DNA of 62,818 bases from a virus (Duplodnaviria; Caudoviricetes), in the IMG/VR virus record IMGVR_UViG_3300030329_003652, positions 1 to 62,818 of that record; one strand, given 5' to 3'. Numbering within the stretch: the stretch's first letter is position 1; every line of letters begins with the position of its first letter. Of the stretch, positions 1 to 62,818 are shown piece by piece. The translations under genes were made by a program, and so were the position numbers. Below the pieces are notes generated by a model. That model had not been told where the DNA came from. It searched no databases and saw nothing but the letters and a program-made list of their open reading frames with translations.

Positions 1-711
1 TCAGGAGCTGGTAATGCACCTGTAAGAAAAGAATTTGTAGCCAAGTGGGCTAACACATCAGCACAAATTACAAGTATTCAAATTGTAAATAACAGTGCCT
101 CTTCGTTAACTCTTGCAGCAGGATCATACATAACCGTACTAGGAGCAAAAGAACCAGCTACAGCAGATAGTATGACAGTATCAGGTTTTACAGCAAAGAA
201 ACACTTGAAAGTTCAAATGTTTGCAAATGGAACAGGTGGAACAATAAATTGTTTTTGTACGTTTAATAATGACACAGGTTCTAATTATGTGATAAGAGAA
301 TCTATAAACGGTGGTAATGATACAACAAATTTTAGTCAATCCAACACAGATAATTTAACAGGTACAGTCACAGGTAGTATTTTTGCAGATGTTAACATAA
401 CAAATGAATCAAATAAAGAAAAATTATTCATATCAGAAGGATTGGAAAGTACAAGTGGTGCAGGTGCATCACCTGACAGAAAAGAGATGGTTGGTAAGTG
501 GGCAAATACATCAGCACAAATTACAACAATAAAAGCAAATAATAGTGGAACAGGTTCATACGCAGAAGGTAGTGAACTTATTGTTTGGGGAAGTGACGGT
601 GCTTCCGATAGTACATATCCAACTCTAGTTGGTGGATATATTTTTGAAGAAACTGATACTGGTAAACACTACATATTTGACGGATCGAGTACGTGGACAG
701 AGATATTATAG
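1..711 (+). CDS. 3' part of a tail-fibre/adhesin protein with two paralogous ~160-aa modules (5'-truncated)
   Basis: Frame open from base 1 (SGAGNAPVRKEFVAKWANTSAQITSI...). Same KEKL / AGxAPxRxExVGKWANTS motifs as ORFs at 54978-62701. Ends with YPTLVGGYIFEETDTGKHYIFDGSSTW. Confidence 0.75.
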   Translation, partial: SGAGNAPVRKEFVAKWANTSAQITSIQIVNNSASSLTLAAGSYITVLGAKEPATADSMTVSGFTAKKHLKVQMFANGTGGTINCFCTFNNDTGSNYVIRESINGGNDTTNFSQSNTDNLTGTVTGSIFADVNITNESNKEKLFISEGLESTSGAGASPDRKEMVGKWANTSAQITTIKANNSGTGSYAEGSELIVWGSDGASDSTYPTLVGGYIFEETDTGKHYIFDGSSTWTEIL

Positions 712-720
712 TGATATAAC

Positions 721-3700
721 TTGGCTAAAGTAGGTCAAGTCTTTCAAATAGACAATGTATTTCAAAACAATGTTTTTCAAAAAGAATGGGGTTCAGTAGT
801 ATTTCAAAAGAACGTATTCCAAAATAACGTATTTGATGTACCTACAACTGTAAAGAAAGTAATTAATGAATCACTATCAATAGCAGAAACACAAGTAAGA
901 ACTAGAGAATTAATTAGACTTGCAAACGAGTCAGTATCTATTCAAACTTTTAGAGTAAAACTTAGAGCATTAGTTTATCATGTTGTAGAGTCCTCATCTA
1001 TTGCAGATACAGAAATAAAGAAACGTGGTTTAATCAAGGCATTTAATGAGTCATTAAACAACGCTGAAAATATGCTTAGGTACAGGGCAATTATTAGAAA
1101 CTTGGCAGAGTCGGAAAGTGTATCAGAATCACCAATTAGAGTTAGAGGATTAAGAAGAATAGTATCTAATGCAGTTAGTGTGGTATCAACTCATATTAAA
1201 TCAAGAGGTATTGTTAGAAAAATATCAGAGACTGTATCGGTAGGATTGGCAGCCTTCCAAGGAGACATATTCCAAACTAATGTATTCGGTAGTGCATCAT
1301 CAGAAGTAACCAAGGTATTAGGAAGAGTGAAGAAGATTAATGAGTCTATATCTCTATCAGAAGCAAAGAATAGAGCTATGGGATTCGGAAAGATTATTAA
1401 TAATACTATAAGTGTTTCAACTGCTGTTACACCTGCTAGAGCATTAACAAGATTAATATCTGAATCAATATCCATACAAACATTTAGACAAAGACTTAGA
1501 TCTATAGCAAAGAGTGTAACAGAATCTGTATCAATATCAACTGCAAGTAACACATTACGTGGTAGAATTAAGCGTGTAAACGAAACGGTAGAAGCAACTA
1601 CAAAGAGAATATTCCAGTCTATATACCAAACAAACGTGTTCCAACAAGGTGCAGAGTATGTGAAATTAATGGGAAGAATAAGATTGGTAAACGAAACACA
1701 AAGAGTGGTAGAAGGAAGAGTAACCTTGATGACCTTAAGGAGAGTGATTGCAGAAACAATTCAAACATCAGAAACTATTGTTAAACTAAGATCTATATTA
1801 AGATTGGTTGCAGAGTCGGAGAATGTCGGAGAATCATTTATCAAACTAATGACAATGTTAAGAGTTCAAAACGAATCTGTATCAGTACAAACCTTCAGAG
1901 AAAAACTCAGGGCTATTAAGAGAGTCATATCTGAGACTGTTAACTACGCTGAAACAATAATAAGAATTAGAGGTATTGGTAGAATCATTAATAATACAAT
2001 ACAGTTAACCACATCATCATATACTGCAAGTGGATTTATCAGATTATATGCTGAGAGTGTAAGTGTCGCAGAGAATATTACAAGACTTAGAGGATTGTTT
2101 AGAGTTATTAATAACACAGTTCAATCATCAGAAACTCTCAGAAGAGCAGTTAGTAGAATATTTGGTGAATCAATAAGCATATCAGAAAATAAGATATTCT
2201 TGAGATCATTAATACGACATGTAGCAGAATCAATATCAATACAAACATTCAGAGAAAAACTACGTGCTGTTAGAAGAGTGATAAATGAGAGTGTTAATTA
2301 TGCAGAGACAGTTCCAAGACTCAGAAGTATTGGTAGATTAATCAATGAGAGTGTGAGTGTATCAACTTCATTTGTATGGACAAGAACATTACTTAGAAGG
2401 ATTAATGAATCTATATCTGTCCAAACATTTAGAGTTGCACCAAGAGTATTATTAAGAATAATTAGTGAGACCGTTAATGTTGCAAGAACAAGATTAGGTG
2501 TATTCCAAGCAAACGGATTCCAACAAAATGTGTTCCAACAAGGATATGAGATTGCTATGGTTAGAGGACTTGGTAAGATTTACAATGAGAGTATTAGTAT
2601 ATCAGAAGGATTTAGAAAGGCAGTTAGTAGATTGTTTGCAGAAACCATACAGGTCGCAGAAGCCAAGAACTTTGCAAGAGAGTTAATTAGACATTTGGGT
2701 GAATCTGTATCAGTACAAACCTTTAGACTACGTTCAAGAGGATTGGTTAGATTAGTATCAGAATCATTGGAGATTGCAACTGGATTCGTAAGATTACAAA
2801 CATTGAGAAAATTGGTTGCAGAATCAGTTTCAGTACAAACCTTTAGATTAAGAGCAAGAGAGATGGTGAGATTAGTTAGTGAATCACTAAGTATAGCCAC
2901 AGGTCTTGTACCAAGAAGAGCATTAAGAAGATTAGTTGCAGAGAGCATATCTGTTCAAACCTTCAGAACAAGAGGTAGAATACTAATCAGATTAATTGGT
3001 GAAACATTACAGATTGCAACTGCAACAAAGACTATACGTGGTAGAATAAAACGTGTCAATGAATCACTTAATGTTGGTGCTAAGAGAATATTCCAAGCCA
3101 TATTCCAATCATCAATATTCCAACAAGGTCAAGAATATGTCAAACTAATGGTCTTAGTAAAACACCAAGCAGAATCTCAAAGCATCTCAGAAGGAAAAGT
3201 ATTCTTAAGATCAATGTTTAAGATAATAGTTGAGTCTATACAGGTAAGTGAAGCATTTGTGAAGTTAAGAGATATGTTCAAGGTGGTTAACAACACTTTG
3301 CAAGTAACAGAATCACTCATACGATTAAAGACAATTATAAAATTAATATCTGAAAATGTAAGTTTAGTAGAAAACATATTGAAATTAAGAGTATTAACAA
3401 GAGTGATAAATAACACTATCCAATATGCTGAAACAGTAATTAGATTGAGAGGATTAACTAGATTAATAAATGAGTCCATATCTGTCCAAACATTCAGAGA
3501 GAAACTAAGAGCATTAACAAGAATTATAGCAGAGTCAATACAGTATAATGAATCATTGAGAATGAGTTGGACACGAGCATTTGCAGAATCAATCCAAGTT
3601 GCAGAAACTCAAATACACCTAAGTGCCATGTTAAGACGTATTACAGAATCAGTAAGTGTATCTGAAACAAGGTTAAGAGTAAGAGGATTAGTTAGAATCA

Positions 3701-4467
3701 TAAACAACACATTAAGTGTATCTGAAACAATCATTAAATTGAGAGGTATATTTAGAATAATTAACAACTCAATATCATTATCTGAATCTATCATAAGGTT
3801 GAGAGTATTGGGTAGAATTGTGAATGAATCTGTATCAGTACAAACCTTCAGAGAAAAACTAAGAGTATTAACAAGAATATTGAATGAGAGTGTAAGTGTA
3901 TCTGAAACAAGGATAAGAATAAGAAATATATTAAGAAAAGTAACAGAATCAGTAAGTGCTGTTGAGATAGTAGTTCCAGTTAGAGGACTGTTCAGAGTAA
4001 TTAATAACACAATACAGGTATCTGAAACCATAGGAAGATTCAGAGGACTGTTCAGAGTAATTAACGATTCAATATCAATATCTGAATTGGTTAAGAACTT
4101 TAAACATATAATTCCAAAGATAAATGAAACAATCAGTATATCCAGTACTGACTTAGAAGCAATGGGTAAGGTATATGTTATCATAGAATCAATATCAATC
4201 CAAACCTTCAGAGAGAAGATTAGAACTGTATTAAGAATTGTGAATGAATCAATTAGTATTCCTGAATCATTAGCCAAGAACCTACAAGATGGATTGGTGA
4301 GAATAACAAGAGTATTAAAGGTCAATAAGAGAGATAGAGGTAGTTCTATTAACAATAGGTCTAGTAGTTCAAGAACCAATAAGAGAAGTCAAGATAGTGA
4401 GACTGAGGAAGAATCTAAGAATACTAAAACTTATAAGCGTGATAACTCAATTCAAGGTGTAGACTAA
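721..4467 (+). CDS. 1248-aa Arg-rich 20-aa-repeat protein, probable virion fibre/scaffold
   Basis: Dozens of ~20-aa repeats (e.g. ANESVSIQTFRVKLRALVYH) interrupted by FQxNVFQ motifs; lies within the tail gene block. Confidence 0.55.
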   Translation: MAKVGQVFQIDNVFQNNVFQKEWGSVVFQKNVFQNNVFDVPTTVKKVINESLSIAETQVRTRELIRLANESVSIQTFRVKLRALVYHVVESSSIADTEIKKRGLIKAFNESLNNAENMLRYRAIIRNLAESESVSESPIRVRGLRRIVSNAVSVVSTHIKSRGIVRKISETVSVGLAAFQGDIFQTNVFGSASSEVTKVLGRVKKINESISLSEAKNRAMGFGKIINNTISVSTAVTPARALTRLISESISIQTFRQRLRSIAKSVTESVSISTASNTLRGRIKRVNETVEATTKRIFQSIYQTNVFQQGAEYVKLMGRIRLVNETQRVVEGRVTLMTLRRVIAETIQTSETIVKLRSILRLVAESENVGESFIKLMTMLRVQNESVSVQTFREKLRAIKRVISETVNYAETIIRIRGIGRIINNTIQLTTSSYTASGFIRLYAESVSVAENITRLRGLFRVINNTVQSSETLRRAVSRIFGESISISENKIFLRSLIRHVAESISIQTFREKLRAVRRVINESVNYAETVPRLRSIGRLINESVSVSTSFVWTRTLLRRINESISVQTFRVAPRVLLRIISETVNVARTRLGVFQANGFQQNVFQQGYEIAMVRGLGKIYNESISISEGFRKAVSRLFAETIQVAEAKNFARELIRHLGESVSVQTFRLRSRGLVRLVSESLEIATGFVRLQTLRKLVAESVSVQTFRLRAREMVRLVSESLSIATGLVPRRALRRLVAESISVQTFRTRGRILIRLIGETLQIATATKTIRGRIKRVNESLNVGAKRIFQAIFQSSIFQQGQEYVKLMVLVKHQAESQSISEGKVFLRSMFKIIVESIQVSEAFVKLRDMFKVVNNTLQVTESLIRLKTIIKLISENVSLVENILKLRVLTRVINNTIQYAETVIRLRGLTRLINESISVQTFREKLRALTRIIAESIQYNESLRMSWTRAFAESIQVAETQIHLSAMLRRITESVSVSETRLRVRGLVRIINNTLSVSETIIKLRGIFRIINNSISLSESIIRLRVLGRIVNESVSVQTFREKLRVLTRILNESVSVSETRIRIRNILRKVTESVSAVEIVVPVRGLFRVINNTIQVSETIGRFRGLFRVINDSISISELVKNFKHIIPKINETISISSTDLEAMGKVYVIIESISIQTFREKIRTVLRIVNESISIPESLAKNLQDGLVRITRVLKVNKRDRGSSINNRSSSSRTNKRSQDSETEEESKNTKTYKRDNSIQGVD

Positions 4468-4820
4468 TGAGTATGAATATGAGAGGAAGATCAGTATCTT
4501 TCGTTGTAAAGGCAGGCAGTAGAGCAACACTACAGGTAACTGTAAAAGACTCTAGTGGTGTAGCCAAGAACCTCTCAAACACAGTAACATATAACTCTGG
4601 AAAATGGAAAGTATGGAAACCTGACGGAACTCTTCTTATTGATGGTGCTATAACATTTGCTGATAGAGCAAACGGAATAGTCACATATACTTTAAGTGCA
4701 ACAGATGCTACCAATACCAAAGCAGGTATATGGGAAGGGGAAGTAGAATTGAAGGATTCTTCAGGAACTATATCAGAACAAACACAATCTTTTAATTTCA
4801 CTATAGAGGAAAGTTATTAG
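4467..4820 (+). CDS. BppU-like Ig-fold baseplate/fibre attachment protein
   Basis: LQVTVKD..G...NL and ANGIVTYTLSATD..KAGIWEGEVEL pattern typical of BppU N-terminal-like domains. Confidence 0.55.
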   Translation: MSMNMRGRSVSFVVKAGSRATLQVTVKDSSGVAKNLSNTVTYNSGKWKVWKPDGTLLIDGAITFADRANGIVTYTLSATDATNTKAGIWEGEVELKDSSGTISEQTQSFNFTIEESY

Positions 4821-4821
4821 A

Positions 4822-4947
4822 ATGACAGATATAACAATAGTAGCAAGTGGAACATGTGCAGAATGTGGTCACTCTCAGAAAGATCATGAGGGAAACACAG
4901 TTTGTGATGTTGAAGGTTGTGAATGTACTAACATAGGAAGTTATTAA
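4822..4947 (+). CDS. 41-aa Cys/His metal-binding microprotein (not in ORF track)
   Basis: MTDITIVASGTCAECGHSQKDHEGNTVCDVEGCECTNIGSY, translated by hand. Confidence 0.65.
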   Translation: MTDITIVASGTCAECGHSQKDHEGNTVCDVEGCECTNIGSY

Positions 4948-4982
4948 GAAACACATATATATGGCAACATGCTGTATAATAT

Positions 4983-5756
4983 ATGTTAAAGATTGATGAC
5001 ATAAAACAAGAAGTTTATTTCCAATTTAGAAGATCACAAATGGAAGCTTTAAAAACTGAAAGACTTGGAGTCATCCATGTATCAGATTTAATTAAACCAT
5101 GTATGAGAAATGTCATATACAAAAAGGTTTTACCAGAACAACGTGCTTCAACAGAAGATATGAAGTCATTATATTTTGGTCAAATTGTTCACTCTAATTC
5201 TATGATAGCAAAACCTGAACATCATGAAAAATTTCTTGCATATGATTATGTCAGAGATGAACCACTTACATATGAAGAAGCAAAAGCATTGCCTTTAGAA
5301 GATCCGAGACACCTAGATATAATCTACGGAAGTATTGATGACCTTATTCAAATGGGTGAGAAATGGATTATAGTTGATAAGAAAACAACTGGTTCTATAG
5401 GTTACTTTAGTAAAGCAACATCAAGACCAAGTGAGAGTCATGTCGATCAGATTAATAGATACCGTGTTCTCTTAAAAAAATGCTATGATATAGATGCTGA
5501 TTTTGGATGTGTCATATATATATCTAACAAGATTGAAAAGGAAACATATGATAGACCAGTACCAATTCCATTTAAATTAAAACCTATAGAGGAAACTCTC
5601 AAAGATATGATTGAAAAGGCAAGGGTAGTTAAAGCATCTATGACAGATGGAACTTTACCTGAAAGAACAAAATGCTTCCTTTGTGATGGCATGTGTCCTT
5701 ATGCATCTCTTTGCTTTGAAGACAACAGAGCAAAATGGGATGTTGAATTAAAATGA
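4983..5756 (+). CDS. Cas4-like PD-(D/E)XK exonuclease with Fe-S cysteines
   Basis: N-terminal HVSDL..PCMR; GSIDD..IVDKK motif; QxxxY; C-terminal CFLCDGMCPYASLC. Confidence 0.85.
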   Translation: MLKIDDIKQEVYFQFRRSQMEALKTERLGVIHVSDLIKPCMRNVIYKKVLPEQRASTEDMKSLYFGQIVHSNSMIAKPEHHEKFLAYDYVRDEPLTYEEAKALPLEDPRHLDIIYGSIDDLIQMGEKWIIVDKKTTGSIGYFSKATSRPSESHVDQINRYRVLLKKCYDIDADFGCVIYISNKIEKETYDRPVPIPFKLKPIEETLKDMIEKARVVKASMTDGTLPERTKCFLCDGMCPYASLCFEDNRAKWDVELK

Positions 5757-5872
5757 AGATAAGATATATATCACCTCAATGTAAATCACATGATCATGTT
5801 GATTGTAAACATATGCAAAAGGACTCTCCTCTGAAATGTGAGTGTATTTGTCATAAAATTGTGGGTGAGTAA
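5753..5872 (+). CDS. 39-aa Cys/His microprotein (not in ORF track)
   Basis: MKIRYISPQCKSHDHVDCKHMQKDSPLKCECICHKIVGE; ATGA overlap with the upstream stop. Confidence 0.55.
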   Translation: MKIRYISPQCKSHDHVDCKHMQKDSPLKCECICHKIVGE

Positions 5873-5979
5873 ATGAGAGTTTTAACTAAATCAGAGAAAA
5901 AAGTCTATGAAGCTTTAATGAAAAACATAAAGTGGAAAAAGATAAAAGTACCTGTTACAAAGAATCCTTTTGGTGAATA

Positions 5980-6153
5980 ATGAAAGAAAATCCTATGATT
6001 TTTACGAAGTGGATATGGATTATACCTATATTCATATTTTTAATTACAATGTTAGTAGGCATAGTATTCTATAACCCAGATGTACCTAACAATAATCCAC
6101 CATTTTCCAGAGAATGTGGTCAGTTACCTACATCATCTACAAGGGTGTGTTAG
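5980..6153 (+). CDS. 57-aa single-TM membrane protein (not in ORF track)
   Basis: WIWIIPIFIFLITMLVGIVFY hydrophobic stretch; abuts neighbouring ORFs. Confidence 0.5.
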   Translation: MKENPMIFTKWIWIIPIFIFLITMLVGIVFYNPDVPNNNPPFSRECGQLPTSSTRVC

Positions 6154-6927
6154 TTGATAATATATTTCAATGGAAATAATAAGGCACATATGGAAGCCTT
6201 GCAGGCATGTAAGGTAAAAAATGTTGTACTTTCTTTCAAATATTCATACGCAAATATATCAAAATTTAGAGATAAATTTGAAAATATATTTGTGGTTGCA
6301 GGTTCAAAAACTAAACCAGATAGATATTATGAGTTACTAAAAAAACATAAAGAACTATATGATTATGCTGCACAGTTTGATGTATTATATAATATGGATG
6401 AAACTTTAAAGCACTTGGAAAATGAAAGGAAGATGGGTATTGATTGGACTCTTCCTGTTTTACAAGAAAACTATCTGCACCATATGTCAAGGCTACAACC
6501 AGAACCAGATTCATATTTATGTTTGGGTGAAGTTAGAGGTAGAGCAGATACAGAAGACCAGATAAGAAAATTACCTTCCAATATAAAATTCCATGGTTTA
6601 GCAAAAGGTAGGTACATGAACTATAACACTCCTAATTTTTATTCCTTTGATACATCAGGTTGGATTTCTGCTGCAATGACAAAGAAATGTGAAGTTTGGA
6701 ACAACCGTTCTACTAATGATATGTTCTTTGGTGATAAAGGAAAATCAATGATACCTATGTTAAACCATGCATGTGAAGTACACAAAGAGTATTTAGATAT
6801 AGTAGGACTTAAAAAGCAAGACTTGTTAGAAGGTGATTATTACGCATTGTTAAAAGCACCATTCGCTTTATTATATTTACCAATGTGTAAGCAATTAGGT
6901 ATACTAAAAGAAAACTTTAATCTTTAA
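6154..6927 (+). CDS. TGT/DpdA-like TIM-barrel protein, divergent
   Basis: Ordered motifs VLSF, FDV, LPVLQ, LCLG, KFHGLA, YSFDTSGW parallel phage tRNA-guanine-transglycosylase-like proteins; the DSG motif is replaced by VAG. Confidence 0.55.
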   Translation: MIIYFNGNNKAHMEALQACKVKNVVLSFKYSYANISKFRDKFENIFVVAGSKTKPDRYYELLKKHKELYDYAAQFDVLYNMDETLKHLENERKMGIDWTLPVLQENYLHHMSRLQPEPDSYLCLGEVRGRADTEDQIRKLPSNIKFHGLAKGRYMNYNTPNFYSFDTSGWISAAMTKKCEVWNNRSTNDMFFGDKGKSMIPMLNHACEVHKEYLDIVGLKKQDLLEGDYYALLKAPFALLYLPMCKQLGILKENFNL

Positions 6928-6954
6928 ATACTATCGTTTTGCATATTGTTATAT

Positions 6955-7476
6955 ATGGCTGAAGATATATTTCAGATAAAGCCTTTGGATAAACATGCTG
7001 CAAAGGTAGTAGTAGATGGTAGAAAGACAGTATCACCATTTAATTCTGCAAAACATATGAAGACAGCAAACATACCTGCTCTCTGTGATCAATGTGTTTA
7101 CAGGTCTATAGATACTGGTGGAAATGGCAAGTGTCCAAAGTATGAGAAAGGTGCAATGTGTGCAATAAGAAAAGATTTCATAGCTTTGATAAATGAGTTA
7201 GATACTAGAAACCCTGAACATGTGAAAACAATGTTGGATATGTTAGCTAAGCTAAGTTTCGAAAATGTTTTAATGGCTTTAACTGAATCCAAATTTGATG
7301 GAAATATACCTGACAGAAATACAAAGTCAGAAGTTAATACTTTATTGAAAATCATTTCAACTATAGGTGAAATATCAAACAAGATTGTTGTGAGTGAAGA
7401 GAAGAGATTCAATAAGACTGGAGATATAGAATCTATATTTAGACAGATAAAAGCACAGAAAACTACGAGTGATTGA
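6955..7476 (+). CDS. Cys4 protein, candidate terminase small subunit
   Basis: CDQC..C..C then helical region; two genes upstream of terL; TATA-like TTTAAATA ~25 nt before ATG 6955. Function is positional inference. Confidence 0.4.
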   Translation: MAEDIFQIKPLDKHAAKVVVDGRKTVSPFNSAKHMKTANIPALCDQCVYRSIDTGGNGKCPKYEKGAMCAIRKDFIALINELDTRNPEHVKTMLDMLAKLSFENVLMALTESKFDGNIPDRNTKSEVNTLLKIISTIGEISNKIVVSEEKRFNKTGDIESIFRQIKAQKTTSD

Positions 7477-7714
7477 TATGTTTGGTTGGTTGAAAAGAGA
7501 GAAATTTGTATTACCTCCTGAAGAATATCAGGTTAAATTAGTTAAGGATATTGAGAAGAAATTGGAAACTGCCAAGGGTTCAGAAAGAACAAAATTAACC
7601 TACATGTTAGCCAATCAATTAATGGTACTTAACCAGATATTGAATAAGAAGAAACCTAAGAAGCCTATAAAAATGAATAATAAAGGCAAGTGGGTATGGG
7701 TGGAAGACGAATAA
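7469..7714 (+). CDS. hypothetical protein
   Basis: ORF coupled to both neighbours. Confidence 0.55.
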   Translation: MIDMFGWLKREKFVLPPEEYQVKLVKDIEKKLETAKGSERTKLTYMLANQLMVLNQILNKKKPKKPIKMNNKGKWVWVEDE

Positions 7715-9096
7715 TGCCACAACCTACCAAAGAATTAGTAGCAGAACGTCAGAATTTTATGCAGAATATAGTTGACTGTGTAAACCAACCAAGTAAATTT
7801 AGTGATGCGTTTCTAGGTCACAAACTATTTGATTATAATAAAGGCTATGTGGATTGTCAAGATAGATTCATAGTGTATCGTTCTGGTAGGCAGGTAGGTA
7901 AAACAATGTCTACTGCAGTGAAGACTATACATTTTGCTTTCTTTGCACCATTATTATCTGATACAGTAAACCATGAATGTATCATAGTAATTGCAGCACC
8001 TACACAAAATCAGGCTAGTATCATGTTTGATAGAATTAGAACTCTTGTTTTAAAGAATGAGTTTCTAAGTGGATATGTTGTGAGAAATACACAAACAGAA
8101 TTATGGCTTAACTTCTTAGATAACTCTGGTATGTCTAAGATAATTACAAGGGCAACTGGTGAAACTGGTACAGGACTCAGAGGTTATTCACCACATGTGA
8201 TTATAGCTGACGAATGTTCTTTCATTAAGACTGATATACTTAGGGCTTTCTTGCCTTCTGGTATGGCTACACAAGCAAAGGTTTGGCTGACATCAACACC
8301 ATTTAGTAAAGCAGGTTATTTTTATGAAGCATGTCAAAACTCTAAACCGAGAAACCCTGAAGGTATGTGGACAGAGTTTCATGTAAAGTCAACTGACAAC
8401 CCACTGATTCAACAAGATCCAACATTCATTGAAGAGATTAAAAGATTAACAAGGGAAGAGTATACTCAAGAAGTTGAAGGTGAGTTTCTTGATATTGGTG
8501 ATGCATTGATACCAAACAGTTTGATAACAGAAGCTATAGGAGATGGTAAACCGAAAGGTCAAGTAAGATACTATCTAGGTGTGGATGTTGCAAGAACTGG
8601 CAGAGATGAAACTGTATTCACTATAGTGAAAGTAGATGAAGATAACACAGTTTTTGTTGAAGAGGTAATGGCTGAATCACAGTCGAATGTAGTTGATGTT
8701 GCAGGTAAGATAGGTGATATTGTTTTAGATTATAGAATAGAAACTGTATTCATAGACGAAACTGGTTTAGGTGGTGGTCTCATAGATTTATGTAGAGAGA
8801 GAAGATTACCTGCTAGAGGTGTCATGTTTTCATTACAAGAGAAGGCTGATATGTATAAGAATCTTAGACTATTATTTGAGAACCATAAAATCAAACTTAA
8901 ACAGGTTAATAAATTGGTGTATCAACTCTCATATTTGAGGAGAGAATATACTGAAACTGGAGTTATGAAGATCAAATCTGATGAGCATGATGATTACCCT
9001 GATAGCCTAGTTTTGGCTTGTAGAGCAGTAAGTAGTGGTGAGAATTGGCATGTAGTTGATGTCGGTAAAGCACTTGGTAAGGCTTTATTCGGTTAA
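7714..9096 (+). CDS. terL: terminase large subunit
   Basis: Walker A GRQVGKT, LRG motif, Walker B IIADE, STP, RNase H-like LGVDVAR and HDDYPDSL. Start placed at the TAATG overlap. Confidence 0.95.
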   Translation: MPQPTKELVAERQNFMQNIVDCVNQPSKFSDAFLGHKLFDYNKGYVDCQDRFIVYRSGRQVGKTMSTAVKTIHFAFFAPLLSDTVNHECIIVIAAPTQNQASIMFDRIRTLVLKNEFLSGYVVRNTQTELWLNFLDNSGMSKIITRATGETGTGLRGYSPHVIIADECSFIKTDILRAFLPSGMATQAKVWLTSTPFSKAGYFYEACQNSKPRNPEGMWTEFHVKSTDNPLIQQDPTFIEEIKRLTREEYTQEVEGEFLDIGDALIPNSLITEAIGDGKPKGQVRYYLGVDVARTGRDETVFTIVKVDEDNTVFVEEVMAESQSNVVDVAGKIGDIVLDYRIETVFIDETGLGGGLIDLCRERRLPARGVMFSLQEKADMYKNLRLLFENHKIKLKQVNKLVYQLSYLRREYTETGVMKIKSDEHDDYPDSLVLACRAVSSGENWHVVDVGKALGKALFG

Positions 9097-9126
9097 ATAT
9101 AAATATGATATGTGGTGTTTTTATAT

Positions 9127-10365
9127 ATGGTTGATGAAAAAACTGACAGTAAACCAGTATCAGATGAGGAAATAGAGGAAGAGACTGATATTGTTGATGC
9201 TAGAGTAGAGAAAAAGAAACCAAGATACCCATCAATAGGTGAGAAATTAAGAGATGGTCAAACTGATTTTAAAACTTTAAAGAGGAAATGGCAGAAAACC
9301 AAAGTTGACAATGTTGGACAAAATTGGACAGAGGAAATTAAGAATACTGGTGAGCAACGCAGTATGAGAGAGAAAGATGGTACAGGATATGGTGATTTGA
9401 TGACCACAAATGTTATGCCATACAATGTAAATACTGATTCTGAAACATATATTGGTTCTCCTGAAGATGATAAAAACGATAAAGAGGATGATAGCGAAAC
9501 TTATATACAAGAAAACGCAAAGAAAACTATGACGGACTTAAATAAATTGACACACACACGCATAGGAGATCACATAAACTTCTACCAAAATGGTGTTCAA
9601 GATAACGGTGTTATAGCAAAAATGAATGGTTCATTCATAACAATATTCAAAGAAGATGGTTCATTCAAAGACATTCACATAAATGATACATTTTTCGTAA
9701 GCGATATATTGGTAGATAAAACATGGAATGATATGAACATGGAAGAGAGAACAGAACAGTTACTTAAAGTCAAAGCATTTTCCCCTAGATTCTTAGTAAA
9801 GACATGGGAACAATTACCAGAAGAATTGAGACAAGTATTACACAAAGGAAACGTAGTATATGGTGCAGATACATCAACTTTTGGGGGTAAACAAAGAGCA
9901 CTTCATAGACAATCACATGCTTTACATAATAGAACTGTAGAAAGTGGTGGTAGAATAGGCAATAAAAAAATTAATCCAAAACACACATTTGCACAAGATC
10001 AGAAAGAGTTTAAAGATCCATACTCTAGACAAGATGAATCGTTAAAATCTGATCAAGAGCAAGGAGCATACGGTAACATTGGTGGAAGACCAAATGTAGG
10101 TATATCAACCGACACAGATATTGATGCACCAGAGGATTATGAGGGTAACTCACATGATGATATTCAAGTTGAAAATCAATTCCAACATGATGCAACTACA
10201 CCAAAAACTGATGAAGATCCAGAGACTAAGAAAGCAGGTGACTTTACATATTCAGAGAGAACCGACTATAAAACTAAAGGAGTTCCAGATTATAATATAA
10301 ACACTTGGGGTATAAATTACTCAAAGGATACCAAAAAACATATAAAGGATAATAAGGAAGATTAG
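9127..10365 (+). CDS. acidic low-complexity protein, possible internal head polyprotein
   Basis: D/E/K-rich; shares a 20-aa peptide with the prohead protease C-terminal tail. Confidence 0.5.
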   Translation: MVDEKTDSKPVSDEEIEEETDIVDARVEKKKPRYPSIGEKLRDGQTDFKTLKRKWQKTKVDNVGQNWTEEIKNTGEQRSMREKDGTGYGDLMTTNVMPYNVNTDSETYIGSPEDDKNDKEDDSETYIQENAKKTMTDLNKLTHTRIGDHINFYQNGVQDNGVIAKMNGSFITIFKEDGSFKDIHINDTFFVSDILVDKTWNDMNMEERTEQLLKVKAFSPRFLVKTWEQLPEELRQVLHKGNVVYGADTSTFGGKQRALHRQSHALHNRTVESGGRIGNKKINPKHTFAQDQKEFKDPYSRQDESLKSDQEQGAYGNIGGRPNVGISTDTDIDAPEDYEGNSHDDIQVENQFQHDATTPKTDEDPETKKAGDFTYSERTDYKTKGVPDYNINTWGINYSKDTKKHIKDNKED

Positions 10366-10367
10366 GT

Positions 10368-11474
10368 ATGAGTACATTACAAGATATAAATAATATTTTA
10401 GATTCTATAACCAAGAAGAGGACAGCTCATGGTAGTGAAAAAACTAGACTTGCAGCACAAGAGAGGGAGAGAGCAGCATTTGAAGCAGATAATCCAGAAC
10501 ATATAGGTACAAGTATTAGAGATACCAAAAATATGCCAGTACCTAAAGTAGTAAAACAACCTGCAATACCTAAACCACCTAGTCCACCTAAACCACCTAA
10601 AGAAAAGAAAGAAACTAAGGGAACTAAAGGTACAAAGGGAACTAAAGGTAAAGGAAAAGGTACAGGTAAAAAAGGTGCTAAAAAAGTAGGTACTAAAAAA
10701 GTAGGTACTAAAAAAGTAGGTACTAAAAAAATAGGTAGTTATAAAGATGATGTAGCAGCAACTAGAAGAGCAGTATTAGGTGAGAAACGAAACACAAGAG
10801 GTTCAGGTAAAATAGGTGTAGCAAGATCAGATCCATTTAGTTCAGAAGCAAGAGCTGGTGGTACAAAGAAGAGAAAAACAAGAAAGAAAAAGCGAAAAGC
10901 ATCAGGCAAAGTAGGATTAACAAAATCATTAGACTCAATTCAAGGCTTCTTACAAGCAGCAATTATATTAAAACGTGGTGCAGATGCAGGTGTTGGTGGC
11001 TATGCGACAGGGGATCAAGTAACAAGACTTACAGGTGTTAATACAAACACAGCAATGAGACAAACTAAACCTAAAGAGGGAAACATTAGAGGTACAGTAA
11101 GAGAAGTTGAAATTCCTAAGAAAGGAAAACACTCAAAATTAATTGATGCTATTAGTGATGCATCAACAATAAATCAAAGTTCTGGAAAAACAGATATTTT
11201 GTTGACTTCTGAATTAAATAAAAATTTCAATGGATTACTAGATGCCTATCAAGACAGATGGGTAAATAAACTAGAGTTCAACGCTGATGGTTCTGCTAGA
11301 AGAGGTAAAACAGGCAAAATTATTAGAAACCAAAAAGGAACTAAGAAGAACCCAGATAATAAACAAACAGATTTTCCAGTAGTGTCAGCACGAGATGCAG
11401 ATGCAGCAAATCAAGCAAAACAAAGAAGAGCAGAACTAAATCGTGAACGTGTTGTACAAGAAAAACGAGATTAA
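10368..11474 (+). CDS. highly basic K/G/T/P-rich protein, possible DNA-condensing internal head protein
   Basis: PKPP, TKG and KKVGT repeats and K/R runs. Confidence 0.5.
   Translation: MSTLQDINNILDSITKKRTAHGSEKTRLAAQERERAAFEADNPEHIGTSIRDTKNMPVPKVVKQPAIPKPPSPPKPPKEKKETKGTKGTKGTKGKGKGTGKKGAKKVGTKKVGTKKVGTKKIGSYKDDVAATRRAVLGEKRNTRGSGKIGVARSDPFSSEARAGGTKKRKTRKKKRKASGKVGLTKSLDSIQGFLQAAIILKRGADAGVGGYATGDQVTRLTGVNTNTAMRQTKPKEGNIRGTVREVEIPKKGKHSKLIDAISDASTINQSSGKTDILLTSELNKNFNGLLDAYQDRWVNKLEFNADGSARRGKTGKIIRNQKGTKKNPDNKQTDFPVVSARDADAANQAKQRRAELNRERVVQEKRD
10678..10737 (+). repeat. 15-bp tandem repeat x4 (CTAAAAAAGTAGGTA; last copy has 1 mismatch)
   Basis: Directly visible; encodes KKVGT repeats. 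Confidence 0.9.
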
Positions 11475-11512
11475 ATAAAAACCTTTAAATATCATGCATA
11501 TAAATATATGTT

Positions 11513-11635
11513 ATGAGGAAAGATGAACCTAAAAAATGTATAAATTGTGGTGCTACTTTACCTTATAGATATAAAGGAAGACAAAAAATATACTGCTCTG
11601 ATTTATGTAGAAAAAGTTATAGGAAAGAACAATAG
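11513..11635 (+). CDS. 40-aa treble-clef-like zinc finger (not in ORF track)
   Basis: CINCG...YCSDLC; TATA-like CTTTAAATA upstream. Confidence 0.65.
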   Translation: MRKDEPKKCINCGATLPYRYKGRQKIYCSDLCRKSYRKEQ

Positions 11636-11644
11636 ATTTTAAGT

Positions 11645-12001
11645 GTGAACATCTACATTGATGGTGGAACTAGAGGTTCTAGGATATGTCTTGTTGATAA
11701 TGATAAAGAGATAGTTCATGTTAGAAGAACAAAGACTGGAGACGTTCCTACAAACAATGAATTAGAATACTTAGCGTTAGAATTCGCACTTCATTATATT
11801 GCTAATAGATATAAAGGAAAGAAGATAGTCATACATTCTGACTCTAAGTTAATTGTGAATCAGATTAATGGAAAGTGGAGAGTTACTACTGAGACTTTAA
11901 AACCATTGTATGAAAAATGTATGAGGAAGATGACAGATGATATTAAAATAAAATGGATCTCAAGAAAGTTTAACCTTGCAGGTCATGTCCTTGAGAAGTA
12001 G
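11645..12001 (+). CDS. rnhA: ribonuclease HI (archaeal type)
   Basis: IYIDGG, TNNELEY, HSDSKLIVNQINGKW, WISR..NLA motifs. Confidence 0.9.
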   Translation: MNIYIDGGTRGSRICLVDNDKEIVHVRRTKTGDVPTNNELEYLALEFALHYIANRYKGKKIVIHSDSKLIVNQINGKWRVTTETLKPLYEKCMRKMTDDIKIKWISRKFNLAGHVLEK

Positions 12002-12212
12002 GCTTTCTTGGATAAGTGTCATGGCTTTCATCACTGGCTTGATTATGTTCCTTAAATGTTTCTAACATTCTTGAGAATATAGCAGCATCACTTTCATACA
12101 TTTCACCGTTCTTTGTTTTCTTTACAAGTTTAGCAAACTTTCTGAACACTTCTTTATCTTCCCACGTTATACATATTGTGGTGTGAGAGTTTCCTATTTT
12201 ACGTTTTGCCAT
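11970..12212 (-). CDS. ribbon-helix-helix-like DNA-binding protein
   Basis: TTICI strand followed by two helices (EDKEVFRKF, ESDAAIFSRML). Confidence 0.5.
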   Translation of the reverse strand: MAKRKIGNSHTTICITWEDKEVFRKFAKLVKKTKNGEMYESDAAIFSRMLETFKEHNQASDESHDTYPRKPTSQGHDLQG

Positions 12213-12248
12213 ATAAACTTTAAAACTTTAAGTTATATAAGTCTTTCC

Positions 12249-13103
12249 TTAGTAACAACCAAGTACCTTTATACCATGGTCAAACAAACAATAGTCGTCT
12301 ATCCATGGTGGTTGTGGCTTTTGATATCCATCAACACCATAAAGATAACCAAGCATGAACTTATCTGCTATTTTAATCTCAAAAACTTCATTACTATTAA
12401 TTGGTTTTAGACTTGGTGTCATTGTTGATTTCAAAAATCCATTTGGTGCATTACTTTCGTAATGACCAAGACCTAATGCATGACCAAACTCATGTAAAAC
12501 TATATTATACACAGTTTGTGAAGGAAGTTCTACTCTTTCAAGATTAATTTCAAATTTGGTTAAACCTGTTTCTGGATCTTTAAAAGCATCATCAAAATTC
12601 AAAACAATATTTGTATTATTTGCTACGTGTAGGTATGTGATAACATATGCAAATTTATGAGAACTTTTAGAAAAATCAATAGCAGTTAATCCTAAAGCAT
12701 CACTCTCTTTATCTTCATTCCACGCTTCATATGTCAAGAAGATGTTACAATGCCTATAATCATCAGGTGTTTTATTTGAATGTTGATCGTAAGGAACTGT
12801 TGGATGTATATACATACTCCAATCACCTTCTGGTAGGAACTCTTGCATTTCTAATTGCCAATCTAATACTGCTTTCCATGATTGATATTCTACATCTTTC
12901 CAATACTTAAAATCAATATGTTCTGGATTAGGTTCAAATAAACAAACCTGTGGTCTTACATCATGCCTTATACCAAGATATTCATATCTATCATTTTCTG
13001 GATATTGCCCATATGCTTGAATACTTGTTACCATTAATAAACTTGTTATTATGAGAGAGATACTTATTATTTTTAGAATTTCCATAAGATTTATAAAGAA
13101 CAC
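12249..13103 (-). CDS. secreted matrixin-like (metzincin) metalloprotease
   Basis: Signal/TM N-terminus, HEFGHALGLGH zinc motif, Met-turn STM. Confidence 0.85.
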   Translation of the reverse strand: MFFINLMEILKIISISLIITSLLMVTSIQAYGQYPENDRYEYLGIRHDVRPQVCLFEPNPEHIDFKYWKDVEYQSWKAVLDWQLEMQEFLPEGDWSMYIHPTVPYDQHSNKTPDDYRHCNIFLTYEAWNEDKESDALGLTAIDFSKSSHKFAYVITYLHVANNTNIVLNFDDAFKDPETGLTKFEINLERVELPSQTVYNIVLHEFGHALGLGHYESNAPNGFLKSTMTPSLKPINSNEVFEIKIADKFMLGYLYGVDGYQKPQPPWIDDYCLFDHGIKVLGCY

Positions 13104-13120
13104 TTGTTTATATATTTAAC

Positions 13121-13498
13121 ATGGGAACTAAAATTAAGGCAAAGTATGATGGTAACTGTAAAATCTGTGGTTCTATATGGAACGTAGGAGATGACCTTTA
13201 TTATCAGAAAACACCAAGGGCAACATGTAGTGATGAAGAATGTTTTAAAAAACAAGGTGGAACTATAAGAGATTTCGTTGTCAGAAAAGATGATGTCATA
13301 ATAACAAAGATACCTGAAGTTGATGTAGGTGATTCAGTGAAACAAGTAGCTGAAGTTCTTCAACAGTATATTGTAGTTGCACATCATTTAACAAAGTCTT
13401 TGTATCCAGAACTAGATATAAACACACATACTTTTGGACAGATACGTTCAAAAATTATTGACCAGTTGTTATACTGTACTGATATACAAAAACAATAA
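13121..13498 (+). CDS. zinc-finger protein
   Basis: AKYDGNCKICG...CSDEEC. Confidence 0.6.
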   Translation: MGTKIKAKYDGNCKICGSIWNVGDDLYYQKTPRATCSDEECFKKQGGTIRDFVVRKDDVIITKIPEVDVGDSVKQVAEVLQQYIVVAHHLTKSLYPELDINTHTFGQIRSKIIDQLLYCTDIQKQ

Positions 13499-13510
13499 TT
13501 TTTTTTTACC

Positions 13511-13545
13511 AAAGGTTTATATAACCTACTACCCTATAATATACA
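13511..13545 (+). promoter_or_regulatory. archaeal BRE/TATA promoter with leaderless start (representative of many)
   Basis: AAAGGTTTATATA ~25 nt before ATG 13546, after a T-tract. Same geometry before 13927, 35449, 39769, 43993, 44412, 47104, 53122. Confidence 0.7.
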
Positions 13546-13878
13546 ATGCATATTTCAGAAGTACTAGATATTGACACAACTTATGAAAAGTCAACACCAT
13601 TAAAAGCAGGTGATAAAATCACAGTACAAGCTTTTAAATTAAAACATGTTGACCAAGTTGATGCTGATGTCGTAGAGATCAAGACCACAGATGGAATGAG
13701 ACATTCTTTTGGTAAGGCAATTATCGGACAAGCAAAGTCAGATTATTACCAAGATGCTTTAAAGAAATGTATCGAAAAGGATTCTTCTGATGGTTTAGAT
13801 GTTTGGGTTGTTGAGAAAGAAGCAGAGGGCACTGGAAGAATGATGCTTTCTCTTTCTACATTTGAACCTAAACATTAA
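13546..13878 (+). CDS. hypothetical beta-rich protein (possible OB-fold)
   Basis: Own promoter and T-tract terminator; fold call is weak. Confidence 0.55.
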   Translation: MHISEVLDIDTTYEKSTPLKAGDKITVQAFKLKHVDQVDADVVEIKTTDGMRHSFGKAIIGQAKSDYYQDALKKCIEKDSSDGLDVWVVEKEAEGTGRMMLSLSTFEPKH

Positions 13879-13926
13879 TCCTTTTTTTTACACAAGATTT
13901 ATATTCATCTAATATAATATTATAAT

Positions 13927-14130
13927 ATGCAACAGTGTCAATCATGTTTTAGATTAAAAGAAGAAACTTGTCTTTGGAATGGTAAGGTTATGTGTAATAA
14001 ATGTGCAGCTAAATTATTAAAATATACATGGGGTGGAAAGAATCCAAAAGACTGTCCACATCCAAACTTCTTTTTCAAAGAATTTAAATATCGTTGTAGA
14101 ACATGTGGTGAATATGAAAATGAGTTGTAA
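13927..14130 (+). CDS. small Cys-rich zinc-finger protein
   Basis: CQSC, CNKC, CPH, CRTC. Confidence 0.6.
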   Translation: MQQCQSCFRLKEETCLWNGKVMCNKCAAKLLKYTWGGKNPKDCPHPNFFFKEFKYRCRTCGEYENEL

Positions 14131-14242
14131 AGAAAAGTGTGATAGATGTGGATGGGAGATGAAAAAGTTTCAAGCTTGTCATTTAATATGTCCTAATTGT
14201 GGTTCTCATCTTGACTGTTCTGATAAAGGAAGTGCATGGTAA
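14120..14242 (+). CDS. CPxCG zinc-finger microprotein
   Basis: MSCKEKCDRCGWEM...CPNCGSHLDCSD; downstream ATG preferred over the track start. Confidence 0.6.
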   Translation: MSCKEKCDRCGWEMKKFQACHLICPNCGSHLDCSDKGSAW

Positions 14243-14427
14243 TGCCTTGTAAAAATATATGTGTGACATTAAATACACGACATGTTAATGCTATTTACAA
14301 ATCAGATTATAAAAAATGTAGAACGTGTTCTATCAGTATAAAAACAAAAGAACATATCTGTCCTTGCTGTAGAAAAAAACTATCTATTAGAAGAAGACAT
14401 AACTACAAAAATAGGGTGATGAATTAA
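14236..14427 (+). CDS. CPCC zinc-finger family, copy 1
   Basis: CKNIC...CRTC...CPCC..L..RR. Confidence 0.7.
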   Translation: MVMPCKNICVTLNTRHVNAIYKSDYKKCRTCSISIKTKEHICPCCRKKLSIRRRHNYKNRVMN

Positions 14428-14969
14428 TGGAAATTAATTTTACCACAGAAAATATAGATAAAAAATTATACACTCAATTAATATTATATTATATCTATGA
14501 GCATTATCATTATACAGATTATCCTAGGCTTAGAGAACAGGATACATGGAAGATAACAATAAAAAGAACACAGGATTTTGATAAAGGATTCTATAAAGGT
14601 GCTACAAAAGAAGACCAATTAGATTATTCTATACCACATGGGGTTACAGGTCTTGGTGATATAACTTGTTACATATCTGATAATAAAAATAATATTTATA
14701 CCATGCAAAACATGAGTGTTATTTGTCATGAGTTAGCACATATGATACTAATGATATATTATCCTAATGAAATAACTAAGCAAAGGCATGATGACTTCTA
14801 TGGTAAGGTTGGAACTGATAGAAAACTATTCTCATCAGAGGTGCATGATAGAATAACTGAAGGTAAGACAAAGATTTTCAGAAGAAAGGTATCAAGATTT
14901 AAATCAATTAGTTTTATAGGTGTAGATATATCTGACTTGACAAACAGTAGGAAAAGGTTTGACAAATGA
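14427..14969 (+). CDS. HExxH zincin-like protein
   Basis: VICHELAH motif. Confidence 0.55.
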   Translation: MEINFTTENIDKKLYTQLILYYIYEHYHYTDYPRLREQDTWKITIKRTQDFDKGFYKGATKEDQLDYSIPHGVTGLGDITCYISDNKNNIYTMQNMSVICHELAHMILMIYYPNEITKQRHDDFYGKVGTDRKLFSSEVHDRITEGKTKIFRRKVSRFKSISFIGVDISDLTNSRKRFDK

Positions 14970-15231
14970 CTAAGATGGAAACACTGAGAGATTTTGAGAT
15001 GCACCTTATGTTTGGTGATGTTAAGAGAAAAAAGAAAAGGAAAAAGGTGAAAAATAAATGACTGAAAATATATACGATAGAATTATGAATATAAGAAAAC
15101 ATATGTATGGTCTTACCGTAAAAAGTGAGAATAATAAAAAAACTAATTACCAAGATTATCATGAAGCAGTATTTCCAACTGATGAAGAATTGGATATGAT
15201 ATTAAAGAGAAAAGGAATATGGTGAAAGAAT

Positions 15232-15603
15232 ATGGGTGATAAAACATGTAATCGTTGTGGCTATAAGGGCTTAGATTGGGATAAAGATTTTCATATGAAG
15301 ACTGGTAAGTGGAAACTAGATAATCATAAGAGAGCTGATGGTAAATGGTGTAACAAACCTACTGCTGTAACAATGATGAGAAGAAAACATGAATGTGAAA
15401 CATGTCCTTATTGTTTTGAGACAAGTACTTTCGGTCTATTTAATAAGGGAACTGGTGATTTAGAAAAACATATGAAAGCATATCATCCTAACAAAGAAAT
15501 ATTAACTGACTTAGATTATAAAATGATGCATGGTGGATTAAATCAATACGCATTAAAGAATTACAAATCCGATATTCATTATTCAAAATACGAGAAACGT
15601 TAA
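15232..15603 (+). CDS. double zinc-finger protein
   Basis: CNRC..H..C and C2H2 CPYC...HMKAYH. Confidence 0.6.
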   Translation: MGDKTCNRCGYKGLDWDKDFHMKTGKWKLDNHKRADGKWCNKPTAVTMMRRKHECETCPYCFETSTFGLFNKGTGDLEKHMKAYHPNKEILTDLDYKMMHGGLNQYALKNYKSDIHYSKYEKR

Positions 15604-15628
15604 TATACAGGTACATATATTATCTAAC

Positions 15629-16462
15629 ATGGTTAAACTTAGTGGGCGTTCAAAAAGTTCAAAGAGTATCTTGGTTGCAAGTGACATGCATGTTGGTTCT
15701 GCAACTGCAGTTTGTTCTGATGAACCTTATGTAACAGATTTAGATACCTCGATTAAACCTAATAAATTACAGAGAGTTTTGAATAGAGCATGGCATGATA
15801 CTATTGATGACTTGCATATGAAACCAAATCTTCTTGTAATAAATGGTGAACCTATTGATGGTGCTAACAAAAGACAGTTAGGTCAGCAATCATGGTCAAC
15901 AAATCTTGAAGACCAGATGAATGATTCTGCAAAACTCATTAAGGAAATACCATACAGTAACCTTATGTTTGTAAGGGGTTCTGGGTATCACGTTCAGGTA
16001 GATGGTACTAATTTTGAAGAAGTCTTAGCAAATAGACTTGGGGCTGCAAAGTATAAAGCATATGGTGGTGAAGGCACTACTGATTACTATGCATTTGTTA
16101 ATATTAATAATAAAATGTTTAACTTTACTCATCATGTTGGTTTCAACAAGTGGGCTGCATATAGAACAACAGCTATATCAAGAGAGATGGCAGGTATGCA
16201 TTTTGAAAACGATAAATTACATAAGACAGATGTAATAGTAAGAAGTCACGTTCATTATTTTGTTCATGTTGAATTTGTTCATAGCCATGGTGTATCTACA
16301 CCTGCTTGGAAGTTTCCTGATGCCCATCTATTTAGAGGTGGGGTAGCAGGTACTACACCAGATGTAGGAATGGTTGAGTTTATAGTTGAACCTAATGGAA
16401 AACTTCTTGTTGAAAAACACATTGCAGAACTAGACATAAAACCTTTGGTGAGACACTTTTGA
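15629..16462 (+). CDS. calcineurin-like metallophosphoesterase
   Basis: SDMHVG, NGEPIDG, GSGYH, THH, SHVH motifs. Confidence 0.8.
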   Translation: MVKLSGRSKSSKSILVASDMHVGSATAVCSDEPYVTDLDTSIKPNKLQRVLNRAWHDTIDDLHMKPNLLVINGEPIDGANKRQLGQQSWSTNLEDQMNDSAKLIKEIPYSNLMFVRGSGYHVQVDGTNFEEVLANRLGAAKYKAYGGEGTTDYYAFVNINNKMFNFTHHVGFNKWAAYRTTAISREMAGMHFENDKLHKTDVIVRSHVHYFVHVEFVHSHGVSTPAWKFPDAHLFRGGVAGTTPDVGMVEFIVEPNGKLLVEKHIAELDIKPLVRHF

Positions 16463-16722
16463 AGAAAAAATATGTCCTAACCTTAGAAGATGATGATGCA
16501 ATATATGCAGAAGAGAATCTTAGAGAAAAGATTTATAACATGATGCCTATAGGTAAAGAAACTATATCATCCTTGGTTGCAAAGTCAGTAGGTACTAACT
16601 CAAGAAGAGCATTACAACACCTCTCAGATTTAGAAGAAGATGGATACCTAGTATCAAGACTTGGGAAAGTAAGACAAGGTAAAGCCCACACACACTGCCG
16701 TATATTTAAAAGAATAAAATAA
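16459..16722 (+). CDS. winged-helix DNA-binding protein
   Basis: VAKSVG..SRRALQHLSDLEEDGYLVS pattern. Confidence 0.7.
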   Translation: MKKKYVLTLEDDDAIYAEENLREKIYNMMPIGKETISSLVAKSVGTNSRRALQHLSDLEEDGYLVSRLGKVRQGKAHTHCRIFKRIK

Positions 16723-16784
16723 TATAAATCGAAATATATTTCTTTGATACAAAAGATTAAATAGGGCTATCAATTAAAGGCTAT

Positions 16785-16913
16785 ATGTTTGTTGAAATAA
16801 TTGTTGAAGGAGTAGAACAACCATTTGTTTTACCAGTTACAAAATTATCAGGCGTTACTAAACAACTAGAAAAACGAGGAAAGAATTGGAAGTTTGGTAA
16901 AACTTTTCAATAA
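16785..16913 (+). CDS. 42-aa hypothetical protein (not in ORF track)
   Basis: MFVEIIVEGVEQPFVLP...; TATA-like element upstream and T-tract downstream. Confidence 0.5.
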   Translation: MFVEIIVEGVEQPFVLPVTKLSGVTKQLEKRGKNWKFGKTFQ

Positions 16914-16969
16914 AATCTCCATCTTTTTTTTAAGATAGACTTATATTATTGGGCTTTCTATACTAAGTA

Positions 16970-17296
16970 ATGAAATTTAATGTTGGAATAAAGTCAATCT
17001 CAATTAGCCAAGAAGCCAAGAAAGTTTTTGAAGACTTGGATACTATAAGACCAAAGCATATTTCTTTCAGTCTTATGTTAGCTATAACAGCAGATGAATA
17101 TATAAAACAGCATAAGAGAGGACTTGTTAAACTAGATGAATTTTCTACAGAGAATATATCTGCAGCAACACCAAATTTTTTCTCACCTGTTGAGAATTGG
17201 ATAGGATATTTATCAACCGTAGATTCTTCTGAAAAAATAAGAATAAAAGAGAGACTCATCCAACTACAGAATATGATGGATGGTGCTCGACTTTGA
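16970..17296 (+). CDS. RHH-like regulator upstream of MCM
   Basis: IKSISIS..AKKVF...ISFS pattern. Confidence 0.5.
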   Translation: MKFNVGIKSISISQEAKKVFEDLDTIRPKHISFSLMLAITADEYIKQHKRGLVKLDEFSTENISAATPNFFSPVENWIGYLSTVDSSEKIRIKERLIQLQNMMDGARL

Positions 17297-19263
17297 TTGA
17301 TTGTTCATCTTCATTTATCCGTGAAAAATTAATCGAGATTTTTAGTTCTAATAAATACAATTCTATAGTAACTAGCCTTAGACCTGATAGCACACTCACT
17401 ATGAATGTAATGGAAGATGATATATTTGAATTGTTTGAAGTTGAGAAAGAAGAATTCAAAGGACTGGTAAAGGAAGCAATATTTAAGATAAAATCTGAAC
17501 AATATGCTGAGGATTTAGATTCAATTAGATTCACTTTCAGAAATATTAAAGTTAATTTTGTCACAGAAGATGTAATTAAAATGCATGATCTAAATGCAAA
17601 GAATCATGAGAGAACTGTTGTCACATTTGATTGTGAAATAATAGCAGTAGAAAGAGAGAAAACATATGTTAAAAAAGCAAGTGCATACTGTCCTATATGT
17701 TATCAATCACAAGATATAGTATGTGATTATGAAAGAGACCTTAATAATTATACATGCCCTAATATTAAATGTAGAAAACATAAGTTAACTATAGGAAAGA
17801 CTGGTTTAATCACAGATAATATACAATATGTATATCTTCAGGAATTATTAAGTGATGCAAGAAATAGTGCACCTATAATATTAAGAGGTGTAACAATAGA
17901 TGAATTATCTGGTACATTATTTGTAGGTCAGAAGAAAAGAATAACTGGTCTCTATAAATCAGTAGTTAAGATGGAGAAAGATAACATAAATGAAATAGTT
18001 ATTGAAGTTATGGCAGCACAAGACTTAGAGAAAAGAAAAGAGAATTGTTTAACTGATGAAGACTTTGAGATGTTAAAATCAGAATCAAGGAAAGAAGGTT
18101 TTACAAGTAAACTGGTTGATAGTTTTGCACCTATAATTATAGGATATGATGAAATAAAATTCTCAATATTATTAATGTTAGCAGGTGGATTCTCAAAAGT
18201 TAAAAGAGGTGATATAAATATACTATTGGTTGGTGATCCATCACTTGCAAAGTCAGAATTATTAAAAGAGTGTTCAAAAATATCAACAAAGTCAATGTAC
18301 ACATCTGGTAGAGGTGCAAGTGCAGCAGGTCTTACAATAGGTCTAGTAAAAATGGATAATGGTAGTCAAGTTGCACAAGCAGGTGTCTTACCATTATGTA
18401 ATGAGGGTACAGCATGTATAGATGAGTTTGATAAGATGAACCCTAATGATAGAAGTGCAATGCATGAGGGTATGGAACAACAAACAGTATCAATAGCAAA
18501 GGCAGGTTTTAGAATGACATTACCTGCAAAGACTAGCATATTAGCTGCAGCAAACCCAAAATATGGTAAGTATGATACTAACATGACACTCATAGATAAC
18601 ATAGATATACCAGTACCATTAGTTTCAAGATTTGATTTGATATGGTTGATACGAGATAAAGTAAACTCAGCAGAAGACTCAAGGAAAGCAGAACATGTGT
18701 TGGATACATTTACTGGTCAAGATATGTCAAATAAAATATTCCTAGATAGAGAACAACTTTCATCTTACTTAGGATATGTTAAGGATTTAAAACCAACTAT
18801 AACAGAAGAAGCAAAGTCTAAACTAGCACAAATATACCAACAAATGCGTTCACTTTCAGCAAGTCATGACTCATTAGCAGTAGGAATAAGACAACTTGAA
18901 GCATTGGCTAGACTCTCTACAGCACATGCAAAACTTTTGTTTAAGAATACTGTTGACGAGAGTGATGTTTCTGCAGTTGAATTATTATTAAAACAAATGT
19001 ATGAATCACTTGGAATAAAAATGGACAGTGGTTTCACACAAGCTACATTAGTTATGGGTAAGAAAGAAACAAAAGAACAAACAGCAAATAGAATCTGGAA
19101 AGAGTGTGAAGATAATGACAAAACAGTTAAATATAAAACATTCATAACAAAATTAATGGAATCAGGATTATGGGATGATACATCTGCAAAGTCATTGTTC
19201 TCTCAATGGGAAATGAAATGTCTAATAAAACTAAAAGGTGATGGGAAATATCAGAAAACATAG
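17293..19263 (+). CDS. mcm: MCM replicative helicase
   Basis: Zn finger CPIC..CPNIKC; Walker A GDPSLAKS; SAAGLT; IDEFDKM; MEQQTVSIAKAG; AAANP; SRFD arginine finger. Confidence 0.97.
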   Translation: MIDCSSSFIREKLIEIFSSNKYNSIVTSLRPDSTLTMNVMEDDIFELFEVEKEEFKGLVKEAIFKIKSEQYAEDLDSIRFTFRNIKVNFVTEDVIKMHDLNAKNHERTVVTFDCEIIAVEREKTYVKKASAYCPICYQSQDIVCDYERDLNNYTCPNIKCRKHKLTIGKTGLITDNIQYVYLQELLSDARNSAPIILRGVTIDELSGTLFVGQKKRITGLYKSVVKMEKDNINEIVIEVMAAQDLEKRKENCLTDEDFEMLKSESRKEGFTSKLVDSFAPIIIGYDEIKFSILLMLAGGFSKVKRGDINILLVGDPSLAKSELLKECSKISTKSMYTSGRGASAAGLTIGLVKMDNGSQVAQAGVLPLCNEGTACIDEFDKMNPNDRSAMHEGMEQQTVSIAKAGFRMTLPAKTSILAAANPKYGKYDTNMTLIDNIDIPVPLVSRFDLIWLIRDKVNSAEDSRKAEHVLDTFTGQDMSNKIFLDREQLSSYLGYVKDLKPTITEEAKSKLAQIYQQMRSLSASHDSLAVGIRQLEALARLSTAHAKLLFKNTVDESDVSAVELLLKQMYESLGIKMDSGFTQATLVMGKKETKEQTANRIWKECEDNDKTVKYKTFITKLMESGLWDDTSAKSLFSQWEMKCLIKLKGDGKYQKT

Positions 19264-19274
19264 ACGAGTTAGAA

Positions 19275-20252
19275 TTGGCTGAACCTACAGCAACTTCTAT
19301 TGATTTAACTGTTGATCAATTAGATGGTGTTGGTGCAGTAACCAAGAAGAAACTAGAGTCATTTGGTATTAGAAACATCATTGATATATGTGTCCGTGGT
19401 GGAAAAGAAGTGGCAGAAATAACAGGTGTTGATAAATCAAAGGCTAACTCATGGGTGTTTAATTCACAAAAACTACTAGAAGATAATGATATGATTAGAA
19501 AATCTGACATGAGTGTTTCAGAATTACTTTCTTATCAGGAAAATCAACCAAGGTTAGAAACAAAATGTACTGAAGTTGACAACCTATTCAGTGGTGGGCT
19601 AACACCAGAATCAGTTTATGAGGTATACGGTGAGTTCGGATGTGGCAAAACACAATTCTGCTTGTCTTTATCTGCAGAGATACTTGCAAATGATGGTAAA
19701 GTAATTTGGATAGATTGTGAAGATACATTTAGACCAAGAAGATTGGCAGAAATTATGGTTGCTAGAGAGTTAGCAACTGAAGAAGATGTCATGGAAAAAC
19801 TTGACAATATAAAGTATTTCTATGCACCAAACTCTGAACAACTAATGGGAACTGTTGATTCATTATCAGAAATAATGATGGAAGATAAACCAAAACTACT
19901 TGTCTTGGATGGTTCTATAGGACAATTCCGTGAAGAATATTTGGGAAGAGGTACGTTAGCAGAAAGACAAAATCAATTAGCAAGGTTGATGACACATCTA
20001 AAAAACATATCGTTTTACTTTAAATGTGTTGTTGTGTTTACTAACCAAGTTCAAAGTGATCCAGCTATTATGTTTGGAGATCCTGTTAAGCCTATTGGTG
20101 GAAATATTGTTGCACATGCTTCAACTTACAGGGTTTACTTTAAGAAATCAGGTAAGAAAAGAATAGCAAGGATGGTAGATAGTCCAGAACATGAGATGAA
20201 AGATGCTAGTTACACATTAACTATAAAAGGAATAGAAGACGTAGAAGATTAA
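19275..20252 (+). CDS. radA: archaeal recombinase RadA
   Basis: HhH N-domain; GEFGCGKTQ; IDCEDTFRP; EYLGRGTLAERQ; KPIGGNIVAHAS; VDSP. Confidence 0.97.
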   Translation: MAEPTATSIDLTVDQLDGVGAVTKKKLESFGIRNIIDICVRGGKEVAEITGVDKSKANSWVFNSQKLLEDNDMIRKSDMSVSELLSYQENQPRLETKCTEVDNLFSGGLTPESVYEVYGEFGCGKTQFCLSLSAEILANDGKVIWIDCEDTFRPRRLAEIMVARELATEEDVMEKLDNIKYFYAPNSEQLMGTVDSLSEIMMEDKPKLLVLDGSIGQFREEYLGRGTLAERQNQLARLMTHLKNISFYFKCVVVFTNQVQSDPAIMFGDPVKPIGGNIVAHASTYRVYFKKSGKKRIARMVDSPEHEMKDASYTLTIKGIEDVED

Positions 20253-20593
20253 TGAACCCTCGTCAAAGGATGAGATACTCTAATCGAAAAGCTGTAATGT
20301 GGTTACTAAAAAATGGTTACGATGAAATCTGGTTGAAACCTCATACAAGAAGGCAAGACTTAGTATATACTAGGGGCGAATGGTATAGAGCACTTGATTT
20401 ATGGAATCTTTTTGACGGTGTATGTTTTGATGAAGATTATAATATTGTTATGTTACAAATTAAAACAAACGCATGGGCAAAAGCAAAACCACTTGAAGAC
20501 TTTGTAAAAGAACATAAGAATATAATTGTACTTTCACTTAACGTTAAAGGCGAAAAAAATAAGTGGAATGTGTTTTCTCGTGAATACAAATAG
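20252..20593 (+). CDS. Hjc-like Holliday junction resolvase / PD-(D/E)XK nuclease
   Basis: WLLKNGY, LFDGV, LQIKTN; follows radA. Confidence 0.65.
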   Translation: MNPRQRMRYSNRKAVMWLLKNGYDEIWLKPHTRRQDLVYTRGEWYRALDLWNLFDGVCFDEDYNIVMLQIKTNAWAKAKPLEDFVKEHKNIIVLSLNVKGEKNKWNVFSREYK

Positions 20594-20623
20594 ATTTATA
20601 AGAAGGTACAATATAACTATCTT

Positions 20624-21025
20624 ATGATAAAGGATTCAGAAGGAAATATTATAGGAAAAGGAGAGTATTCTGTTTTTGAGATGCTTGTAACTCTATTTCC
20701 AGATAAAGAATTAAAAACTCAGGTGAAATTCATAGATTTATTAACAGAAGAATGGGCTGACACTGTATCAGAAAGACAGGAGAAAGAAACAATAGATATT
20801 GTAGTGTATACTGATCCAATTTTGGCAATTAGGGTGCAAGATCCACATCATAGTGGAAGAATTACTGCACAGAGAGATTTAGTACAGAAAAAAACATTAG
20901 AATGGAACGGACTTAGAGTAATAGACATTCAACATTATAATTGTCCAAATATAATGAAAGAGAATTCAAATAAAGATGCTATGAGAGAATTGCTTGAAGC
21001 ATTAAATCATGAGGGTATACATTGA
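20624..21025 (+). CDS. restriction-endonuclease-like (Vsr/DUF559-type) protein
   Basis: GE...IDIVV..AIRVQD.HH..RD..Q...L...G.RVI pattern. Confidence 0.5.
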   Translation: MIKDSEGNIIGKGEYSVFEMLVTLFPDKELKTQVKFIDLLTEEWADTVSERQEKETIDIVVYTDPILAIRVQDPHHSGRITAQRDLVQKKTLEWNGLRVIDIQHYNCPNIMKENSNKDAMRELLEALNHEGIH

Positions 21026-21207
21026 GCTGTAAAAATATTTGTCATAAATATAAAGGAAAATTTAGGTATAAAGACGGTAGTAGATACTGTGGTAATTGTC
21101 AAATTTTTCTCGTATGTGATGGTATAAAATGTCCTTGTTGTCATTGGCAATTAAGGGGTAAAAGAAGAAGTCGTTTTGGTAAAGATAGACCTAAAATTTT
21201 AAACTAA
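21022..21207 (+). CDS. CPCC zinc-finger family, copy 2
   Basis: CKNIC...YCGNC...CPCCHWQLR. Confidence 0.7.
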   Translation: MSCKNICHKYKGKFRYKDGSRYCGNCQIFLVCDGIKCPCCHWQLRGKRRSRFGKDRPKILN

Positions 21208-21425
21208 CCATACATATTATGAGTTTCCTTATCTTCACTTTCTTCTACTTTGTTTAAAACTCTATATTTCTCTTGATTTATTTTTTCTTTCACTAAGTAG
21301 AGAGAAAAATCAAGCTCTATGAAATTCATCTTGTCTTGAATACCTTCGTCTATTATTTTTTCCATTTTATCTGATACGGTCTTTATTTTATCCCAATCAG
21401 GTTTAAATGATTCTTCTTCGGACAT
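21204..21425 (-). CDS. hypothetical protein
   Basis: ORF with plausible composition. Confidence 0.55.
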   Translation of the reverse strand: MSEEESFKPDWDKIKTVSDKMEKIIDEGIQDKMNFIELDFSLYLVKEKINQEKYRVLNKVEESEDKETHNMYG

Positions 21426-21445
21426 ATTATAATTCAGTTATATAT

Positions 21446-21697
21446 CTATTTAAACTTATGCCTTATTGTTGCTATAATGCCTAATGTAACTGCTATGATT
21501 GGTATCATTTCTAATAAATCTACCCCATATAATAAAAAGTCTAAGATAATATGCTTACCAAATAAAAAGGTATTATTATGGTCTCCAAAAAAGCACTCTG
21601 CTGCAGTTATAGTGTGAGGAATTTGAAGGTATAATATGATAGCCGTGACTAGCATACTTTCTGTTATATGCCTTTCATACCAATCTAGGAAGCCCAT
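21446..21697 (-). CDS. small two-TM membrane protein
   Basis: Two hydrophobic segments. Confidence 0.6.
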   Translation of the reverse strand: MGFLDWYERHITESMLVTAIILYLQIPHTITAAECFFGDHNNTFLFGKHIILDFLLYGVDLLEMIPIIAVTLGIIATIRHKFK

Positions 21698-21750
21698 AAA
21701 TAATAAAATTAATATGTGTTATTAAATATATCTAAAATTAGGAGAGAAAA

Positions 21751-21990
21751 ATGGTTACAATGGACTTAAGGATAAATGGATATGATGATGATAATAGGGG
21801 CATATTCTATGAAGAAACTGGAAGAATAATAGTATATCTAAAAAACCATGAAACGTTAGATGATATTATGTCAACTATTCAACATGAGTTTGTTCATAAA
21901 TGTATTGCAGATTTTGATGAAACATTGGATGATGACCAAGAAGAAAAATTAATTTATCAAATGGCATGGGCTGAAGATTCTTTAGCTTGA
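21751..21990 (+). CDS. minimal HExxH zincin-like protein
   Basis: GIFY...IIVYL...TIQHEFVH...EE. Confidence 0.55.
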   Translation: MVTMDLRINGYDDDNRGIFYEETGRIIVYLKNHETLDDIMSTIQHEFVHKCIADFDETLDDDQEEKLIYQMAWAEDSLA

Positions 21991-22284
21991 ATTTTCAATA
22001 TAAGTTAGTACTTCTTCACCAGTAGAAACTATTACTGGTATTTTTTTGTATAATTGTGTTTCATATCTGTCTAATCTTTCTAAGTCTAATGCACTAACAT
22101 CAAAAATCTTACCTTCAACTTTTTTTGACATATTTCTTCTTATTGTAGGATAAATATAGAAATGACTATGTGGTATTTTTTCATAACCTAATAAAACTGT
22201 TGATTTTCCATCTATAAACCTTCCAAGTACTTTTTCTCTAATATCATCATCTAATAGAGAACCATAAGTGAATATTTTAGTCAT
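21982..22284 (-). CDS. gamma-glutamylcyclotransferase (AIG2/GGCT-like)
   Basis: IFTYGSL, YP, VEGKIF, LDRYE...Y motifs. Confidence 0.9.
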   Translation of the reverse strand: MTKIFTYGSLLDDDIREKVLGRFIDGKSTVLLGYEKIPHSHFYIYPTIRRNMSKKVEGKIFDVSALDLERLDRYETQLYKKIPVIVSTGEEVLTYIENSS

Positions 22285-22442
22285 TTTTAACCCTTTCTGA
22301 TACTATTTGATGACATCTTTCACATAAGTCTAATTTATCGAATTTTTTAACATTTTCTTCTGATAAACAGATATGACAAATCATATTGAATGTTATATAC
22401 AACCTAATTTAAGGATTTCGCTTAAAAAAAACCCTATTTTTG

Positions 22443-22492
22443 AAAAAAAGTTGTGTACAGATTTTATGGGCAATAGCCCACACACATACAAC
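22443..22492 (-). terminator. hairpin plus U7 terminator after the vWA gene
   Basis: Minus strand GUUGU-AUGUGU-GUGGGC-UAUU-GCCCAU-AAAAUCUGUAC-ACAAC-UUUUUUU. Confidence 0.65.
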
Positions 22493-22515
22493 GTGAGATA
22501 CGGATTGTAATGATA

Positions 22516-24348
22516 CTATCTTTTCATTACTCTAATAATTTCTTTCTTGAGTGTACCAGTAACATATTTACTGACATCTCTCATAGTTCTACATCTTGTA
22601 TATCTCTTGAACATTTCTTGCATTGTCCAATCTCCATACACATCACCGACACCAACCACTGCTATGTTAGGTGTGACCTTTAATGATTTTTTATAAGATT
22701 TGATTGTTTCTTTTGCAGTTACATCTCTTCTTATTCTTACACCATTCTTCTTGTAGTTTGGGAAGCCATCAGTGATAACAATCAATAGTTTCCTACGACC
22801 TTTCATCTTTGATAATTCTTGAGAACCCATCTCAATACCAAAGTGTGTTGGGGTATATCCACCATCTTGTTTGTCGAGATACTTTATATCTTCCATGTTA
22901 TTGTATCTCTGTATTCTCATGTTTCCTTTTCTGTCAGATGACCATGTGATACATTTTATGTCTATGTTGTTTGTTCCCTTTGTAGCTTCCCACAAAGTTG
23001 CAACAAGTTGTTTGACAATATCATTATGTCTAACCATACTTCCAGAAGCATCAACACTTAAACATATTGACAATCCATTATCGGCTACATCTTTTACAAA
23101 AGATTCACCATAACCATTAGCCTTCATGTTTATGTATCCTTCTATGTCTACCTCACTTCCCTCTTCAGCCAGTTGTCGTTTAGTCCTCTCTTTAAACATA
23201 CGAAGTATGTGTGAGATTTCTTTAACAACTCTCTGGTCAATCATTGGTGCTCTTGCAGAGTCGTCACGTTTAATAGGTTTCTCTCTTACAAAAACTGGGG
23301 CTACTGGTATTGCATCAGAACCTTGCATGTCCTCTCTTATTGCAGAAACTTTTGCATTTGCTCTGTCTTCTGAATCTGCCAATTCAGCTTCGTAACCTTT
23401 AACATCATCAGGGTTTGCACCGAGTTCTAAATCAGTGTAGTCCTTGACATCTTTAAGTCTCTCAGCATCTCTTGCACTACCATGTCCATCTTCTTGTAGA
23501 AAGTTATCATTCCTATTAACATCTCTGAATGTTTCCTTTCTGATTTCTCTATCAGTTTGGTAAACTTCTTCTTTGGCTTCAGCATGTTTCTTAAGTTTCT
23601 CTGCTCTTTGCTCAGCAGTAGAATTCCTATCAGATAGGTATTCATCATTCAATGCTTTGCATTTCTTCATTGCTTCATCACGTTGCTTCATTTTCTTAAG
23701 AGTTTCATCTATCTTCTCATCAAGATATGGTTTTATTTTTCTCAACACAACCATTGTTGCTTTAATATCCTTATGCTCTACGTCATGAAGATATTTTGAG
23801 AGAAAACCATACTTTGATTTCTCAACATAATCAGTTCTAAAGAATCTTTCAGCTAGTAGTACCAATGATGGGTGGTCAATATAATCTAGTTCTTTACCCA
23901 AATTCTTTCTCACTTTGATAAAGTCTCGGACATTACCTAGATATATTCTACCCCACAATGATTCTATTCTTTGGTCTTCAATAACATTCATTGCTTCTTG
24001 GTATATCTTATATGCTATCTCGTAATCCTTGTCCTTTTGTCCAACATCTGACCATTTCAATGCCCATCGCTCCAATGTTTTCATTGCTCTGTCATCAAAA
24101 GAGTCAAAGAGAATATGTGCCAGCTCGTGGTTTATGGCAGAGTTGCCATCTATACCTTTGAGTTTTGGCTTGGATTTCTCTATCGTGAATCCTTTCTTAG
24201 TCTTCCAACATATATTCACACCCTTTCTGTATTCAACAGTAATAGGTACGTTCTTTAGTTGGCTTACTATACCTGCTTTCTTTCTGTCATAATCCTGTTC
24301 CGACAAGTAGTCGGTAGTGTCAAGACTTACGTCATTGAACTTTACCAT
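22516..24348 (-). CDS. vWA-domain partner of MoxR ATPase (CobT/NorD-like)
   Basis: HELAH..IEDQRIE N-domain; MIDAS DASGSM, TP, ITDG. Confidence 0.85.
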   Translation of the reverse strand: MVKFNDVSLDTTDYLSEQDYDRKKAGIVSQLKNVPITVEYRKGVNICWKTKKGFTIEKSKPKLKGIDGNSAINHELAHILFDSFDDRAMKTLERWALKWSDVGQKDKDYEIAYKIYQEAMNVIEDQRIESLWGRIYLGNVRDFIKVRKNLGKELDYIDHPSLVLLAERFFRTDYVEKSKYGFLSKYLHDVEHKDIKATMVVLRKIKPYLDEKIDETLKKMKQRDEAMKKCKALNDEYLSDRNSTAEQRAEKLKKHAEAKEEVYQTDREIRKETFRDVNRNDNFLQEDGHGSARDAERLKDVKDYTDLELGANPDDVKGYEAELADSEDRANAKVSAIREDMQGSDAIPVAPVFVREKPIKRDDSARAPMIDQRVVKEISHILRMFKERTKRQLAEEGSEVDIEGYINMKANGYGESFVKDVADNGLSICLSVDASGSMVRHNDIVKQLVATLWEATKGTNNIDIKCITWSSDRKGNMRIQRYNNMEDIKYLDKQDGGYTPTHFGIEMGSQELSKMKGRRKLLIVITDGFPNYKKNGVRIRRDVTAKETIKSYKKSLKVTPNIAVVGVGDVYGDWTMQEMFKRYTRCRTMRDVSKYVTGTLKKEIIRVMKR

Positions 24349-25281
24349 CTACATTGTCACCCCAAATATCTCGTTGATTTGTTTCTTAACCAACTCTCGT
24401 TGTGCAGGTTCACTAAACTTTGATAGTACAGCATTTTTTATACTGCGTTCAAGAGGTTTGTTCAACTCGGACTGTGACCACATTCGGTAACAATCTGCGA
24501 ACTGTACCAAGTCTCTTGGTGACAAAGAGTAGTCAACATCTGAATTAATTCTCAGATTATGTATGTTCTGAGTTAATGTCAGCATTGGTTCTACAACAGT
24601 TTCCTGTGGTACACCATCCCATGAAACTATACGTTTCAAGTTGTCGCTGTTTGGGTATTCCCAAATTGCTCCAATGAATCTACTCTGTGCATCTTCTGTA
24701 AGTGTGTTCACACCTGCATAAGTACTGGGGTTCATAGTAGCGATTACAGATAACCTGCAATCTTCAGGCAAACTATACAGTTTACCGTTTGCAACAATAG
24801 CTTTCCTATCATCAGTGACAGGGTTTGTTGCCTTTTGCATCTCATGTGTCATGGCATTGAACTCGTCAAGATACAATACCCCTCTCTTGAATTTCCTTAC
24901 TACTTCAATAGCAGTAGGCAATACTCCAAGTTGGAAGTACGAACCAAATTCATTTATCTGTGGTCTTCCTATCAAGTCACCTATTCTTGTTCCTTCTGAA
25001 CAATTAAGTGAGATGATTGGAATGTTATGTTTCACACAGATGTTGTGAACAAGTTGTGTCTTTCCTAATCCTTTGTCACCTTCAATGAGATAGTTGCCAC
25101 CTTTTAAGATGACATGTTCAAGCTCATCTGCTTCATCAGTAAGTTGTACATAATCAACTCCCCACTTTCGAGGAAGATAATTATCGAAGTCAATTTCTGC
25201 AGTTGGAACTTTGTACACTCTAGGTGTATCAGTTTTTTCATTGGTCTTTATAGACTCAATGAATTCTTGTTTGTCAGTCAT
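24349..25281 (-). CDS. MoxR-family AAA+ ATPase (CobS/CbbQ-like)
   Basis: GDKGLGKT, LYLDEFN, ATMNP, SRF, SPRDL. Confidence 0.9.
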   Translation of the reverse strand: MTDKQEFIESIKTNEKTDTPRVYKVPTAEIDFDNYLPRKWGVDYVQLTDEADELEHVILKGGNYLIEGDKGLGKTQLVHNICVKHNIPIISLNCSEGTRIGDLIGRPQINEFGSYFQLGVLPTAIEVVRKFKRGVLYLDEFNAMTHEMQKATNPVTDDRKAIVANGKLYSLPEDCRLSVIATMNPSTYAGVNTLTEDAQSRFIGAIWEYPNSDNLKRIVSWDGVPQETVVEPMLTLTQNIHNLRINSDVDYSLSPRDLVQFADCYRMWSQSELNKPLERSIKNAVLSKFSEPAQRELVKKQINEIFGVTM

Positions 25282-25326
25282 TTTTCATCTCTCCTATCAT
25301 ATAAATATATGATTGTAATATGTAAT

Positions 25327-25512
25327 TCATCCGTAATCAGCCCCACATTCGTGACATACATAGTATTCATGGTAATCACCATCTTCATAGTAATCTCTTT
25401 GAACATACATAGGTACTTCACAATCGTGACACATACCTCTTCCATGTTCTTTACACCATTTGTCAACGTCATACTCTGTGTCTTTACCACAACCTTTTAC
25501 TTTACAAATCAT
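25327..25512 (-). CDS. small Cys-rich protein
   Basis: CKVKGC, CKEH, CHDC, CHEC. Confidence 0.55.
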   Translation of the reverse strand: MICKVKGCGKDTEYDVDKWCKEHGRGMCHDCEVPMYVQRDYYEDGDYHEYYVCHECGADYG

Positions 25513-25736
25513 CTTCTACCAAACCTTTTTCCTTTTCTGTGATGTACCTTTCCTTCTGGTGTTGACCACTGTTCATGAATCATTTCATATAGTTTCAAGT
25601 CATCAACCATATTGTTTTGATACTTCATGCAGTTTGTGTTAACACATTTGAAGAAACCATATGTTGTAGAAAGCTGACACTTATGATTACATTCAGGGCA
25701 TCTAGGTAATTGTACGTTCATTATGGTTCTTCCCAC
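25509..25736 (-). CDS. small zinc-ribbon protein
   Basis: CPEC...CVNTNC. Confidence 0.5.
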   Translation of the reverse strand: MGRTIMNVQLPRCPECNHKCQLSTTYGFFKCVNTNCMKYQNNMVDDLKLYEMIHEQWSTPEGKVHHRKGKRFGRR

Positions 25737-25966
25737 ATTGCTTTTGACAATGTTACTTCGTTGAATATGGCACGTATTAATTCCTTTACTTCCTCATCTT
25801 CCATATGTCTACACCTATGTTTTCTGACATGGTATATAGTTCTCATCATTTCATCTGCATTACCACCAGAAATGACAGAGTTTATAGCTAGGTGTACTAG
25901 CATCCTCTCTTTCTCATTAAGTTCCATATCCATCATCCCCTGTAAGGCATAGTTTACACTCATCAT
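25721..25966 (-). CDS. hypothetical protein
   Basis: Part of a tightly packed minus-strand run; true start may be a downstream ATG. Confidence 0.5.
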   Translation of the reverse strand: MMSVNYALQGMMDMELNEKERMLVHLAINSVISGGNADEMMRTIYHVRKHRCRHMEDEEVKELIRAIFNEVTLSKAMWEEP

Positions 25967-26273
25967 TGTACCAGATTTTAATATCTGATATGTACTTTGA
26001 CTGTGGTGTTGCTACCAATGGATACTCATACTTACCTACCTGCTTTTTACATGTAGCACATACCTTTGGTACTTGTGGTTTGTTTGGGTATTCTGCCCAT
26101 AAATCACTGTGGATTTTTATCTGTTGTGCCAAGTCCTCATTCTTTAAGAACTCTAGCTCTCTATCTTTCATCCTAGATTGTGGTATCCACATCCACTGCA
26201 TACGTCTAAGTTCTGCTTGGAACTTTCTACGCTGTCTATCTGAGATAGATATTCCTTCGTATTTTTTAGTCAT
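25917..26273 (-). CDS. hypothetical protein with CxxC pairs
   Basis: AGGAGGTG SD upstream; CATC and CKLC. Confidence 0.6.
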   Translation of the reverse strand: MTKKYEGISISDRQRRKFQAELRRMQWMWIPQSRMKDRELEFLKNEDLAQQIKIHSDLWAEYPNKPQVPKVCATCKKQVGKYEYPLVATPQSKYISDIKIWYNDECKLCLTGDDGYGT

Positions 26274-26275
26274 GT

Positions 26276-26503
26276 CTACATCACCTCCTCGTTATTAGAC
26301 ATTTTTACTGCGATTATATGATAACAATTCAAAGTGAATTGATAACCAACACAATCACATTCATACTCATCTGTACTCTTAGTGACTGTATGCATCTTGG
26401 TCTCATCAGAAGCTGATGGAAGAATCCAAGTGTTATCTTCAACTTGTGTTATCTTATCCAATACTTTTTCTGCTTTTCTTTCTTGTTGTTTACTCATTGG
26501 CAA
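26276..26503 (-). CDS. SWIM zinc-finger protein
   Basis: CDC...CYHIIAV. Confidence 0.75.
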   Translation of the reverse strand: MPMSKQQERKAEKVLDKITQVEDNTWILPSASDETKMHTVTKSTDEYECDCVGYQFTLNCYHIIAVKMSNNEEVM

Positions 26504-26804
26504 ACACTTCCTTTTCTACTTTTTGCATTTCTTCTGTCCATAATACATCACTGACAGGTTTATACAATTTTGATTGTTCATCGTCTCCAACTTTAACAAT
26601 CATTTTTCTCTCATTGAGATAAAAATTAAGACCTTCTGGTGTTAAAAATATCTCTGCTCTTGCACCTTCATATGCAACATTCCTATTGACTCCTATCTTT
26701 GGTACAGTCCAAACGACTAGACCTCCAAAAGAATCAACGTTCTTTATTGTTTGTTCTCTAAAACTCATGCTACCACCTCCTTTGTGTTTACAAGTTTTAT
26801 TCAT
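26490..26804 (-). CDS. hypothetical protein
   Basis: TATA before 26804; alternative SD-led start at 26768. Confidence 0.55.
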   Translation of the reverse strand: MNKTCKHKGGGSMSFREQTIKNVDSFGGLVVWTVPKIGVNRNVAYEGARAEIFLTPEGLNFYLNERKMIVKVGDDEQSKLYKPVSDVLWTEEMQKVEKEVFANE

Positions 26805-26857
26805 ACTATTATATGCACTCCGACATTTATAAATCTTAGCTCATTTTCTAAACGGTG

Positions 26858-27091
26858 TTATAATTTTTTTACAAATTCAACTGCATCTTCGTGTTGTGTT
26901 TTCCAATCACTTACACATCTTTCTTGATAGTCAAGCCATTCATCTGTTTTCTTATTAAGAATCATAGTTTCAAATGGATTACCATCATAACATGCTTCTG
27001 GTTGAATGAATACAGTACTTATCCAGTAGTCACCTACTGTTGTTTCTGCTTTTCTTAGTGACACAAATGAAATATGTTTTTCGTTGTTCAT
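26858..27091 (-). CDS. conserved-type phage hypothetical protein
   Basis: ISTVF...PFETMI...YQER...H motif common in phage early proteins. Confidence 0.6.
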   Translation of the reverse strand: MNNEKHISFVSLRKAETTVGDYWISTVFIQPEACYDGNPFETMILNKKTDEWLDYQERCVSDWKTQHEDAVEFVKKL

Positions 27092-27294
27092 TTTAATTCA
27101 TCCTCTAATTGTTTATCCCCATAAGGATATATTTCATTTTCACGATAGTATATCATCTCTTTATATTCATCATCAAATTTGTATGGTTTTTCTATAAAAT
27201 ATAATAGGTTTTCTATGTTAAAACCTTTAACTTCTACAAGAAAGTTTGCAAGAGATATAATATTACCATAGTCTTCTAACCATTCTGATTTCAT
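27088..27294 (-). CDS. hypothetical protein
   Basis: ATGA-coupled in the minus-strand run. Confidence 0.55.
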   Translation of the reverse strand: MKSEWLEDYGNIISLANFLVEVKGFNIENLLYFIEKPYKFDDEYKEMIYYRENEIYPYGDKQLEDELK

Positions 27295-27632
27295 TTTTTA
27301 ATTCTCTCCAAGAATTGTATGAATCTATCACCATATACTCTATCACCGATAGCATCTTCTGAATAGTGACCTAGACATGAGGTAGAAAAGCGTTTTTGTA
27401 AACCTGTTCCTTCTGTTTTTCTACGTCTTCCTTGCCTGACTTTACCTACACCTTTAGTATATGTACTGTCACTATATCGTGATACTTTAGTTGTCTTAAC
27501 AACACCACCATATAGTTCAATCCAGAATTGTCTTTCTTCTATTGCCTGTTGTTTGGTTTTGAAGCATATAATTTGTCCAGTACCTCTTCCTCCAACAGTT
27601 ACTTGCCACCAAGTATCTCTATCATATATCAT
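27291..27632 (-). CDS. hypothetical protein
   Basis: ATGA-coupled. Confidence 0.55.
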   Translation of the reverse strand: MIYDRDTWWQVTVGGRGTGQIICFKTKQQAIEERQFWIELYGGVVKTTKVSRYSDSTYTKGVGKVRQGRRRKTEGTGLQKRFSTSCLGHYSEDAIGDRVYGDRFIQFLERIKK

Positions 27633-27925
27633 TTCGATTCCTCCTCTGGTTTAAGTACACTGGAAAGACGGGTGTGTGGGCTGTGTTTTTCACATTCTAA
27701 CCATAGGTCATGTGATGCTAACTCATATAGAATATCCAAACGGACTTCAAGTTCAAACATTCTATCATAGATTAGTTTAAGATCATGTGCTCTAACTGGC
27801 ATTTTGTTCTCTTTCTCTAACCACCTTCGAATGGCACGTATTTCGTCATGAAGTCGTTGTTGAATTATTTCAACTGTTAAATGCCCATAGGGGTTTATAT
27901 CTCTTAATTCCTCTTTACTGGTCAT
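27629..27925 (-). CDS. hypothetical protein
   Basis: ATGA-coupled; AGGTGGTGA upstream. Confidence 0.55.
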   Translation of the reverse strand: MTSKEELRDINPYGHLTVEIIQQRLHDEIRAIRRWLEKENKMPVRAHDLKLIYDRMFELEVRLDILYELASHDLWLECEKHSPHTRLSSVLKPEEESK

Positions 27926-28113
27926 TGTTTGTCACCACCTAAGGTCTTCATTTCAAGTAAAAGGGTTAGACCTGCTTGTATTTTTATGACTTTTGCTGTC
28001 ATATCTTCGAGACTCATATCTTTATGATATTGAAGTGACTCTCCAATCTCATCTATACTGAATCTACATTCTCTCCATGTTCTTGACATAGAGTCATAGT
28101 TTATGTCTTCCAT
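27922..28113 (-). CDS. hypothetical protein
   Basis: GGAGGTGA SD upstream. Confidence 0.6.
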   Translation of the reverse strand: MEDINYDSMSRTWRECRFSIDEIGESLQYHKDMSLEDMTAKVIKIQAGLTLLLEMKTLGGDKQ

Positions 28114-28147
28114 ATAATCACCTCCATGTGTTATGAAATAACTGTAA

Positions 28148-28435
28148 TTAGCGTTCGCTACGCCTTTCTTTCACAATATCTATAACAGTTGCAATTACTG
28201 CTGAGTATTCTGCTACTGCTTCAATGTCATTAATGTTAAATTTCTCTACTGCAATGATTATATCAAGCATATCAATCTCTTCTATCGGTTTTGGATAGAA
28301 TAGGTTAGTCAATTTTCTTGATAAGCTGTAAGCATTTGGTACTTCAGGATTATCTTTTATTAAACCCAACTCTACCATTTCTTGATATATTACATGTAAT
28401 CTATCAGTAAGTTTTTCTTTCATTGTAATAACCAT
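28148..28435 (-). CDS. hypothetical protein
   Basis: GAGGT upstream. Confidence 0.55.
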   Translation of the reverse strand: MVITMKEKLTDRLHVIYQEMVELGLIKDNPEVPNAYSLSRKLTNLFYPKPIEEIDMLDIIIAVEKFNINDIEAVAEYSAVIATVIDIVKERRSER

Positions 28436-28622
28436 TTAACCTCGCCACGTATAATGTTTGCTCCAGTACGATACTTCGTAGCATCATGTCTCTCTTCATG
28501 ACGTTTCTTACGTTCAGTTAATAGGTCATCATCTAAAAAGAACTCTTGACCACATAGATTACATTTTGTTATAGTGTTCATCATAATATTAATTCTAATA
28601 TAGCATGCCTAACTCTCTTTAG

Positions 28623-28682
28623 AAAAAAGTCTCTACTCTGCCCCCCCTCGTGTACAACTGTTGAGGGGAAGTTAGTAGCAGA
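28623..28682 (-). terminator. GC-rich hairpin plus U6
   Basis: Minus strand CUACU..UUCCCCUC-loop-GAGGGGGG..AGUAG..UUUUUU. Confidence 0.55.
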
Positions 28683-28699
28683 GAGTTATACGTATGGGT

Positions 28700-28918
28700 T
28701 TAACCTTCCATAGCTAACGCTAGCTGTGGATTGTCTAACAATTCATACTTGTATGTATGTCTATCATGTTTAGGATACTGTGTCATACACTTGAATGTGT
28801 ATGGTATCCACCTACCACCAAACATATCATCAATGAATATTTTAATATCCATTAACACACGAAAGATTGGTGTTGGTGCGTGGAATGATAGCCATCGCAT
28901 TATAAATACGTTCATCAT
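28700..28918 (-). CDS. hypothetical protein
   Basis: ORF between two hairpins. Confidence 0.45.
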   Translation of the reverse strand: MMNVFIMRWLSFHAPTPIFRVLMDIKIFIDDMFGGRWIPYTFKCMTQYPKHDRHTYKYELLDNPQLALAMEG

Positions 28919-28996
28919 AATATTGTAGCATTGACAATTCTAAATTGTATTAAGTAGTTAGGTCATCTGCTTAGCCCTACTGCTACTGTTATCTGT

Positions 28997-29929
28997 CTAA
29001 CCTTTATTCAAATCAAAGAAGAGTTTAGTTTGTTCATCTAACTCATCTTGTCCTTCAGTCATCTGATTCTTTAGATGTCTTGCTTCATTCTCTGCGAAGT
29101 ATTCAACATCATAGATACTATAACCATAACTTAGATAGTCTAGTATCTCTTCATTACTAAAAGCATAGTCTCTCTTAATATCATAGAACAATGCTTTCTC
29201 TTCAGCTGTCATGCCTTCAAGTTCAGCATCTAAATCATCATTGACTTCTGTCTCTGATTTATATTGTATGCCACCTCTTCTATTAGTGGCACTAAAATAA
29301 CCACCACCAATAGATTGTTCAAAGTCATTGAATGACTTTGGTATGAAGTAATCATTACTACATGCATTACCTTCGTGGTTAATCCAACCACTACCATACT
29401 TCTTGATACCTTTGCTTGTTAGTATTGCAAGTTTGTTCCAACCTGTAACTACCTTAGCTAATTTACCAACACTACCCATTCTGCTAGCAAGGATAGCCAT
29501 TACCCTGCTGTCACTGTATGCACCAGTTGGTAGTTTGACTGGTTTCTTTGACTTCTCACAGTATTCTATGATAGTCTCTGCATAATCTGACCATGTTCCG
29601 TTATGGAATAGTAGGTCACACTTTAAGTTCTCACCCTTCAAGTCTAAAGGACTGTTGTCCTTAACTTGGAAAGGATGGCATAGTTCCTTCTGAACATCAC
29701 CAACACTTGCTATCCTAAAGTGAATGATAGCAGTGGTTATACCCTTAGGTTTAAGAGTCTTCTGAATGATACTGTAAATCTTCTTAGCCTTGATGCCTTT
29801 ATGGTAAGAACGTGTTCCGTTCTTGTTCAACCATGCGATTGAACCACCATGACTGTTGAGAGATTCAGCACTTTTCAGTGTCTCTAAGGTAGGGTACTTA
29901 CCATCTTCTGTGCAAATTATCACACACAT
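28997..29929 (-). CDS. class II (Ntn) glutamine amidotransferase
   Basis: Cys2 (MCVII), NSHG, HFRIAS, HPF, HNG, SDS; strong SD. Confidence 0.9.
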   Translation of the reverse strand: MCVIICTEDGKYPTLETLKSAESLNSHGGSIAWLNKNGTRSYHKGIKAKKIYSIIQKTLKPKGITTAIIHFRIASVGDVQKELCHPFQVKDNSPLDLKGENLKCDLLFHNGTWSDYAETIIEYCEKSKKPVKLPTGAYSDSRVMAILASRMGSVGKLAKVVTGWNKLAILTSKGIKKYGSGWINHEGNACSNDYFIPKSFNDFEQSIGGGYFSATNRRGGIQYKSETEVNDDLDAELEGMTAEEKALFYDIKRDYAFSNEEILDYLSYGYSIYDVEYFAENEARHLKNQMTEGQDELDEQTKLFFDLNKG

Positions 29930-29961
29930 GATACCACCTCCTTTGTAGTTGTATGTTTTAT

Positions 29962-30930
29962 TTAATATCTATTAACAAACTCTTGTGCGTTAGTATAAGA
30001 AACCAATGAGGTTTCCATAGAACTCAAGAACTTGTTGATAGTATCGTAAACGAATTTAATCCAGAGTGAAGCCATCTTGCTCTGCTTGAAAGCAGGTGCT
30101 ACTCTTATCTCAACTGTTTTATGAAGATTGTAGCAGTAATTAACAAAGGTATATCTATCATCATGATAGTGTTCCGTTGCCATTATCTGTTCGAATCCTC
30201 TGTAGTAATCGTGACAGAATGTATTCTCACCATCAATACGTTGCCAAAACTGTTCGTTCTTGCAACGCATGTTCTTACCCCACACTTTTGCTTGTATCTT
30301 TAGATAGTCATGGAAATGTCTATCCATTAACACTGACATAAGTCGTCGGTTAATCAGTGATGCGTGAACATGAAAGCCACAAGTATGATTTACATAAGTT
30401 GGATAATTACCAGATTGGTGCTGATAACTCATCAACTCAGGCATTGTCATAGCAGGGCTTGGAAGTTCACCATCCATACCACTTTCCTCTTCACAGTTAC
30501 AGTAACATCCACATTCACGGTTACATCTTTGGTCTAAATGGTCACACTCAGCACAATCGTAAGTGCTGTTTATATCCATCCAGTTCTCGTGACACGTTTC
30601 ACAAGGTTGCTCTTCACTACACACTTTGCCTTCATCTGTTTCATTTATGCAATCTTCTCGGTGTTGGTTACAACCACATTCTTCAACGTGTTCATAACAA
30701 ACAGAGCATAGCATACATTCCCAACAAGAACAGTCGTCGGCACTGTATCCACACTCAGTACATTGCATACATTCGTCACATTGGCATTCGTCAAAACAAT
30801 AGCACTCTTCACGTTCTCGTGCTCTGCCTGTACCGACAGAACCGTCGTGAATATGTCTATCATCTGGGTGAGCGAAGTAACCTTCAGCTTCTGAACCCAT
30901 GAGGTTTACGAAGTTTTTGTTTGTTGTCAT
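29962..30930 (-). CDS. COOH-NH2 (glutamine synthetase/GCS-fold) amidoligase with 25-Cys insert
   Basis: GSEAE, HDGS, ELPSP, TCGFHVH, RY..VN, TVEIR motifs of the putative amidoligase family; adjacent to GATase II. Confidence 0.8.
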   Translation of the reverse strand: MTTNKNFVNLMGSEAEGYFAHPDDRHIHDGSVGTGRAREREECYCFDECQCDECMQCTECGYSADDCSCWECMLCSVCYEHVEECGCNQHREDCINETDEGKVCSEEQPCETCHENWMDINSTYDCAECDHLDQRCNRECGCYCNCEEESGMDGELPSPAMTMPELMSYQHQSGNYPTYVNHTCGFHVHASLINRRLMSVLMDRHFHDYLKIQAKVWGKNMRCKNEQFWQRIDGENTFCHDYYRGFEQIMATEHYHDDRYTFVNYCYNLHKTVEIRVAPAFKQSKMASLWIKFVYDTINKFLSSMETSLVSYTNAQEFVNRY

Positions 30931-30939
30931 AATTATAAT

Positions 30940-31605
30940 CTATCTAATCCTTCTAGCAGGTGCATCAGTATCGAGAGTATCTAATGATTGTTCGGCATCA
31001 TAGTATATCTCTGACCAGAAACTTCTATCAGCACGTACTCGTTTAGCTATTTCATCAAAGAGTTTAAACTGCTCTTGAATGTTATAACTTTGTCTTGCGT
31101 ACCACTGATGACATACTTCTGACATACTAGTCAAGCAATTATTAACAAATTCATCTATCATCTCTTGCGAGAATGGTTTACGTGGGTTTATGAACACCCA
31201 ACCATGTTTTATAAATGATTTGTGACCTGCCCAATTAAGATGACTTCTAAACGTATCTCTATCAGGTGAACCACTAAATAGATAGTCGTCATCCCAATAG
31301 TCAATATTTAACAGTCGTCTAAACGTGCCTGTCTCATGTTGCATGACTCTGACAATCTTCCTTAACTTTTTATTACCCATGAATAGAATACCCCAAGTAT
31401 CATACCGTTTAGTAGGTTTAAACACTACTGACTGTAGATATGGGTTTTCATGTGGCATTTCAAAGTATCTTAGACCTAATTGACTCATTATCTTTGGTCG
31501 ATAATAGCCAAGCCTAGGAAGCTCGTCATCATTATTACGCCAAGCCAATATAGATTGTCTTACGTAATCCTGCTCGAAATCATTAACTTGCGTTAATAAG
31601 TTCAT
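30940..31605 (-). CDS. hypothetical protein, first large gene of the cassette
   Basis: 221-aa aromatic-rich ORF. Confidence 0.6.
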   Translation of the reverse strand: MNLLTQVNDFEQDYVRQSILAWRNNDDELPRLGYYRPKIMSQLGLRYFEMPHENPYLQSVVFKPTKRYDTWGILFMGNKKLRKIVRVMQHETGTFRRLLNIDYWDDDYLFSGSPDRDTFRSHLNWAGHKSFIKHGWVFINPRKPFSQEMIDEFVNNCLTSMSEVCHQWYARQSYNIQEQFKLFDEIAKRVRADRSFWSEIYYDAEQSLDTLDTDAPARRIR

Positions 31606-31901
31606 TAAAAAATAGGCTACCTATCTGTAGCCTTGATGGGAAGATATTGGTTAGAAGCATCTAACCTACGGTTTGCATTATCATCACGAAGCACTGACCA
31701 AAAGCCATGCTCGCAACGATATTTATACCACTGTGAATACCTCTTACAGTAGCCACAATCACATAAATTACTCATTGTAATATTAACAAAACGGATATTG
31801 CTGTAGAACATACTGTAATATTAACAATATGCACTATATTACGTACCCTTCTTGCTTGTTGTTTGTTCATCTTAATGTTTTATATGTCACATTTTTGATT
31901 A

Positions 31902-31943
31902 GGGGCAAGTAGTTCACACTACCTGCCCCATACGTATATAAGC
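31902..31943 (-). promoter_or_regulatory. TATA-like element plus 11-bp inverted repeat at the cassette start
   Basis: Minus strand CTTATATA followed by GGGGCAGGTAG-TGTGAA-CTACTTGCCCC. Confidence 0.5.
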
Positions 31944-32000
31944 CTTGCTCAGATTTTTCTGAATACAAGCGTTTTTACGTCTTACGTGACGGTTAATCAT

Positions 32001-32475
32001 AAAAAATAAGGGGTAGGGTATGACAGTCGTATTTCTACCGTCGCCATACCCAATCCGTATCTCTGTTCCAGTAGACAGTTATAGCTATTGCTAGCCTTTC
32101 CTACCTACTGTGTTGTATGTGTGCCTGTGGCTATTGCCGTTGAATCAGTCTAAGGTGTTTAAACCCTGAAATCATAGCTAGCACTAAAACTATGACCGAC
32201 CTCATATTTTGTAAATCCTAACATTCACTAGTACAGATAGAGCACGCTCAAGGCGATGGTTATTCTTCATTCTTTAGCAAACTGGAAGTAAACTTAGTTA
32301 TGTTTAGGCATAACTCAATCTACGACCTCGTAGAAATCCGAACCACTGTACGTTCAGAGACCTGCCCCCTGAGGGGTGGGTGTCTTACACCATACCTACC
32401 ATCCCATTTCATTTAACGGTTCATGAGCAATTCCACAGTGTACCGTGCCTGAGATAGTGAGTCAGGTACGCATGG
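32001..32475 (-). ncRNA. candidate large structured ncRNA (~470 nt), family unknown
   Basis: No ORF of 60 aa or more. Many hairpins; G-U pairs favour the minus strand; GCAA and GAAA tetraloops; 3' hairpin followed by U6. Boundaries approximate. Confidence 0.65.
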
Positions 32476-32657
32476 AAAAAAAACGGTTTTTGGAAAATCG
32501 GTGGCTACGATTCGGAAAAAATTAGATACAAATTAGAACCCTATTTAAATACAATTAGGACATAATATCTTCCTAGTATCCTTTATATAGGAGTTCGAGG
32601 AGAGACAATTACTACATAATCCAGTAGTACGTAATCGGTGCTTTTTTTGCCAAAATT

Positions 32658-32816
32658 TTAATCTGAACATCTGTCAATACATTCCTTTATAATCTTAAGC
32701 CTGTATGTATTCTCAGGGGTGGTAGGTTCTTTACTCACACGTTCATAAACTCGTTCAAAGTCTTCGAGGTGCTTTTTTCTTAAAGGTTCGTCATCAGGAT
32801 ACATTTCCCAAGGCAT
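32658..32816 (-). CDS. 52-aa hypothetical protein (not in ORF track)
   Basis: MPWEMYPDDEPLRKKHLEDFERVY...; CTTATATA ~25 nt upstream. Confidence 0.55.
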   Translation of the reverse strand: MPWEMYPDDEPLRKKHLEDFERVYERVSKEPTTPENTYRLKIIKECIDRCSD

Positions 32817-32847
32817 ACTATATATTAATATACAACATATATAAGGC

Positions 32848-33048
32848 TTACGACGTTCTATAATATTTAACTTGACATTCCTTAGAACAATATTTACGGT
32901 TGTTATTATTTTGTGTCTTTATATATAAAGAGGGGTGATTACACTGTTTACACACAAGAGATACAAATACATTATCTTTCATATTATCTTGTCCTTCTAA
33001 AGTCTTCATTATGGCAAGAACATCTACAGTGTTTATCACATGCTGCAT
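32848..33048 (-). CDS. small zinc-finger protein
   Basis: CKQC...YCSKEC. Confidence 0.55.
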   Translation of the reverse strand: MQHVINTVDVLAIMKTLEGQDNMKDNVFVSLVCKQCNHPSLYIKTQNNNNRKYCSKECQVKYYRTS

Positions 33049-33075
33049 TAACGCAGCTAGTACATTTTAATTTCA

Positions 33076-33405
33076 TTATTGATCCTCTATTAGATAATCT
33101 AAATGCGTTTCTTTTATATGTCCTTCACGCCTACCATCAGCAATATCAGCATCAGATAGAACATGTGCTTCAAGTTCATGTGTATCACATGAATTGTCGT
33201 TACACGTACATTCTGCTTTGCTTGAATCATATTTGTCTAACTCATTACCCATAGCAGGTTTTGTATCTGAAATCATTGTGCCTTGCACTCTAAATAAACA
33301 CCTTATAAGTTGTCTCTTTGAATGTTCCCCAAATGGTTCAGTACATGCCACGCATGTCAATTTCTCTAATTGTTTGTTTCCTAACATGTATATCATATGG
33401 TGCAA
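33076..33405 (-). CDS. Cys/His-rich hypothetical protein
   Basis: CVAC..GEHSK..LIRCLFR and CTC...C..H. Confidence 0.55.
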   Translation of the reverse strand: MHHMIYMLGNKQLEKLTCVACTEPFGEHSKRQLIRCLFRVQGTMISDTKPAMGNELDKYDSSKAECTCNDNSCDTHELEAHVLSDADIADGRREGHIKETHLDYLIEDQ

Positions 33406-33444
33406 CCCTTATATAAATCTTTATTAAAAATAAAAAAGGAAAGG

Positions 33445-34305
33445 TTAAAGTCCTAAGACTTCAACCATTACCCTCAGTTGCTCCATTGCAACTGCATACC
33501 AACTATGGGCTAGCGTTTTCCACTCATCTCGCTCAGATGTCATGTTAGCCAATTCAAGTTGAGTTGAACTCAATTCAACTTGTGTTGAAGCCAATTCAGC
33601 GTTAGCCGAATTTACCTGACCTTCAAGGCTAAATCTTTCCGAACTCCATGAAGTGGCGTTTAATTGCAAAGTCTCGATTTGACCTTCCAATTCGAAAATC
33701 TTTGCAACGCTTTCGTCGCTCGCTACGCTTGTGGCGTTTAGGGCAATTACTTGTGCCGTTAGTGACTGTACGTTAGACTCCAACCCCTCGATTTGCTCTC
33801 GTTGCATCGCTATTGTTTCGAGAGATGAATTTAGCGAATTCGTCAAGTCGACAAGTTGTTGTTGAAACTCGCTGTCGTCAACCGTTACAAGTTCTACCTG
33901 ATAGATAGGATCTTGCACTTGTTGTTGAACAGGTTGTTGCACTGGTTCTGGTTCTGGTGCTACATATGGTGCTAATATGTGTAGAATTGAATGTTCCCCA
34001 GTATTCAAGTCTTTGATGTAATAGTCTTCTGCAATGTAGCATGTATTGCCACAGTTTTCCGTTGGAAGTTGAATTACTAAAACTTCGCCTACGGCTACTG
34101 TGCCTTCAAACCATCCATATGCAACAAAGTTCATTGGTGCTGAACCGTCAAGATTGTTGAAAGTAATGTGCCCATCTTCCATAACTGATAAGTCAAATGG
34201 GAAACTTGTTACTTCTACACTGTTTGGTGCACCTTCTGCGTTTGCATATGCAATGAATGTTGCAAACACTGCAAATACGGCTAAAGTTGTTATTACACTT
34301 TTCAT
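33445..34305 (-). CDS. secreted protein: beta domain (degenerate cupredoxin-like?), P/Q linker and coiled coil
   Basis: Signal peptide AYANA; ITFNNLD; PEPEPVQQPVQQQ; long heptad region. Confidence 0.6.
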   Translation of the reverse strand: MKSVITTLAVFAVFATFIAYANAEGAPNSVEVTSFPFDLSVMEDGHITFNNLDGSAPMNFVAYGWFEGTVAVGEVLVIQLPTENCGNTCYIAEDYYIKDLNTGEHSILHILAPYVAPEPEPVQQPVQQQVQDPIYQVELVTVDDSEFQQQLVDLTNSLNSSLETIAMQREQIEGLESNVQSLTAQVIALNATSVASDESVAKIFELEGQIETLQLNATSWSSERFSLEGQVNSANAELASTQVELSSTQLELANMTSERDEWKTLAHSWYAVAMEQLRVMVEVLGL

Positions 34306-34393
34306 TACTTTATAGACATATATGTTCTATATATATGTATCTCAAAAAACAAAAAAGCATAGGTTTTTATTATAGGCATGTATTATACATTGA

Positions 34394-34588
34394 ATGGTAA
34401 GATTATGTAAAGGTAAATGTGATATGATAGGTACTAGTAGACCGTTTGGTAATCCTTATGATACTAGATCGTACTGTAGAATATGTTCTGCATGGTTAAA
34501 AAAAGAAGTTGGTATAAGATGTCCTTGTTGTGGTAATATTTTAAAAGTAAGAATAAGTAGAAGACCTAGATTATCTAAACTGCTCTAA
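34394..34588 (+). CDS. CPCC zinc-finger family, copy 3
   Basis: CKGKC...YCRIC...CPCCGNIL. Confidence 0.7.
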   Translation: MVRLCKGKCDMIGTSRPFGNPYDTRSYCRICSAWLKKEVGIRCPCCGNILKVRISRRPRLSKLL

Positions 34589-34753
34589 TAACTCTTTATC
34601 ATATCGTTTTATTCTCTTATATTCTACCCAGTGCCATTTCCAAGAAAGTATCATTAATGGTATTCCTATTGGTGCAAACAGTAGTGTAAATGTAAGAAAC
34701 AACCCTATAAAAAATACAAAGTATCGTAACATGTTTATTATTATTGTTTTCAT
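34571..34753 (-). CDS. small membrane protein
   Basis: FFIGLFLTFTLLFAPIGIPLMIL hairpin-type TM. Confidence 0.6.
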   Translation of the reverse strand: MKTIIINMLRYFVFFIGLFLTFTLLFAPIGIPLMILSWKWHWVEYKRIKRYDKELLEQFR

Positions 34754-34853
34754 AAATATAAGTAAAGTGTTGCTTTAAGAGGGCTACCTAATTGTGTAGG
34801 TAATCCCTGACAAGCAACAAATTGTTTAACCTTATAGTAAATATAAATGTTTC

Positions 34854-35045
34854 TTAAGGCTTATAAGTATCTTCATCTTTACCTAAAATCTGTCTTTCTT
34901 CTCTTATCTTATCTTCACATAAGAATGTGAGTTTCCAAAACACCTTTCTATCTTTCATAGGAAGTTTTTCAGGATCTTTGTTAGCAAATGCTAATTCAAA
35001 CCATCTCATTAACACGGTAAAGTCATCTACTTCGAATTCTACCAT
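34854..35045 (-). CDS. hypothetical protein
   Basis: TATA-led leaderless ORF. Confidence 0.6.
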   Translation of the reverse strand: MVEFEVDDFTVLMRWFELAFANKDPEKLPMKDRKVFWKLTFLCEDKIREERQILGKDEDTYKP

Positions 35046-35078
35046 ACTTATACTAAAAAACCATGTTATTTAAAGTAA

Positions 35079-35185
35079 TGGTCTAGCTGTCTCGCAACAA
35101 CAGTCCTCCTTATCGCCTTTGATAACCAAATCGCATGAATGAACATGATAGGTCGATAAGGTATGCATGCTCACACCACTAGACT
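35079..35185 (-). ncRNA. tRNA-like cloverleaf RNA with branched anticodon arm
   Basis: Acceptor GUCUAG/CUAGAC; D-like GUGU/GCAU; CCUUAUCG/CGAUAAGG; AGGA linker; T-like CUGUU-7nt-GACAG; TTATATAA about 20 nt upstream. Confidence 0.6.
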
Positions 35186-35212
35186 AATAATCTTTATAAC
35201 TAGGGTTATATA

Positions 35213-35404
35213 ATGATTTTTATGGTAAAAAACGAACCAGAGTTTGAGATAGAAGAACACGAACACGAAGATGGCACTAAACATTCACATAAAGGTGGAG
35301 ATAAACCACACACACATGATAAAAAATCAAATAAATGTTCATGTAACCAAGATATAGGAAGAGATATTAGATGTCCTGTTGATGGTGATTTGGACAAAAT
35401 TTGA
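35213..35404 (+). CDS. His-rich metal-binding microprotein
   Basis: HEHEDGTKHSHKGGDKPHTH plus CSC..CP. Confidence 0.65.
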   Translation: MIFMVKNEPEFEIEEHEHEDGTKHSHKGGDKPHTHDKKSNKCSCNQDIGRDIRCPVDGDLDKI

Positions 35405-35448
35405 CATTTCTTGACAAAGTTTATAAGTTACTCATATAGAATTTAAGT

Positions 35449-37368
35449 ATGGGATTAGTAGACACTATTAAAGGTGCATTTAGACTCAGTAATAAATCAT
35501 TTACAGAGACTACTACTAGACCTTCTATTGCACAACCATACATGAGTACTGATACAGGTGCTAAATTACCAATTTTTCCATTTCCACTTATAATGATCTA
35601 TGAGTTAGCAGAAAACATAGATGCATTAAGAATACCTATTGAAACCATTAATCGTGAAATGTTTAAGAATGGTTTTGAGATAGTTGAAAGATTCAAATAC
35701 AAATGTAATAACTGTTCAAAAGAATTCCAATATGCACCACATGGAAAGGTAGATGAAAGTGATGTTAAGAAAAAAGTAGCAAAAGTACAATGTGATTCTT
35801 GTTTAAGTACAGATTTAAGAATTCCTGTACCAGAACACAGAAAAACCATTGAAAAATTAATGTCTACTTCTGTAAATGGTAACAACCAAACACTTGAAGA
35901 CGTTGCAAGACAATTAGAACGTGATTTAGAAATTGCTGACAATGCATATTTACTTTTACTAAAGAATTACTGGATTGATGATTTAACAGGTGAAGTTGAT
36001 TATAAAAAGACCGAAATTAAAGAATTATTGAGAGTTGATCCACCACAAGTTGCTATGATAGCAGATAGTGATGGTAGAATCGGTTATGATGATAAAAGAC
36101 AGAAAATTTGGGTGTGTCCTAGATTTGAACACCGTGATAAAAGACTTTATACTGAAAGATGTGACAGATGTAACGCAAAAGGAATAAAAGCAATTATGGA
36201 AGTTAATTCAGTTTATTCTGTAGGTGTACCACACCCAAAAAGAGTAATTTATGGTGAAGGTGAAGTTATTTGGAAAGCAGGCAAATATAGACCTTCATTA
36301 ATTTATGGTTATTCTCCAATCTATGCAATTTGGTCAAAAGCAATGTCTTTATCACATATGGATGAATATGTTAGAAAATACTTTGACAAGATGAGACCAC
36401 CAAGAGGTTTACTTGTTATTGCATCTCGTAACTATGAAACATTCAGAAAGTCTTGGGATGCATTAGAACAAAAAGCCATTGAAGATCCATATATGATACA
36501 CCCACTTATGGTAGAATCAGATAAGGGTGGTAAAAACATGGCTAATTGGATTGATTTTACTGGTTCACTTAAAGAATTAGAGTTTATTGAAGTAAGAAAA
36601 GAGTTAAGACAGATTATTGGTGCTGCATTTGGTGTTTTACCACTCTATTATGGAGAAATGGTAGGTGGTTGGTCACAAGAAGGACTACAGGTTACAATTA
36701 CAAACAGAGCAGTAAAATGGGGGCAAGATATACTATTTAAGTCATTTTTAAAGAAATTTGTCGAAATAATGGGTATAGATGACTGGGATTTAAGATTAAT
36801 ACAAGGTGAAGAGAATGATAAACTTGCAGATTTGCAAAGAGATGGTGTAGAAATACAAAATGTTGCAATGTTACAACAAATGGGATTTGAAGTTAGTAGA
36901 ACACATGATGGTAAATACAATATTTCACAAGATCCAAAATACTTTGAAGATTTAATGGGATTGAGTGGAGCACAAGGAGTTAACGGTAGAGGAAGAAGTA
37001 CTGCAGCTCCATTAGAGAATAGACAATCATTTGAAGGTGCACCTGCACAAAATAGACCATCTGACTTGGGTGGTATTGCACAAGGTTCACCAAGTACTGG
37101 TTCTGGAACTTCAATGTCACAGAAAGGCTTTGGTGATGGAATAACACCAAGTAACTTTACTGTTGTAAAGAATACACTACAAACAGCACTTGATTATGGT
37201 TGGAAAAAGACAAAAACAGTAGATGAGCTTAGAAAAGCAGCAGGTATGACTGTAAGACAAGCAAGAGCTATTGTAAAGGCTGAATTTGAAGGTATGAGAC
37301 AATGGGAAGAAGATGAAACAATAAATAAAAGTAAAAAAGAAGAAATAGAAGATGATGATGAAGAATGA
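35449..37368 (+). CDS. portal protein with zinc-ribbon inserts
   Basis: DL..ADNAYL, LRVDP, YGYSPI, YF...PRG, ELEF..R..I.AAFGV portal motifs; first gene of the head block. Confidence 0.85.
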   Translation: MGLVDTIKGAFRLSNKSFTETTTRPSIAQPYMSTDTGAKLPIFPFPLIMIYELAENIDALRIPIETINREMFKNGFEIVERFKYKCNNCSKEFQYAPHGKVDESDVKKKVAKVQCDSCLSTDLRIPVPEHRKTIEKLMSTSVNGNNQTLEDVARQLERDLEIADNAYLLLLKNYWIDDLTGEVDYKKTEIKELLRVDPPQVAMIADSDGRIGYDDKRQKIWVCPRFEHRDKRLYTERCDRCNAKGIKAIMEVNSVYSVGVPHPKRVIYGEGEVIWKAGKYRPSLIYGYSPIYAIWSKAMSLSHMDEYVRKYFDKMRPPRGLLVIASRNYETFRKSWDALEQKAIEDPYMIHPLMVESDKGGKNMANWIDFTGSLKELEFIEVRKELRQIIGAAFGVLPLYYGEMVGGWSQEGLQVTITNRAVKWGQDILFKSFLKKFVEIMGIDDWDLRLIQGEENDKLADLQRDGVEIQNVAMLQQMGFEVSRTHDGKYNISQDPKYFEDLMGLSGAQGVNGRGRSTAAPLENRQSFEGAPAQNRPSDLGGIAQGSPSTGSGTSMSQKGFGDGITPSNFTVVKNTLQTALDYGWKKTKTVDELRKAAGMTVRQARAIVKAEFEGMRQWEEDETINKSKKEEIEDDDEE

Positions 37369-37601
37369 TAAGTAAAAAGAAAAAAGTAGTAAAGGAACAA
37401 GTCAAAGAAAAGACAACTGTTAAAAAAACTATTCCAAAAAAAGCAACTAATGTCTACAATGCAAATTTCTCTGAAATAGATGAATGTTTAGATGAAATAA
37501 GAAAAGAATGTAGAGCACATGGTTTAAGTGATTATGCTTGCAATAATATCAGAATCATTTTAGACGATACATTAAAAAGAGTGAAACTCTCAGAACACTA
37601 A
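37365..37601 (+). CDS. hypothetical protein
   Basis: Coupled to portal. Confidence 0.55.
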   Translation: MISKKKKVVKEQVKEKTTVKKTIPKKATNVYNANFSEIDECLDEIRKECRAHGLSDYACNNIRIILDDTLKRVKLSEH

Positions 37602-37602
37602 T

Positions 37603-38046
37603 ATGCCAACAAAATTAGATGTAAATACAGGAAATACTGACCTAGGTAAGAAAATCTGGGAAATACATCAAAAAAACGAAGAAACACATGTAAATGCATA
37701 CAAAGAAGCAGTTTGTTTTGGTTGTTTGAAAAATGATGCAGCAGGTGCAGGTATTTTTGATATTTGTGGTGATTGTGCAGGTAAAAGGGGTAGAGAAGCA
37801 CTTTTAGTATCTGTAAAGCCAATTTATTACGGATTATGTTATTTTTGTGGAGAATATAAGTTTAATATGGAGCAAATTAATGTTAGATTATGTAAGAGAT
37901 GTCATGAAAGAGTTGCAAAAATAATGAAAAAGTATAATCAGCAAGGTGGTCAGTTTGGTTCTGATCCGTTTTGGCAACGTATGAGAAAGAAACATGGTAA
38001 AGATTGGAAAATAATTATGTCAAAAGGACTTGGTAATAAAAGATGA
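37603..38046 (+). CDS. double zinc-finger protein
   Basis: Four CxxC motifs. Confidence 0.65.
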   Translation: MPTKLDVNTGNTDLGKKIWEIHQKNEETHVNAYKEAVCFGCLKNDAAGAGIFDICGDCAGKRGREALLVSVKPIYYGLCYFCGEYKFNMEQINVRLCKRCHERVAKIMKKYNQQGGQFGSDPFWQRMRKKHGKDWKIIMSKGLGNKR

Positions 38047-38152
38047 TTTTTAAGAAATATCCACAACTTTATGCAATAGTTATACCTGCAATATCAGTTC
38101 CTATTATGTTAGGAATTACATTTGCAGTAATGAAAATAGAAGTGGTTATAAA

Positions 38153-38272
38153 ATGAGTATTCAACCATGCCCAAAATGCAAGGCTACTAAAGGATGGAAG
38201 TGGACTTGGGGTAAAAATGATGGACAGTCAAAAGGATTCTCTACATGTAATGGGTGTGGTGCAAAGTTTTGA
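38153..38272 (+). CDS. 39-aa zinc ribbon (not in ORF track)
   Basis: CPKC...CNGCG. Confidence 0.5.
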   Translation: MSIQPCPKCKATKGWKWTWGKNDGQSKGFSTCNGCGAKF

Positions 38273-38314
38273 TATGTAATGAAGGTGGTTGGTTTTGGTT
38301 TACAAACTGGTTTT

Positions 38315-38761
38315 TTAACTCTTGTCAGGTTTTAGGATAAAGTTAAGTCTATCCAACTCATAATCATAATATCTGTGATCATAATCAATTATCTTGTTTT
38401 TATGCTGTATGTTTTCACTATAATGTCTATCTACTTTCCAAGACAAAAGTGGTTTTCTTAGAAACTTTGGAAAGAATTCTAATCTCATTTTCTTTTTGTT
38501 AAATTTCATTTTATCATAAAGAACTAATTTTGTCTTATCTGTAGCATATTGGTCAACACTACCATTTCTAAAATGGACAAGAGATTTTTGTAACAATGGT
38601 TTTTCTTTTAAATCATTTGTATTTGTCACAACCCATATTTTTGATTTTTCATGAATAAAAAGGTCATTAATTTTAATTTTTCTTAATGGTTCTTCTAAAT
38701 ATCCTTTGTAAATATGTTCAAACTCATCTACACTGTCATAAATATATATCGATGATGCCAT
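38315..38761 (-). CDS. hypothetical protein, antisense to the head block
   Basis: 148-aa ORF with its own TATA-like element. Confidence 0.6.
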   Translation of the reverse strand: MASSIYIYDSVDEFEHIYKGYLEEPLRKIKINDLFIHEKSKIWVVTNTNDLKEKPLLQKSLVHFRNGSVDQYATDKTKLVLYDKMKFNKKKMRLEFFPKFLRKPLLSWKVDRHYSENIQHKNKIIDYDHRYYDYELDRLNFILKPDKS

Positions 38762-38848
38762 TGATTTTTTAGGTAATACTTATTAATAAATCCTTTCTCA
38801 TATTTCTGTGGATAGATGTGCTAGGTGTAATAAAAAATACGAAGGTGA

Positions 38849-39088
38849 ATGGCAAGAATGTTCGGATTGCATAAAAAAGTTTTACCCAGAAACTTAGAAT
38901 GTGATAACTGTGGTGCTAAAATATATAGATATAAGCACGGTGATTTAAAAATAGGTTTATGTTATAAATGTGGTAAATTTGAATGTAAAACATATGATGC
39001 AGAGTCAGATGAATTATTCTATCTTTTATCAGATGATCCAGAGTTACTCCTTAATATGATAGACACAGGATTTCTCGAACCGATTTAA
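38849..39088 (+). CDS. zinc-ribbon protein
   Basis: CDNCG...CYKCG; start uncertain. Confidence 0.5.
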   Translation: MARMFGLHKKVLPRNLECDNCGAKIYRYKHGDLKIGLCYKCGKFECKTYDAESDELFYLLSDDPELLLNMIDTGFLEPI

Positions 39089-39119
39089 TCTTTAAATAAG
39101 TAAAAAACCCAATAGGTGT

Positions 39120-39368
39120 ATGTTCGAAATGATTGACGAGCTATTCTCAGAAATAGTAATAGGATTGGTTATGGGAAGTGGTGGTGCATTATTAGCATAT
39201 TTTAAGAAACTTTCCAATACACAGAAAAACCTATGTTTGGAGATACAACAACTCCGAAAAGCCCTTATTATTTTGGCAACAGCACTAGATAGACAATCTA
39301 ATAGACTTCATGAAGAAGCCGATTCAGATTTAGAAGACCTAGTGGGTAAAGTTTTAGACGATAAGTGA
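39120..39368 (+). CDS. single-TM plus coiled-coil protein (holin/lysis-like)
   Basis: N-terminal TM followed by amphipathic helix. Confidence 0.5.
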   Translation: MFEMIDELFSEIVIGLVMGSGGALLAYFKKLSNTQKNLCLEIQQLRKALIILATALDRQSNRLHEEADSDLEDLVGKVLDDK

Positions 39369-39426
39369 TTCGTGAATGAACAAATCATCCGTAATGGTTA
39401 TATACATGCTTTAATCTGATACTTCT

Positions 39427-39687
39427 ATGGTAGATCCAGTATTAATAACTGTTGGAGCAGCAGTAATTGGTGCAGGTTTAAACACACTACGAGGATACCT
39501 ACATAGACAAGATGAATCTTTCTCTGCAAGGAAATTCGCAGGTGCTTTAATCATATCCACCTTTGCAGCCATTGCTATTGGTCAAACAATCGCAACTGAA
39601 GGCATTGGAGATATTGGTTTAGCCTTAATAGGTTTGACCACTGGTTTTGCAGCTGATTTCGCAGTAACCAAAGCAAAGAAAGAGTAA
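39427..39687 (+). CDS. three-TM holin-like membrane protein
   Basis: Three Gly/Ala-rich TMs and a basic C-terminus. Confidence 0.55.
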   Translation: MVDPVLITVGAAVIGAGLNTLRGYLHRQDESFSARKFAGALIISTFAAIAIGQTIATEGIGDIGLALIGLTTGFAADFAVTKAKKE

Positions 39688-39768
39688 ATGGCTATGTTTT
39701 GGGTGAATAACCCAACCATTCTACCTTTTTCCCATAATATTTATATGTAATTTCACTGATTTTTCTAT

Positions 39769-41682
39769 ATGTCAGATAAAGTATTCTTTAATGGTTTACA
39801 AACATCATTAAAGTCAATGTCACCAGTAAAATCTGATGAACGTTATTTTGAAGGTCTTTTAACAGTAGAAATGAAGGATAAACAAGGAGAGATTACAATA
39901 GTAGATGAATTATACAAAGTATTACCAGTATGGATGGATAGAGGAGCACCTATTTCAGATACACACTCTAATAGAATTATAGGAAAAGGTATCAATTATG
40001 CAAAAACTGTTGTAAAAAACGACAAAGGTGAAGAATTACCTGCAATTAAAATTACTGGAAAGATATTCAAAAACTATCAACTAGATAATGTTATCTGGGA
40101 TAAGATTAAAAATAAAGAGTATAAGGGATTGTCGTTTGGTGGTGCAACCAGAACAAATAGAGCACCTATTGTAATGAAAGATGGTTCTATTGCTTATGCT
40201 CTAAAAGATTTAGAACACTATGAGGTTGCAGTTTGTAAAGATCCAGCTGTACCTATGGCTTTAATTACAGATGTTAATCAAATCGCAAAAGCACACCATA
40301 ATGGAGTAGAAAGAGGTGACGGTAAGATGGTTATACAATGTACTTCTATGGGATGTTATGTCGAAAAATCAAGTGGTAACTATGTACCAGAGGTAGACCA
40401 AAACGAAGAAGTATGGGAAAAAGAAAAAGGTGTAGCAGGCAAAGGTGAATTATTCGTTCCAGTTAGACCTTCAAAACAAGGTAGTGATGAGTTTGATGAA
40501 GAAGGTAATCCAATTAAAAAAGATATAGATGGTAGATCAAAGGAGAAACCAATAGAAGATTCAGGTGCTACAAACACAGATAAACCACTTACTGCTAAAG
40601 AGTTTCCAAAAGCACAAAAAATACTCCATCGTAGTTCTACTGATAATCAAAACTATATAGAATCAGTTAGAAGACATGATAAAGAACAACCTTGGAGAAT
40701 AGGCAGAGATGGGTTGAAAGAAAAAAAACCTCCTATGAAAAGAAGATTTGATCCAAAACATTCATTTGCAGAAGATCAAGATGAATTTGAGGATATGTAT
40801 ACTAGACAAAACCAAATATTACGAGCATTTATTGACGATGTTGAAAAAGCAGATTTAGGAAAATATAGTACATTCCAAGCAAAAGTTGATGCCTTAGTAA
40901 AAGAAGGTTATCCTGAAGAAAATGCAAAGAGAATTGTAGGTGCTTTTGTAAAAGGAGAAAAGAATAAAGAAGCAGATGGTGGTACAGTTATGAGTAGTGA
41001 TGCAGGTGTAAATAACCCAGTTTATAATTCAAAAGATGAGAAAAAGAGAAAAGAAGAAGATGATGAAACTGATAAAGATCATTCGAATTCTGATGGAGAA
41101 TCACATAGTATGTTTAACCAAGATGTAGGTTTTGACCGTAAAAAGAACTATTTTGGTGGTATAAGAGAAAATTATGATGGTACAATCAAACAAGGTGGTA
41201 TGGAAGAAGAGGAAACAAATGAGATTCATAGACATAGAGAAAACCAAGAAGATGAAGATAAATATGATAAAGAGAAAGAAAAGAAGGAAAAAACAAGAGA
41301 TTTAGTTACAATTAACCAAAGTTTACAAAAACATGAAAAAACAATGTTTTTGAAAAGCTTGTATAAACACACAAAAGTTCAAATGCATTGTGGTAATTGT
41401 GGTTCTGAAATAAGTTTGAAAGCAAATGAAATAGCAAAGGTTGGTAAACATGGGGTTTCAACATGTCCTCATTGTGGTGTGACAGCATTGGGTGTTAGAA
41501 ATTGGGGAGAATCACCAAAAAATCAAAAATATAAAAAACCATTAAGAGAACCAAGACATGGAACAAAAAAACAAGAAGAAAGATGGGCAAAAAATAGAAA
41601 ATATAGAAACTTTATTGACGAAGCAGGTAAACACGAAGGTGGAAACATAGATAGTCCATTATTACCAGAATATAGAGACTAA
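39769..41682 (+). CDS. HK97-type prohead protease with long C-terminal extension
   Basis: DKQGE, DTHSN (His), YKGLSFGG (Ser), YEVAVC..PA; then ~440 aa of charged low-complexity sequence and a zinc ribbon. Confidence 0.85.
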   Translation: MSDKVFFNGLQTSLKSMSPVKSDERYFEGLLTVEMKDKQGEITIVDELYKVLPVWMDRGAPISDTHSNRIIGKGINYAKTVVKNDKGEELPAIKITGKIFKNYQLDNVIWDKIKNKEYKGLSFGGATRTNRAPIVMKDGSIAYALKDLEHYEVAVCKDPAVPMALITDVNQIAKAHHNGVERGDGKMVIQCTSMGCYVEKSSGNYVPEVDQNEEVWEKEKGVAGKGELFVPVRPSKQGSDEFDEEGNPIKKDIDGRSKEKPIEDSGATNTDKPLTAKEFPKAQKILHRSSTDNQNYIESVRRHDKEQPWRIGRDGLKEKKPPMKRRFDPKHSFAEDQDEFEDMYTRQNQILRAFIDDVEKADLGKYSTFQAKVDALVKEGYPEENAKRIVGAFVKGEKNKEADGGTVMSSDAGVNNPVYNSKDEKKRKEEDDETDKDHSNSDGESHSMFNQDVGFDRKKNYFGGIRENYDGTIKQGGMEEEETNEIHRHRENQEDEDKYDKEKEKKEKTRDLVTINQSLQKHEKTMFLKSLYKHTKVQMHCGNCGSEISLKANEIAKVGKHGVSTCPHCGVTALGVRNWGESPKNQKYKKPLREPRHGTKKQEERWAKNRKYRNFIDEAGKHEGGNIDSPLLPEYRD

Positions 41683-41735
41683 TATAAATCTAACACAATC
41701 TTTATATATGCACATATTTAAATATTCTTAATAAC

Positions 41736-42353
41736 ATGACTCTCGAAGAACTCAGAAAAGAAGAAAACGAGGAACATGCTGAGGAAAAAGAAGAATCCGA
41801 AGAAAGCAAAGAAGAATCATCTTCTGAAGAATCAAATAAATCATTTGATGAAGCTTTACTTCAAACAATTTCTACTTTGACCGAGCACGTAAAATCACTT
41901 TCTGAATCTCAAGCTGTTCTTGAAGGTAGACTTGCAAAAGCCCTTGAAGAAAAGCCTGAAACACAACTAGATGTAAAACCAGCTACTGATGATGACGAAG
42001 ACATTGGCGACGATGTTGTCGTACCAGATGCCTATCAATCAAATTCTCGTCAAACAGGATTAGATTCTGATAGAACAAACAATGACGGTGAGAAATCACC
42101 TGAAAAAGACGATAATGGACTTTCTATGCAAGAAAAATCATCAGCAGGTGAAAAAGTCAACTTTGACTTTACAACTGATACACCTAGACCATCAGCAGCA
42201 ATCGAAAGCGTAAACAAATCAGATTCTGAATCTGACTTGAATATGATTTTGAAAGATGCAAGAGATGGTGGCTATGATGGATTATCCCAAGTAGCTAAAA
42301 AGATTCTAAAAGGTGACTATTACACACCAACACAAGAGGAAAGGTTGTTCTAA
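41736..42353 (+). CDS. capsid scaffolding protein
   Basis: Acidic and coiled-coil; located between protease and MCP. Confidence 0.65.
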   Translation: MTLEELRKEENEEHAEEKEESEESKEESSSEESNKSFDEALLQTISTLTEHVKSLSESQAVLEGRLAKALEEKPETQLDVKPATDDDEDIGDDVVVPDAYQSNSRQTGLDSDRTNNDGEKSPEKDDNGLSMQEKSSAGEKVNFDFTTDTPRPSAAIESVNKSDSESDLNMILKDARDGGYDGLSQVAKKILKGDYYTPTQEERLF

Positions 42354-42354
42354 A

Positions 42355-43575
42355 ATGGTACAAATCAAAACTATTGACGAACTAGAAGCACTCTATTACG
42401 GATATAACCGTAACCTCATTCGAAAAGCTGACAGTCCTGTAACAACTTCAACAACTGGTGTTTTCAACGCCATTTTTGGAGCATATGCATGGGCACAACT
42501 TAACTTAGAAGCCAATGCTTTTGGTATTTTACCAAAAGTTCCATGGGATAAATCTGGTTGGCGTACCATTACGGCTAAACCAACTATGACCACAACCAAT
42601 GGTAATACAACTCTAGGTGGTACAGCAGAAGGAGGAAACATTGCTGAGACAGTAAAACCAACTTTACAAGAGATTGACATCAGACCAAAAACAGCTCAGT
42701 TGCCATTCAGTGCATCTGAAGTTATGGAATGGTTGGCAACCCACAGTAAAGACGACATTTGGGGTGGACTAGGTTCACTTCGTTTGTACATGGCTGTACA
42801 GCACAAAGAATTCCTAAATAGAATGTTACTAGCTGACGTTGAAAGTGAAGCAGCAGGTGCTAGTGGAAATAACTCTGGTACTACCAACTTTGAGACTCTC
42901 GACAGAATCATTTCAAGTGATGCTGAAGAAGATGCTCTAGGTGGAAGTCACAACGGTTATTATGATCCATGGGCAGCAAACGCTACTATCGATAGAGATA
43001 GTGGAACTACATTCGACTGTACTGTCGAATCAGCTTCAGGTACTATTGGTACTAATGGTGTCCTTACCGACGATACACTACGTACTTTCTTAAGAAAGAT
43101 CCGTATTGCAGCAGGTAAAGATCCAAACGTCTTCCTAGGTTCTCACGAAGTATATAGTGAGATTCAAGGACTATACATGCCTTCTGTCCGTATTCCAAAC
43201 CCATACGGAGAGCAGCTCGTACAAGTTGACGTTAACGGTATCCAAACATTCAAAGGAACTGGTGTCGGAATTCACGTAGACTCAATTTACGGAATCCCAT
43301 TCATCCCATCAAAGGATGCACCAAGCAACTCATCTGATTCAAGTGAAATCGGTAGACTATTTGCATTAGATACATCTGATGCAGAAGGATATGGTTATCC
43401 AAGAATCGGAATTCAAATTGCAATTCCAACTGAATACTACGAAGCAACTAGAAGAACCCCTGCATACCCATTCGTTAACAACGCATTTGTTGAGAAAGGT
43501 GTATACAGAACTATGGGTGAAACTGTTTGTCGTCACTTCAAGTCACAAGGTAAGATTAGAGATATTAAACTTTAG
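42355..43575 (+). CDS. major capsid protein (HK97 fold)
   Basis: Position and size; strongly biased codons; LPK.PW, EGG..., GIP, G.I.DI C-terminus; T-tract downstream. Start moved to MVQIK. Confidence 0.85.
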   Translation: MVQIKTIDELEALYYGYNRNLIRKADSPVTTSTTGVFNAIFGAYAWAQLNLEANAFGILPKVPWDKSGWRTITAKPTMTTTNGNTTLGGTAEGGNIAETVKPTLQEIDIRPKTAQLPFSASEVMEWLATHSKDDIWGGLGSLRLYMAVQHKEFLNRMLLADVESEAAGASGNNSGTTNFETLDRIISSDAEEDALGGSHNGYYDPWAANATIDRDSGTTFDCTVESASGTIGTNGVLTDDTLRTFLRKIRIAAGKDPNVFLGSHEVYSEIQGLYMPSVRIPNPYGEQLVQVDVNGIQTFKGTGVGIHVDSIYGIPFIPSKDAPSNSSDSSEIGRLFALDTSDAEGYGYPRIGIQIAIPTEYYEATRRTPAYPFVNNAFVEKGVYRTMGETVCRHFKSQGKIRDIKL

Positions 43576-43643
43576 TCATACTAAAATTCTCCCTTTTTTT
43601 ATTTTTTCTTTACACTTATATTACTGAATAGTATAAACAAATT

Positions 43644-43892
43644 ATGGGAAGTAGAGGTTGCCAAGACAGGTGTAATAATATCAAAGCTAAGATACATCCA
43701 CAAAAAGCATATTTAGGAAATTGTTATTGTAAGATGTGTTCTTGTTTTTTCTGGAATAAAGACCTTGTTACTAAATCTGGTCTTCGCTGCCCTTGTTGTA
43801 ATAATAAGGTTAGAATGAGTAAAATCAATAAAAAACGTAGACCTGTAAAACGTATAGGTGATAAACCTATATACAAACTAGAACTTAATTAA
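43644..43892 (+). CDS. CPCC zinc-finger family, copy 4
   Basis: CQDRC...YCKMC...CPCCNNKVR. Confidence 0.65.
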   Translation: MGSRGCQDRCNNIKAKIHPQKAYLGNCYCKMCSCFFWNKDLVTKSGLRCPCCNNKVRMSKINKKRRPVKRIGDKPIYKLELN

Positions 43893-43918
43893 GTTAATTA
43901 AGCTAACTTAGCTAAGTT
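43882..43918. repeat. two perfect 14-bp palindromes AACTTA(AT/GC)TAAGTT
   Basis: At 43882-43895 and 43905-43918. Confidence 0.9.
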
Positions 43919-43992
43919 TTTTCCTTTTTTAATACCTTATTTAACCCTTAATTAACACTATACTTTATATATCACCTTATTTTATAGCATAT

Positions 43993-44349
43993 ATGGCTAT
44001 AACTTCATCAGCAAGTGATTGGACAGCAGCTAATGTTGGTAAAACATTATCATTTCAGGCTGCCTTAACATCAAAACTAAGATGTTACAAAATCAAATGC
44101 ACTGCAGGGGGAAGCGATGCATACGCAACTAATGGCGTAGCAGCCGACTTAAAGGAAGGCAGAATCTCAACCCTAGTAGCAGTAATTCCTGAAGACAGTA
44201 GTGCCGACTATATTGTCAAATATGACAAAGCAAATGAGAAAATCAAACTCTTTACTGTCGGTGGTTCAGCAGGTGCTGCATTAGCAGAATTAGCAAATAG
44301 TACATCTATTGCTAACAAAACATTTGAATTTCTAGTATTTGGCTACTAG
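43993..44349 (+). CDS. putative capsid decoration protein
   Basis: Follows MCP; YATNG, YD...IKLF, AELAN pattern. Confidence 0.55.
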   Translation: MAITSSASDWTAANVGKTLSFQAALTSKLRCYKIKCTAGGSDAYATNGVAADLKEGRISTLVAVIPEDSSADYIVKYDKANEKIKLFTVGGSAGAALAELANSTSIANKTFEFLVFGY

Positions 44350-44411
44350 AGTCCTAAAACAGCCTTCTTTTTTTTCTAAAAGTTTATAAGTGTGTAGATA
44401 CGACTACATAT

Positions 44412-44681
44412 ATGGTAGAATACAACCACAATGTTACTACAGTAAACGCTGACGGTCTTATAAAAGGCGACCATGGTGTCATAGTATCAGTACATGTCTC
44501 AAAAAAAGGCAGTTCTGGAGCAAAATTACAACTCAAGAATGGAACTACAAGTTCAGGTGCTGTTGAATTTACCGTATTTGGTGAAGAAGTTCAAAACGTA
44601 TTAGATATTCATAGACGATTCGAGAATGGTATTTTTGCCGATGTCACAGGTTCTGCAGAGTATATCATCGTTTTTAAGTAG
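44412..44681 (+). CDS. small beta-rich virion protein
   Basis: RFENGIFADVTG jelly-roll-like pattern. Confidence 0.5.
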   Translation: MVEYNHNVTTVNADGLIKGDHGVIVSVHVSKKGSSGAKLQLKNGTTSSGAVEFTVFGEEVQNVLDIHRRFENGIFADVTGSAEYIIVFK

Positions 44682-44714
44682 CAAATTTAAATACTTAGCA
44701 TTTAATATAAGTAT

Positions 44715-45338
44715 ATGGCTACAACATACTGTACAGTGGAAGATGTTGCTGATTTTCTCAGAATCCCCATTACTGCTACTACTACTCCTAATAAAACACA
44801 GGTTGAAAAAATCATCAACCGAAAAGAAGAAGAGTTGGATAGACGGATTGGGCATACATTTGGGAGAACAAAACAGGTAGCAAAAGAAATTCACGATTTA
44901 CCATTATTGTATACTTATGGTTGGGGTACTCCAGTGTTTTTAAAACATAGAGAGTGTCAAGATTTTGATTCTTCAGCAGGTGATAAGATAGAAGTTTGGC
45001 AAGGTGCTGATTCATCTTATACTGATGTGTTACAAGATTCACAATGGTGGGATTTTGAACCAGTGTATGGCAGATTATTTTTCCGTGGATATATATTTAC
45101 AATTCTTAGAAAAAACAGAGTTAGAGTAACATACCGTTATGGTTCTGCTACAGTTCCATTAGATGTTGCTGATGCATGTATTAAACTGGTTGCAATAGAT
45201 ATATTGAACTCTAGTTTTAGAATGGATGTATTACCAGTTGGTGCAAATGGAATAGATGTAGCTTCTTCAAAAGCAGAATGGAGAGCAGATATTGAAAACT
45301 GTATTGAAAATCGTCAAGAGATATTCATGTTACCATAA
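44715..45338 (+). CDS. head-tail adaptor
   Basis: YCTVEDV; VRVTYRYG..TVPLDVADACIKLVA. Confidence 0.8.
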   Translation: MATTYCTVEDVADFLRIPITATTTPNKTQVEKIINRKEEELDRRIGHTFGRTKQVAKEIHDLPLLYTYGWGTPVFLKHRECQDFDSSAGDKIEVWQGADSSYTDVLQDSQWWDFEPVYGRLFFRGYIFTILRKNRVRVTYRYGSATVPLDVADACIKLVAIDILNSSFRMDVLPVGANGIDVASSKAEWRADIENCIENRQEIFMLP

Positions 45339-46627
45339 TGGAAGATAAAGACGGTTATATTGATTCTGCTGGCATCAGTGGAAAAGAATATGCAAAAAGA
45401 CCACATGAATCACAAATACCTTTTGTTCCAGAAAAAGAAGTGTTTAAAATGAAGGATATACCTAAATTTCAAAAAGGTCTTTATTCTGATTATATGAAGT
45501 CATTAGCTAGGAAAGCAAATCAAGAAATTTATACTAGGTTTGTAAATAGTGCAGATATTGATTTTATACCTGTGTTTGTTTATTATGATAAAATAAGTAA
45601 AAGTTTGAGAGTTAGAGTTAGAAAAGATTGGGTTGAAGCACAAATGGCAGTTAAAATTGATTTTATAAAATGGTTGAAAAAGAAAAGAAAATTCAAAGCT
45701 GCAAGAAAGTGGCAAGCATGGACAAACCCAAACTTTGAAGGAGTTTATGGTAAAGACTATATGCTCGGTGCACCACATGTTAAAGAGTTAAAAAAACAAT
45801 ACATAAAAGAAATGACAGAATCAGGTCAAGTGCATGAATTTATGAAGGGCAAGTTTAACAAAGATACAAAAAAACCACAATATTCGGTTGTTATGCGTGG
45901 TGTTAAAGAAGAGTTAAGAGAATATAAATATGATAAAAATAAAAAACATCTTCAAATAAACACATATTTATGGAACGCTCCTATAAAAGGAAAGGATTTA
46001 TTGGCGTTAGAAGATGACAGAAATGAAGATATTATTTGGGGTGGTTCTAACTTTCGATCATATCTTAGAGAAGGTGGGATTAGTGTAAAAGCTTACAATG
46101 AGATTATGAAAGGCGTACTTGAAACAGTATGGTATAATTTTGAAAGAATAGACGTTAATGCATTAACGGATGAAGGTGTAGGTGCGTTTGAGGATGAATA
46201 TTATGGAAGATTTCCAAATATTGTAAAAATAAGAGATTGGTTTGTTAATAAAGGAATATATGGTGCCAAACAAGGACACCAAAAATATAATATTGAAAAA
46301 TTTCAAAGTTTAAAGTCAAACAAAGCAAGAGCTAATTTTATAGATAGAGCAACCTTTATTATAGCAAATGAGATATTCATTAAAAATAACAACTTAGAAA
46401 AGGTTTATAAAAAATCAACATCCAAAAGTAATAGAGGAAATAGAATTTTATCTCAAAATGCAGGTATGAAAACTCCAATATCTACAGCAAGGAGATATAA
46501 AAAATATACAAAGGGGCGTAGTAAGAGGTCAAGTAGAGCAAAGAATTATGCAGATTGGAGAGAATCTAATAGAGAACTTGCAGCCAAATTAAAACGTGCT
46601 GATACACGAAGGAGAAGACAATCTTAA
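45338..46627 (+). CDS. large basic hypothetical protein in the neck/tail-completion slot
   Basis: FPN..KIRDW..KG...F.IA.EI resembles gp10-like C-terminal motifs; weak. Confidence 0.45.
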   Translation: MEDKDGYIDSAGISGKEYAKRPHESQIPFVPEKEVFKMKDIPKFQKGLYSDYMKSLARKANQEIYTRFVNSADIDFIPVFVYYDKISKSLRVRVRKDWVEAQMAVKIDFIKWLKKKRKFKAARKWQAWTNPNFEGVYGKDYMLGAPHVKELKKQYIKEMTESGQVHEFMKGKFNKDTKKPQYSVVMRGVKEELREYKYDKNKKHLQINTYLWNAPIKGKDLLALEDDRNEDIIWGGSNFRSYLREGGISVKAYNEIMKGVLETVWYNFERIDVNALTDEGVGAFEDEYYGRFPNIVKIRDWFVNKGIYGAKQGHQKYNIEKFQSLKSNKARANFIDRATFIIANEIFIKNNNLEKVYKKSTSKSNRGNRILSQNAGMKTPISTARRYKKYTKGRSKRSSRAKNYADWRESNRELAAKLKRADTRRRRQS

Positions 46628-47072
46628 TAAAAGAGTATATAGATATAAATGTATGACTACTAACTCTACTATGTATGATTCGGCAGATGACCTTAAGAGT
46701 CTTCTTCAGGATAATTGGACTCTTTCAACCACTCCTGATATAACGTTTGTTTGGGAAGAAAAATCCACTGGATTTGCAGATGATAGAAGGGATTTCATAT
46801 TAATCAATCCTACAAGTGAAAATCCACAATATTTCAGTTTATACGGTCAAGATTTTTTTCATGAGATTTATGTTACATTAGACGTTCATACATTTCAGAA
46901 TTTAGACCATAATTCAAATATAGTGAATGAAGTGTTCACAATTATTAAAAATAATATAAGAGGAACTAATTATGTCGATCTCATGCTCATAAATTCTTCA
47001 CATTCTAATGACTTATATAGGAATATATTTCGTCACACAATAACTGTGAGATTTAGAAAAATCAACCCATAA
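46596..47072 (+). CDS. putative tail terminator
   Basis: Directly upstream of the tail tube; true start likely a downstream ATG. Confidence 0.55.
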   Translation: MLIHEGEDNLNKRVYRYKCMTTNSTMYDSADDLKSLLQDNWTLSTTPDITFVWEEKSTGFADDRRDFILINPTSENPQYFSLYGQDFFHEIYVTLDVHTFQNLDHNSNIVNEVFTIIKNNIRGTNYVDLMLINSSHSNDLYRNIFRHTITVRFRKINP

Positions 47073-47103
47073 TATTTATAAGTAATCCCTCGTTTCTTTT
47101 TAT

Positions 47104-48120
47104 ATGGTAAGAACAGGTGCACATGGTTATTTAGAGTGGGGATTTGAATCTTCATACGCTAGTGGTGGCACAGCAGATAAGAAATTTGGTCTTCAAGACA
47201 GATTAAGTAGTCTCTCATTAACCAATAATAGAATAAATTTACCTAGTTTGAACCAAAATACATTACATTCATTCGCCTATGGTCAACAGGCAGGTTCAGC
47301 TTCAGTTTCATTCGTTTTATCAAACCCTTGGATTATAGGGGCAATTTTAGGAGCACCAACAACATCAACCGAATCAGGTTCATTGAAAAAACACCAATAC
47401 CCTGCATCAGGTGGTTTAAATAAAGAACCAAGAACTATATTAATGGAAATAGGATTTGATGGAGCATCTGCTGACTTGGTAAGAACAGTAAAAGGTGGTC
47501 TTGTTAATAATTTATCAATTTCAACATCAGTTGGAGGACTAGTTGAATGTACTGCAGATATTAGTTATGGTTCAGAATCAGCACCAAGTACATCATTAGG
47601 TTCAGCACCAACCAAACCTGCAACTTCTAATGAGTTTCCTTACACATTTGCACATGCAGAATTAAGAGTAGGTGGAAACTTAGTTGCAAAATGTCAAGAT
47701 ATGAATTTGGCATTAGCACAAAATGGAGAATTATTATATGGCTTAAACTCTCACCAAGCAGTTGATGCTTATAGAAGAGTGTTAGATATAACAGGTTCAT
47801 TTAGAGCAGCATGGGTAAACAAAACATTATTAGAAGAAGTTTTAGAACAAATCAAAGCAGGTTCAAGTTCAGGCACATATAGTGAAACAGTGGGTGGTTC
47901 ACCAGAATTTAGACTCATATTCAATAAAACTGACAGCATTGCAAGCAATGGTACTTTTACACCAAGCGATCAATCAATAGAAATAACTTTATCTGGTCTC
48001 TCTATCAGTGATTTAGGAATATCAGGATTTGAACCAGTAGAACCAATATTTGAAGAGATAAACTGGCAAGCCAAAACAATTACAGTTAAAGCCTACAACA
48101 CACAAACAGCAGAAGAATAG
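47104..48120 (+). CDS. major tail tube protein
   Basis: GFESSYA, G.VNNLSIS, DITGSF pattern; precedes chaperone and TMP. Confidence 0.8.
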   Translation: MVRTGAHGYLEWGFESSYASGGTADKKFGLQDRLSSLSLTNNRINLPSLNQNTLHSFAYGQQAGSASVSFVLSNPWIIGAILGAPTTSTESGSLKKHQYPASGGLNKEPRTILMEIGFDGASADLVRTVKGGLVNNLSISTSVGGLVECTADISYGSESAPSTSLGSAPTKPATSNEFPYTFAHAELRVGGNLVAKCQDMNLALAQNGELLYGLNSHQAVDAYRRVLDITGSFRAAWVNKTLLEEVLEQIKAGSSSGTYSETVGGSPEFRLIFNKTDSIASNGTFTPSDQSIEITLSGLSISDLGISGFEPVEPIFEEINWQAKTITVKAYNTQTAEE

Positions 48121-48155
48121 AAAGGCTTTTAAGTGATATACAGATATTATTTTTT

Positions 48156-48652
48156 GTGGCACTAAAAGAATTTAATATAGATTGGGAAGGAAAGCAAGAA
48201 ACCATAGAATATGAAGATGATATTACTTTTGGTGAGCTTGAAAATATTTTAAATAAATGTTTAGATTTATCTGATGTTCAAAAACCGAAGGTTAACATAC
48301 CTCTTTATAGGCAGTTAATCTTAACTGCAGTTCTTAGAAAAGCTCCATTTCCTATTAAGGATACTTCAGCTATTAGGAACTTAAAAATTAGCCAAGCCAA
48401 AACAATCATGGTGGAGGTCATGAAGTCCTACCCTTTAATGAAATACATGGAAGAGTGGGTGGAAACATTCGTAGGCGAAATGGAAGGTATGGAAAACGAA
48501 CCTCATCAATCTACTATTTCTTCGCAAGAGAATTTGGTTGGACAAAAGAACAAGTAGATGCTCAACCTACAATTTATCTAAATTCTATCATAGAGGAGTT
48601 TCGTGAGGAACAACGCAAAGAACGTGTAAATTTAAATAGGAACATGAGGTAG
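48156..48652 (+). CDS. tail assembly chaperone pair (48156-48557 plus -1 frame extension to 48652)
   Basis: Overlapping -1 ORF with FGWT..QV..QP; G-GAA-AAC at 48491-48497. Confidence 0.7.
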
Positions 48653-48660
48653 AGACTTAT

Positions 48661-50088
48661 ATGGCAGAAGCAGATGAATTTACATGGAAAGAAGCAGAGC
48701 ATTTTGAAAATATTAAACTACAAAATGCTCGAATAATCCAAAAAATGATGACGGAACGAATGAATCGTGAAGACAAACTCATGAGAGAACGAAGAATGTT
48801 GGAAGTCATGACCAGAATTCCTAATATGGGTGGAGTTGGTGGTGGAGCTATGGGATTAGGTATGGGATTTTTACAAAATATTATTGGAACAAAATTTATG
48901 GGCTTTAATAGACTTAAAGATTTACAAGATAAAGAAGCTGGTGGTGAAACATTAACATCAGAAGAATTAAAAGAAAAAGATATGTTATCTGGTCAAAAAA
49001 GATCAAATTCATTATTTCAAAGATTAGATAAAACATTTGACAAGCATTTTGGAGGAGACTCTAAATGGAATAAATTCTTTGCAGGTCAAGGAAAGGCTGC
49101 AGCTCTAGGTATGGGTGCAGGTGCTGCTGCAGGTGGAATGATGTTAGGGAAAGCAATTATTGATTCATCTCCTATGTTCCAACAAATGTTGAAATTACTT
49201 AACTTTGGTATAATGATGATATTGAGACCGATAGGTGACTTCTTTGGTTTCTTAATGAGACCAATTATGATAATGTTACTTAGGAAATTTATTATTCCTT
49301 TCTATCAAGAATATATGCCAATAATGCAAGAGATGGGAGACTATATAGGAAATATAGTTGCACCAGTCTTGGAAAAAATATTACTAGGTGTAACTGGTGT
49401 TGTACAACTACTTGCAGCAGCAAGTCCAATAGCAATGTTGATGGGAAAATCAAATGAATTATATACTGCAGGTATGGCAAATCTACAAGCTGCACTTCAA
49501 GGTGATTTAAATACAAATGTTGTAACACCTGAACTAAGAGATGCAGGTGCAAAAATCACAGAAGCAGTGCAAGCAAATGGAACTTTATTAGCTGCAAAAT
49601 ATGAAGCAACTGCATCAGCATTAACACGATTAACTGAAGCACCAACAACAAAAGCTTCAAGTGAAGCAATAACTACAATTTCAAAACAAATAGGTGATTG
49701 GACAACATCAATGTCTTCTGTGTTAACCAGAGAAGGATTAATGAAAGTTGGAAGATACACCACAGAAACCATGGCAGGTCTTAAGGAAGGAAGATTTGAA
49801 AATGCAGAAGATGCAATGTATTGGTTTGCTCAACAGATGTTTAAAGGTGGTGTTAACAAATATGCTCAAGGTGGAATTATTAATGAACCAATTATGGGAG
49901 TTGGAAGATCAGGTCAGGCATATATGTTTGGTGAATCAGGTGCAGAATCAGTAACTCCATTAAGTAACACGGATAATAAATCAGTAGTAATTAATGTATA
50001 TGGTGATGTTGACCAAAACACAATGCAAACATTTGAAAGAAAAGTTCTTGAAGTACTTGGTAGGTCTAACGCTAGAAGGGGATTATAA
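48661..50088 (+). CDS. tape measure protein (short, 475 aa)
   Basis: A/G/M-rich helical; C-terminal YAQGGII..P...GESGAESVTPL and VVINVYG. Confidence 0.8.
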   Translation: MAEADEFTWKEAEHFENIKLQNARIIQKMMTERMNREDKLMRERRMLEVMTRIPNMGGVGGGAMGLGMGFLQNIIGTKFMGFNRLKDLQDKEAGGETLTSEELKEKDMLSGQKRSNSLFQRLDKTFDKHFGGDSKWNKFFAGQGKAAALGMGAGAAAGGMMLGKAIIDSSPMFQQMLKLLNFGIMMILRPIGDFFGFLMRPIMIMLLRKFIIPFYQEYMPIMQEMGDYIGNIVAPVLEKILLGVTGVVQLLAAASPIAMLMGKSNELYTAGMANLQAALQGDLNTNVVTPELRDAGAKITEAVQANGTLLAAKYEATASALTRLTEAPTTKASSEAITTISKQIGDWTTSMSSVLTREGLMKVGRYTTETMAGLKEGRFENAEDAMYWFAQQMFKGGVNKYAQGGIINEPIMGVGRSGQAYMFGESGAESVTPLSNTDNKSVVINVYGDVDQNTMQTFERKVLEVLGRSNARRGL

Positions 50089-50900
50089 TGGGTACAATTT
50101 ATTTAAGAAGGTTAGACGATGCAGGTGGAAGTAGTGGTATTGTTTCTTATTGGTATAAAATTCCAGTTTTTGATGATATTAGCATAGATTATAATTCACC
50201 TGCTTCTCCAATGCCTTTACCAGAGGAAGATGATGAAGAACAAATAATTGTAAAAGTTGAAGGAAACTCTTCTACTGTATCTGTGAGTTGGCTTATTAAA
50301 GAAGAGACATCTAATATGGGTGCAGCAAACACACCTTCGTTTAGTTGGGGTGCTGATATTAAAAAAGTGTGGGAACAAGTAAGTTTCTTACAAGAGAAAT
50401 TTGTTCCAACTTCAGTGAGCGATAGTTTTGAAATATGTTTTGATGCAGAAGATGTAGTGACAGGAATATTAACTAATAATGCAGCATTTGATTTTAAAAA
50501 GGCAGGTACTATAACTAAATTAGGATTCAGAATACCAAGTAATGAACCTGCAACTTTAAGGGCTACATTGACATTCATGGTAGGTAATGTAGTTACTGCA
50601 TATGCATTGGATACACCATCAGCACCAAAAGATATATCTGTAACATCAACAGTTGCTAATAGATTAGATGCATCTTGGTCAGCACCAAGAACTACAGGTC
50701 AGGGAACTATAAAATATTGGGTATTCTATAAAAGGCAGGGTACAACTAATTGGCTTGAAGAAGCTAATATCTCTTCTACTTCGGTTCAAATTTCACTTGG
50801 AAGTGGTCTATCTGATACTGTATGGGATGTATATGTTAGAGCAAAGAACGATAATGGTTACGGTGAAAGAACAGAAATAAGAGAAGTGACCATAGAATGA
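50088..50900 (+). CDS. distal tail protein with C-terminal FN3 domain
   Basis: Follows TMP; PSAP...SWSAP...Y...GL...VRAKN..GYG. Confidence 0.7.
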   Translation: MGTIYLRRLDDAGGSSGIVSYWYKIPVFDDISIDYNSPASPMPLPEEDDEEQIIVKVEGNSSTVSVSWLIKEETSNMGAANTPSFSWGADIKKVWEQVSFLQEKFVPTSVSDSFEICFDAEDVVTGILTNNAAFDFKKAGTITKLGFRIPSNEPATLRATLTFMVGNVVTAYALDTPSAPKDISVTSTVANRLDASWSAPRTTGQGTIKYWVFYKRQGTTNWLEEANISSTSVQISLGSGLSDTVWDVYVRAKNDNGYGERTEIREVTIE

Positions 50901-53083
50901 GTAAGAAATTAGCAAAGCTTATAGCTGTGTCATCTGGTAGTACAGAAGAAGTAAAATTATTGGAAGCAGTTGTTCGTAAAGAAGGAACAAGAACTGTTGA
51001 TACTGCACAGTTTAAATTACCTGCTAGTGCAAAAGTAAATCAACATGATAAAGTTAGATATATACAAGATATAAATGATGTTACTCATTTAACTGCAATT
51101 TACAATTTTCAAGGTTCTACTAGAGATGAAGGTGGGTTTAATTTAGACGGTAATGATACATATGATGGTGTCATACACCCAGATGCTACTAAAACTGTTA
51201 ATAGTATAAGCTTTGACAATTCACATGATGCAAGTTATAATGAAGCCAAAGCAAGAAGTTTTATGAATTATAATATAATATATGCAGAGAATAATTATAC
51301 AACTATCACTCATAATACTAAATTTGACTTTTCTAAACAATTTGATATTGTATGTATGGCATCGTCAGCACTTGGAGGAAATGATCATTCTGATGGAAGT
51401 AAGTCTATATTATTTAGTAAGATGGATTCATCTGGTAATGGGTTAGAGATAGGTTTAATTAGAAAAACTGTTGGTTTTAACACATATTGGGTAGGTTATG
51501 CTAGAGTCCGTTTTAATTCAATAGAAAGAGAATTCAAACATGAATGGAAAGCTGGTGGTGGAATAGAGTATTCAAAAGTAGAAAAACATAGAACATTTAC
51601 TTTGAGATTATGGAGAGAGGGTGATAATAAAATAAGATTTTCATTTGATAATGAACAAAATGGTTCATGGTATAATGGTTCAACATCTTTGAATACATTA
51701 GAATTAGATACAACAAATTCTGGTTCATCAGATACACCAACTCCTCCACACACACTCGCTAATACACAGAATATATTCATAGGTGCAGGTAGAGATGGTT
51801 CTAATAACGCAGCTAATAAATGGAGAGGATTGGCTACACAAATTAAGATATACACAGGTGGTTATCTTAACTCAAAAGAAATGAATTTATATCAAATGAG
51901 TTCTCCTACTCCAACAACCATGAAATTTAGTGGAAAAGTAACTGCTTTGAAAGATAGTGTAAAATACAAAAATTTAAGCTGCAAGGGTGATGGAGATGTT
52001 ATTTTGAATCATTCTTTCAACTCATCTCAATTTAATAATAGTACACCAAATGATTCTTCTTTTATTACTAGAGTAACCATAGATAGTACTAAGAAAAACA
52101 TATACGCTGCCAACTCTTCGACAGATAATATTATGAAGTCATTGATACTTTTAGCTGATTCTGAGTTTTCTGTTGTTGTGGGTTCTGGGTATGATTCACA
52201 TAATTTATCAGGAAAATATGTTGCAGAGGGTGGATTTTTACCAAATGTAAGAGCAGTGTTAAATGGATTATCTAATGCATCTTTTTGGTCTAATGGAAGA
52301 AAAGTTTTATTTTTAGAAGAAAATGATGGTGTATTTGCAAATATTGAGTATAAGAGTAATCTTGGAGAAGAAGGAAGGGGTGTGAAAATTTTAGAGATAG
52401 GAAGGTCTAGTGCGTATTTAGTTAATTCAGTTGAATTATTAGGTAGACAATTCTTAAAACATAATTATAGTGTTTTGAGCAGTGTCAGTAGTGGTACAAC
52501 AACCACACTTAATCATACACCAGTGAATCTAAGAATAACACATGACGGTGCAAATAACGTGCCATTAGTACAAAACACAGATTATTCAGTTGATTATGAT
52601 GAACGAAAAGTAACATTTCTAGGCAGTAAATCTAATATTAAAATAGAATATGATTATGAAGATATATCAGGTTCATCTAATAGTTATTTTTTGGACAGTG
52701 ATTCTTCATCAATATCAACATATGGAAAATATGATAGAAGATATTTTATACCACAACTTACAAAATTTCAAGATTTTCAAAGACTTGGGCAAAAACTTAT
52801 ACTTAGAAATAAGGTTCCAAACGATAGGTATCAAGTTGAATTACCTTTCTTGGCTAATAATATAAGAGAAAATCATAGGGTAACTATAAAAAATAGAAGA
52901 ACTGTGTCAGAAGGTCAATCTAATGGCGTAGAATTGGTTATAAAACAGATAGAATGGCATTATCCAGTCGTGAAGACAATAATTCAAGTGGGGGAAAATT
53001 TAATAGATGGCTTTGATCTTGACCAAGCCGATTCGTTAAATTTATCTAGTAGTATATCTTCGATTCAGAAGACTAAATCATAG
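50897..53083 (+). CDS. baseplate hub/Tal-like protein with LamG-like insert
   Basis: Position; SISTYGKY; IFIG...WRG...IKIY. Confidence 0.65.
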   Translation: MSKKLAKLIAVSSGSTEEVKLLEAVVRKEGTRTVDTAQFKLPASAKVNQHDKVRYIQDINDVTHLTAIYNFQGSTRDEGGFNLDGNDTYDGVIHPDATKTVNSISFDNSHDASYNEAKARSFMNYNIIYAENNYTTITHNTKFDFSKQFDIVCMASSALGGNDHSDGSKSILFSKMDSSGNGLEIGLIRKTVGFNTYWVGYARVRFNSIEREFKHEWKAGGGIEYSKVEKHRTFTLRLWREGDNKIRFSFDNEQNGSWYNGSTSLNTLELDTTNSGSSDTPTPPHTLANTQNIFIGAGRDGSNNAANKWRGLATQIKIYTGGYLNSKEMNLYQMSSPTPTTMKFSGKVTALKDSVKYKNLSCKGDGDVILNHSFNSSQFNNSTPNDSSFITRVTIDSTKKNIYAANSSTDNIMKSLILLADSEFSVVVGSGYDSHNLSGKYVAEGGFLPNVRAVLNGLSNASFWSNGRKVLFLEENDGVFANIEYKSNLGEEGRGVKILEIGRSSAYLVNSVELLGRQFLKHNYSVLSSVSSGTTTTLNHTPVNLRITHDGANNVPLVQNTDYSVDYDERKVTFLGSKSNIKIEYDYEDISGSSNSYFLDSDSSSISTYGKYDRRYFIPQLTKFQDFQRLGQKLILRNKVPNDRYQVELPFLANNIRENHRVTIKNRRTVSEGQSNGVELVIKQIEWHYPVVKTIIQVGENLIDGFDLDQADSLNLSSSISSIQKTKS

Positions 53084-53121
53084 TCAGAATATTTAAATAC
53101 TACAAATTGTTCTGATATAGT

Positions 53122-53721
53122 ATGATTGGTCTAATAAAAGGAAACAGAAACCAAATACCAAAAGATATTGATCCTAAAAACAACATTTGTGTAGTTAGAA
53201 CAGATGTAAACGGAGACAAAGAATGGTACTATGGAGCAAACATAGTCACAAATGACGGTGACATTTATTATGCAAAAAGAGCATGCTCAGAAACACCTTC
53301 TTCAAATGAGAACTTTGGAGCAGTTGCAAGTGGAGCAGGTGCAACATGTATTCTACAAAACCCATCAAGTGCAAACTCTTTAGCAAAAACTGATACTTAT
53401 AATAATGTAACAAACCCTATTGTTTCAAGTGGAGCACAGAAAGACTGTACTTCAGCATATCCAAAAACCAATGACAGCGATTCTGATAATACAGGCGCAG
53501 GAGTTGACGTTGTAACTTATAAATTCTCATGGACTACATCACAAATTGATACTAGTTCAGGTAATGCAATTACTGGTGGATGTATTGTCGATAAGGCAGC
53601 AACACTAAGCGGCAACCCAAAAATTTTAACTCACTGGAACTTTTCAAGTCCAGCAAGTTTCCACAAAACAAGCACAGATACTCTGACCTTGTACGTTAAT
53701 CACACAATGAATGGAGTATAG
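53122..53721 (+). CDS. minor tail protein
   Basis: NIVTNDG and KTSTDTLTL motifs common in tail-tip proteins. Confidence 0.6.
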   Translation: MIGLIKGNRNQIPKDIDPKNNICVVRTDVNGDKEWYYGANIVTNDGDIYYAKRACSETPSSNENFGAVASGAGATCILQNPSSANSLAKTDTYNNVTNPIVSSGAQKDCTSAYPKTNDSDSDNTGAGVDVVTYKFSWTTSQIDTSSGNAITGGCIVDKAATLSGNPKILTHWNFSSPASFHKTSTDTLTLYVNHTMNGV

Positions 53722-53726
53722 TCTAA

Positions 53727-53879
53727 ATGACTATGACCATGAAGGGAGTGTTTAATCTCTTAGAACGAATCAATCTAAGAAACACTGGTCGTTCAGGTTT
53801 AGATGATAAAGTAAGATTTGAGGAAAAGATTAGTTTTAAATTAACAAAAGCTGACGGCAAAGAGGTTAAAGGTAATTAA
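53727..53879 (+). CDS. 50-aa hypothetical protein (not in ORF track)
   Basis: MTMTMKGVFNLLERINLR...; fills the gap between neighbours. Confidence 0.5.
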   Translation: MTMTMKGVFNLLERINLRNTGRSGLDDKVRFEEKISFKLTKADGKEVKGN

Positions 53880-53881
53880 CT

Positions 53882-54967
53882 ATGGCACGTAAAGCACTAT
53901 ACAAACACGCAACACAAGTAGATACAACTGCTTATCCAGATGATGGGAGTTCCCCTGTTGGTTCGAATGAATGGAACGCTGATCCAGATGCACAAGGTAT
54001 GTTGGGATTTACTCCAGCTAATGCCACACGTACTATATCTAGTGGTGTTGTAACACCAACTGACTCAGTTCATATAATCGCAGCAGAATCAGGTACATCA
54101 GATGATTTAGATAAATTAGCAATAGCAAACACAAATCAATATGATTTGATATACCTCTTTGCAGATACAGGTGACACTATCACATTAAAGAACACATCAA
54201 ACCCATCAGCAGATGGTCAAATTAAAACAGTATCAGATGCAGATGAAACTCTATCAACAACCAAACCTTCAATCCTTATCAGAAAAGGAAATTATTGGTA
54301 CGGTTATGGAGGAGGTAGTGTAGGTGCAGGTTCTATTACAACAGCAAAATTAGCTGATGATGCAGTAACAAATGCAAAAATAGCTGACGACCAAATTGAT
54401 AGTGAACATTATGTAGATGGAAGTATTGACACAGCACATTTAGCAGCAGATGCAGTTGACGGTACAAAAATAGCTGATAATGCAATAAATAGTGAGCATT
54501 ATACTGATGGTAGTATAGACTTAGCACACTTATCAGCCGACTCAGTAGATGGTACAAAAATAGCTGATGATGCAATAAACAGCGAACATTATGCAGATGG
54601 TAGTATTGACACAGCACATATTGCTGACAATCAAGTAACACTAGCAAAAATGGCAGGTTTAGCAAGAGGTAAAATTATTTATGGTGATGCAAGTGGAAAT
54701 CCAGCAGCATTAACAATAGGTACTAACGGTCAAGCATTAAAATCTGATGGAACTGATCTAGTATGGGGATCAGCAGGAGGAGGAGCAACCATAGTTCACA
54801 CTTTTACTAATTCAACTAACACATCATATGCAGGTACAGCATCATCATTTAGTACTGTAGGTGTAGGTGATAGAGATATTTACGTCAAGAAAATTGATGC
54901 AAATAACGAAGGTGTTTTCACAAAAATTTGGAAAAACGGTTCGGCAGTAGAAGTGCAGATAGCGTAG
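53882..54967 (+). CDS. tail fibre with 10-aa (30-aa super-unit) repeats
   Basis: ADDAVTNAKI / ADxxIxSEHY / xDGSIDTAHL x3; GTNGQALKSDG...W. Confidence 0.75.
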   Translation: MARKALYKHATQVDTTAYPDDGSSPVGSNEWNADPDAQGMLGFTPANATRTISSGVVTPTDSVHIIAAESGTSDDLDKLAIANTNQYDLIYLFADTGDTITLKNTSNPSADGQIKTVSDADETLSTTKPSILIRKGNYWYGYGGGSVGAGSITTAKLADDAVTNAKIADDQIDSEHYVDGSIDTAHLAADAVDGTKIADNAINSEHYTDGSIDLAHLSADSVDGTKIADDAINSEHYADGSIDTAHIADNQVTLAKMAGLARGKIIYGDASGNPAALTIGTNGQALKSDGTDLVWGSAGGGATIVHTFTNSTNTSYAGTASSFSTVGVGDRDIYVKKIDANNEGVFTKIWKNGSAVEVQIA

Positions 54968-54977
54968 GTGATTAACG

Positions 54978-56048
54978 GTGGTTAATTATCTCAGTGGTGG
55001 TATTATTGAAGGAAGTTCTACACTAACAACATCACCTCCAGCTACAAGTTGGAAAGAATTAGGTAGAACTACATTAACAAGTACAAATGATTCAATAGAT
55101 GTTTCAAGTTTTGCTGCTAAAGATAATTTAATGATATTATGTAATGTTATTAATTCAGGTGGAGATTTTAGAACATTTTGGAGATTTAACTCTGACACAA
55201 ACAGTAATTATTCCCAAAGATATAACACAAACGGTGGTAGTGATAGCACAAACACATCATTAAATGGAACTATGGATTGGAATACTGCCGAATCTGTTCA
55301 AAGTTTTGAGGTTCTTAATATAACAAATATAGCATCACAAGAAAAATTAGGAATAAAACGTAAGATAGGCAGTAATACGGCAGGAGCTGGTAATGCTCCT
55401 AACAGAGCAGAGATTGTTGGTAAGTGGGCTAACACTTCTAATCAAATAACATCAGTATCAGTTGGCGATGCAGTAGATCCAAAATCAGGTACAGGTGGTA
55501 TTGGTAGTGAAGTAGTCGTATTAGGTTGTGATAATGATGAAGCTGATAGTGGCACAAACTTTTGGCAAGAGTTAGCAAGTGTTACATTAGGTAGTGATGG
55601 AGATTTAATTGATTCAAATACATTTACAGCTAAAAAATACTTGATGATTGAGGCAATAGGTTATAGAACAAATGCTTCCATTATCCCTGCTTTGAGAGTA
55701 GGTAATGGAACTTTAGATACAGGTTCAAATTATGCACGAAGGCAATCAGTTAATGGTGGTTCTGACGGTACTGTAACAGGTCAATCAAGTATGGGTGGCG
55801 ACAGTGGAGCAGGGTATTTAACACATGATGTTTATTTCATTATAAACAAATCAGATAAAGAAAAATTAATCATTAATGAATGTATTATAACAGCAAGTGG
55901 TGCAGGATCAGCTCCAGATAGAGCTGAAATTGTTGGTAAATGGGCTAACACCTCTGCACAAATTAATCGTGTAGGATATCTAAACGTAGGTGGGGGTTCT
56001 TCTGACTTTGGTTCTGGAAGTTCACTAAAAGTATGGGGTGCTGACTAA
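54978..56048 (+). CDS. adhesin/fibre protein, two modules
   Basis: WKELGRTTL...RFNSD..SNY..R..NGGSD...EKL...GKWANTS, twice. Confidence 0.7.
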   Translation: MVNYLSGGIIEGSSTLTTSPPATSWKELGRTTLTSTNDSIDVSSFAAKDNLMILCNVINSGGDFRTFWRFNSDTNSNYSQRYNTNGGSDSTNTSLNGTMDWNTAESVQSFEVLNITNIASQEKLGIKRKIGSNTAGAGNAPNRAEIVGKWANTSNQITSVSVGDAVDPKSGTGGIGSEVVVLGCDNDEADSGTNFWQELASVTLGSDGDLIDSNTFTAKKYLMIEAIGYRTNASIIPALRVGNGTLDTGSNYARRQSVNGGSDGTVTGQSSMGGDSGAGYLTHDVYFIINKSDKEKLIINECIITASGAGSAPDRAEIVGKWANTSAQINRVGYLNVGGGSSDFGSGSSLKVWGAD

Positions 56049-57190
56049 TGGTAGGTACTTGGCAAAGATTAGCACACGTTGAATTGTCATCAAATGGTAA
56101 TTTATCAACAGGTACATTTACTGCCAAAGATAATCTTAAAGTTGTAGTTTGGTTCAAACCAACAAGTGCAAACACAAGTGGAATGGTTATGAATAATGAT
56201 ACAAATTATAATTACTCAAATAGAAGAAGTAAGAATGGTGGTTCAGATGAGACAAGAACAAGTTCAGATTCACTAGCTGGAATACAACTAAACGGTAATT
56301 ATAATGAGGGTGATTGGTCGTTCGCAACTTCATATATTACAAACATAGCAACTAAGGAAAAATTAGCAATTAATGAGTTTATGACACAGAATACAGCAGG
56401 AGCAGGAACAGCTCCTGAAAGAGTTGAAAGTGTGGGCAAGTGGACAAATACATCAGATCAGATTACAGAAATTGATATAACAGATGGAGCTGGTTCAGCT
56501 TTGACACTAACAACAGGTTCATACATAACCGTATTTGGTGCAAGTAGTGATATTATAACAGATGAAAAAACTACACTAACAAACGTTCCAGCAAATACAC
56601 AATATCGTGAAACAGATACAAGAAAAATATATAGATTTGTAACAACATCAAGTAGTCATTCAGGTGGAACATCAGGTTCAGATGATGTATCAGGTATCGG
56701 TGCAGATGGAAGTAATCCAAGAGGTGGTTGGGGTCAACAAATTAAAACAGGTCATCCTTTAGTCGGTAAAAAGTTAAAAACTTTAACTGTTACCACAAGA
56801 CTTTCTTCTGACATAGGTGGTCGTTCAGATAAAGACATGACAGTAAAAGTATTTGCTGGTACAACATCTACAATAAGAGGAACAAGTGAAGCAATAAACA
56901 CATCAACATTAACAACTGCTGGAACGTGGTATGATAAGACATTTACATTTACAAATGCAGTTGAACTTTCAGCAGATGATTGTATTTGTGTTTGTGTAGA
57001 TGGTGATACAGGTTCAAGTGGTGGTTGGAACGCAAAAATTAAAGGTTCACCTGAAGATACTAACAAAGGTTATTGGGTAGCATTTCAAGATGCAACAAAT
57101 CCAACAGGTGGTAGTATTCAAACAAACAGATCAATGATTTACACAGCAACTTATGAACAAGATGTATGGAAGGATAGAGGTACTGCATAA
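56048..57190 (+). CDS. adhesin/fibre protein, one module plus unrelated beta domain
   Basis: Module followed by NVPANTQYRETDTRKIY. Confidence 0.7.
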   Translation: MVGTWQRLAHVELSSNGNLSTGTFTAKDNLKVVVWFKPTSANTSGMVMNNDTNYNYSNRRSKNGGSDETRTSSDSLAGIQLNGNYNEGDWSFATSYITNIATKEKLAINEFMTQNTAGAGTAPERVESVGKWTNTSDQITEIDITDGAGSALTLTTGSYITVFGASSDIITDEKTTLTNVPANTQYRETDTRKIYRFVTTSSSHSGGTSGSDDVSGIGADGSNPRGGWGQQIKTGHPLVGKKLKTLTVTTRLSSDIGGRSDKDMTVKVFAGTTSTIRGTSEAINTSTLTTAGTWYDKTFTFTNAVELSADDCICVCVDGDTGSSGGWNAKIKGSPEDTNKGYWVAFQDATNPTGGSIQTNRSMIYTATYEQDVWKDRGTA

Positions 57191-60100
57191 TGGCTATTAC
57201 ACACTTTGGAAATAAAATGTTAAGGGGAACAAAACTTGATAGAGTTAGTGATTCATTAGGTTCAAGTGCTGATGGTGCAAATACTGGAATTACATTAACA
57301 CCAATTAAAACTAATAGTAGTACAAACAAAATTGATTTTAAAGCATTACGTGATGGAGTTAATCATGCTTTAAGTTATGATTTAGGTGCTACATTAAGTG
57401 ATACATTATGGACTTGCCGTTTCGTAATTAATTTTTCAAAATTAGGTAGTTCAGGTAATGGTAATTATATGTATGTAGGTCTTAGTGACAAGGACAGTTC
57501 AACGGCACAGAATGGTAATCAAGATTTCATAGGAACTCAAATACAATTAGATGGAACAAGTAATTATTTTTCAAATGATTCTGATGGTGCTTCAATTTCA
57601 GGCACAGGTTCAGGTGATAATAGTCAATCATGGACACCTTCTGCAAGTACAAACTATTACGTTGAAATAATTCGTTCAAGTGCTACTGCATATTCTATTA
57701 CGATTAGAACAGGTTCTCATAGTGGAACATCTCTTGGAACTGTTTCAGGCACTTGTGCAACTACAACAGTAGGATTAAGATATTTCAAAGTATTAAATGT
57801 AATAAATTCTAGTGGTGGTAGAGATTTAGAAGGAACAATAGATACAATAACAATAGATAACGGTGCTTCAACATACTCATCAGCAGATTATACAGTAAAT
57901 CCAAACTCAACAACAGGTTGGTCAGGTAATTACAAACTTGGCACAGGTGCTTATGATTTTACATCAGGTCAAGTAGATATTGGTAAAACCACACAAACAG
58001 GTGACTTTTCTGTAACATTTTGGTTTAATGCAGATAGTAATTCAGGCGTACAAAGACTATGGCATAACAATAATAATTCGTCAAAATTAGAAATACAATG
58101 GTATAATAGTCAAGTAGCATATACCGTAAAAGATGCAACAGGTAATAATGGTTCATCATTAAATACTGGAACATGGTATCATGTAGCACTAACTAGAGAA
58201 GGAAGTGCTGTAAAATTATACATTGATGGTGTTTTAAAAAGTAGTACTACAGAAGATGAAGCACTATCAAACGCTGATAATGCTACCATAGGTGGAAGTG
58301 GAAGTTCAGAAAACTATAATGGAAAAATAGATGATGTTTCTAATTGGTCAAGAGCTCTTACTGCAACAGAAATTGGAAAGTTAGTAAATAATAATATAGG
58401 TGGTGATTCAGGTTGGTCAAAAACTTCATCGAATATCAATATTCAAAATAGTAGAGTTGACTTTGACATAACAAGTGGTGGAAGTAGCACATCAGCACTT
58501 TCTTACGATATAGGAACAGCTAATATAGCTGGAACTTGGGTATTAAGAGGAAAGTCAGTTATAACAAACTATACAGTTGGTGGTGATGGAAGTAGTTGTC
58601 ACTTATTTGTTGGATTTTCTGATAAAGACCATACAACAGCTTTTGATGGTAGTCAAGACTCTTTATCTTTTGCAATAGGAGCTGGAACTAATGATGATAA
58701 TTATTACATAGGTTCTAGTAATGATGGAGCTATGTATAGTGGAAGTAATCATACTAATGCACAAACAACACACGAACCAACAGAAGAAACATTATATTGG
58801 GAATTAAAACGAACAGGTACACAAGCTGCTACATTAACTCTTTATACCGATTCAGGTTATTCAGAATCACCATCAGGTTATTCTAAATCAATTACAAGTT
58901 TTGGTGGTACACCAACAAATTTCAGATATTTGGTCTTTAAATCAAGAGATAGAAGTGTAAGTGGTTCAGATTGTATAGGATATATTGACGACTTGAAATT
59001 TTGGAATGATACAACAACAGCAAGTGGTGATCCAGATTATTCATTTACATTCACATCAGGTGATGCACAATCAGTTTCATCATTAACTAACAAGTCAGGT
59101 CTAAAAGCACATTATACTATGGATAGTACAGCTTTGTCTTCATTGAAAAACACAGCAGATTGGACAGAAGATTTTAGTGAAACAACTCCTACATCATGGA
59201 CAGAAGATTCATCAAGTGGTTATGCTAATAATTTAGAACCATATAAAGGAAGTGTAAATCGTTTATGGTTTGACTTGGATGAGAATACAGGCGTAGGTGT
59301 TATGGGTATGTTTGATTTACAAAATGCTGGATTATTAGGATCAAATCCAAGTAATACAAAATGGACATTTAGATTTAAAATTCGTTGGACATCTATAAAT
59401 AGTGCAGCAGGTTCAATATGGATTGGCTTAACTGATTCTAATACTGCTGCTTCAAATGGTGCTTGTAGGTTTGCAGGTTGTAGAATTAAATCAACGGTAG
59501 GTATTCAAAATGGTTCAGATAATGGTGGACAAGCTTTAACTGATTCTAATAGAACAGATGGTGGTGTAGCAACAACAATCGCAATAGACACAGATTATTA
59601 TGTCACAGTATCAAGACATACTGCAAATAAACTAGTTACAACAGTAAGAAGTGGTTCACATACAGGTACACTTTTAGGCGAAGTAACTGCTACCACATTA
59701 GAAACTGCAACAGATGATTTAAGATATTGGAAAATTATGAATAATAGATCAAGCACTAATGGTGGACAACAAAAAGGTTATCTTTATGATTTAGAGTTCT
59801 TTAATGATTCTGCAACAACAACAGGTTGTAAAAACGACTTTTCATCAACAAGTGACTTGGAAGCTATGACCAATCTACCTGAAAATACAATATTCTTACA
59901 AACAGATGATACACCTTCTTACTGGTGGAAACAATCTGATAACACATGGAAGTTAGATGGAAGCACAGAACCAATATCTACAATAATAGATTGGACAGGT
60001 TTGAATACAGGAACAAATGAAGGTGATGGTATTTACAAAACAACTTCACAAAGTTGGAGTAATATTGGTAGATCAACTAAAATCTATAAAATAGGTGGAA

Positions 60101-60519
60101 ATACCAAAGTCTCGCTTAGAACAACATCAAACCACATGGAATTTGGTTTTCTCAAAACTTCTACATCTAATGTGACTTGTTTTGAGTGTAATGGTAATGC
60201 GTACTCAAGTGGTAATGCTATAATACACCCAATAGCATCTGGTGGTTATGGTTCAGGTAATGGTGGTAATGTAATGTGGGGTGGAACAAGCTCGCCATCA
60301 AGTAGTAATGTTGTTGCAACAAGTTGGGATGCTTCGTCATACACAACAGGCACAAATTTCACAATGGAAATAAAATCGAATGGTGATATTGAATTTGCTA
60401 TGGATGGTGTAGTTAAAAAAACATGGTCAGGTATTGCAACAGATAATGAATATTATTTCTATGTTGGTCATTATGCAACAGGTAGTTCAAGAGGATTGAC
60501 ATTAGGAGAGTTAACATAA
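57190..60519 (+). CDS. 1109-aa adhesin with LamG/concanavalin-like domains
   Basis: WYHVALTR..LYIDG..IG..GKIDDV..WSRALT LamG; three paralogous W..R...G..D...YY.....LRY domains. Confidence 0.75.
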   Translation: MAITHFGNKMLRGTKLDRVSDSLGSSADGANTGITLTPIKTNSSTNKIDFKALRDGVNHALSYDLGATLSDTLWTCRFVINFSKLGSSGNGNYMYVGLSDKDSSTAQNGNQDFIGTQIQLDGTSNYFSNDSDGASISGTGSGDNSQSWTPSASTNYYVEIIRSSATAYSITIRTGSHSGTSLGTVSGTCATTTVGLRYFKVLNVINSSGGRDLEGTIDTITIDNGASTYSSADYTVNPNSTTGWSGNYKLGTGAYDFTSGQVDIGKTTQTGDFSVTFWFNADSNSGVQRLWHNNNNSSKLEIQWYNSQVAYTVKDATGNNGSSLNTGTWYHVALTREGSAVKLYIDGVLKSSTTEDEALSNADNATIGGSGSSENYNGKIDDVSNWSRALTATEIGKLVNNNIGGDSGWSKTSSNINIQNSRVDFDITSGGSSTSALSYDIGTANIAGTWVLRGKSVITNYTVGGDGSSCHLFVGFSDKDHTTAFDGSQDSLSFAIGAGTNDDNYYIGSSNDGAMYSGSNHTNAQTTHEPTEETLYWELKRTGTQAATLTLYTDSGYSESPSGYSKSITSFGGTPTNFRYLVFKSRDRSVSGSDCIGYIDDLKFWNDTTTASGDPDYSFTFTSGDAQSVSSLTNKSGLKAHYTMDSTALSSLKNTADWTEDFSETTPTSWTEDSSSGYANNLEPYKGSVNRLWFDLDENTGVGVMGMFDLQNAGLLGSNPSNTKWTFRFKIRWTSINSAAGSIWIGLTDSNTAASNGACRFAGCRIKSTVGIQNGSDNGGQALTDSNRTDGGVATTIAIDTDYYVTVSRHTANKLVTTVRSGSHTGTLLGEVTATTLETATDDLRYWKIMNNRSSTNGGQQKGYLYDLEFFNDSATTTGCKNDFSSTSDLEAMTNLPENTIFLQTDDTPSYWWKQSDNTWKLDGSTEPISTIIDWTGLNTGTNEGDGIYKTTSQSWSNIGRSTKIYKIGGNTKVSLRTTSNHMEFGFLKTSTSNVTCFECNGNAYSSGNAIIHPIASGGYGSGNGGNVMWGGTSSPSSSNVVATSWDASSYTTGTNFTMEIKSNGDIEFAMDGVVKKTWSGIATDNEYYFYVGHYATGSSRGLTLGELT

Positions 60520-60566
60520 TGACAGATTACAAAGCTTCTAAACGCATTGTTGGAACGAGTGTGTAG
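60519..60566 (+). pseudogene. 15-codon remnant of an adhesin gene N-terminus
   Basis: MTDYKASKRIVGTSV*; TAATG-coupled; resembles MAISYLAGNRATGT. Confidence 0.5.
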
Positions 60567-60621
60567 ATATGGCTAACAAAAGAACCAAATATATAAAAGC
60601 AATAGGAGTGAATGAATAAAC

Positions 60622-61695
60622 ATGGCTATATCATATCTAGCAGGTAATCGAGCAACAGGAACAGCAAGTGATAGAGCTGGTCTTACTACATATTCTACAA
60701 AATCATGGGTAGAATTGGGAAGAACAACATTCACATCAGCAAGTAGTCAAATATCCGTAGAAGGTATAAATACAACAGATTATGATCATTTAATGATATT
60801 ATCACACAATATAGTTAATTCAGATCATAATATGACGTATTCTACGGGAACAGGTTCTTATTCAGGTAGTTATGCTGATAGACGTTCAGAGAATGGTGGT
60901 TCAGATCAAACGACAACAAACAGAAGTGATAATGGAATTATAACTGATGCACATACAAAAGAAATATTCACCGTTGGTAATATGGCTAATTATGATGGTA
61001 AAGAAAAATTGGTGATATGGCACTCCGTAGGTCATAATGCAGATGGAGAAGGTAATGCACCTGATAGATTTGAATGTGTTGGTAAATTCACAGGAACAGC
61101 AAAAATAGATAGATTAAGACTTAACAATTCTAGCAGTATTAATAATGAAGTAGGTAGTGAGATGATTATATTAGGAGCAAAGTCTAGTGGAACAAATACT
61201 GATAAGCAAGGATTTTGGCAAGAGTTAGCAGATGTTGAAGTTTCATCAGGTTCAACTATTGATACAGGCACGATAACAGCAAAGAGATATTTGTATTTTG
61301 AATTATACACAGTTCCAAGTGGATCACAAAGTTATTCTTGGCTACAATTCAATTCTGATACATCTTCTAACTATGCTAGTCGTTATAACACAAACGGTGG
61401 TAGTGATGCAACAGGCACGGATAGTGATGATGGTATTCTATATTATGCACCTTTGAACCAATCTGAAAGATATATGACTGGACATATTATAAACAAATCA
61501 GATAAGGAAAAACTTGTAATTGGGGAAGGTGTTGCACAAAATTCAGCAGGTGCAGGTAGTGGTAGCATACCAGAACGTAGAGAATTATCTGGTAAATGGG
61601 ATAATAAATCAGATAGTATAACATCAATTCAAGTTAAAGCAAAGAATGGTTCATTCACAACAGGCACAAGATTAAAGGTATGGGGTTCTGATTAA
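60622..61695 (+). CDS. adhesin/fibre protein, two modules
   Basis: Same module motifs, twice. Confidence 0.7.
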   Translation: MAISYLAGNRATGTASDRAGLTTYSTKSWVELGRTTFTSASSQISVEGINTTDYDHLMILSHNIVNSDHNMTYSTGTGSYSGSYADRRSENGGSDQTTTNRSDNGIITDAHTKEIFTVGNMANYDGKEKLVIWHSVGHNADGEGNAPDRFECVGKFTGTAKIDRLRLNNSSSINNEVGSEMIILGAKSSGTNTDKQGFWQELADVEVSSGSTIDTGTITAKRYLYFELYTVPSGSQSYSWLQFNSDTSSNYASRYNTNGGSDATGTDSDDGILYYAPLNQSERYMTGHIINKSDKEKLVIGEGVAQNSAGAGSGSIPERRELSGKWDNKSDSITSIQVKAKNGSFTTGTRLKVWGSD

Positions 61696-61696
61696 G

Positions 61697-62701
61697 ATGG
61701 TTTGGGAAAGATTAGGTTCTACAAGTGTAAGTGGTTCAACTGCAAATACCTCATGGAAAGAATTAGCTAGAGGTACAGGTGATGGTGGAACAACTATTGA
61801 TTCAGGTTCATTTACAGCTAAAGATAATATTATGGTATTAGGGCATATAACTCAAGGTAGAGTATATTTAACATATAATGGTTCAACAGGTAATGAATAT
61901 GCACACAGAAGAAGTGAAGAAGGTGGTAGTGATTCTACACAAACATCACAAGATAAACTTGATATGTCACGTAATCTAGGGGAAGATGTTTTCTTTGTTG
62001 GAGATACAGTAAATGTAGCCAATCAAGAAAAATTAGGAATTTATAATACTTGTTCACAAAATAGTGCAGGTGCTGGGAATGCACCTAAAAGGCAAGAATG
62101 GGTAACAAAATATGTTCCGTCAAGTTTATCAACAAATATTACATCAGTAAAAATAACAACTGATTCAGGTACTTATGATTCAAATGATCAGATTGTCGTA
62201 CTAGGATATGATAATGATGAAGCTGATTCAGGTACAAACTTTTGGCAAGAGCTAGCAGATGTTTCAGGAAGTGGAAGTTCAACAACATTAACAACAGGAA
62301 CTATAACTGCTAAGAAATATCTATACTTTAGATTTTTCTGTGATGAATTTGCTGGTGGTAAAGTGCTTTTCAACAGTGATACAGGTAACAATTATAGACG
62401 TAGATATTCTGCAAATGGTGGTAGTGATGTAGTAAATAATGCAACTAGTGGATTTGCATTACTTTATGATCTTGCTCCAGCTATGACAGAGGGTTACATA
62501 ATTAATAAATCAGATAATGAGAAATTAGTTATATTCAATACTTCTGAAACTAATAATCAAACTGGAGCTAGTAACACACCATATAGAATGGAAGGTGTAG
62601 TCAAATGGGCTAATACATCAGATTCAATTACAGAAATAAGCTTCACAAAAAACTCAAACTTTTCAACAGGAAACAGGATTCAGTTGTGGGGTGCTAACTA
62701 A
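61697..62701 (+). CDS. adhesin/fibre protein, two modules
   Basis: Same module motifs, twice. Confidence 0.7.
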   Translation: MVWERLGSTSVSGSTANTSWKELARGTGDGGTTIDSGSFTAKDNIMVLGHITQGRVYLTYNGSTGNEYAHRRSEEGGSDSTQTSQDKLDMSRNLGEDVFFVGDTVNVANQEKLGIYNTCSQNSAGAGNAPKRQEWVTKYVPSSLSTNITSVKITTDSGTYDSNDQIVVLGYDNDEADSGTNFWQELADVSGSGSSTTLTTGTITAKKYLYFRFFCDEFAGGKVLFNSDTGNNYRRRYSANGGSDVVNNATSGFALLYDLAPAMTEGYIINKSDNEKLVIFNTSETNNQTGASNTPYRMEGVVKWANTSDSITEISFTKNSNFSTGNRIQLWGAN

Positions 62702-62818
62702 TGGCTTGGGAAAGATTAGCTCATGTTGAATTAGGTAGTAACGGAACTTTAGCAAGTGGAACGTTTTCAGCAAAAAAGAATCTACGAGTTATTATATATG
62801 GAAATGCAGTATCAGGTG
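62701..62818 (+). CDS. 5' end of an adhesin gene, probably continuing at window position 1
   Basis: MAWERLAHVELGSNGTLASGTFSAKKNLRV, paralogous to the start of ORF 56048. Confidence 0.7.
   Translation, partial: MAWERLAHVELGSNGTLASGTFSAKKNLRVIIYGNAVSG

Follow-up and report, generated by a model that had tools for sequence, protein, structure and literature searches.

The window analysed here is the complete 62.8-kb genome (62,818 nucleotides) of a marine tailed archaeal virus. On its minus strand, a cassette of open reading frames (ORFs) ends with genes for an AAA_5 ATPase and a vWA protein (Pfam matches AAA_5, 1.1e-14, and VWA, 2.2e-08; a cassette match to Amidoligase_2 is weak, 0.0022), and is followed by a unit with a GGACT gene (Pfam GGACT, 4.5e-12). 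Upstream of the cassette lies a gap of 846 nt (31812-32657); nowhere else does the window run so long without an ORF. The features are as follows.

32411-32537, minus strand: strongly conserved upstream DNA motif of GTATCTAATTTTTTCCGATTTGTA-like repeated units, with a TATA-like box at 32410-32417
32042-32320, minus strand: body of a non-coding RNA (ncRNA), from RNA contigs of libraries X4 (28374-32320) and X18 (32042-32317)
32129-32138, minus strand: guide block 1, GGCAAUAGCC, exact reverse complement of 22469-22478, paired in the predicted heteroduplex
32112-32123, minus strand: guide block 2, CACACAUACAAC, exact reverse complement of 22481-22492, 1 nt 5' of the conserved hairpin
32069-32110, minus strand: scaffold hairpin, with an outer stem, a GAAAG/UAUAA internal loop and a GCAA-capped inner stem
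32051-32063, minus strand: guide block 3, GAGAUACGGAUUG, exact reverse complement of 22495-22507, 5 nt 3' of the hairpin
32001-32050, minus strand: likely ncRNA terminator, with a terminal hairpin, a C-rich tail and a U6 run
31932-31944, minus strand: TATA-like box GGCTTATATACGT, downstream of the ncRNA terminator and ahead of the first cassette ORF
22516-31811, minus strand: the bracketed cassette, ending with the AAA_5 ATPase (24349-25281) and vWA (22516-24348) genes
22469-22507, minus strand: target, in the vWA 3' UTR, beginning 8 nt past the stop codon
22423-22460, minus strand: CUGUACACAAC, the local partner of target block 2, with U7 (22443-22449) and U8 (22424-22431) runs
22406-22421, minus strand: BRE/TATA-like element GCGAAATCCTTAAATT of the next unit
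21982-22384, minus strand: downstream unit, in which a 35-aa CxxC...CxxC ORF (22277-22384) overlaps the GGACT gene (21982-22284)

The vWA stop codon (22516-22518), the local hairpin and the U7 run are all as described in the initial annotation of this DNA. A TTGTACACAAC-like motif and the T-runs are kept in the relatives L005, L008, L056 and L059, and the BRE/TATA-like element, a putative promoter, in L008, L059, L002, L063 and L056; look-alikes of the small CxxC...CxxC ORF occur in L008 and L056. Across all lineages the target occupies the spacer that precedes the GGACT ortholog, a placement that lends support to the link with this GGCT/GGACT gene drawn initially. Matches to the 32411-32537 motif were obtained with nhmmer/blastn in L002, L004/5, L006, L008, L059, L063 and L096. 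This motif lies outside RNA contig cover, is kept in L096, where no ncRNA is recognisable, and looks like a DNA control element with a probable promoter role. The box at 31932-31944, whose TATAT-ACGT block is conserved in five aligned genomes, may also be a promoter.

Complementarity between the ncRNA and the cassette 3' end

The tripartite match on which the initial annotation was built was confirmed: the three guide blocks are exact reverse complements of the target blocks in colinear order, 35 nt in total, and both sites lie in non-coding DNA. Blocks 1 and 2 are 2 nt apart at the target and 5 nt apart at the guide, and the gap between blocks 2 and 3 is 2 nt at the target versus 48 nt at the guide. 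By inspection, a CA within the 5-nt guide gap can also pair, so that 37 of 39 target bases are pairable and the dinucleotide AC is left unpaired. In the shuffled-sequence null suggested for this match, the crude count of matched letters was not significant: AT-rich words match so readily that a 35-nt chain arose in 3 of 200 dinucleotide shuffles. The composition-weighted chain score with gap costs, 56.9 bits, was reached in none of 300 shuffles (mean 36.5, sd 2.8, maximum 47.6); the next-best independent chain of the actual window scored 39.9. The predicted hybridisation ddG of guide and target was -33.2 kcal/mol, compared with -6.0 +/- 2.5 kcal/mol (minimum -14.2) for 100 shuffled targets.

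An assembly artefact had been named as a possible source of either site. The independent assembly L054 is 99.95% identical to the window over 14,474 nt and contains the exact target, and DNA contigs of run X3, a different sample from the same study as a possible source sample, span both sites, with C>T at 31998 as the sole change near either site among the X3 differences listed. These assemblies confirm that the complementary sites are not artefactual.

At the guide, the gap between blocks 2 and 3 holds a hairpin whose minus-strand arms are CAGUAGGUAG/CUGUCUACUG, with two G-U pairs. The hairpin proposed initially for this gap is thus real, but its position is one base off that implied by the arm sequences then given. 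It is present in six sequences (the window, L002, L006, L008, L136 and L146), across which all 54 cells of the outer stem are paired, four pairs being compensatory and one G-U invariant; two of the six additionally have a U-G. Since these pairs would be mismatches on the opposite strand, the hairpin fits only the cassette strand. Guide block 2 is predicted to be largely accessible in the free RNA (mean P(unpaired) = 0.78). The terminal hairpin is a stem in both the MFE and centroid structures, and an equivalent hairpin, ACCCC and T-run are found in L008 and L006. The fold z-score of the ncRNA is modest (-1.96; opposite strand, -1.21), and the ncRNA gave no Rfam family match and no tRNA.

Joint change of guide and target in relatives

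Guide-target complementarity was found in 6 of 11 comparable genomes, covering five lineages, and uses the guide stretch directly 5' of the hairpin; block 3 is limited to the window's lineage, and pairing in relatives uses the 5' flank only. Each target lies 8-10.7 kb downstream of its guide, past the final cassette gene and before the GGACT gene. The positions are homologous and the sequences are unalike between lineages, so the matches were not inherited from one duplication. Complementarity is therefore kept while guide and target both change, which is the compensatory covariation looked for in relatives. In L002, two ncRNA pieces 66 nt apart match 17 + 21 nt (1 mismatch) that are contiguous on the target, and the other pairs comprise 35 nt in L059 (3 mismatches, 1 G-U), 22 nt in L063 (1 G-U), 18 nt in L006 (2 G-U; its guide has three candidate sites) and 14 nt in L008, a match inside the small ORF that is at background level unless position is counted. 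Duplexes of this kind, nearly perfect in Watson-Crick pairing and with few G-U, would also fit a DNA-level copying process.

When the 45 nt 5' of the hairpin were searched against -60 to +1600 relative to the vWA stop, the longest exact cognate matches were 12, 14, 14, 17, 14 and 11 nt, and the maximum in 166 non-cognate comparisons was 10 nt. In the 6x6 matrix the cognate was best in each row, or joint best within L059/L063, which share one guide. Predicted ddG in the six genomes ranged from -18.6 to -37.0 kcal/mol, each beyond all 100 shuffled targets. No such pair was found in the other 5 of the 11 genomes: the L005-type genome and L007 have the ncRNA at the homologous place with a downstream match not above background, and in L096, L003 and L093 the ncRNA is not recognisable. 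The reading that the sites have no function, being a remnant of an inverted duplication or alike by chance, with coincidental matches in relatives, can draw on the crude letter count and on an unrestricted search, in which 13-16-nt inverted matches turn up in unrelated loci. It is strongly disfavoured and scarcely credible in view of the weighted score, the 6x6 matrix and the restricted search, where all six cognate pairs, at the same two positions, exceed every non-cognate comparison; the dissimilarity among lineages also speaks against a single inherited duplication.

The sites could instead be a DNA-level element, namely inverted repeats for site-specific inversion or module exchange, for looping through a DNA-binding protein that is lineage-specific, or for single-stranded DNA pairing in replication, with copying keeping them identical. 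Concerted repeat evolution would likewise give near-perfect Watson-Crick identity with complete turnover between lineages, and the sites do bracket a discrete cassette. We nevertheless consider this very unlikely. The complete genome has no match to Phage_integrase, Resolvase or a TnpB-type protein, the orientation of the cassette relative to its neighbours is identical in every relative examined, and the contigs of DNA runs X3 and X5, which drop rare variants, list no strand-changing joint. The guide copy is split by foldable inserts of 48 nt (window) or 66 nt (L002) and the target is contiguous, as expected if strands pair but not if a double-stranded protein site had been duplicated. By inspection, the tolerated mismatches are cassette-strand G-U (one in L059, one in L063, two in L006), with no A-C; the invariant G-U of the hairpin points to a strand-specific single strand, and both regions are present in RNA libraries.

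RNA cover and the end of the cassette message

The RNA libraries are metatranscriptome contigs, which carry no strand, exact ends or levels, and they cover 22466-32320 with almost silent flanks. In X4, six contigs give depths of 11.5-343 across this interval, and depth does not exceed 3.6 over 21001-22302 and 32719-33586; 32321-32718 has no cover, and DNA run X3 is flat there, as elsewhere (165-202). The transcription proposed at 32 kb is therefore borne out by strandless contigs over 32.04-32.32 kb and through the cassette down to 22466, but these stop at 32317-32320, short of the ~32475 first envisaged. The X18 contig 32042-32317, a separate 280-nt piece, is the deepest cassette/ncRNA piece of that library (74.8 vs 5.8-22.6 for cassette pieces). 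At the other end, X4 cover stops at 22466, 3 nt past the duplex edge, and depth drops from ~108 to 0-3.5 directly past the target (1.57 over 21869-22302 and, by arithmetic from bin means, about nil over 22303-22465). The local GGGCUAUUGCCC hairpin, or erosion of the contig ahead of U7, accounts for the end at 22466 equally well.

Intramolecular looping, in which a single ~9.9 kb transcript would span ncRNA and cassette and fold its 5' leader back onto its own 3' end as a panhandle, would suit the shared strand and orientation of the sites, the closeness of both to the limits of RNA cover, and the X4 contig 28374-32320, which continues unbroken from the ncRNA across the terminator-like site into cassette genes. 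A contig across two genes does not prove a single transcript, however, and the stretch separating the ncRNA from the first ORF carries terminator-like and TATA-like signals. X4 contig depths vary widely along the cassette (343, 44, 11.5, 124), the separate X18 piece is deeper than the cassette pieces, the L006 guide has several candidate sites, the duplex has no bulge-helix-bulge motif on inspection, and the contigs list no joints that connect the two sites. We regard looping as unlikely.

Antitermination, the earlier leading option, is quite unlikely. Here the guide would capture block 2 from CUGUACACAAC and polymerase would read into the Zn-ribbon/GGACT unit; block 2 is indeed predicted to pair either locally or with the ncRNA, and the target is always upstream of a GGACT ortholog. 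Yet the ncRNA region is abundant in X4 while the GGACT unit is nearly uncovered, and the target is followed by another T-run (U8) and by a distinct promoter-like element. Archaeal RNA polymerase terminates mainly at T-runs, not hairpins. Relatives also lack the same competing hairpin: placing the target in a terminator hairpin holds for the window, but in L002, L059 and L063 a hairpin and T-run precede the target without containing it, so that there the target would be carried by read-through RNA only.

Comparison with known systems and a proposed model

Archaeal rRNA operons have processing stems, in which long-range pairing of 5' and 3' flanks forms a bulge-helix-bulge and yields circular intermediates. 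The predicted viral pairing is similar in joining flanks of a long transcript, but on inspection it lacks that motif, no circular joint is listed among the contigs, and its 5' partner lies ~180 nt inside the RNA, not at the end. Guide and scaffold are also combined in H/ACA and C/D sRNAs, TnpB omega RNA and IS110 bridge RNA. Here too a variable guide adjoins a conserved structured scaffold, and since the guide halves of the window and L002 flank the hairpin, a contiguous target would form a three-way junction. The viral RNA differs in having no box motifs and no Rfam match; its arms of 12-21 nt far exceed the H/ACA pseudouridylation pocket, with AC as the unpaired target dinucleotide, and no TnpB-type protein was found in the viral genome. 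Flavivirus cyclisation sequences, like the sites described here, are complementary 5' and 3' elements that lie kilobases apart and co-vary from lineage to lineage, but they belong to RNA genomes and serve replication, whereas here a message or small RNA of a double-stranded DNA virus is involved.

The c4 RNA of phages P1 and P7 (CI RNA in satellite P4) is likewise a virus-encoded RNA that regulates the virus's own messages. Transcribed from the start of an operon and oriented like its target, it base-pairs by two or more short segments with sites later in that operon, and related phages differ in guide and target jointly. However, c4 is bacterial, 77 nt long, and has nearby targets at the ribosome-binding region, whereas the present archaeal-virus RNA is at least ~280 nt, targets a 3' UTR or spacer at a distance of 8-10.7 kb, and lacks an Rfam match. 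The trans-acting c4 represses Ant protein synthesis (PMC8546580). Closer in domain, and a precedent for the viral case, are the RNA-257 antisense RNAs of Sulfolobus, which are trans-encoded and whose extended complementarity to the 1183 mRNA 3' UTR forms a duplex that alters mRNA decay (PMC3674436). RNA-257 derives from a transposon and is encoded by the host, with neither a scaffold hairpin nor lineage-specific swapping of guides reported (PMC3674436). Its duplex speeds decay, which counts against a protective reading in the virus (PMC3674436).

Considered as a whole, the initial interpretation is partly supported: its core pairing inference and the GGACT link are kept, the antiterminator role is disfavoured and the RNA extent is corrected. 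The pairing of the 32-kb RNA with the cassette RNA end, predicted from sequence, is supported by the relatives, the RNA contigs and the independent assemblies. With confidence evenly balanced, we propose that a new viral antisense RNA pairs with the cassette 3' UTR and controls the fate of the message end. The 846-nt gap would hold an ncRNA gene, at least ~280 nt of which is in RNA libraries, read in the cassette direction with apparent promoter-like and terminator-like signals of its own. Its 3' domain would set a lineage-specific antisense guide directly against the conserved scaffold hairpin, around which the window's guide is split into three blocks. We infer that the two RNAs meet, most likely in trans, at the 3' UTR of the cassette RNA, directly after the vWA stop and immediately ahead of the T-runs and putative promoter of the Zn-ribbon/GGACT unit. 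The resulting long duplex would mark and protect, or otherwise control, the 3' end of the cassette message, probably stabilising rather than destabilising it, and may thereby keep transcription of the GGACT unit and the cassette separate.

The complementary sites and their setting in the viral genome

The 62,818-base window, a whole virus record, is rated complete and encodes a portal protein (PHROG 7.5e-39) and an MCM-type helicase of 656 aa (17293-19263, plus strand), for which 19 of the 20 matching phage-collection records are archaeal viruses by organism name. We therefore regard it as a tailed archaeal virus, and the sequencing runs that hold it carry marine labels. The features that concern us are the following.

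31811 down to 22516, minus strand: block of ORFs (the cassette)
24349-25281, minus strand: AAA_5 ATPase, near the end of the cassette
22516-24348, minus strand: vWA protein, last gene of the cassette
22277-22384, minus strand: unannotated 35-codon CxxC...CxxC ORF (MICHICLSEE...), overlapping the GGACT start by 8 bases
21982-22284, minus strand: GGACT (gamma-glutamyl cyclotransferase-like) gene, after the cassette

A weak amidoligase-like match is also present in the cassette. Its first large ORF, preceded in order by a 64-aa ORF, encodes a 221-aa protein (30940-31605, minus strand) without a tblastn relative at E 1e-5 in any relative's locus examined, and relatives have an ORF of 195-222 aa in its place. 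Ahead of the cassette lies the longest ORF-free gap of the window (31812-32657, 846 bases), in which the putative non-coding RNA (ncRNA) is located.

The initial annotation had reported that three blocks of this gap (32129-32138, 32112-32123 and 32051-32063, minus strand; here the guide) are exact reverse complements, in colinear order, of a target at 22469-22507 in the vWA 3' UTR, and all three were recovered at these coordinates. By our reading, two bases of a 5-base spacer could pair as well, which makes 37 pairable bases out of 39 in the target, and the 48-base insert separating blocks 2 and 3 is a hairpin (32069-32110). The plain count of matched letters is unconvincing: AT-rich words find matches readily, so that a 35-letter chain arose in 3 of 200 dinucleotide shuffles. 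On a composition-weighted, gap-charged score, the chain reached 56.9 bits, a value attained by none of 300 shuffles (mean 36.5, sd 2.8, max 47.6), and the next-best independent chain in the real window scored 39.9. The target is not an assembly artefact: L054, which was assembled independently and is 99.95% identical over 14,474 bases, has it exactly, and DNA contigs from another sample (run X3) span both sites. The combined pattern of blocks 2 and 1 had no exact match among viral contigs. In the DNA run X5, one contig of a relative has seven small insertions or deletions crowded into the target region (22465-22515), and contigs at the ncRNA region (32006-32463) skip 456-638 bases; both sites look hypervariable within the population.

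The target begins 8 bases past the vWA stop and is followed, in order, by CUGUACACAAC, a U7 run, a U8 run, a conserved BRE/TATA-like element, the 35-codon ORF and GGACT; similar small ORFs precede GGACT in two relatives (L008 and L056). Wherever a lineage has a pair, its main target is located between the last cassette gene and the GGACT ortholog. The targets of the relatives L002, L059 and L063 share a starting point, 9 bases past a conserved hairpin and T-run, and the sequences of L002 and of the L059/L063 lineage are unrelated. Thus target and guide are each a short variable stretch set in conserved surroundings. A (T)TGTACACAAC motif (22450-22460) directly precedes the T-runs and the GGACT promoter-like element. 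It is conserved at homologous places in L005, L008, L056, L059, L002 and L063, the last two having it twice, and is not a repeated motif in the rest of the window. TTGTACACAAC is not a genome-wide repeated motif (2 matches against 2.43 expected), and the target hairpin went unflagged in a scan for bacterial-type terminators. L002 (12183-12470) and L063 (12179-12465) carry an extra non-coding stretch of ~300 bases between target and promoter-like element, absent in the window and L059, which may be a second structured element.

Scaffold hairpin and guide-target pairs in relatives

A single vWA protein as query found no close relative in viral contigs; by alignment of homologs, vWA relatives of 42-51% identity were found on long viral and metagenome contigs, and these keep the gene order. 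The closest vWA relatives are P0001 (90%) and P0002 (70%, 56-kb contig), and their contigs (L054, L055, L056) end short of the ncRNA; in the 70% relative (L056) the target has a different sequence. The gap DNA itself is conserved in L008 (nhmmer E 6.6e-32) and L006 (2.4e-24) and partially in others; similar DNA was absent from the phage collection.

The scaffold hairpin between blocks 2 and 3 was found again in L002, L006, L008, L136 and L146; its core stays constant whereas the outer stem varies. In the window it is fully paired on the minus strand, including two G-U pairs, and has mismatches if read on the plus strand. Across six sequences, 54 of 54 cells were paired, four pairs had changed on both sides, one G-U was invariant, and none of 500 shuffles reached the covariation score. 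This is good evidence, at the level of sequence, for a hairpin that would act as a single-stranded element of the cassette strand. Two more hairpin pattern scans returned 42 and 39 stretches, mostly chance matches, of which five from new contigs were judged by reading to belong to the family (L136, L138, L146, L170 and L154, the last being a contig of L002). These yielded no new guide-target pair: L138 and L170 have a guide in common with L002 and their records cover the guide side only, and L136 and L146 have new guides on short contigs.

In the relatives listed below, a site 7.9-10.7 kb downstream has its complement in the stretch immediately 5' of the hairpin.

Complementarity between the ncRNA and its downstream site in relatives
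L002: matches of 17 and 21 bases (the latter with one G-A mismatch), contiguous on the target and 66 bases apart in the ncRNA
L059: 35 bases, with 3 mismatches and 1 G-U
L063: 22 bases, with 1 G-U
L006: 18 bases, with 2 G-U; two weaker sites besides
L008: 14 bases

Complementarity is retained though both sites change sequence, in five lineages and 6 of the 11 comparable genomes (L059 and L063, with a guide in common, count as one lineage), a covariation at the scale of lineages. An unrestricted search (7.5 kb against 1.66 kb) also gave 13-16-base inverted matches in unrelated loci, and position therefore matters. When the 45 bases 5' of the hairpin were compared with the 1.66 kb following the vWA stop, the longest exact cognate matches were 12, 14, 14, 17, 14 and 11 bases, against a non-cognate maximum of 10 (n=166). 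In a 6x6 matrix scored with G-U and mismatches allowed, the cognate was top of every row, or joint top within L059/L063. Predicted hybridisation energies of the six genomes ranged from -18.6 to -37.0 kcal/mol, each exceeding all 100 shuffled targets.

No such pair is seen in 5 of the 11 comparable genomes. An RNA-like element stands at the homologous place in L005-type genomes and in L007, and in these, as in L003, the upstream region had no match above background in the DNA after vWA. No recognisable ncRNA element occurs in L096, L003 or L093; L096 keeps the upstream DNA motif, followed at once by coding sequence. In L006, the guide has three complementary sites, 12938-12955, 12056-12077 and 10061-10075, located after the last rightward gene, 3 bases ahead of the GGACT start codon and within vWA coding sequence (14 of 15 bases).

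A coding role for the gap was rejected, as no ORF is conserved; a MSTWLA peptide common to L006 and L008 ends at a stop after 3 codons in the window. No tRNA was found, none of 4227 Rfam families reached its gathering score in the window, and an E-value scan of 31700-32800 (E up to 5) returned just mir-17 and DdR13, both at chance level. Hammerhead and hairpin-ribozyme cores seem unlikely, their junction strands being unsuitable as judged by eye. Upstream of the ncRNA, a DNA motif at 32411-32537, with repeats to ~32600, consists of repeated GTATCTAATTTTTTCCGATTTGTA-like units and then TTTTTTTTCCATG...ACACTGTGGAA. It is kept in at least 8 genomes, including L096 without the ncRNA, and is left uncovered by RNA contigs; it looks like a DNA control element and may be a promoter/operator or a replication origin.

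RNA-library coverage and proposed mode of action

Expression was assessed from two metatranscriptome runs (X4 and X18) and two DNA runs (X3 and X5), all kept as contigs, which give neither strand nor exact ends, and RNA cover is accordingly read as hints. In X4, six contigs with depths of 11.5-343 cover 22466-32320; depth drops to 0-3.5 on one side (21001-22302) and does not exceed 3.6 on the other (32719-33586). X3 DNA depth is flat throughout (165-202). The silent flanks act as a control, and hence the X4 signal is RNA rather than carried-over DNA. Parts uncovered within 21001-34000 (27061-27211, and small breaks shared with the DNA run) were not counted as absence of RNA. The X4 contig end at 22466 lies three bases past the target. 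X18, another sample of the same study, holds a relative that is ~95% alike, and the cover of both runs ends at 32317-32320. The deepest X18 piece of cassette and ncRNA is 32042-32317 (depth 74.8; cassette pieces 5.8-22.6), and the ncRNA pieces in the RNA libraries have a minimum length of 276-280 nt. X18 also has a loose end with an L006-like guide, so the element of the L006 lineage is expressed too. The deepest X4 contig within 21001-34000 is 33671-34000 (614.6), inside a minus-strand gene (33445-34305) with weak coiled-coil and minor-head-protein matches.

Several modes of action could be considered for two complementary sites at the ends of a cassette. The guide halves are split by foldable inserts (48 bases in the window, 66 in L002) and the targets are contiguous, as would suit pairing of single strands rather than duplication of a protein site on double-stranded DNA. 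An invertible DNA segment of the Gin/Hin/Cin type, in line with the recombination role raised in the initial annotation, appears unlikely: serine (PF00239) and tyrosine (PF00589) recombinase models had no match in the complete genome, with control genomes positive. Cassette orientation is identical in all relatives, and no strand-changing joint is listed among the contigs of X3 or X5. An RNA-guided mobile element (TnpB omega RNA or IS110 bridge RNA) appears likewise unlikely for want of a TnpB-type partner; the family searched, PF07282 (TnpB/Cas12f-like), had no match, and ORFs neighbouring the ncRNA had no nuclease or recombinase match in Pfam or PHROG. The split guide, the missing recombinase and TnpB, the single cassette orientation and the lack of a strand-changing joint together favour an antisense RNA.

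We have proposed a plausible model in which the antisense ncRNA, probably acting in trans, would pair with the cassette message at its 3' end, and the pairing would define or protect that end; we give this model an even chance. Trans action is favoured by the terminator-like and promoter-like signals between the ncRNA and the first ORF, by contig depths that vary along the cassette, and by the ncRNA being a separate, deeper piece in X18. Antitermination towards GGACT, which the initial annotation had suggested, is disfavoured because the GGACT unit is silent in X4 while the ncRNA region is abundant.

A broader speculation, which we consider rather improbable, is a programmable RNA family of marine archaeal tailed viruses in which scaffold hairpins present swappable antisense guides of 14-38 nt, each lineage addressing its own early cassette end. 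Here the guide-target pair would be an RNA-guided operon boundary setting 3'-end formation or insulation, and the scaffold may be bound by a dedicated protein. By analogy with P1/P7 heteroimmunity, a lineage-specific guide and address could serve as a self/non-self code between co-infecting relatives.

Comparison with known RNAs and significance

The c4 RNA of phages P1 and P7, of one family with the CI RNA of P4, is the nearest analogue in logic. It is a small processed RNA of ~77 nt, characterized by its operon position, two-part pairing and P1/P7 specificity, and its target overlaps a nearby ribosome-binding region. Like c4, the ncRNA is encoded ahead of the operon bearing the complementary sites and is oriented in parallel with it. 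Unlike c4, it has no Rfam match (the C4 model is presumably among the 4227 families), measures at least 276-280 nt, and has its target 9.5 kb off, after the stop codon at the operon end. A published account describes c4 as trans-acting and repressing Ant synthesis (PMC8546580). In its complementarity, the ncRNA also resembles an archaeal trans-acting antisense sRNA of the RNA-257 type on a 3' UTR, with 37 of 39 target bases pairable and complementary sites in relatives as well. The RNA-library contigs over both sites, which have silent flanks and give no strand, hint that the two RNAs may be made. For this archaeal precedent, duplex formation is reported to speed decay (PMC3674436), and the effect of the ncRNA may accordingly go in either direction.

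Two archaeal RNA structures did not fit. A bulge-helix-bulge (BHB) stem has two 3-nt bulges on opposite strands with a 4-bp helix between; the predicted duplex, by inspection, has bulges of 1 nt and 2 nt in the ncRNA strand, leaves the dinucleotide AC of the target unpaired and includes the hairpin junction. Among the X4 and X18 contigs, from which rare forms are dropped, no joint between 22.5 and 32 kb is listed. H/ACA guides pair 3-10 nt per side of a pocket around an unpaired U-N and have an ACA box and a k-turn; here the two arms measure 12 and 13 nt, AC is left unpaired in the target and there is no Rfam match. The hairpin internal loop (GAAAG/UAUAA) lacks GA on its 3' strand by inspection. 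We regard the element as a probable virus-encoded antisense regulator.

To our knowledge, hardly any regulatory RNAs have been described from archaeal viruses and none from the abundant marine tailed viruses of archaea; literature searches directed at other questions turned up none either. This ncRNA family shows a clear division into scaffold and guide, with a predicted partner site kilobases off that co-varies in five lineages and first signs of expression in ocean metatranscriptomes. It would allow RNA-RNA control to be tested directly in an archaeal virus, and its natural orthogonal guide-target pairs could be used for specificity tests. If the pair sets message ends or tells related viruses apart, it would represent a new layer in the organisation of early gene expression, in a cassette that includes the AAA ATPase/vWA and GGACT genes.

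Follow-up and report, generated by a model that had tools for sequence, protein, structure and literature searches.

The question raised by positions 32001–32475 of the window (the whole 62,818-nt stretch of viral DNA analysed here) is what is encoded by a segment with almost no room for a protein. The original prediction proposed a structured RNA of ~470 nt on the minus strand, and a real and conserved structured non-coding RNA on that strand is supported by the analysis described below. The proposed extent is too long, in that ~90 nt at the 5′ end of the element (32475–32387) look, from their sequence motifs, like promoter and regulatory DNA and not RNA. The reading that we favour, at about an even chance of being right, is that a marine archaeal tailed virus has here a separate gene for a structured non-coding RNA, stable and acting in trans as an antisense or guide RNA.

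The segment lies in the largest gap of the window by a crude gene call, as had been noted from the sequence; the gap is 1036 nt when ORFs of at least 60 aa are counted and shrinks to ~730 nt once a 41-aa zinc-ribbon ORF (32545–32670) is included. Just two ORFs of 30 aa or more are present within it (38 aa on the plus strand and 30 aa on the minus strand), and neither is conserved among relatives. The neighbouring 221-aa protein is without relatives in the viral contigs searched, and its three orthologues (24% and 18% identity) are too diverged to serve as a search seed.

The window encodes MCM and RadA proteins, RadA scoring above the NCBIfam cut-off, and all eight records matching the portal protein are haloarchaeal tailed viruses. 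Because of MCM, RadA and a portal closest to those of haloarchaeal viruses, the virus is classified on its protein sequences as an archaeal tailed virus and a bacteriophage is excluded; the word phage, in its bacterial sense, does not fit. Its habitat is marine and its hosts are archaeal. GC content is 0.30–0.39 per 2-kb window and 0.34 overall, and this low GC together with an AAA-ATPase/VWA gene pair is presumably reminiscent of viruses infecting marine ammonia-oxidising archaea; the portions of the literature on the host question available to us contain no mention of cobS, RadA or a non-coding RNA.

The genes of the window share a common arrangement in which a C-rich stretch and T-run are followed by a TATA box (RRRG + TTTATATA), with the ATG 21–25 nt past the box, a pattern that marks them as having predicted leaderless promoters of archaeal type. 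The same order of signals precedes the RNA. A T8 run (32476–32483, minus strand), conserved across related loci, is read as the putative oligo-T terminator of an upstream small-gene unit that includes the zinc-ribbon ORF. It is followed by a conserved block (32431–32475, minus strand; CCATG, ~27 variable nt, ACACTGTGGAA) that probably serves the RNA's promoter as a regulatory DNA site, and then by a BRE/TATA-like box (32409–32422, minus strand; GAACCG + TTAAATGA) that is the predicted promoter itself. Alignments of relatives give this box as GAAATG or GAAGTG + TTATATRT, a consensus of which the window's TTAAATGA falls short, and the same box is situated ahead of the RNA in most lineages. The sequence TTTGTATCTAATTTTTT was considered as a repeated promoter and rejected (five matches at up to three mismatches versus 2.1 expected, one of them here), and a scan for sigma-70 promoters and intrinsic terminators is not meaningful for an archaeal virus.

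Placing the start 22 nt past the TATA-like box gives a predicted RNA body of ~384 nt (32003–32386, minus strand; start ±3 nt) with its 3′ end in the T-run at 32001–32006; the corresponding RNAs of relatives are ~330–530 nt long. The RNA is present in RNA libraries. Metatranscriptome contig X5 spans 32044–32388 and ends 2 nt from the predicted start, contig X8 spans 32110–32348, and a third, extending from 30000 or below to 32320, has a depth of 343, compared with 3.6 in that sample's DNA run. One RNA contig continues past the terminator into the downstream genes. These contigs are strandless and true 5′ ends are seen in none of them, and absence of RNA cover, including that at 32389–32500, is not evidence by itself.

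Relatives of the RNA fall into lineages designated A (the window) to D. Lineages B (E values 4e-26 to 5.2e-28) and C (1.9e-22) were found by nhmmer, and lineage D (L185, L189 and L190) by profile searches together with a model of the 3′ hairpin P3′ described below. The middle of the RNA is not reliably aligned across all lineages, either by structure-aware alignment or by MAFFT. Several other candidates were rejected as relatives: L013 is a GC-rich chance match, L152, the single genome-contig stretch, matches only over a 22-nt pattern, and 12 of 18 metagenome stretches are unrelated, mostly one unrelated gene with the remainder chance matches. A 14-nt pattern search is too unspecific, returning at least 119 stretches in which the related ones are two contigs already known.

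All four lineages share a layout of a 5′ hairpin, a long capped arm, a 3′ hairpin and a terminal hairpin. The 5′-terminal hairpin H1 (32360–32381, minus strand) emerges from separate folds of the lineages, and in all four a stable hairpin of unrelated sequence is found within a few nucleotides of the predicted start. The long irregular arm is capped by P5 (32296–32315, minus strand; 7 bp, loop CCUAAA), which occupies body positions 72–91, 61–82 and 66–85 in lineages A, B and C, with unrelated stems and with the loops CCUAAA, CCUA and CUCUAA respectively. P5 is supported by separate folds and not by a formal pair count, because model R2 aligned the window by sequence and not by structure. Hairpin P6 (32211–32228, minus strand; loop GUUAGG) is found in lineages A and B, with variants of B differing by a G·U to A-U exchange, and its stem is weak or not kept in lineage C.

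The conserved 3′ hairpin P3′ (32069–32110, minus strand) has a 10-bp lower stem, an internal loop GAAA/AUAA, a 5-bp upper stem and a GCAA loop. Seven of its 15 pairs are altered on both sides, with 92.9% of cells paired and none of 500 shuffles as good, as counted over four lineages in an alignment fitted to the model; controls in which the pairing was slid along the alignment have 23.6–48.2% of cells paired. This is the covariation that was originally named as a check on the RNA. Matches to the P3′ covariance model are confined to lineages A–D. The 3′ end (32001–32051, minus strand) folds as a terminal hairpin (32016–32051) followed by a C-rich stretch and T-run, resembling the ends of other genes in the window; a stable hairpin of differing sequence lies ahead of the T-run in lineages A–C, and the fold of D has a 4-bp closing stem only. 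The original argument that G-U wobbles favour the minus strand is borne out by a G·U pair of P3′ retained in all four lineages and by the close variants L185 and L190, whose seven differences include two double compensatory changes and one G·U to A-U exchange.

Folding energy is a less discriminating measure. The 475 nt fold at −140.5 kcal/mol versus a shuffle mean of −124.4 (z −2.50; 2 of 100 shuffles as good), and the opposite strand has a z of −2.01 (3 of 100). The expected excess over shuffles is thus present, but it is modest and strand-neutral because the opposite strand scores about equally. For the RNA body the z values are −2.26 (A), −3.25 (B), −4.47 (C) and −2.75 (D), with −2.61 for the opposite strand. 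All of the stems originally listed occur in the minus-strand sequence and most are in the minimum-energy fold, including CGUACCUGA/UCAGGCACG (with one A·C mismatch), CCCC/GGGG, AGUUAUG/CAUAACU, the UCAUAGU/GCUAUGA region, GCUA-GCAA-UAGC, and GGGUAUGGCG/UGUCAUACCC with GUA-GAAA-UAC and the T-run after it; three long-range pairs are absent.

The RNA has no counterpart in Rfam 15, in agreement with its first description as of unrecognised family. At the gathering thresholds there are 0 matches to the covariance models in the window and 0 in 10 related loci (127,695 bases in all), and thus no such score for GOLLD, ROOL, HEARO, OLE, RNase P, SRP RNA, group I or II introns, or riboswitches. At E≤10 the region 31500–33000 has four chance-level matches (13.9–20.7 bits versus thresholds of 45–65), three of them partly or wholly outside the RNA. 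ARAGORN finds 0 tRNA or tmRNA genes in the window, and a blastn search of the element against a phage collection found nothing. On these comparisons the locus is assigned to a new RNA family that no Rfam family fits. Like GOLLD and ROOL, which are often found in prophages of bacteria, the gene is virus-borne and encodes a large structured RNA; it differs from them in having no covariance-model match, a smaller size, and an archaeal host and transcription signals. The comparison with them made in the original prediction is not relevant to a virus with an archaeal host.

When the RNA of each genome (A–D) is compared with the rest of that genome, the longest exact match is in all four cases on the opposite strand, 1.3 kb or less downstream from the VWA gene. 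In the window this distal site (22469–22507, minus strand) falls within the VWA-domain gene's 3′ untranslated tail (stop codon at 22516–22518) and lies just ahead of two T-runs. The linker 5′ of P3′ (32112–32138, minus strand), mostly unpaired in the centroid fold, contains two antisense blocks, of which 32129–32138 (10 nt) and 32112–32123 (12 nt) match plus-strand positions 22469–22478 and 22481–22492 exactly. A third block of 13 nt in the linker 3′ of P3′ (32051–32063, minus strand) matches plus-strand 22495–22507 exactly (duplex −25.0 kcal/mol). Together these form three collinear blocks totalling 35 nt, with a chain score of 35 versus a maximum of 23 in 200 shuffles.

Lineage D has 31 nt in two blocks (17 + 14 nt; chain score reached in 0 of 200 shuffles), and B and C have one 14-nt exact match each. 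Genome-wide these single matches are not significant, since exact matches of at least 14 nt occur in 10 of 40 (B) and 8 of 40 (C) shuffles and the chain scores are equalled in 39 and 103 of 200. Comparison of the 45-nt linker with the 2 kb downstream of the VWA gene gives 3, 0, 4 and 0 of 1000 shuffles as good, counts that are post hoc because the test was framed after the hits were known. Duplex energies are −29 to −41 kcal/mol. The RNA and the distal site are 8–11 kb apart, and the complementary transcripts run in the same direction. An antisense block of lineage-specific sequence adjoins P3′ in all four lineages, the antisense linkers are mostly unpaired in the centroid folds of A–C, and in A and D the hairpin divides the pairing, with two flanking stretches facing one continuous target. 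The site is placed differently in each lineage. In A it is in the tail 3′ of the VWA gene; in B it covers codons 5–9 of a zinc-ribbon ORF of 34 aa; in C it is formed by the opening 14 nt of a 26-codon frame; and in D it comes directly after a terminator. No RNA-to-genome complementarity outside the distal site exceeds that of shuffles. A fifth lineage, E (the L171 record, with both regions present), has no clear match, its longest being 12 nt and located elsewhere; the L168 record does not include the VWA region.

What is new here is a linker beside P3′ that is complementary to distal transcripts near the VWA gene. Since this exposed stretch has its match far away in the same viral genome, the RNA is likely to regulate genes of the virus itself. 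The complementarity suggests that it acts in trans, as an antisense or guide RNA. Transcription would start ~22 nt past the BRE/TATA-like box, near 32386 on the minus strand, and end at the terminal hairpin, C-rich stretch and oligo-U run (32006–32001), the ~90 nt ahead of the start presumably serving as DNA signals comprising the terminator of the preceding genes, the genome-unique block and the promoter. The RNA would fold into the 5′ hairpin, an arm capped by a CUAA-containing loop, variable middle hairpins, and P3′ with its GAAA/AUAA internal loop. The unpaired linker abutting P3′ would act as an antisense guide, pairing with same-direction transcripts just past the AAA-ATPase/VWA gene pair, and P3′ may serve, next to the duplex, as a handle that is structural or binds protein. 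Transcripts at the distal site would probably be changed in their termination, stability or translation.

Trans-encoded antisense small RNAs are known in both bacteria and archaea, and antisense RNAs in archaeal viruses such as phiH. The RNA described here resembles them in having a predicted promoter and terminator to itself, a single-stranded, accessible stretch with complementarity to an mRNA from elsewhere in the genome, and structured modules beside the pairing stretch. It differs in being several times longer (~330–530 nt) with many conserved hairpins, in the splitting of the pairing around a hairpin in lineages A and D, and in having its target in the same viral genome. To our knowledge, very few structured RNAs are known from archaeal viruses. 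The parts of the literature available to us describe none from uncultured tailed viruses of marine archaea. The locus offers a new RNA family whose fold can be tested, a clear case of promoter and terminator signals of archaeal type in a virus of this kind, and the hypothesis that a distant viral operon is under RNA-guided control, with guide and site changing together across lineages. A catalogue of ~10,000 short candidate RNAs from IMG/VR (PMC10690425), to judge from its accessible portion, may include pieces such as P3′.

The pattern of matches could also fit an inverted repeat at the DNA level, and it is possible, though somewhat unlikely, that the structured RNA is real and its complementarity a by-product of an old inverted partial duplication or of recombination repeats, with the fold acting as a protein scaffold or decoy, for example for a host defence or RNA-binding protein during infection. 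The body is fast-evolving beneath a conserved promoter, as at arms-race loci: A, B and C are 51–55% identical over the element, versus 87–88% for their portal proteins. In other lineages unrelated ORF-poor cargo of 400–770 nt lies behind the same block, the conserved loops and GAAA/AUAA internal loop of the RNA resemble binding sites, and the variation of site context by lineage and the lack of a match in E suit a by-product as well. A remnant should decay, however, yet exact blocks of 12–17 nt persist within each genome although the RNA genes themselves have diverged to ~50%; the blocks always adjoin P3′, in the same orientation in all four genomes, and no recombinase was found among the 33 proteins scanned.

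Rather than a simple antisense RNA, the transcript might be the guide component in an RNA-guided system belonging to archaeal viruses, in which P3′ would be a handle for a viral or host protein and the linker would programme an RNA or DNA site; this we consider unlikely. Guide and site would then change together, the present target being the AAA/VWA operon's tail, and the conserved promoter block with the variable cargo behind it would form a cassette in which guides can be exchanged. As in CRISPR crRNAs and archaeal C/D-box and H/ACA sRNAs, a lineage-specific stretch directly adjoins a conserved hairpin whose internal loop is rich in purines, and as in guide RNAs two hairpin-flanking stretches (in A and D) pair with one continuous target. 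Unlike in these classes, there are no repeat arrays and no near-threshold C/D or H/ACA score: no CRISPR array (25–40 nt repeats plus spacers) is present in 31900–32700, where the direct repeats are two 2-copy families of 10–16 nt that form no array, and the best snoRNA-type match in Rfam is 20.7 bits versus a threshold of 55. The P3′ internal loop is a symmetric 4×4 with no 3-nt bulge, and so departs from archaeal C/D-box and H/ACA guide sRNAs; unlike H/ACA RNAs, lineage B has, by eye, AGA and not ACA 3′ of the P3′ stem.

The conservation of the upstream block bears on two further alternatives. A profile search finds the block in at least 29 sources (21 distinct sequences), invariably upstream of the portal gene, which lies on the opposite strand, and among the 80 of 376 portal relatives examined it is present in 17 of the 18 loci of L153–L231 whose sequence continues upstream of the portal match for 4.5 kb or more. 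Its presence in at least 29 related contigs flags a variable cassette and offers a handle for further viral RNAs in metagenomes. The block occurs once in the window and is far better conserved than its flanks, as a replication origin might be, and the virus needs an origin because it has its own MCM helicase. Two or three direct copies of TTGTAT..TTTTTTCC, ~22 nt apart, and A-run and T-run tracts precede it, and the cumulative GC skew minimum is 2–3 kb away, near 34–35 kb. The block and these iteron-like repeats could thus be an origin with the RNA as an origin-proximal primer or activating transcript, on the model of RNA II, the primer transcript of ColE1-type plasmids, or of the R-loop origins of phage T4. 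We regard this as quite unlikely. The skew follows gene strands and turns at a divergent gene boundary and not at the element, the central part of the block is not AT-rich, its most conserved part is explained by the BRE/TATA reading, and the P3′ covariation and compensatory changes point to selection on the fold, which a primer need not have; any likeness of the block to archaeal origin boxes is presumptive. Like RNA II, the RNA is structured, is a few hundred nucleotides long, and is predicted to come from a strong promoter next to a conserved DNA block that is unique, but it has no RNA I-like antisense counterpart, its fold is under selection, and its complementarity is to a distant site.

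It is very unlikely that the whole 475 nt including the block is a single RNA in which alternative long-range pairs form a switch, as originally suggested. The block is the best-conserved part of the element, 19 of 19 sequences could form the helix UCCAUG/UGUGGA, and by eye the first stem has one U-A to C-G change in lineage C and a 7-nt stretch in B might, as in A, be a competitor of the 3′ arm of P3′. That competing pair is absent in C, the first stem is not conserved over the 19 related sequences, the RNAalifold consensus fold of the block in these sequences has an energy of −2.09 kcal/mol with 0 of 6 pairs altered on both sides, and several lineages have by eye no hairpin in the block. The T8 run, an archaeal terminator signal, would lie at the very start of such an RNA and the BRE/TATA-like box inside it; L177 has a 117-aa ORF within 134 nt after the same block, and no RNA contig extends beyond 32388. 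The proposed switch was built on pairs that lack conservation: CACUGU/ACAGUG, GAUGGU/ACCAUC and UUCCAGU/ACUGGAA are absent from both the minimum-energy and centroid folds, and the first two lie upstream of the predicted transcription start.

That the stretch is a functionless, fast-evolving spacer or decayed gene with hairpins arising by chance is scarcely credible: the energy z scores are modest and alike on both strands, but a conserved ORF is absent, the layout and transcription signals are conserved, and P3′ covaries, with compensatory changes even between close variants.

By its gene content the window, classed as a virus record and derived from marine samples, is an archaeal tailed virus: the portal protein matches only haloarchaeal tailed viruses in the phage collection (8/8 records, 23% identity), an MCM helicase is encoded (Pfam MCM, 9.2e-74) for which all 15 tblastn matches listed are viruses of archaea (at least 15 among 20 records), and a RadA recombinase scores above the NCBIfam cut-off (290.4 vs 259 bits). 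Promoters are therefore read as BRE/TATA boxes and terminators as oligo-T runs. The window's own genes confirm this archaeal reading. In 38 upstream regions, taken via a crude gene call, the hexamers TATATA, TTATAT and TTTATA are ~4–6-fold enriched, and by eye ~10 of the 38 have a C-rich stretch with a T-run followed by RRRG-TTTATATA and an ATG 21–25 nt past the box, a spacing that would mean leaderless mRNAs.

Homologues were gathered through a neighbouring protein, a pair of DNA patterns and a single scan of metagenomes; a search starting from the portal yielded 376 relatives, and 80 of these were retained. Four virus lineages share a common RNA layout. Lineage A contains the window and the related loci L149 and L141 (~99.9% identical), lineage B contains L133 (same record: L151, L156), L139 and L150, and lineage C contains L004 (same or overlapping records L003, L012, L014, L143, L155) and the cut copy L002. 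Lineage D (L185, L189, L190) likewise carries P3′, the conserved 3′ hairpin, as found by profile searches and the P3′ model. Between A, B and C the portal proteins are 87–88% identical and the element 51–55%, with the protein downstream of the element just 24% and 18% identical.

The only ORFs overlapping 32001–32475 encode 38 aa (plus strand) and 30 aa (minus strand), and as neither has a counterpart in the relatives' sequences the element lacks a conserved ORF. All of the local stems listed in the original prediction are found on the minus strand, most of them in the minimum-energy fold. The 475-nt fold (−140.5 kcal/mol) lies below that of 100 dinucleotide shuffles (−124.4±6.4; z −2.50, two as good), but the opposite strand behaves similarly (z −2.01, three as good), such that folding energy alone is suggestive of structure, not decisive, and leaves the strand undecided. 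The predicted absence of a recognised family is borne out by the Rfam covariance search, which gives no match for the element or window at the gathering score and four chance-level matches at E<=10. ARAGORN detects neither a tRNA nor a tmRNA in the window, and the repeats of the element region form no CRISPR array; the RNA belongs to none of these classes nor to any Rfam family tested.

The predicted RNA body extends from 32386 to ~32003 on the minus strand (384 nt; body positions count from 32386). Its fold z-scores are −2.26, −3.25, −4.47 and −2.75 in lineages A–D, and the opposite strand of the A body has z −2.61, so energy again leaves the strand undecided. The layout is common to all four: after a hairpin at the 5′ end comes a long, irregular arm with hairpin P5 as its cap, then middle hairpins that vary, then P3′, and finally a terminal hairpin leading into C-rich sequence and a T-run; in the D fold the terminal hairpin has only a weak 4-bp closing stem. 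P5 is at body positions 72–91 (A), 61–82 (B) and 66–85 (C), with unrelated stem sequences and loops of CCUAAA, CCUA and CUCUAA respectively. A 12-nt inverted repeat (32027–32038 with 32330–32341, 92% complementary) joins the region just past the 5′ hairpin with the terminal-hairpin tip and could be a long-range contact.

The covariance model of P3′ (R1), searched against 90 sources (804,002 bases), matches lineages A–D only. Across only four distinct sequences, in an alignment fitted to the model, 92.9% of cells pair and 7/15 pairs are changed on both sides; 0/500 shuffles are as good on four of five measures and 1/500 on the fifth, and slid controls give 23.6–48.2% pairing. One G.U pair is kept in all four lineages and one pair alternates between U-A and U-G, supporting the proposal that wobbles favour the minus strand, because they would be C.A mismatches on the other. 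L185 and L190 differ at 7 of 538 positions, among them two pairs with compensatory changes on both sides (C-G to U-A and G-C to A-U) and one pair going from G.U to A-U, with at most one pair broken; lineage B variants have G.U/A-U exchanges and changes at unpaired positions. The locus is very probably a genuine gene for a structured RNA that represents a new family.

When the RNA is compared with the rest of the window, the best matches are adjacent and on the opposite strand, at 22469–22507. Body positions 249–258, 264–275 and 324–336 correspond to 22469–22478, 22481–22492 and 22495–22507, such that this distal site is a condensed copy of the RNA stretch with P3′ skipped; its position on the other strand means that transcripts running in the same direction as the RNA are complementary to it. 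The site begins 9 nt past the stop codon of a VWA gene (22516–24348) and ends ~20 nt before two T-runs, and is therefore the 3′ tail of an AAA-ATPase/VWA operon (22516–25281, minus strand; Pfam AAA_5 and VWA identify a MoxR-like ATPase gene and, after it, the VWA gene of 610 aa, and NCBIfam names neither). The VWA gene is present at 46–53% protein identity in 4/9 related records searched, the other five being fragments (19–55% complete). A small zinc-ribbon ORF (22282–22384, minus strand; also in L233) lies just downstream of the distal site, beginning 21 nt past a CTTAAATT box (MICHIC...LDLCERC in A; 34 aa, MVCNIC...LCVEC in B).

Comparison of each RNA with its own whole record shows that in B, C and D the longest exact match is also on the opposite strand and no more than 1.3 kb past the VWA gene: 14 nt in B (body 227–240), 14 nt in C (body 212–225), and 17 and 14 nt flanking a 66-nt hairpin in D. 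Each of the four lineages has its matching block ending within 0–5 nt of P3′, C showing a 2-nt overlap instead, and the block sequence differs from one lineage to another. Chained collinear blocks score 35 in A and 31 in D, levels that 0/200 shuffles reach in either case (highest 23 and 30, respectively); on their own, B and C lack genome-wide significance (39/200 and 103/200 shuffles as good, with exact matches of at least 14 nt in 10/40 and 8/40 shuffles). A targeted antisense comparison of the 45-nt linker with the 2 kb past the VWA stop is equalled in 3, 0, 4 and 0 of 1000 shuffles (A–D), although it was framed after the hits were seen and overstates independence. Predicted duplexes are −40.6 and −25.0 (two linkers, A), −29.5 (B), −29.3 (C) and −35.8 kcal/mol (D).

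An antisense mechanism is the most likely account of this arrangement, with chances that we rate as even or just short of it. The RNA would be independently transcribed, stable and structured, and the linker left exposed beside P3′ would pair either with the tail of the transcript from the AAA/VWA operon or with the beginning of the unit that follows, so altering termination, stability or translation there; P3′ would serve as a handle. The strongest rival is that the RNA is a scaffold or decoy and the complementarity a remnant or recombination site. The site contexts count against pairing and leave room for this rival: the site is the 3′ tail in A; in B it is codons 5–9 of the 34-aa MVCNIC...LCVEC ORF; in C it is the opening 14 nt of a frame of 26 codons located 24 nt past a TATA box; and in D it comes just past a terminator and TATA-like run. 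Lineage E (the L171 record), which has no clear match, also counts against pairing. Recurrence of the match beside P3′ and past the VWA gene speaks for antisense action. The closest working likeness is to trans-encoded antisense RNAs, compared with which this RNA stands out by its far greater size, rich structure, viral origin and archaeal setting, and by a guide adjoining a conserved hairpin. In the accessible parts of the literature searched, no account of a comparable RNA from marine archaeal viruses was found; the catalogue of short IMG/VR candidates in PMC10690425 may hold pieces of it.

Upstream of the RNA start is a conserved block containing, in order, a T-run, CCATG, ~27 variable nt, ACACTGTGGAA(AT), and GAAATG or GAAGTG directly joined to TTATATRT. 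Profile searches identify it in 29 sources (21 distinct), invariably on the strand opposite the portal gene and upstream of it, and 17/18 loci (L153–L231) whose upstream flank is 4.5 kb or longer have it, L230 being the exception; the window has one copy. The last two motifs match the putative BRE/TATA arrangement of the window's other promoters, and A, B, C, L205, L172 and L176 have a 13-nt insertion there, with a new GAA.TG again directly before the box. The predicted start, taken as 22 nt past the box, is near 32386, and the folds of lineages A–D each have a stable hairpin that starts only a few nt away; one of three RNA-library contigs covering the locus ends at 32388 and none reaches the block, a weak hint. 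In L177 a 117-aa ORF begins 134 nt past the same block (by eye there may also be an ATG 20 nt past the box), and the block is therefore separable from the RNA. Upstream of the box the block may be a regulator site. A second rival, an origin with a primer transcript, could also place a conserved single-copy block before an RNA, but an origin is the less likely role. Just upstream of the T-run and block are 2–3 direct copies, ~22 nt apart, of a TTGTATCTAATTTTTTCC(C)GA-like motif (32484–32545, minus strand), kept across lineages (L133, L004 and other loci) and looking like iterons or operators; the full motif occurs once inside the window.

The single 475-nt switch RNA originally proposed fares less well. 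A structured body is retained (32386–32003), but the 5′ quarter of the element is probably a DNA signal and not RNA: RNAalifold of 19 block sequences gives only an invariant UCCAUG/UGUGGA helix (−2.09 kcal/mol) with no pair changed on both sides, and the proposed first stem is not conserved. The three long-range pairs are absent from the folds; two draw on sequence preceding the predicted start, and in B and C, as read from the sequences, their partners do not keep their positions. A switch (5–7-nt CAGUU against the 3′ arm of P3′) is possible in A and B and none is seen in C, leaving it unsupported. Lack of any function, with which strand-neutral folding energies would be compatible, is hard to square with the P3′ covariation.

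Two small conserved genes lie just upstream of the RNA (32545–32670 and 32658–32816, minus strand; L133 9947–10096 and 10084–10221), encoding a 41–49-aa CxxC...CxxC zinc-ribbon and a 45–52-aa protein with an HLEDF motif; neither has matches in family searches, and both are candidate RNA partners. Further upstream, a 66-aa ORF (32848–33048, minus strand) weakly resembles the C-terminal part of phage HNH endonucleases (PHROG 15471, E 1.6e-05) and is possibly a remnant. About 60 nt past the RNA T-run is a second BRE/TATA-like box (AAGG plus CTTATATA, about 31935–31946), directly followed by an 11-bp hairpin, GGGGCAGGUAG...CUACUUGCCCC (31902–31942, minus strand), the source of a chance-level Rfam mir-17 match; in lineage B the box recurs with a GGCAGGUA hairpin. 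Three tandem TTAGTACCTACTTTTTT copies, 15 nt apart, are within ORF 10368–11474 (10680–10726, minus strand). Behind the same promoter block, L172, L193, L205, L171 and L167 have ORF-poor stretches of ~400–770 nt that are unalignable with the A–D RNA and often end CCUACC..UUUUUU(G)CUAAU; these may be other RNA cargoes of one cassette.
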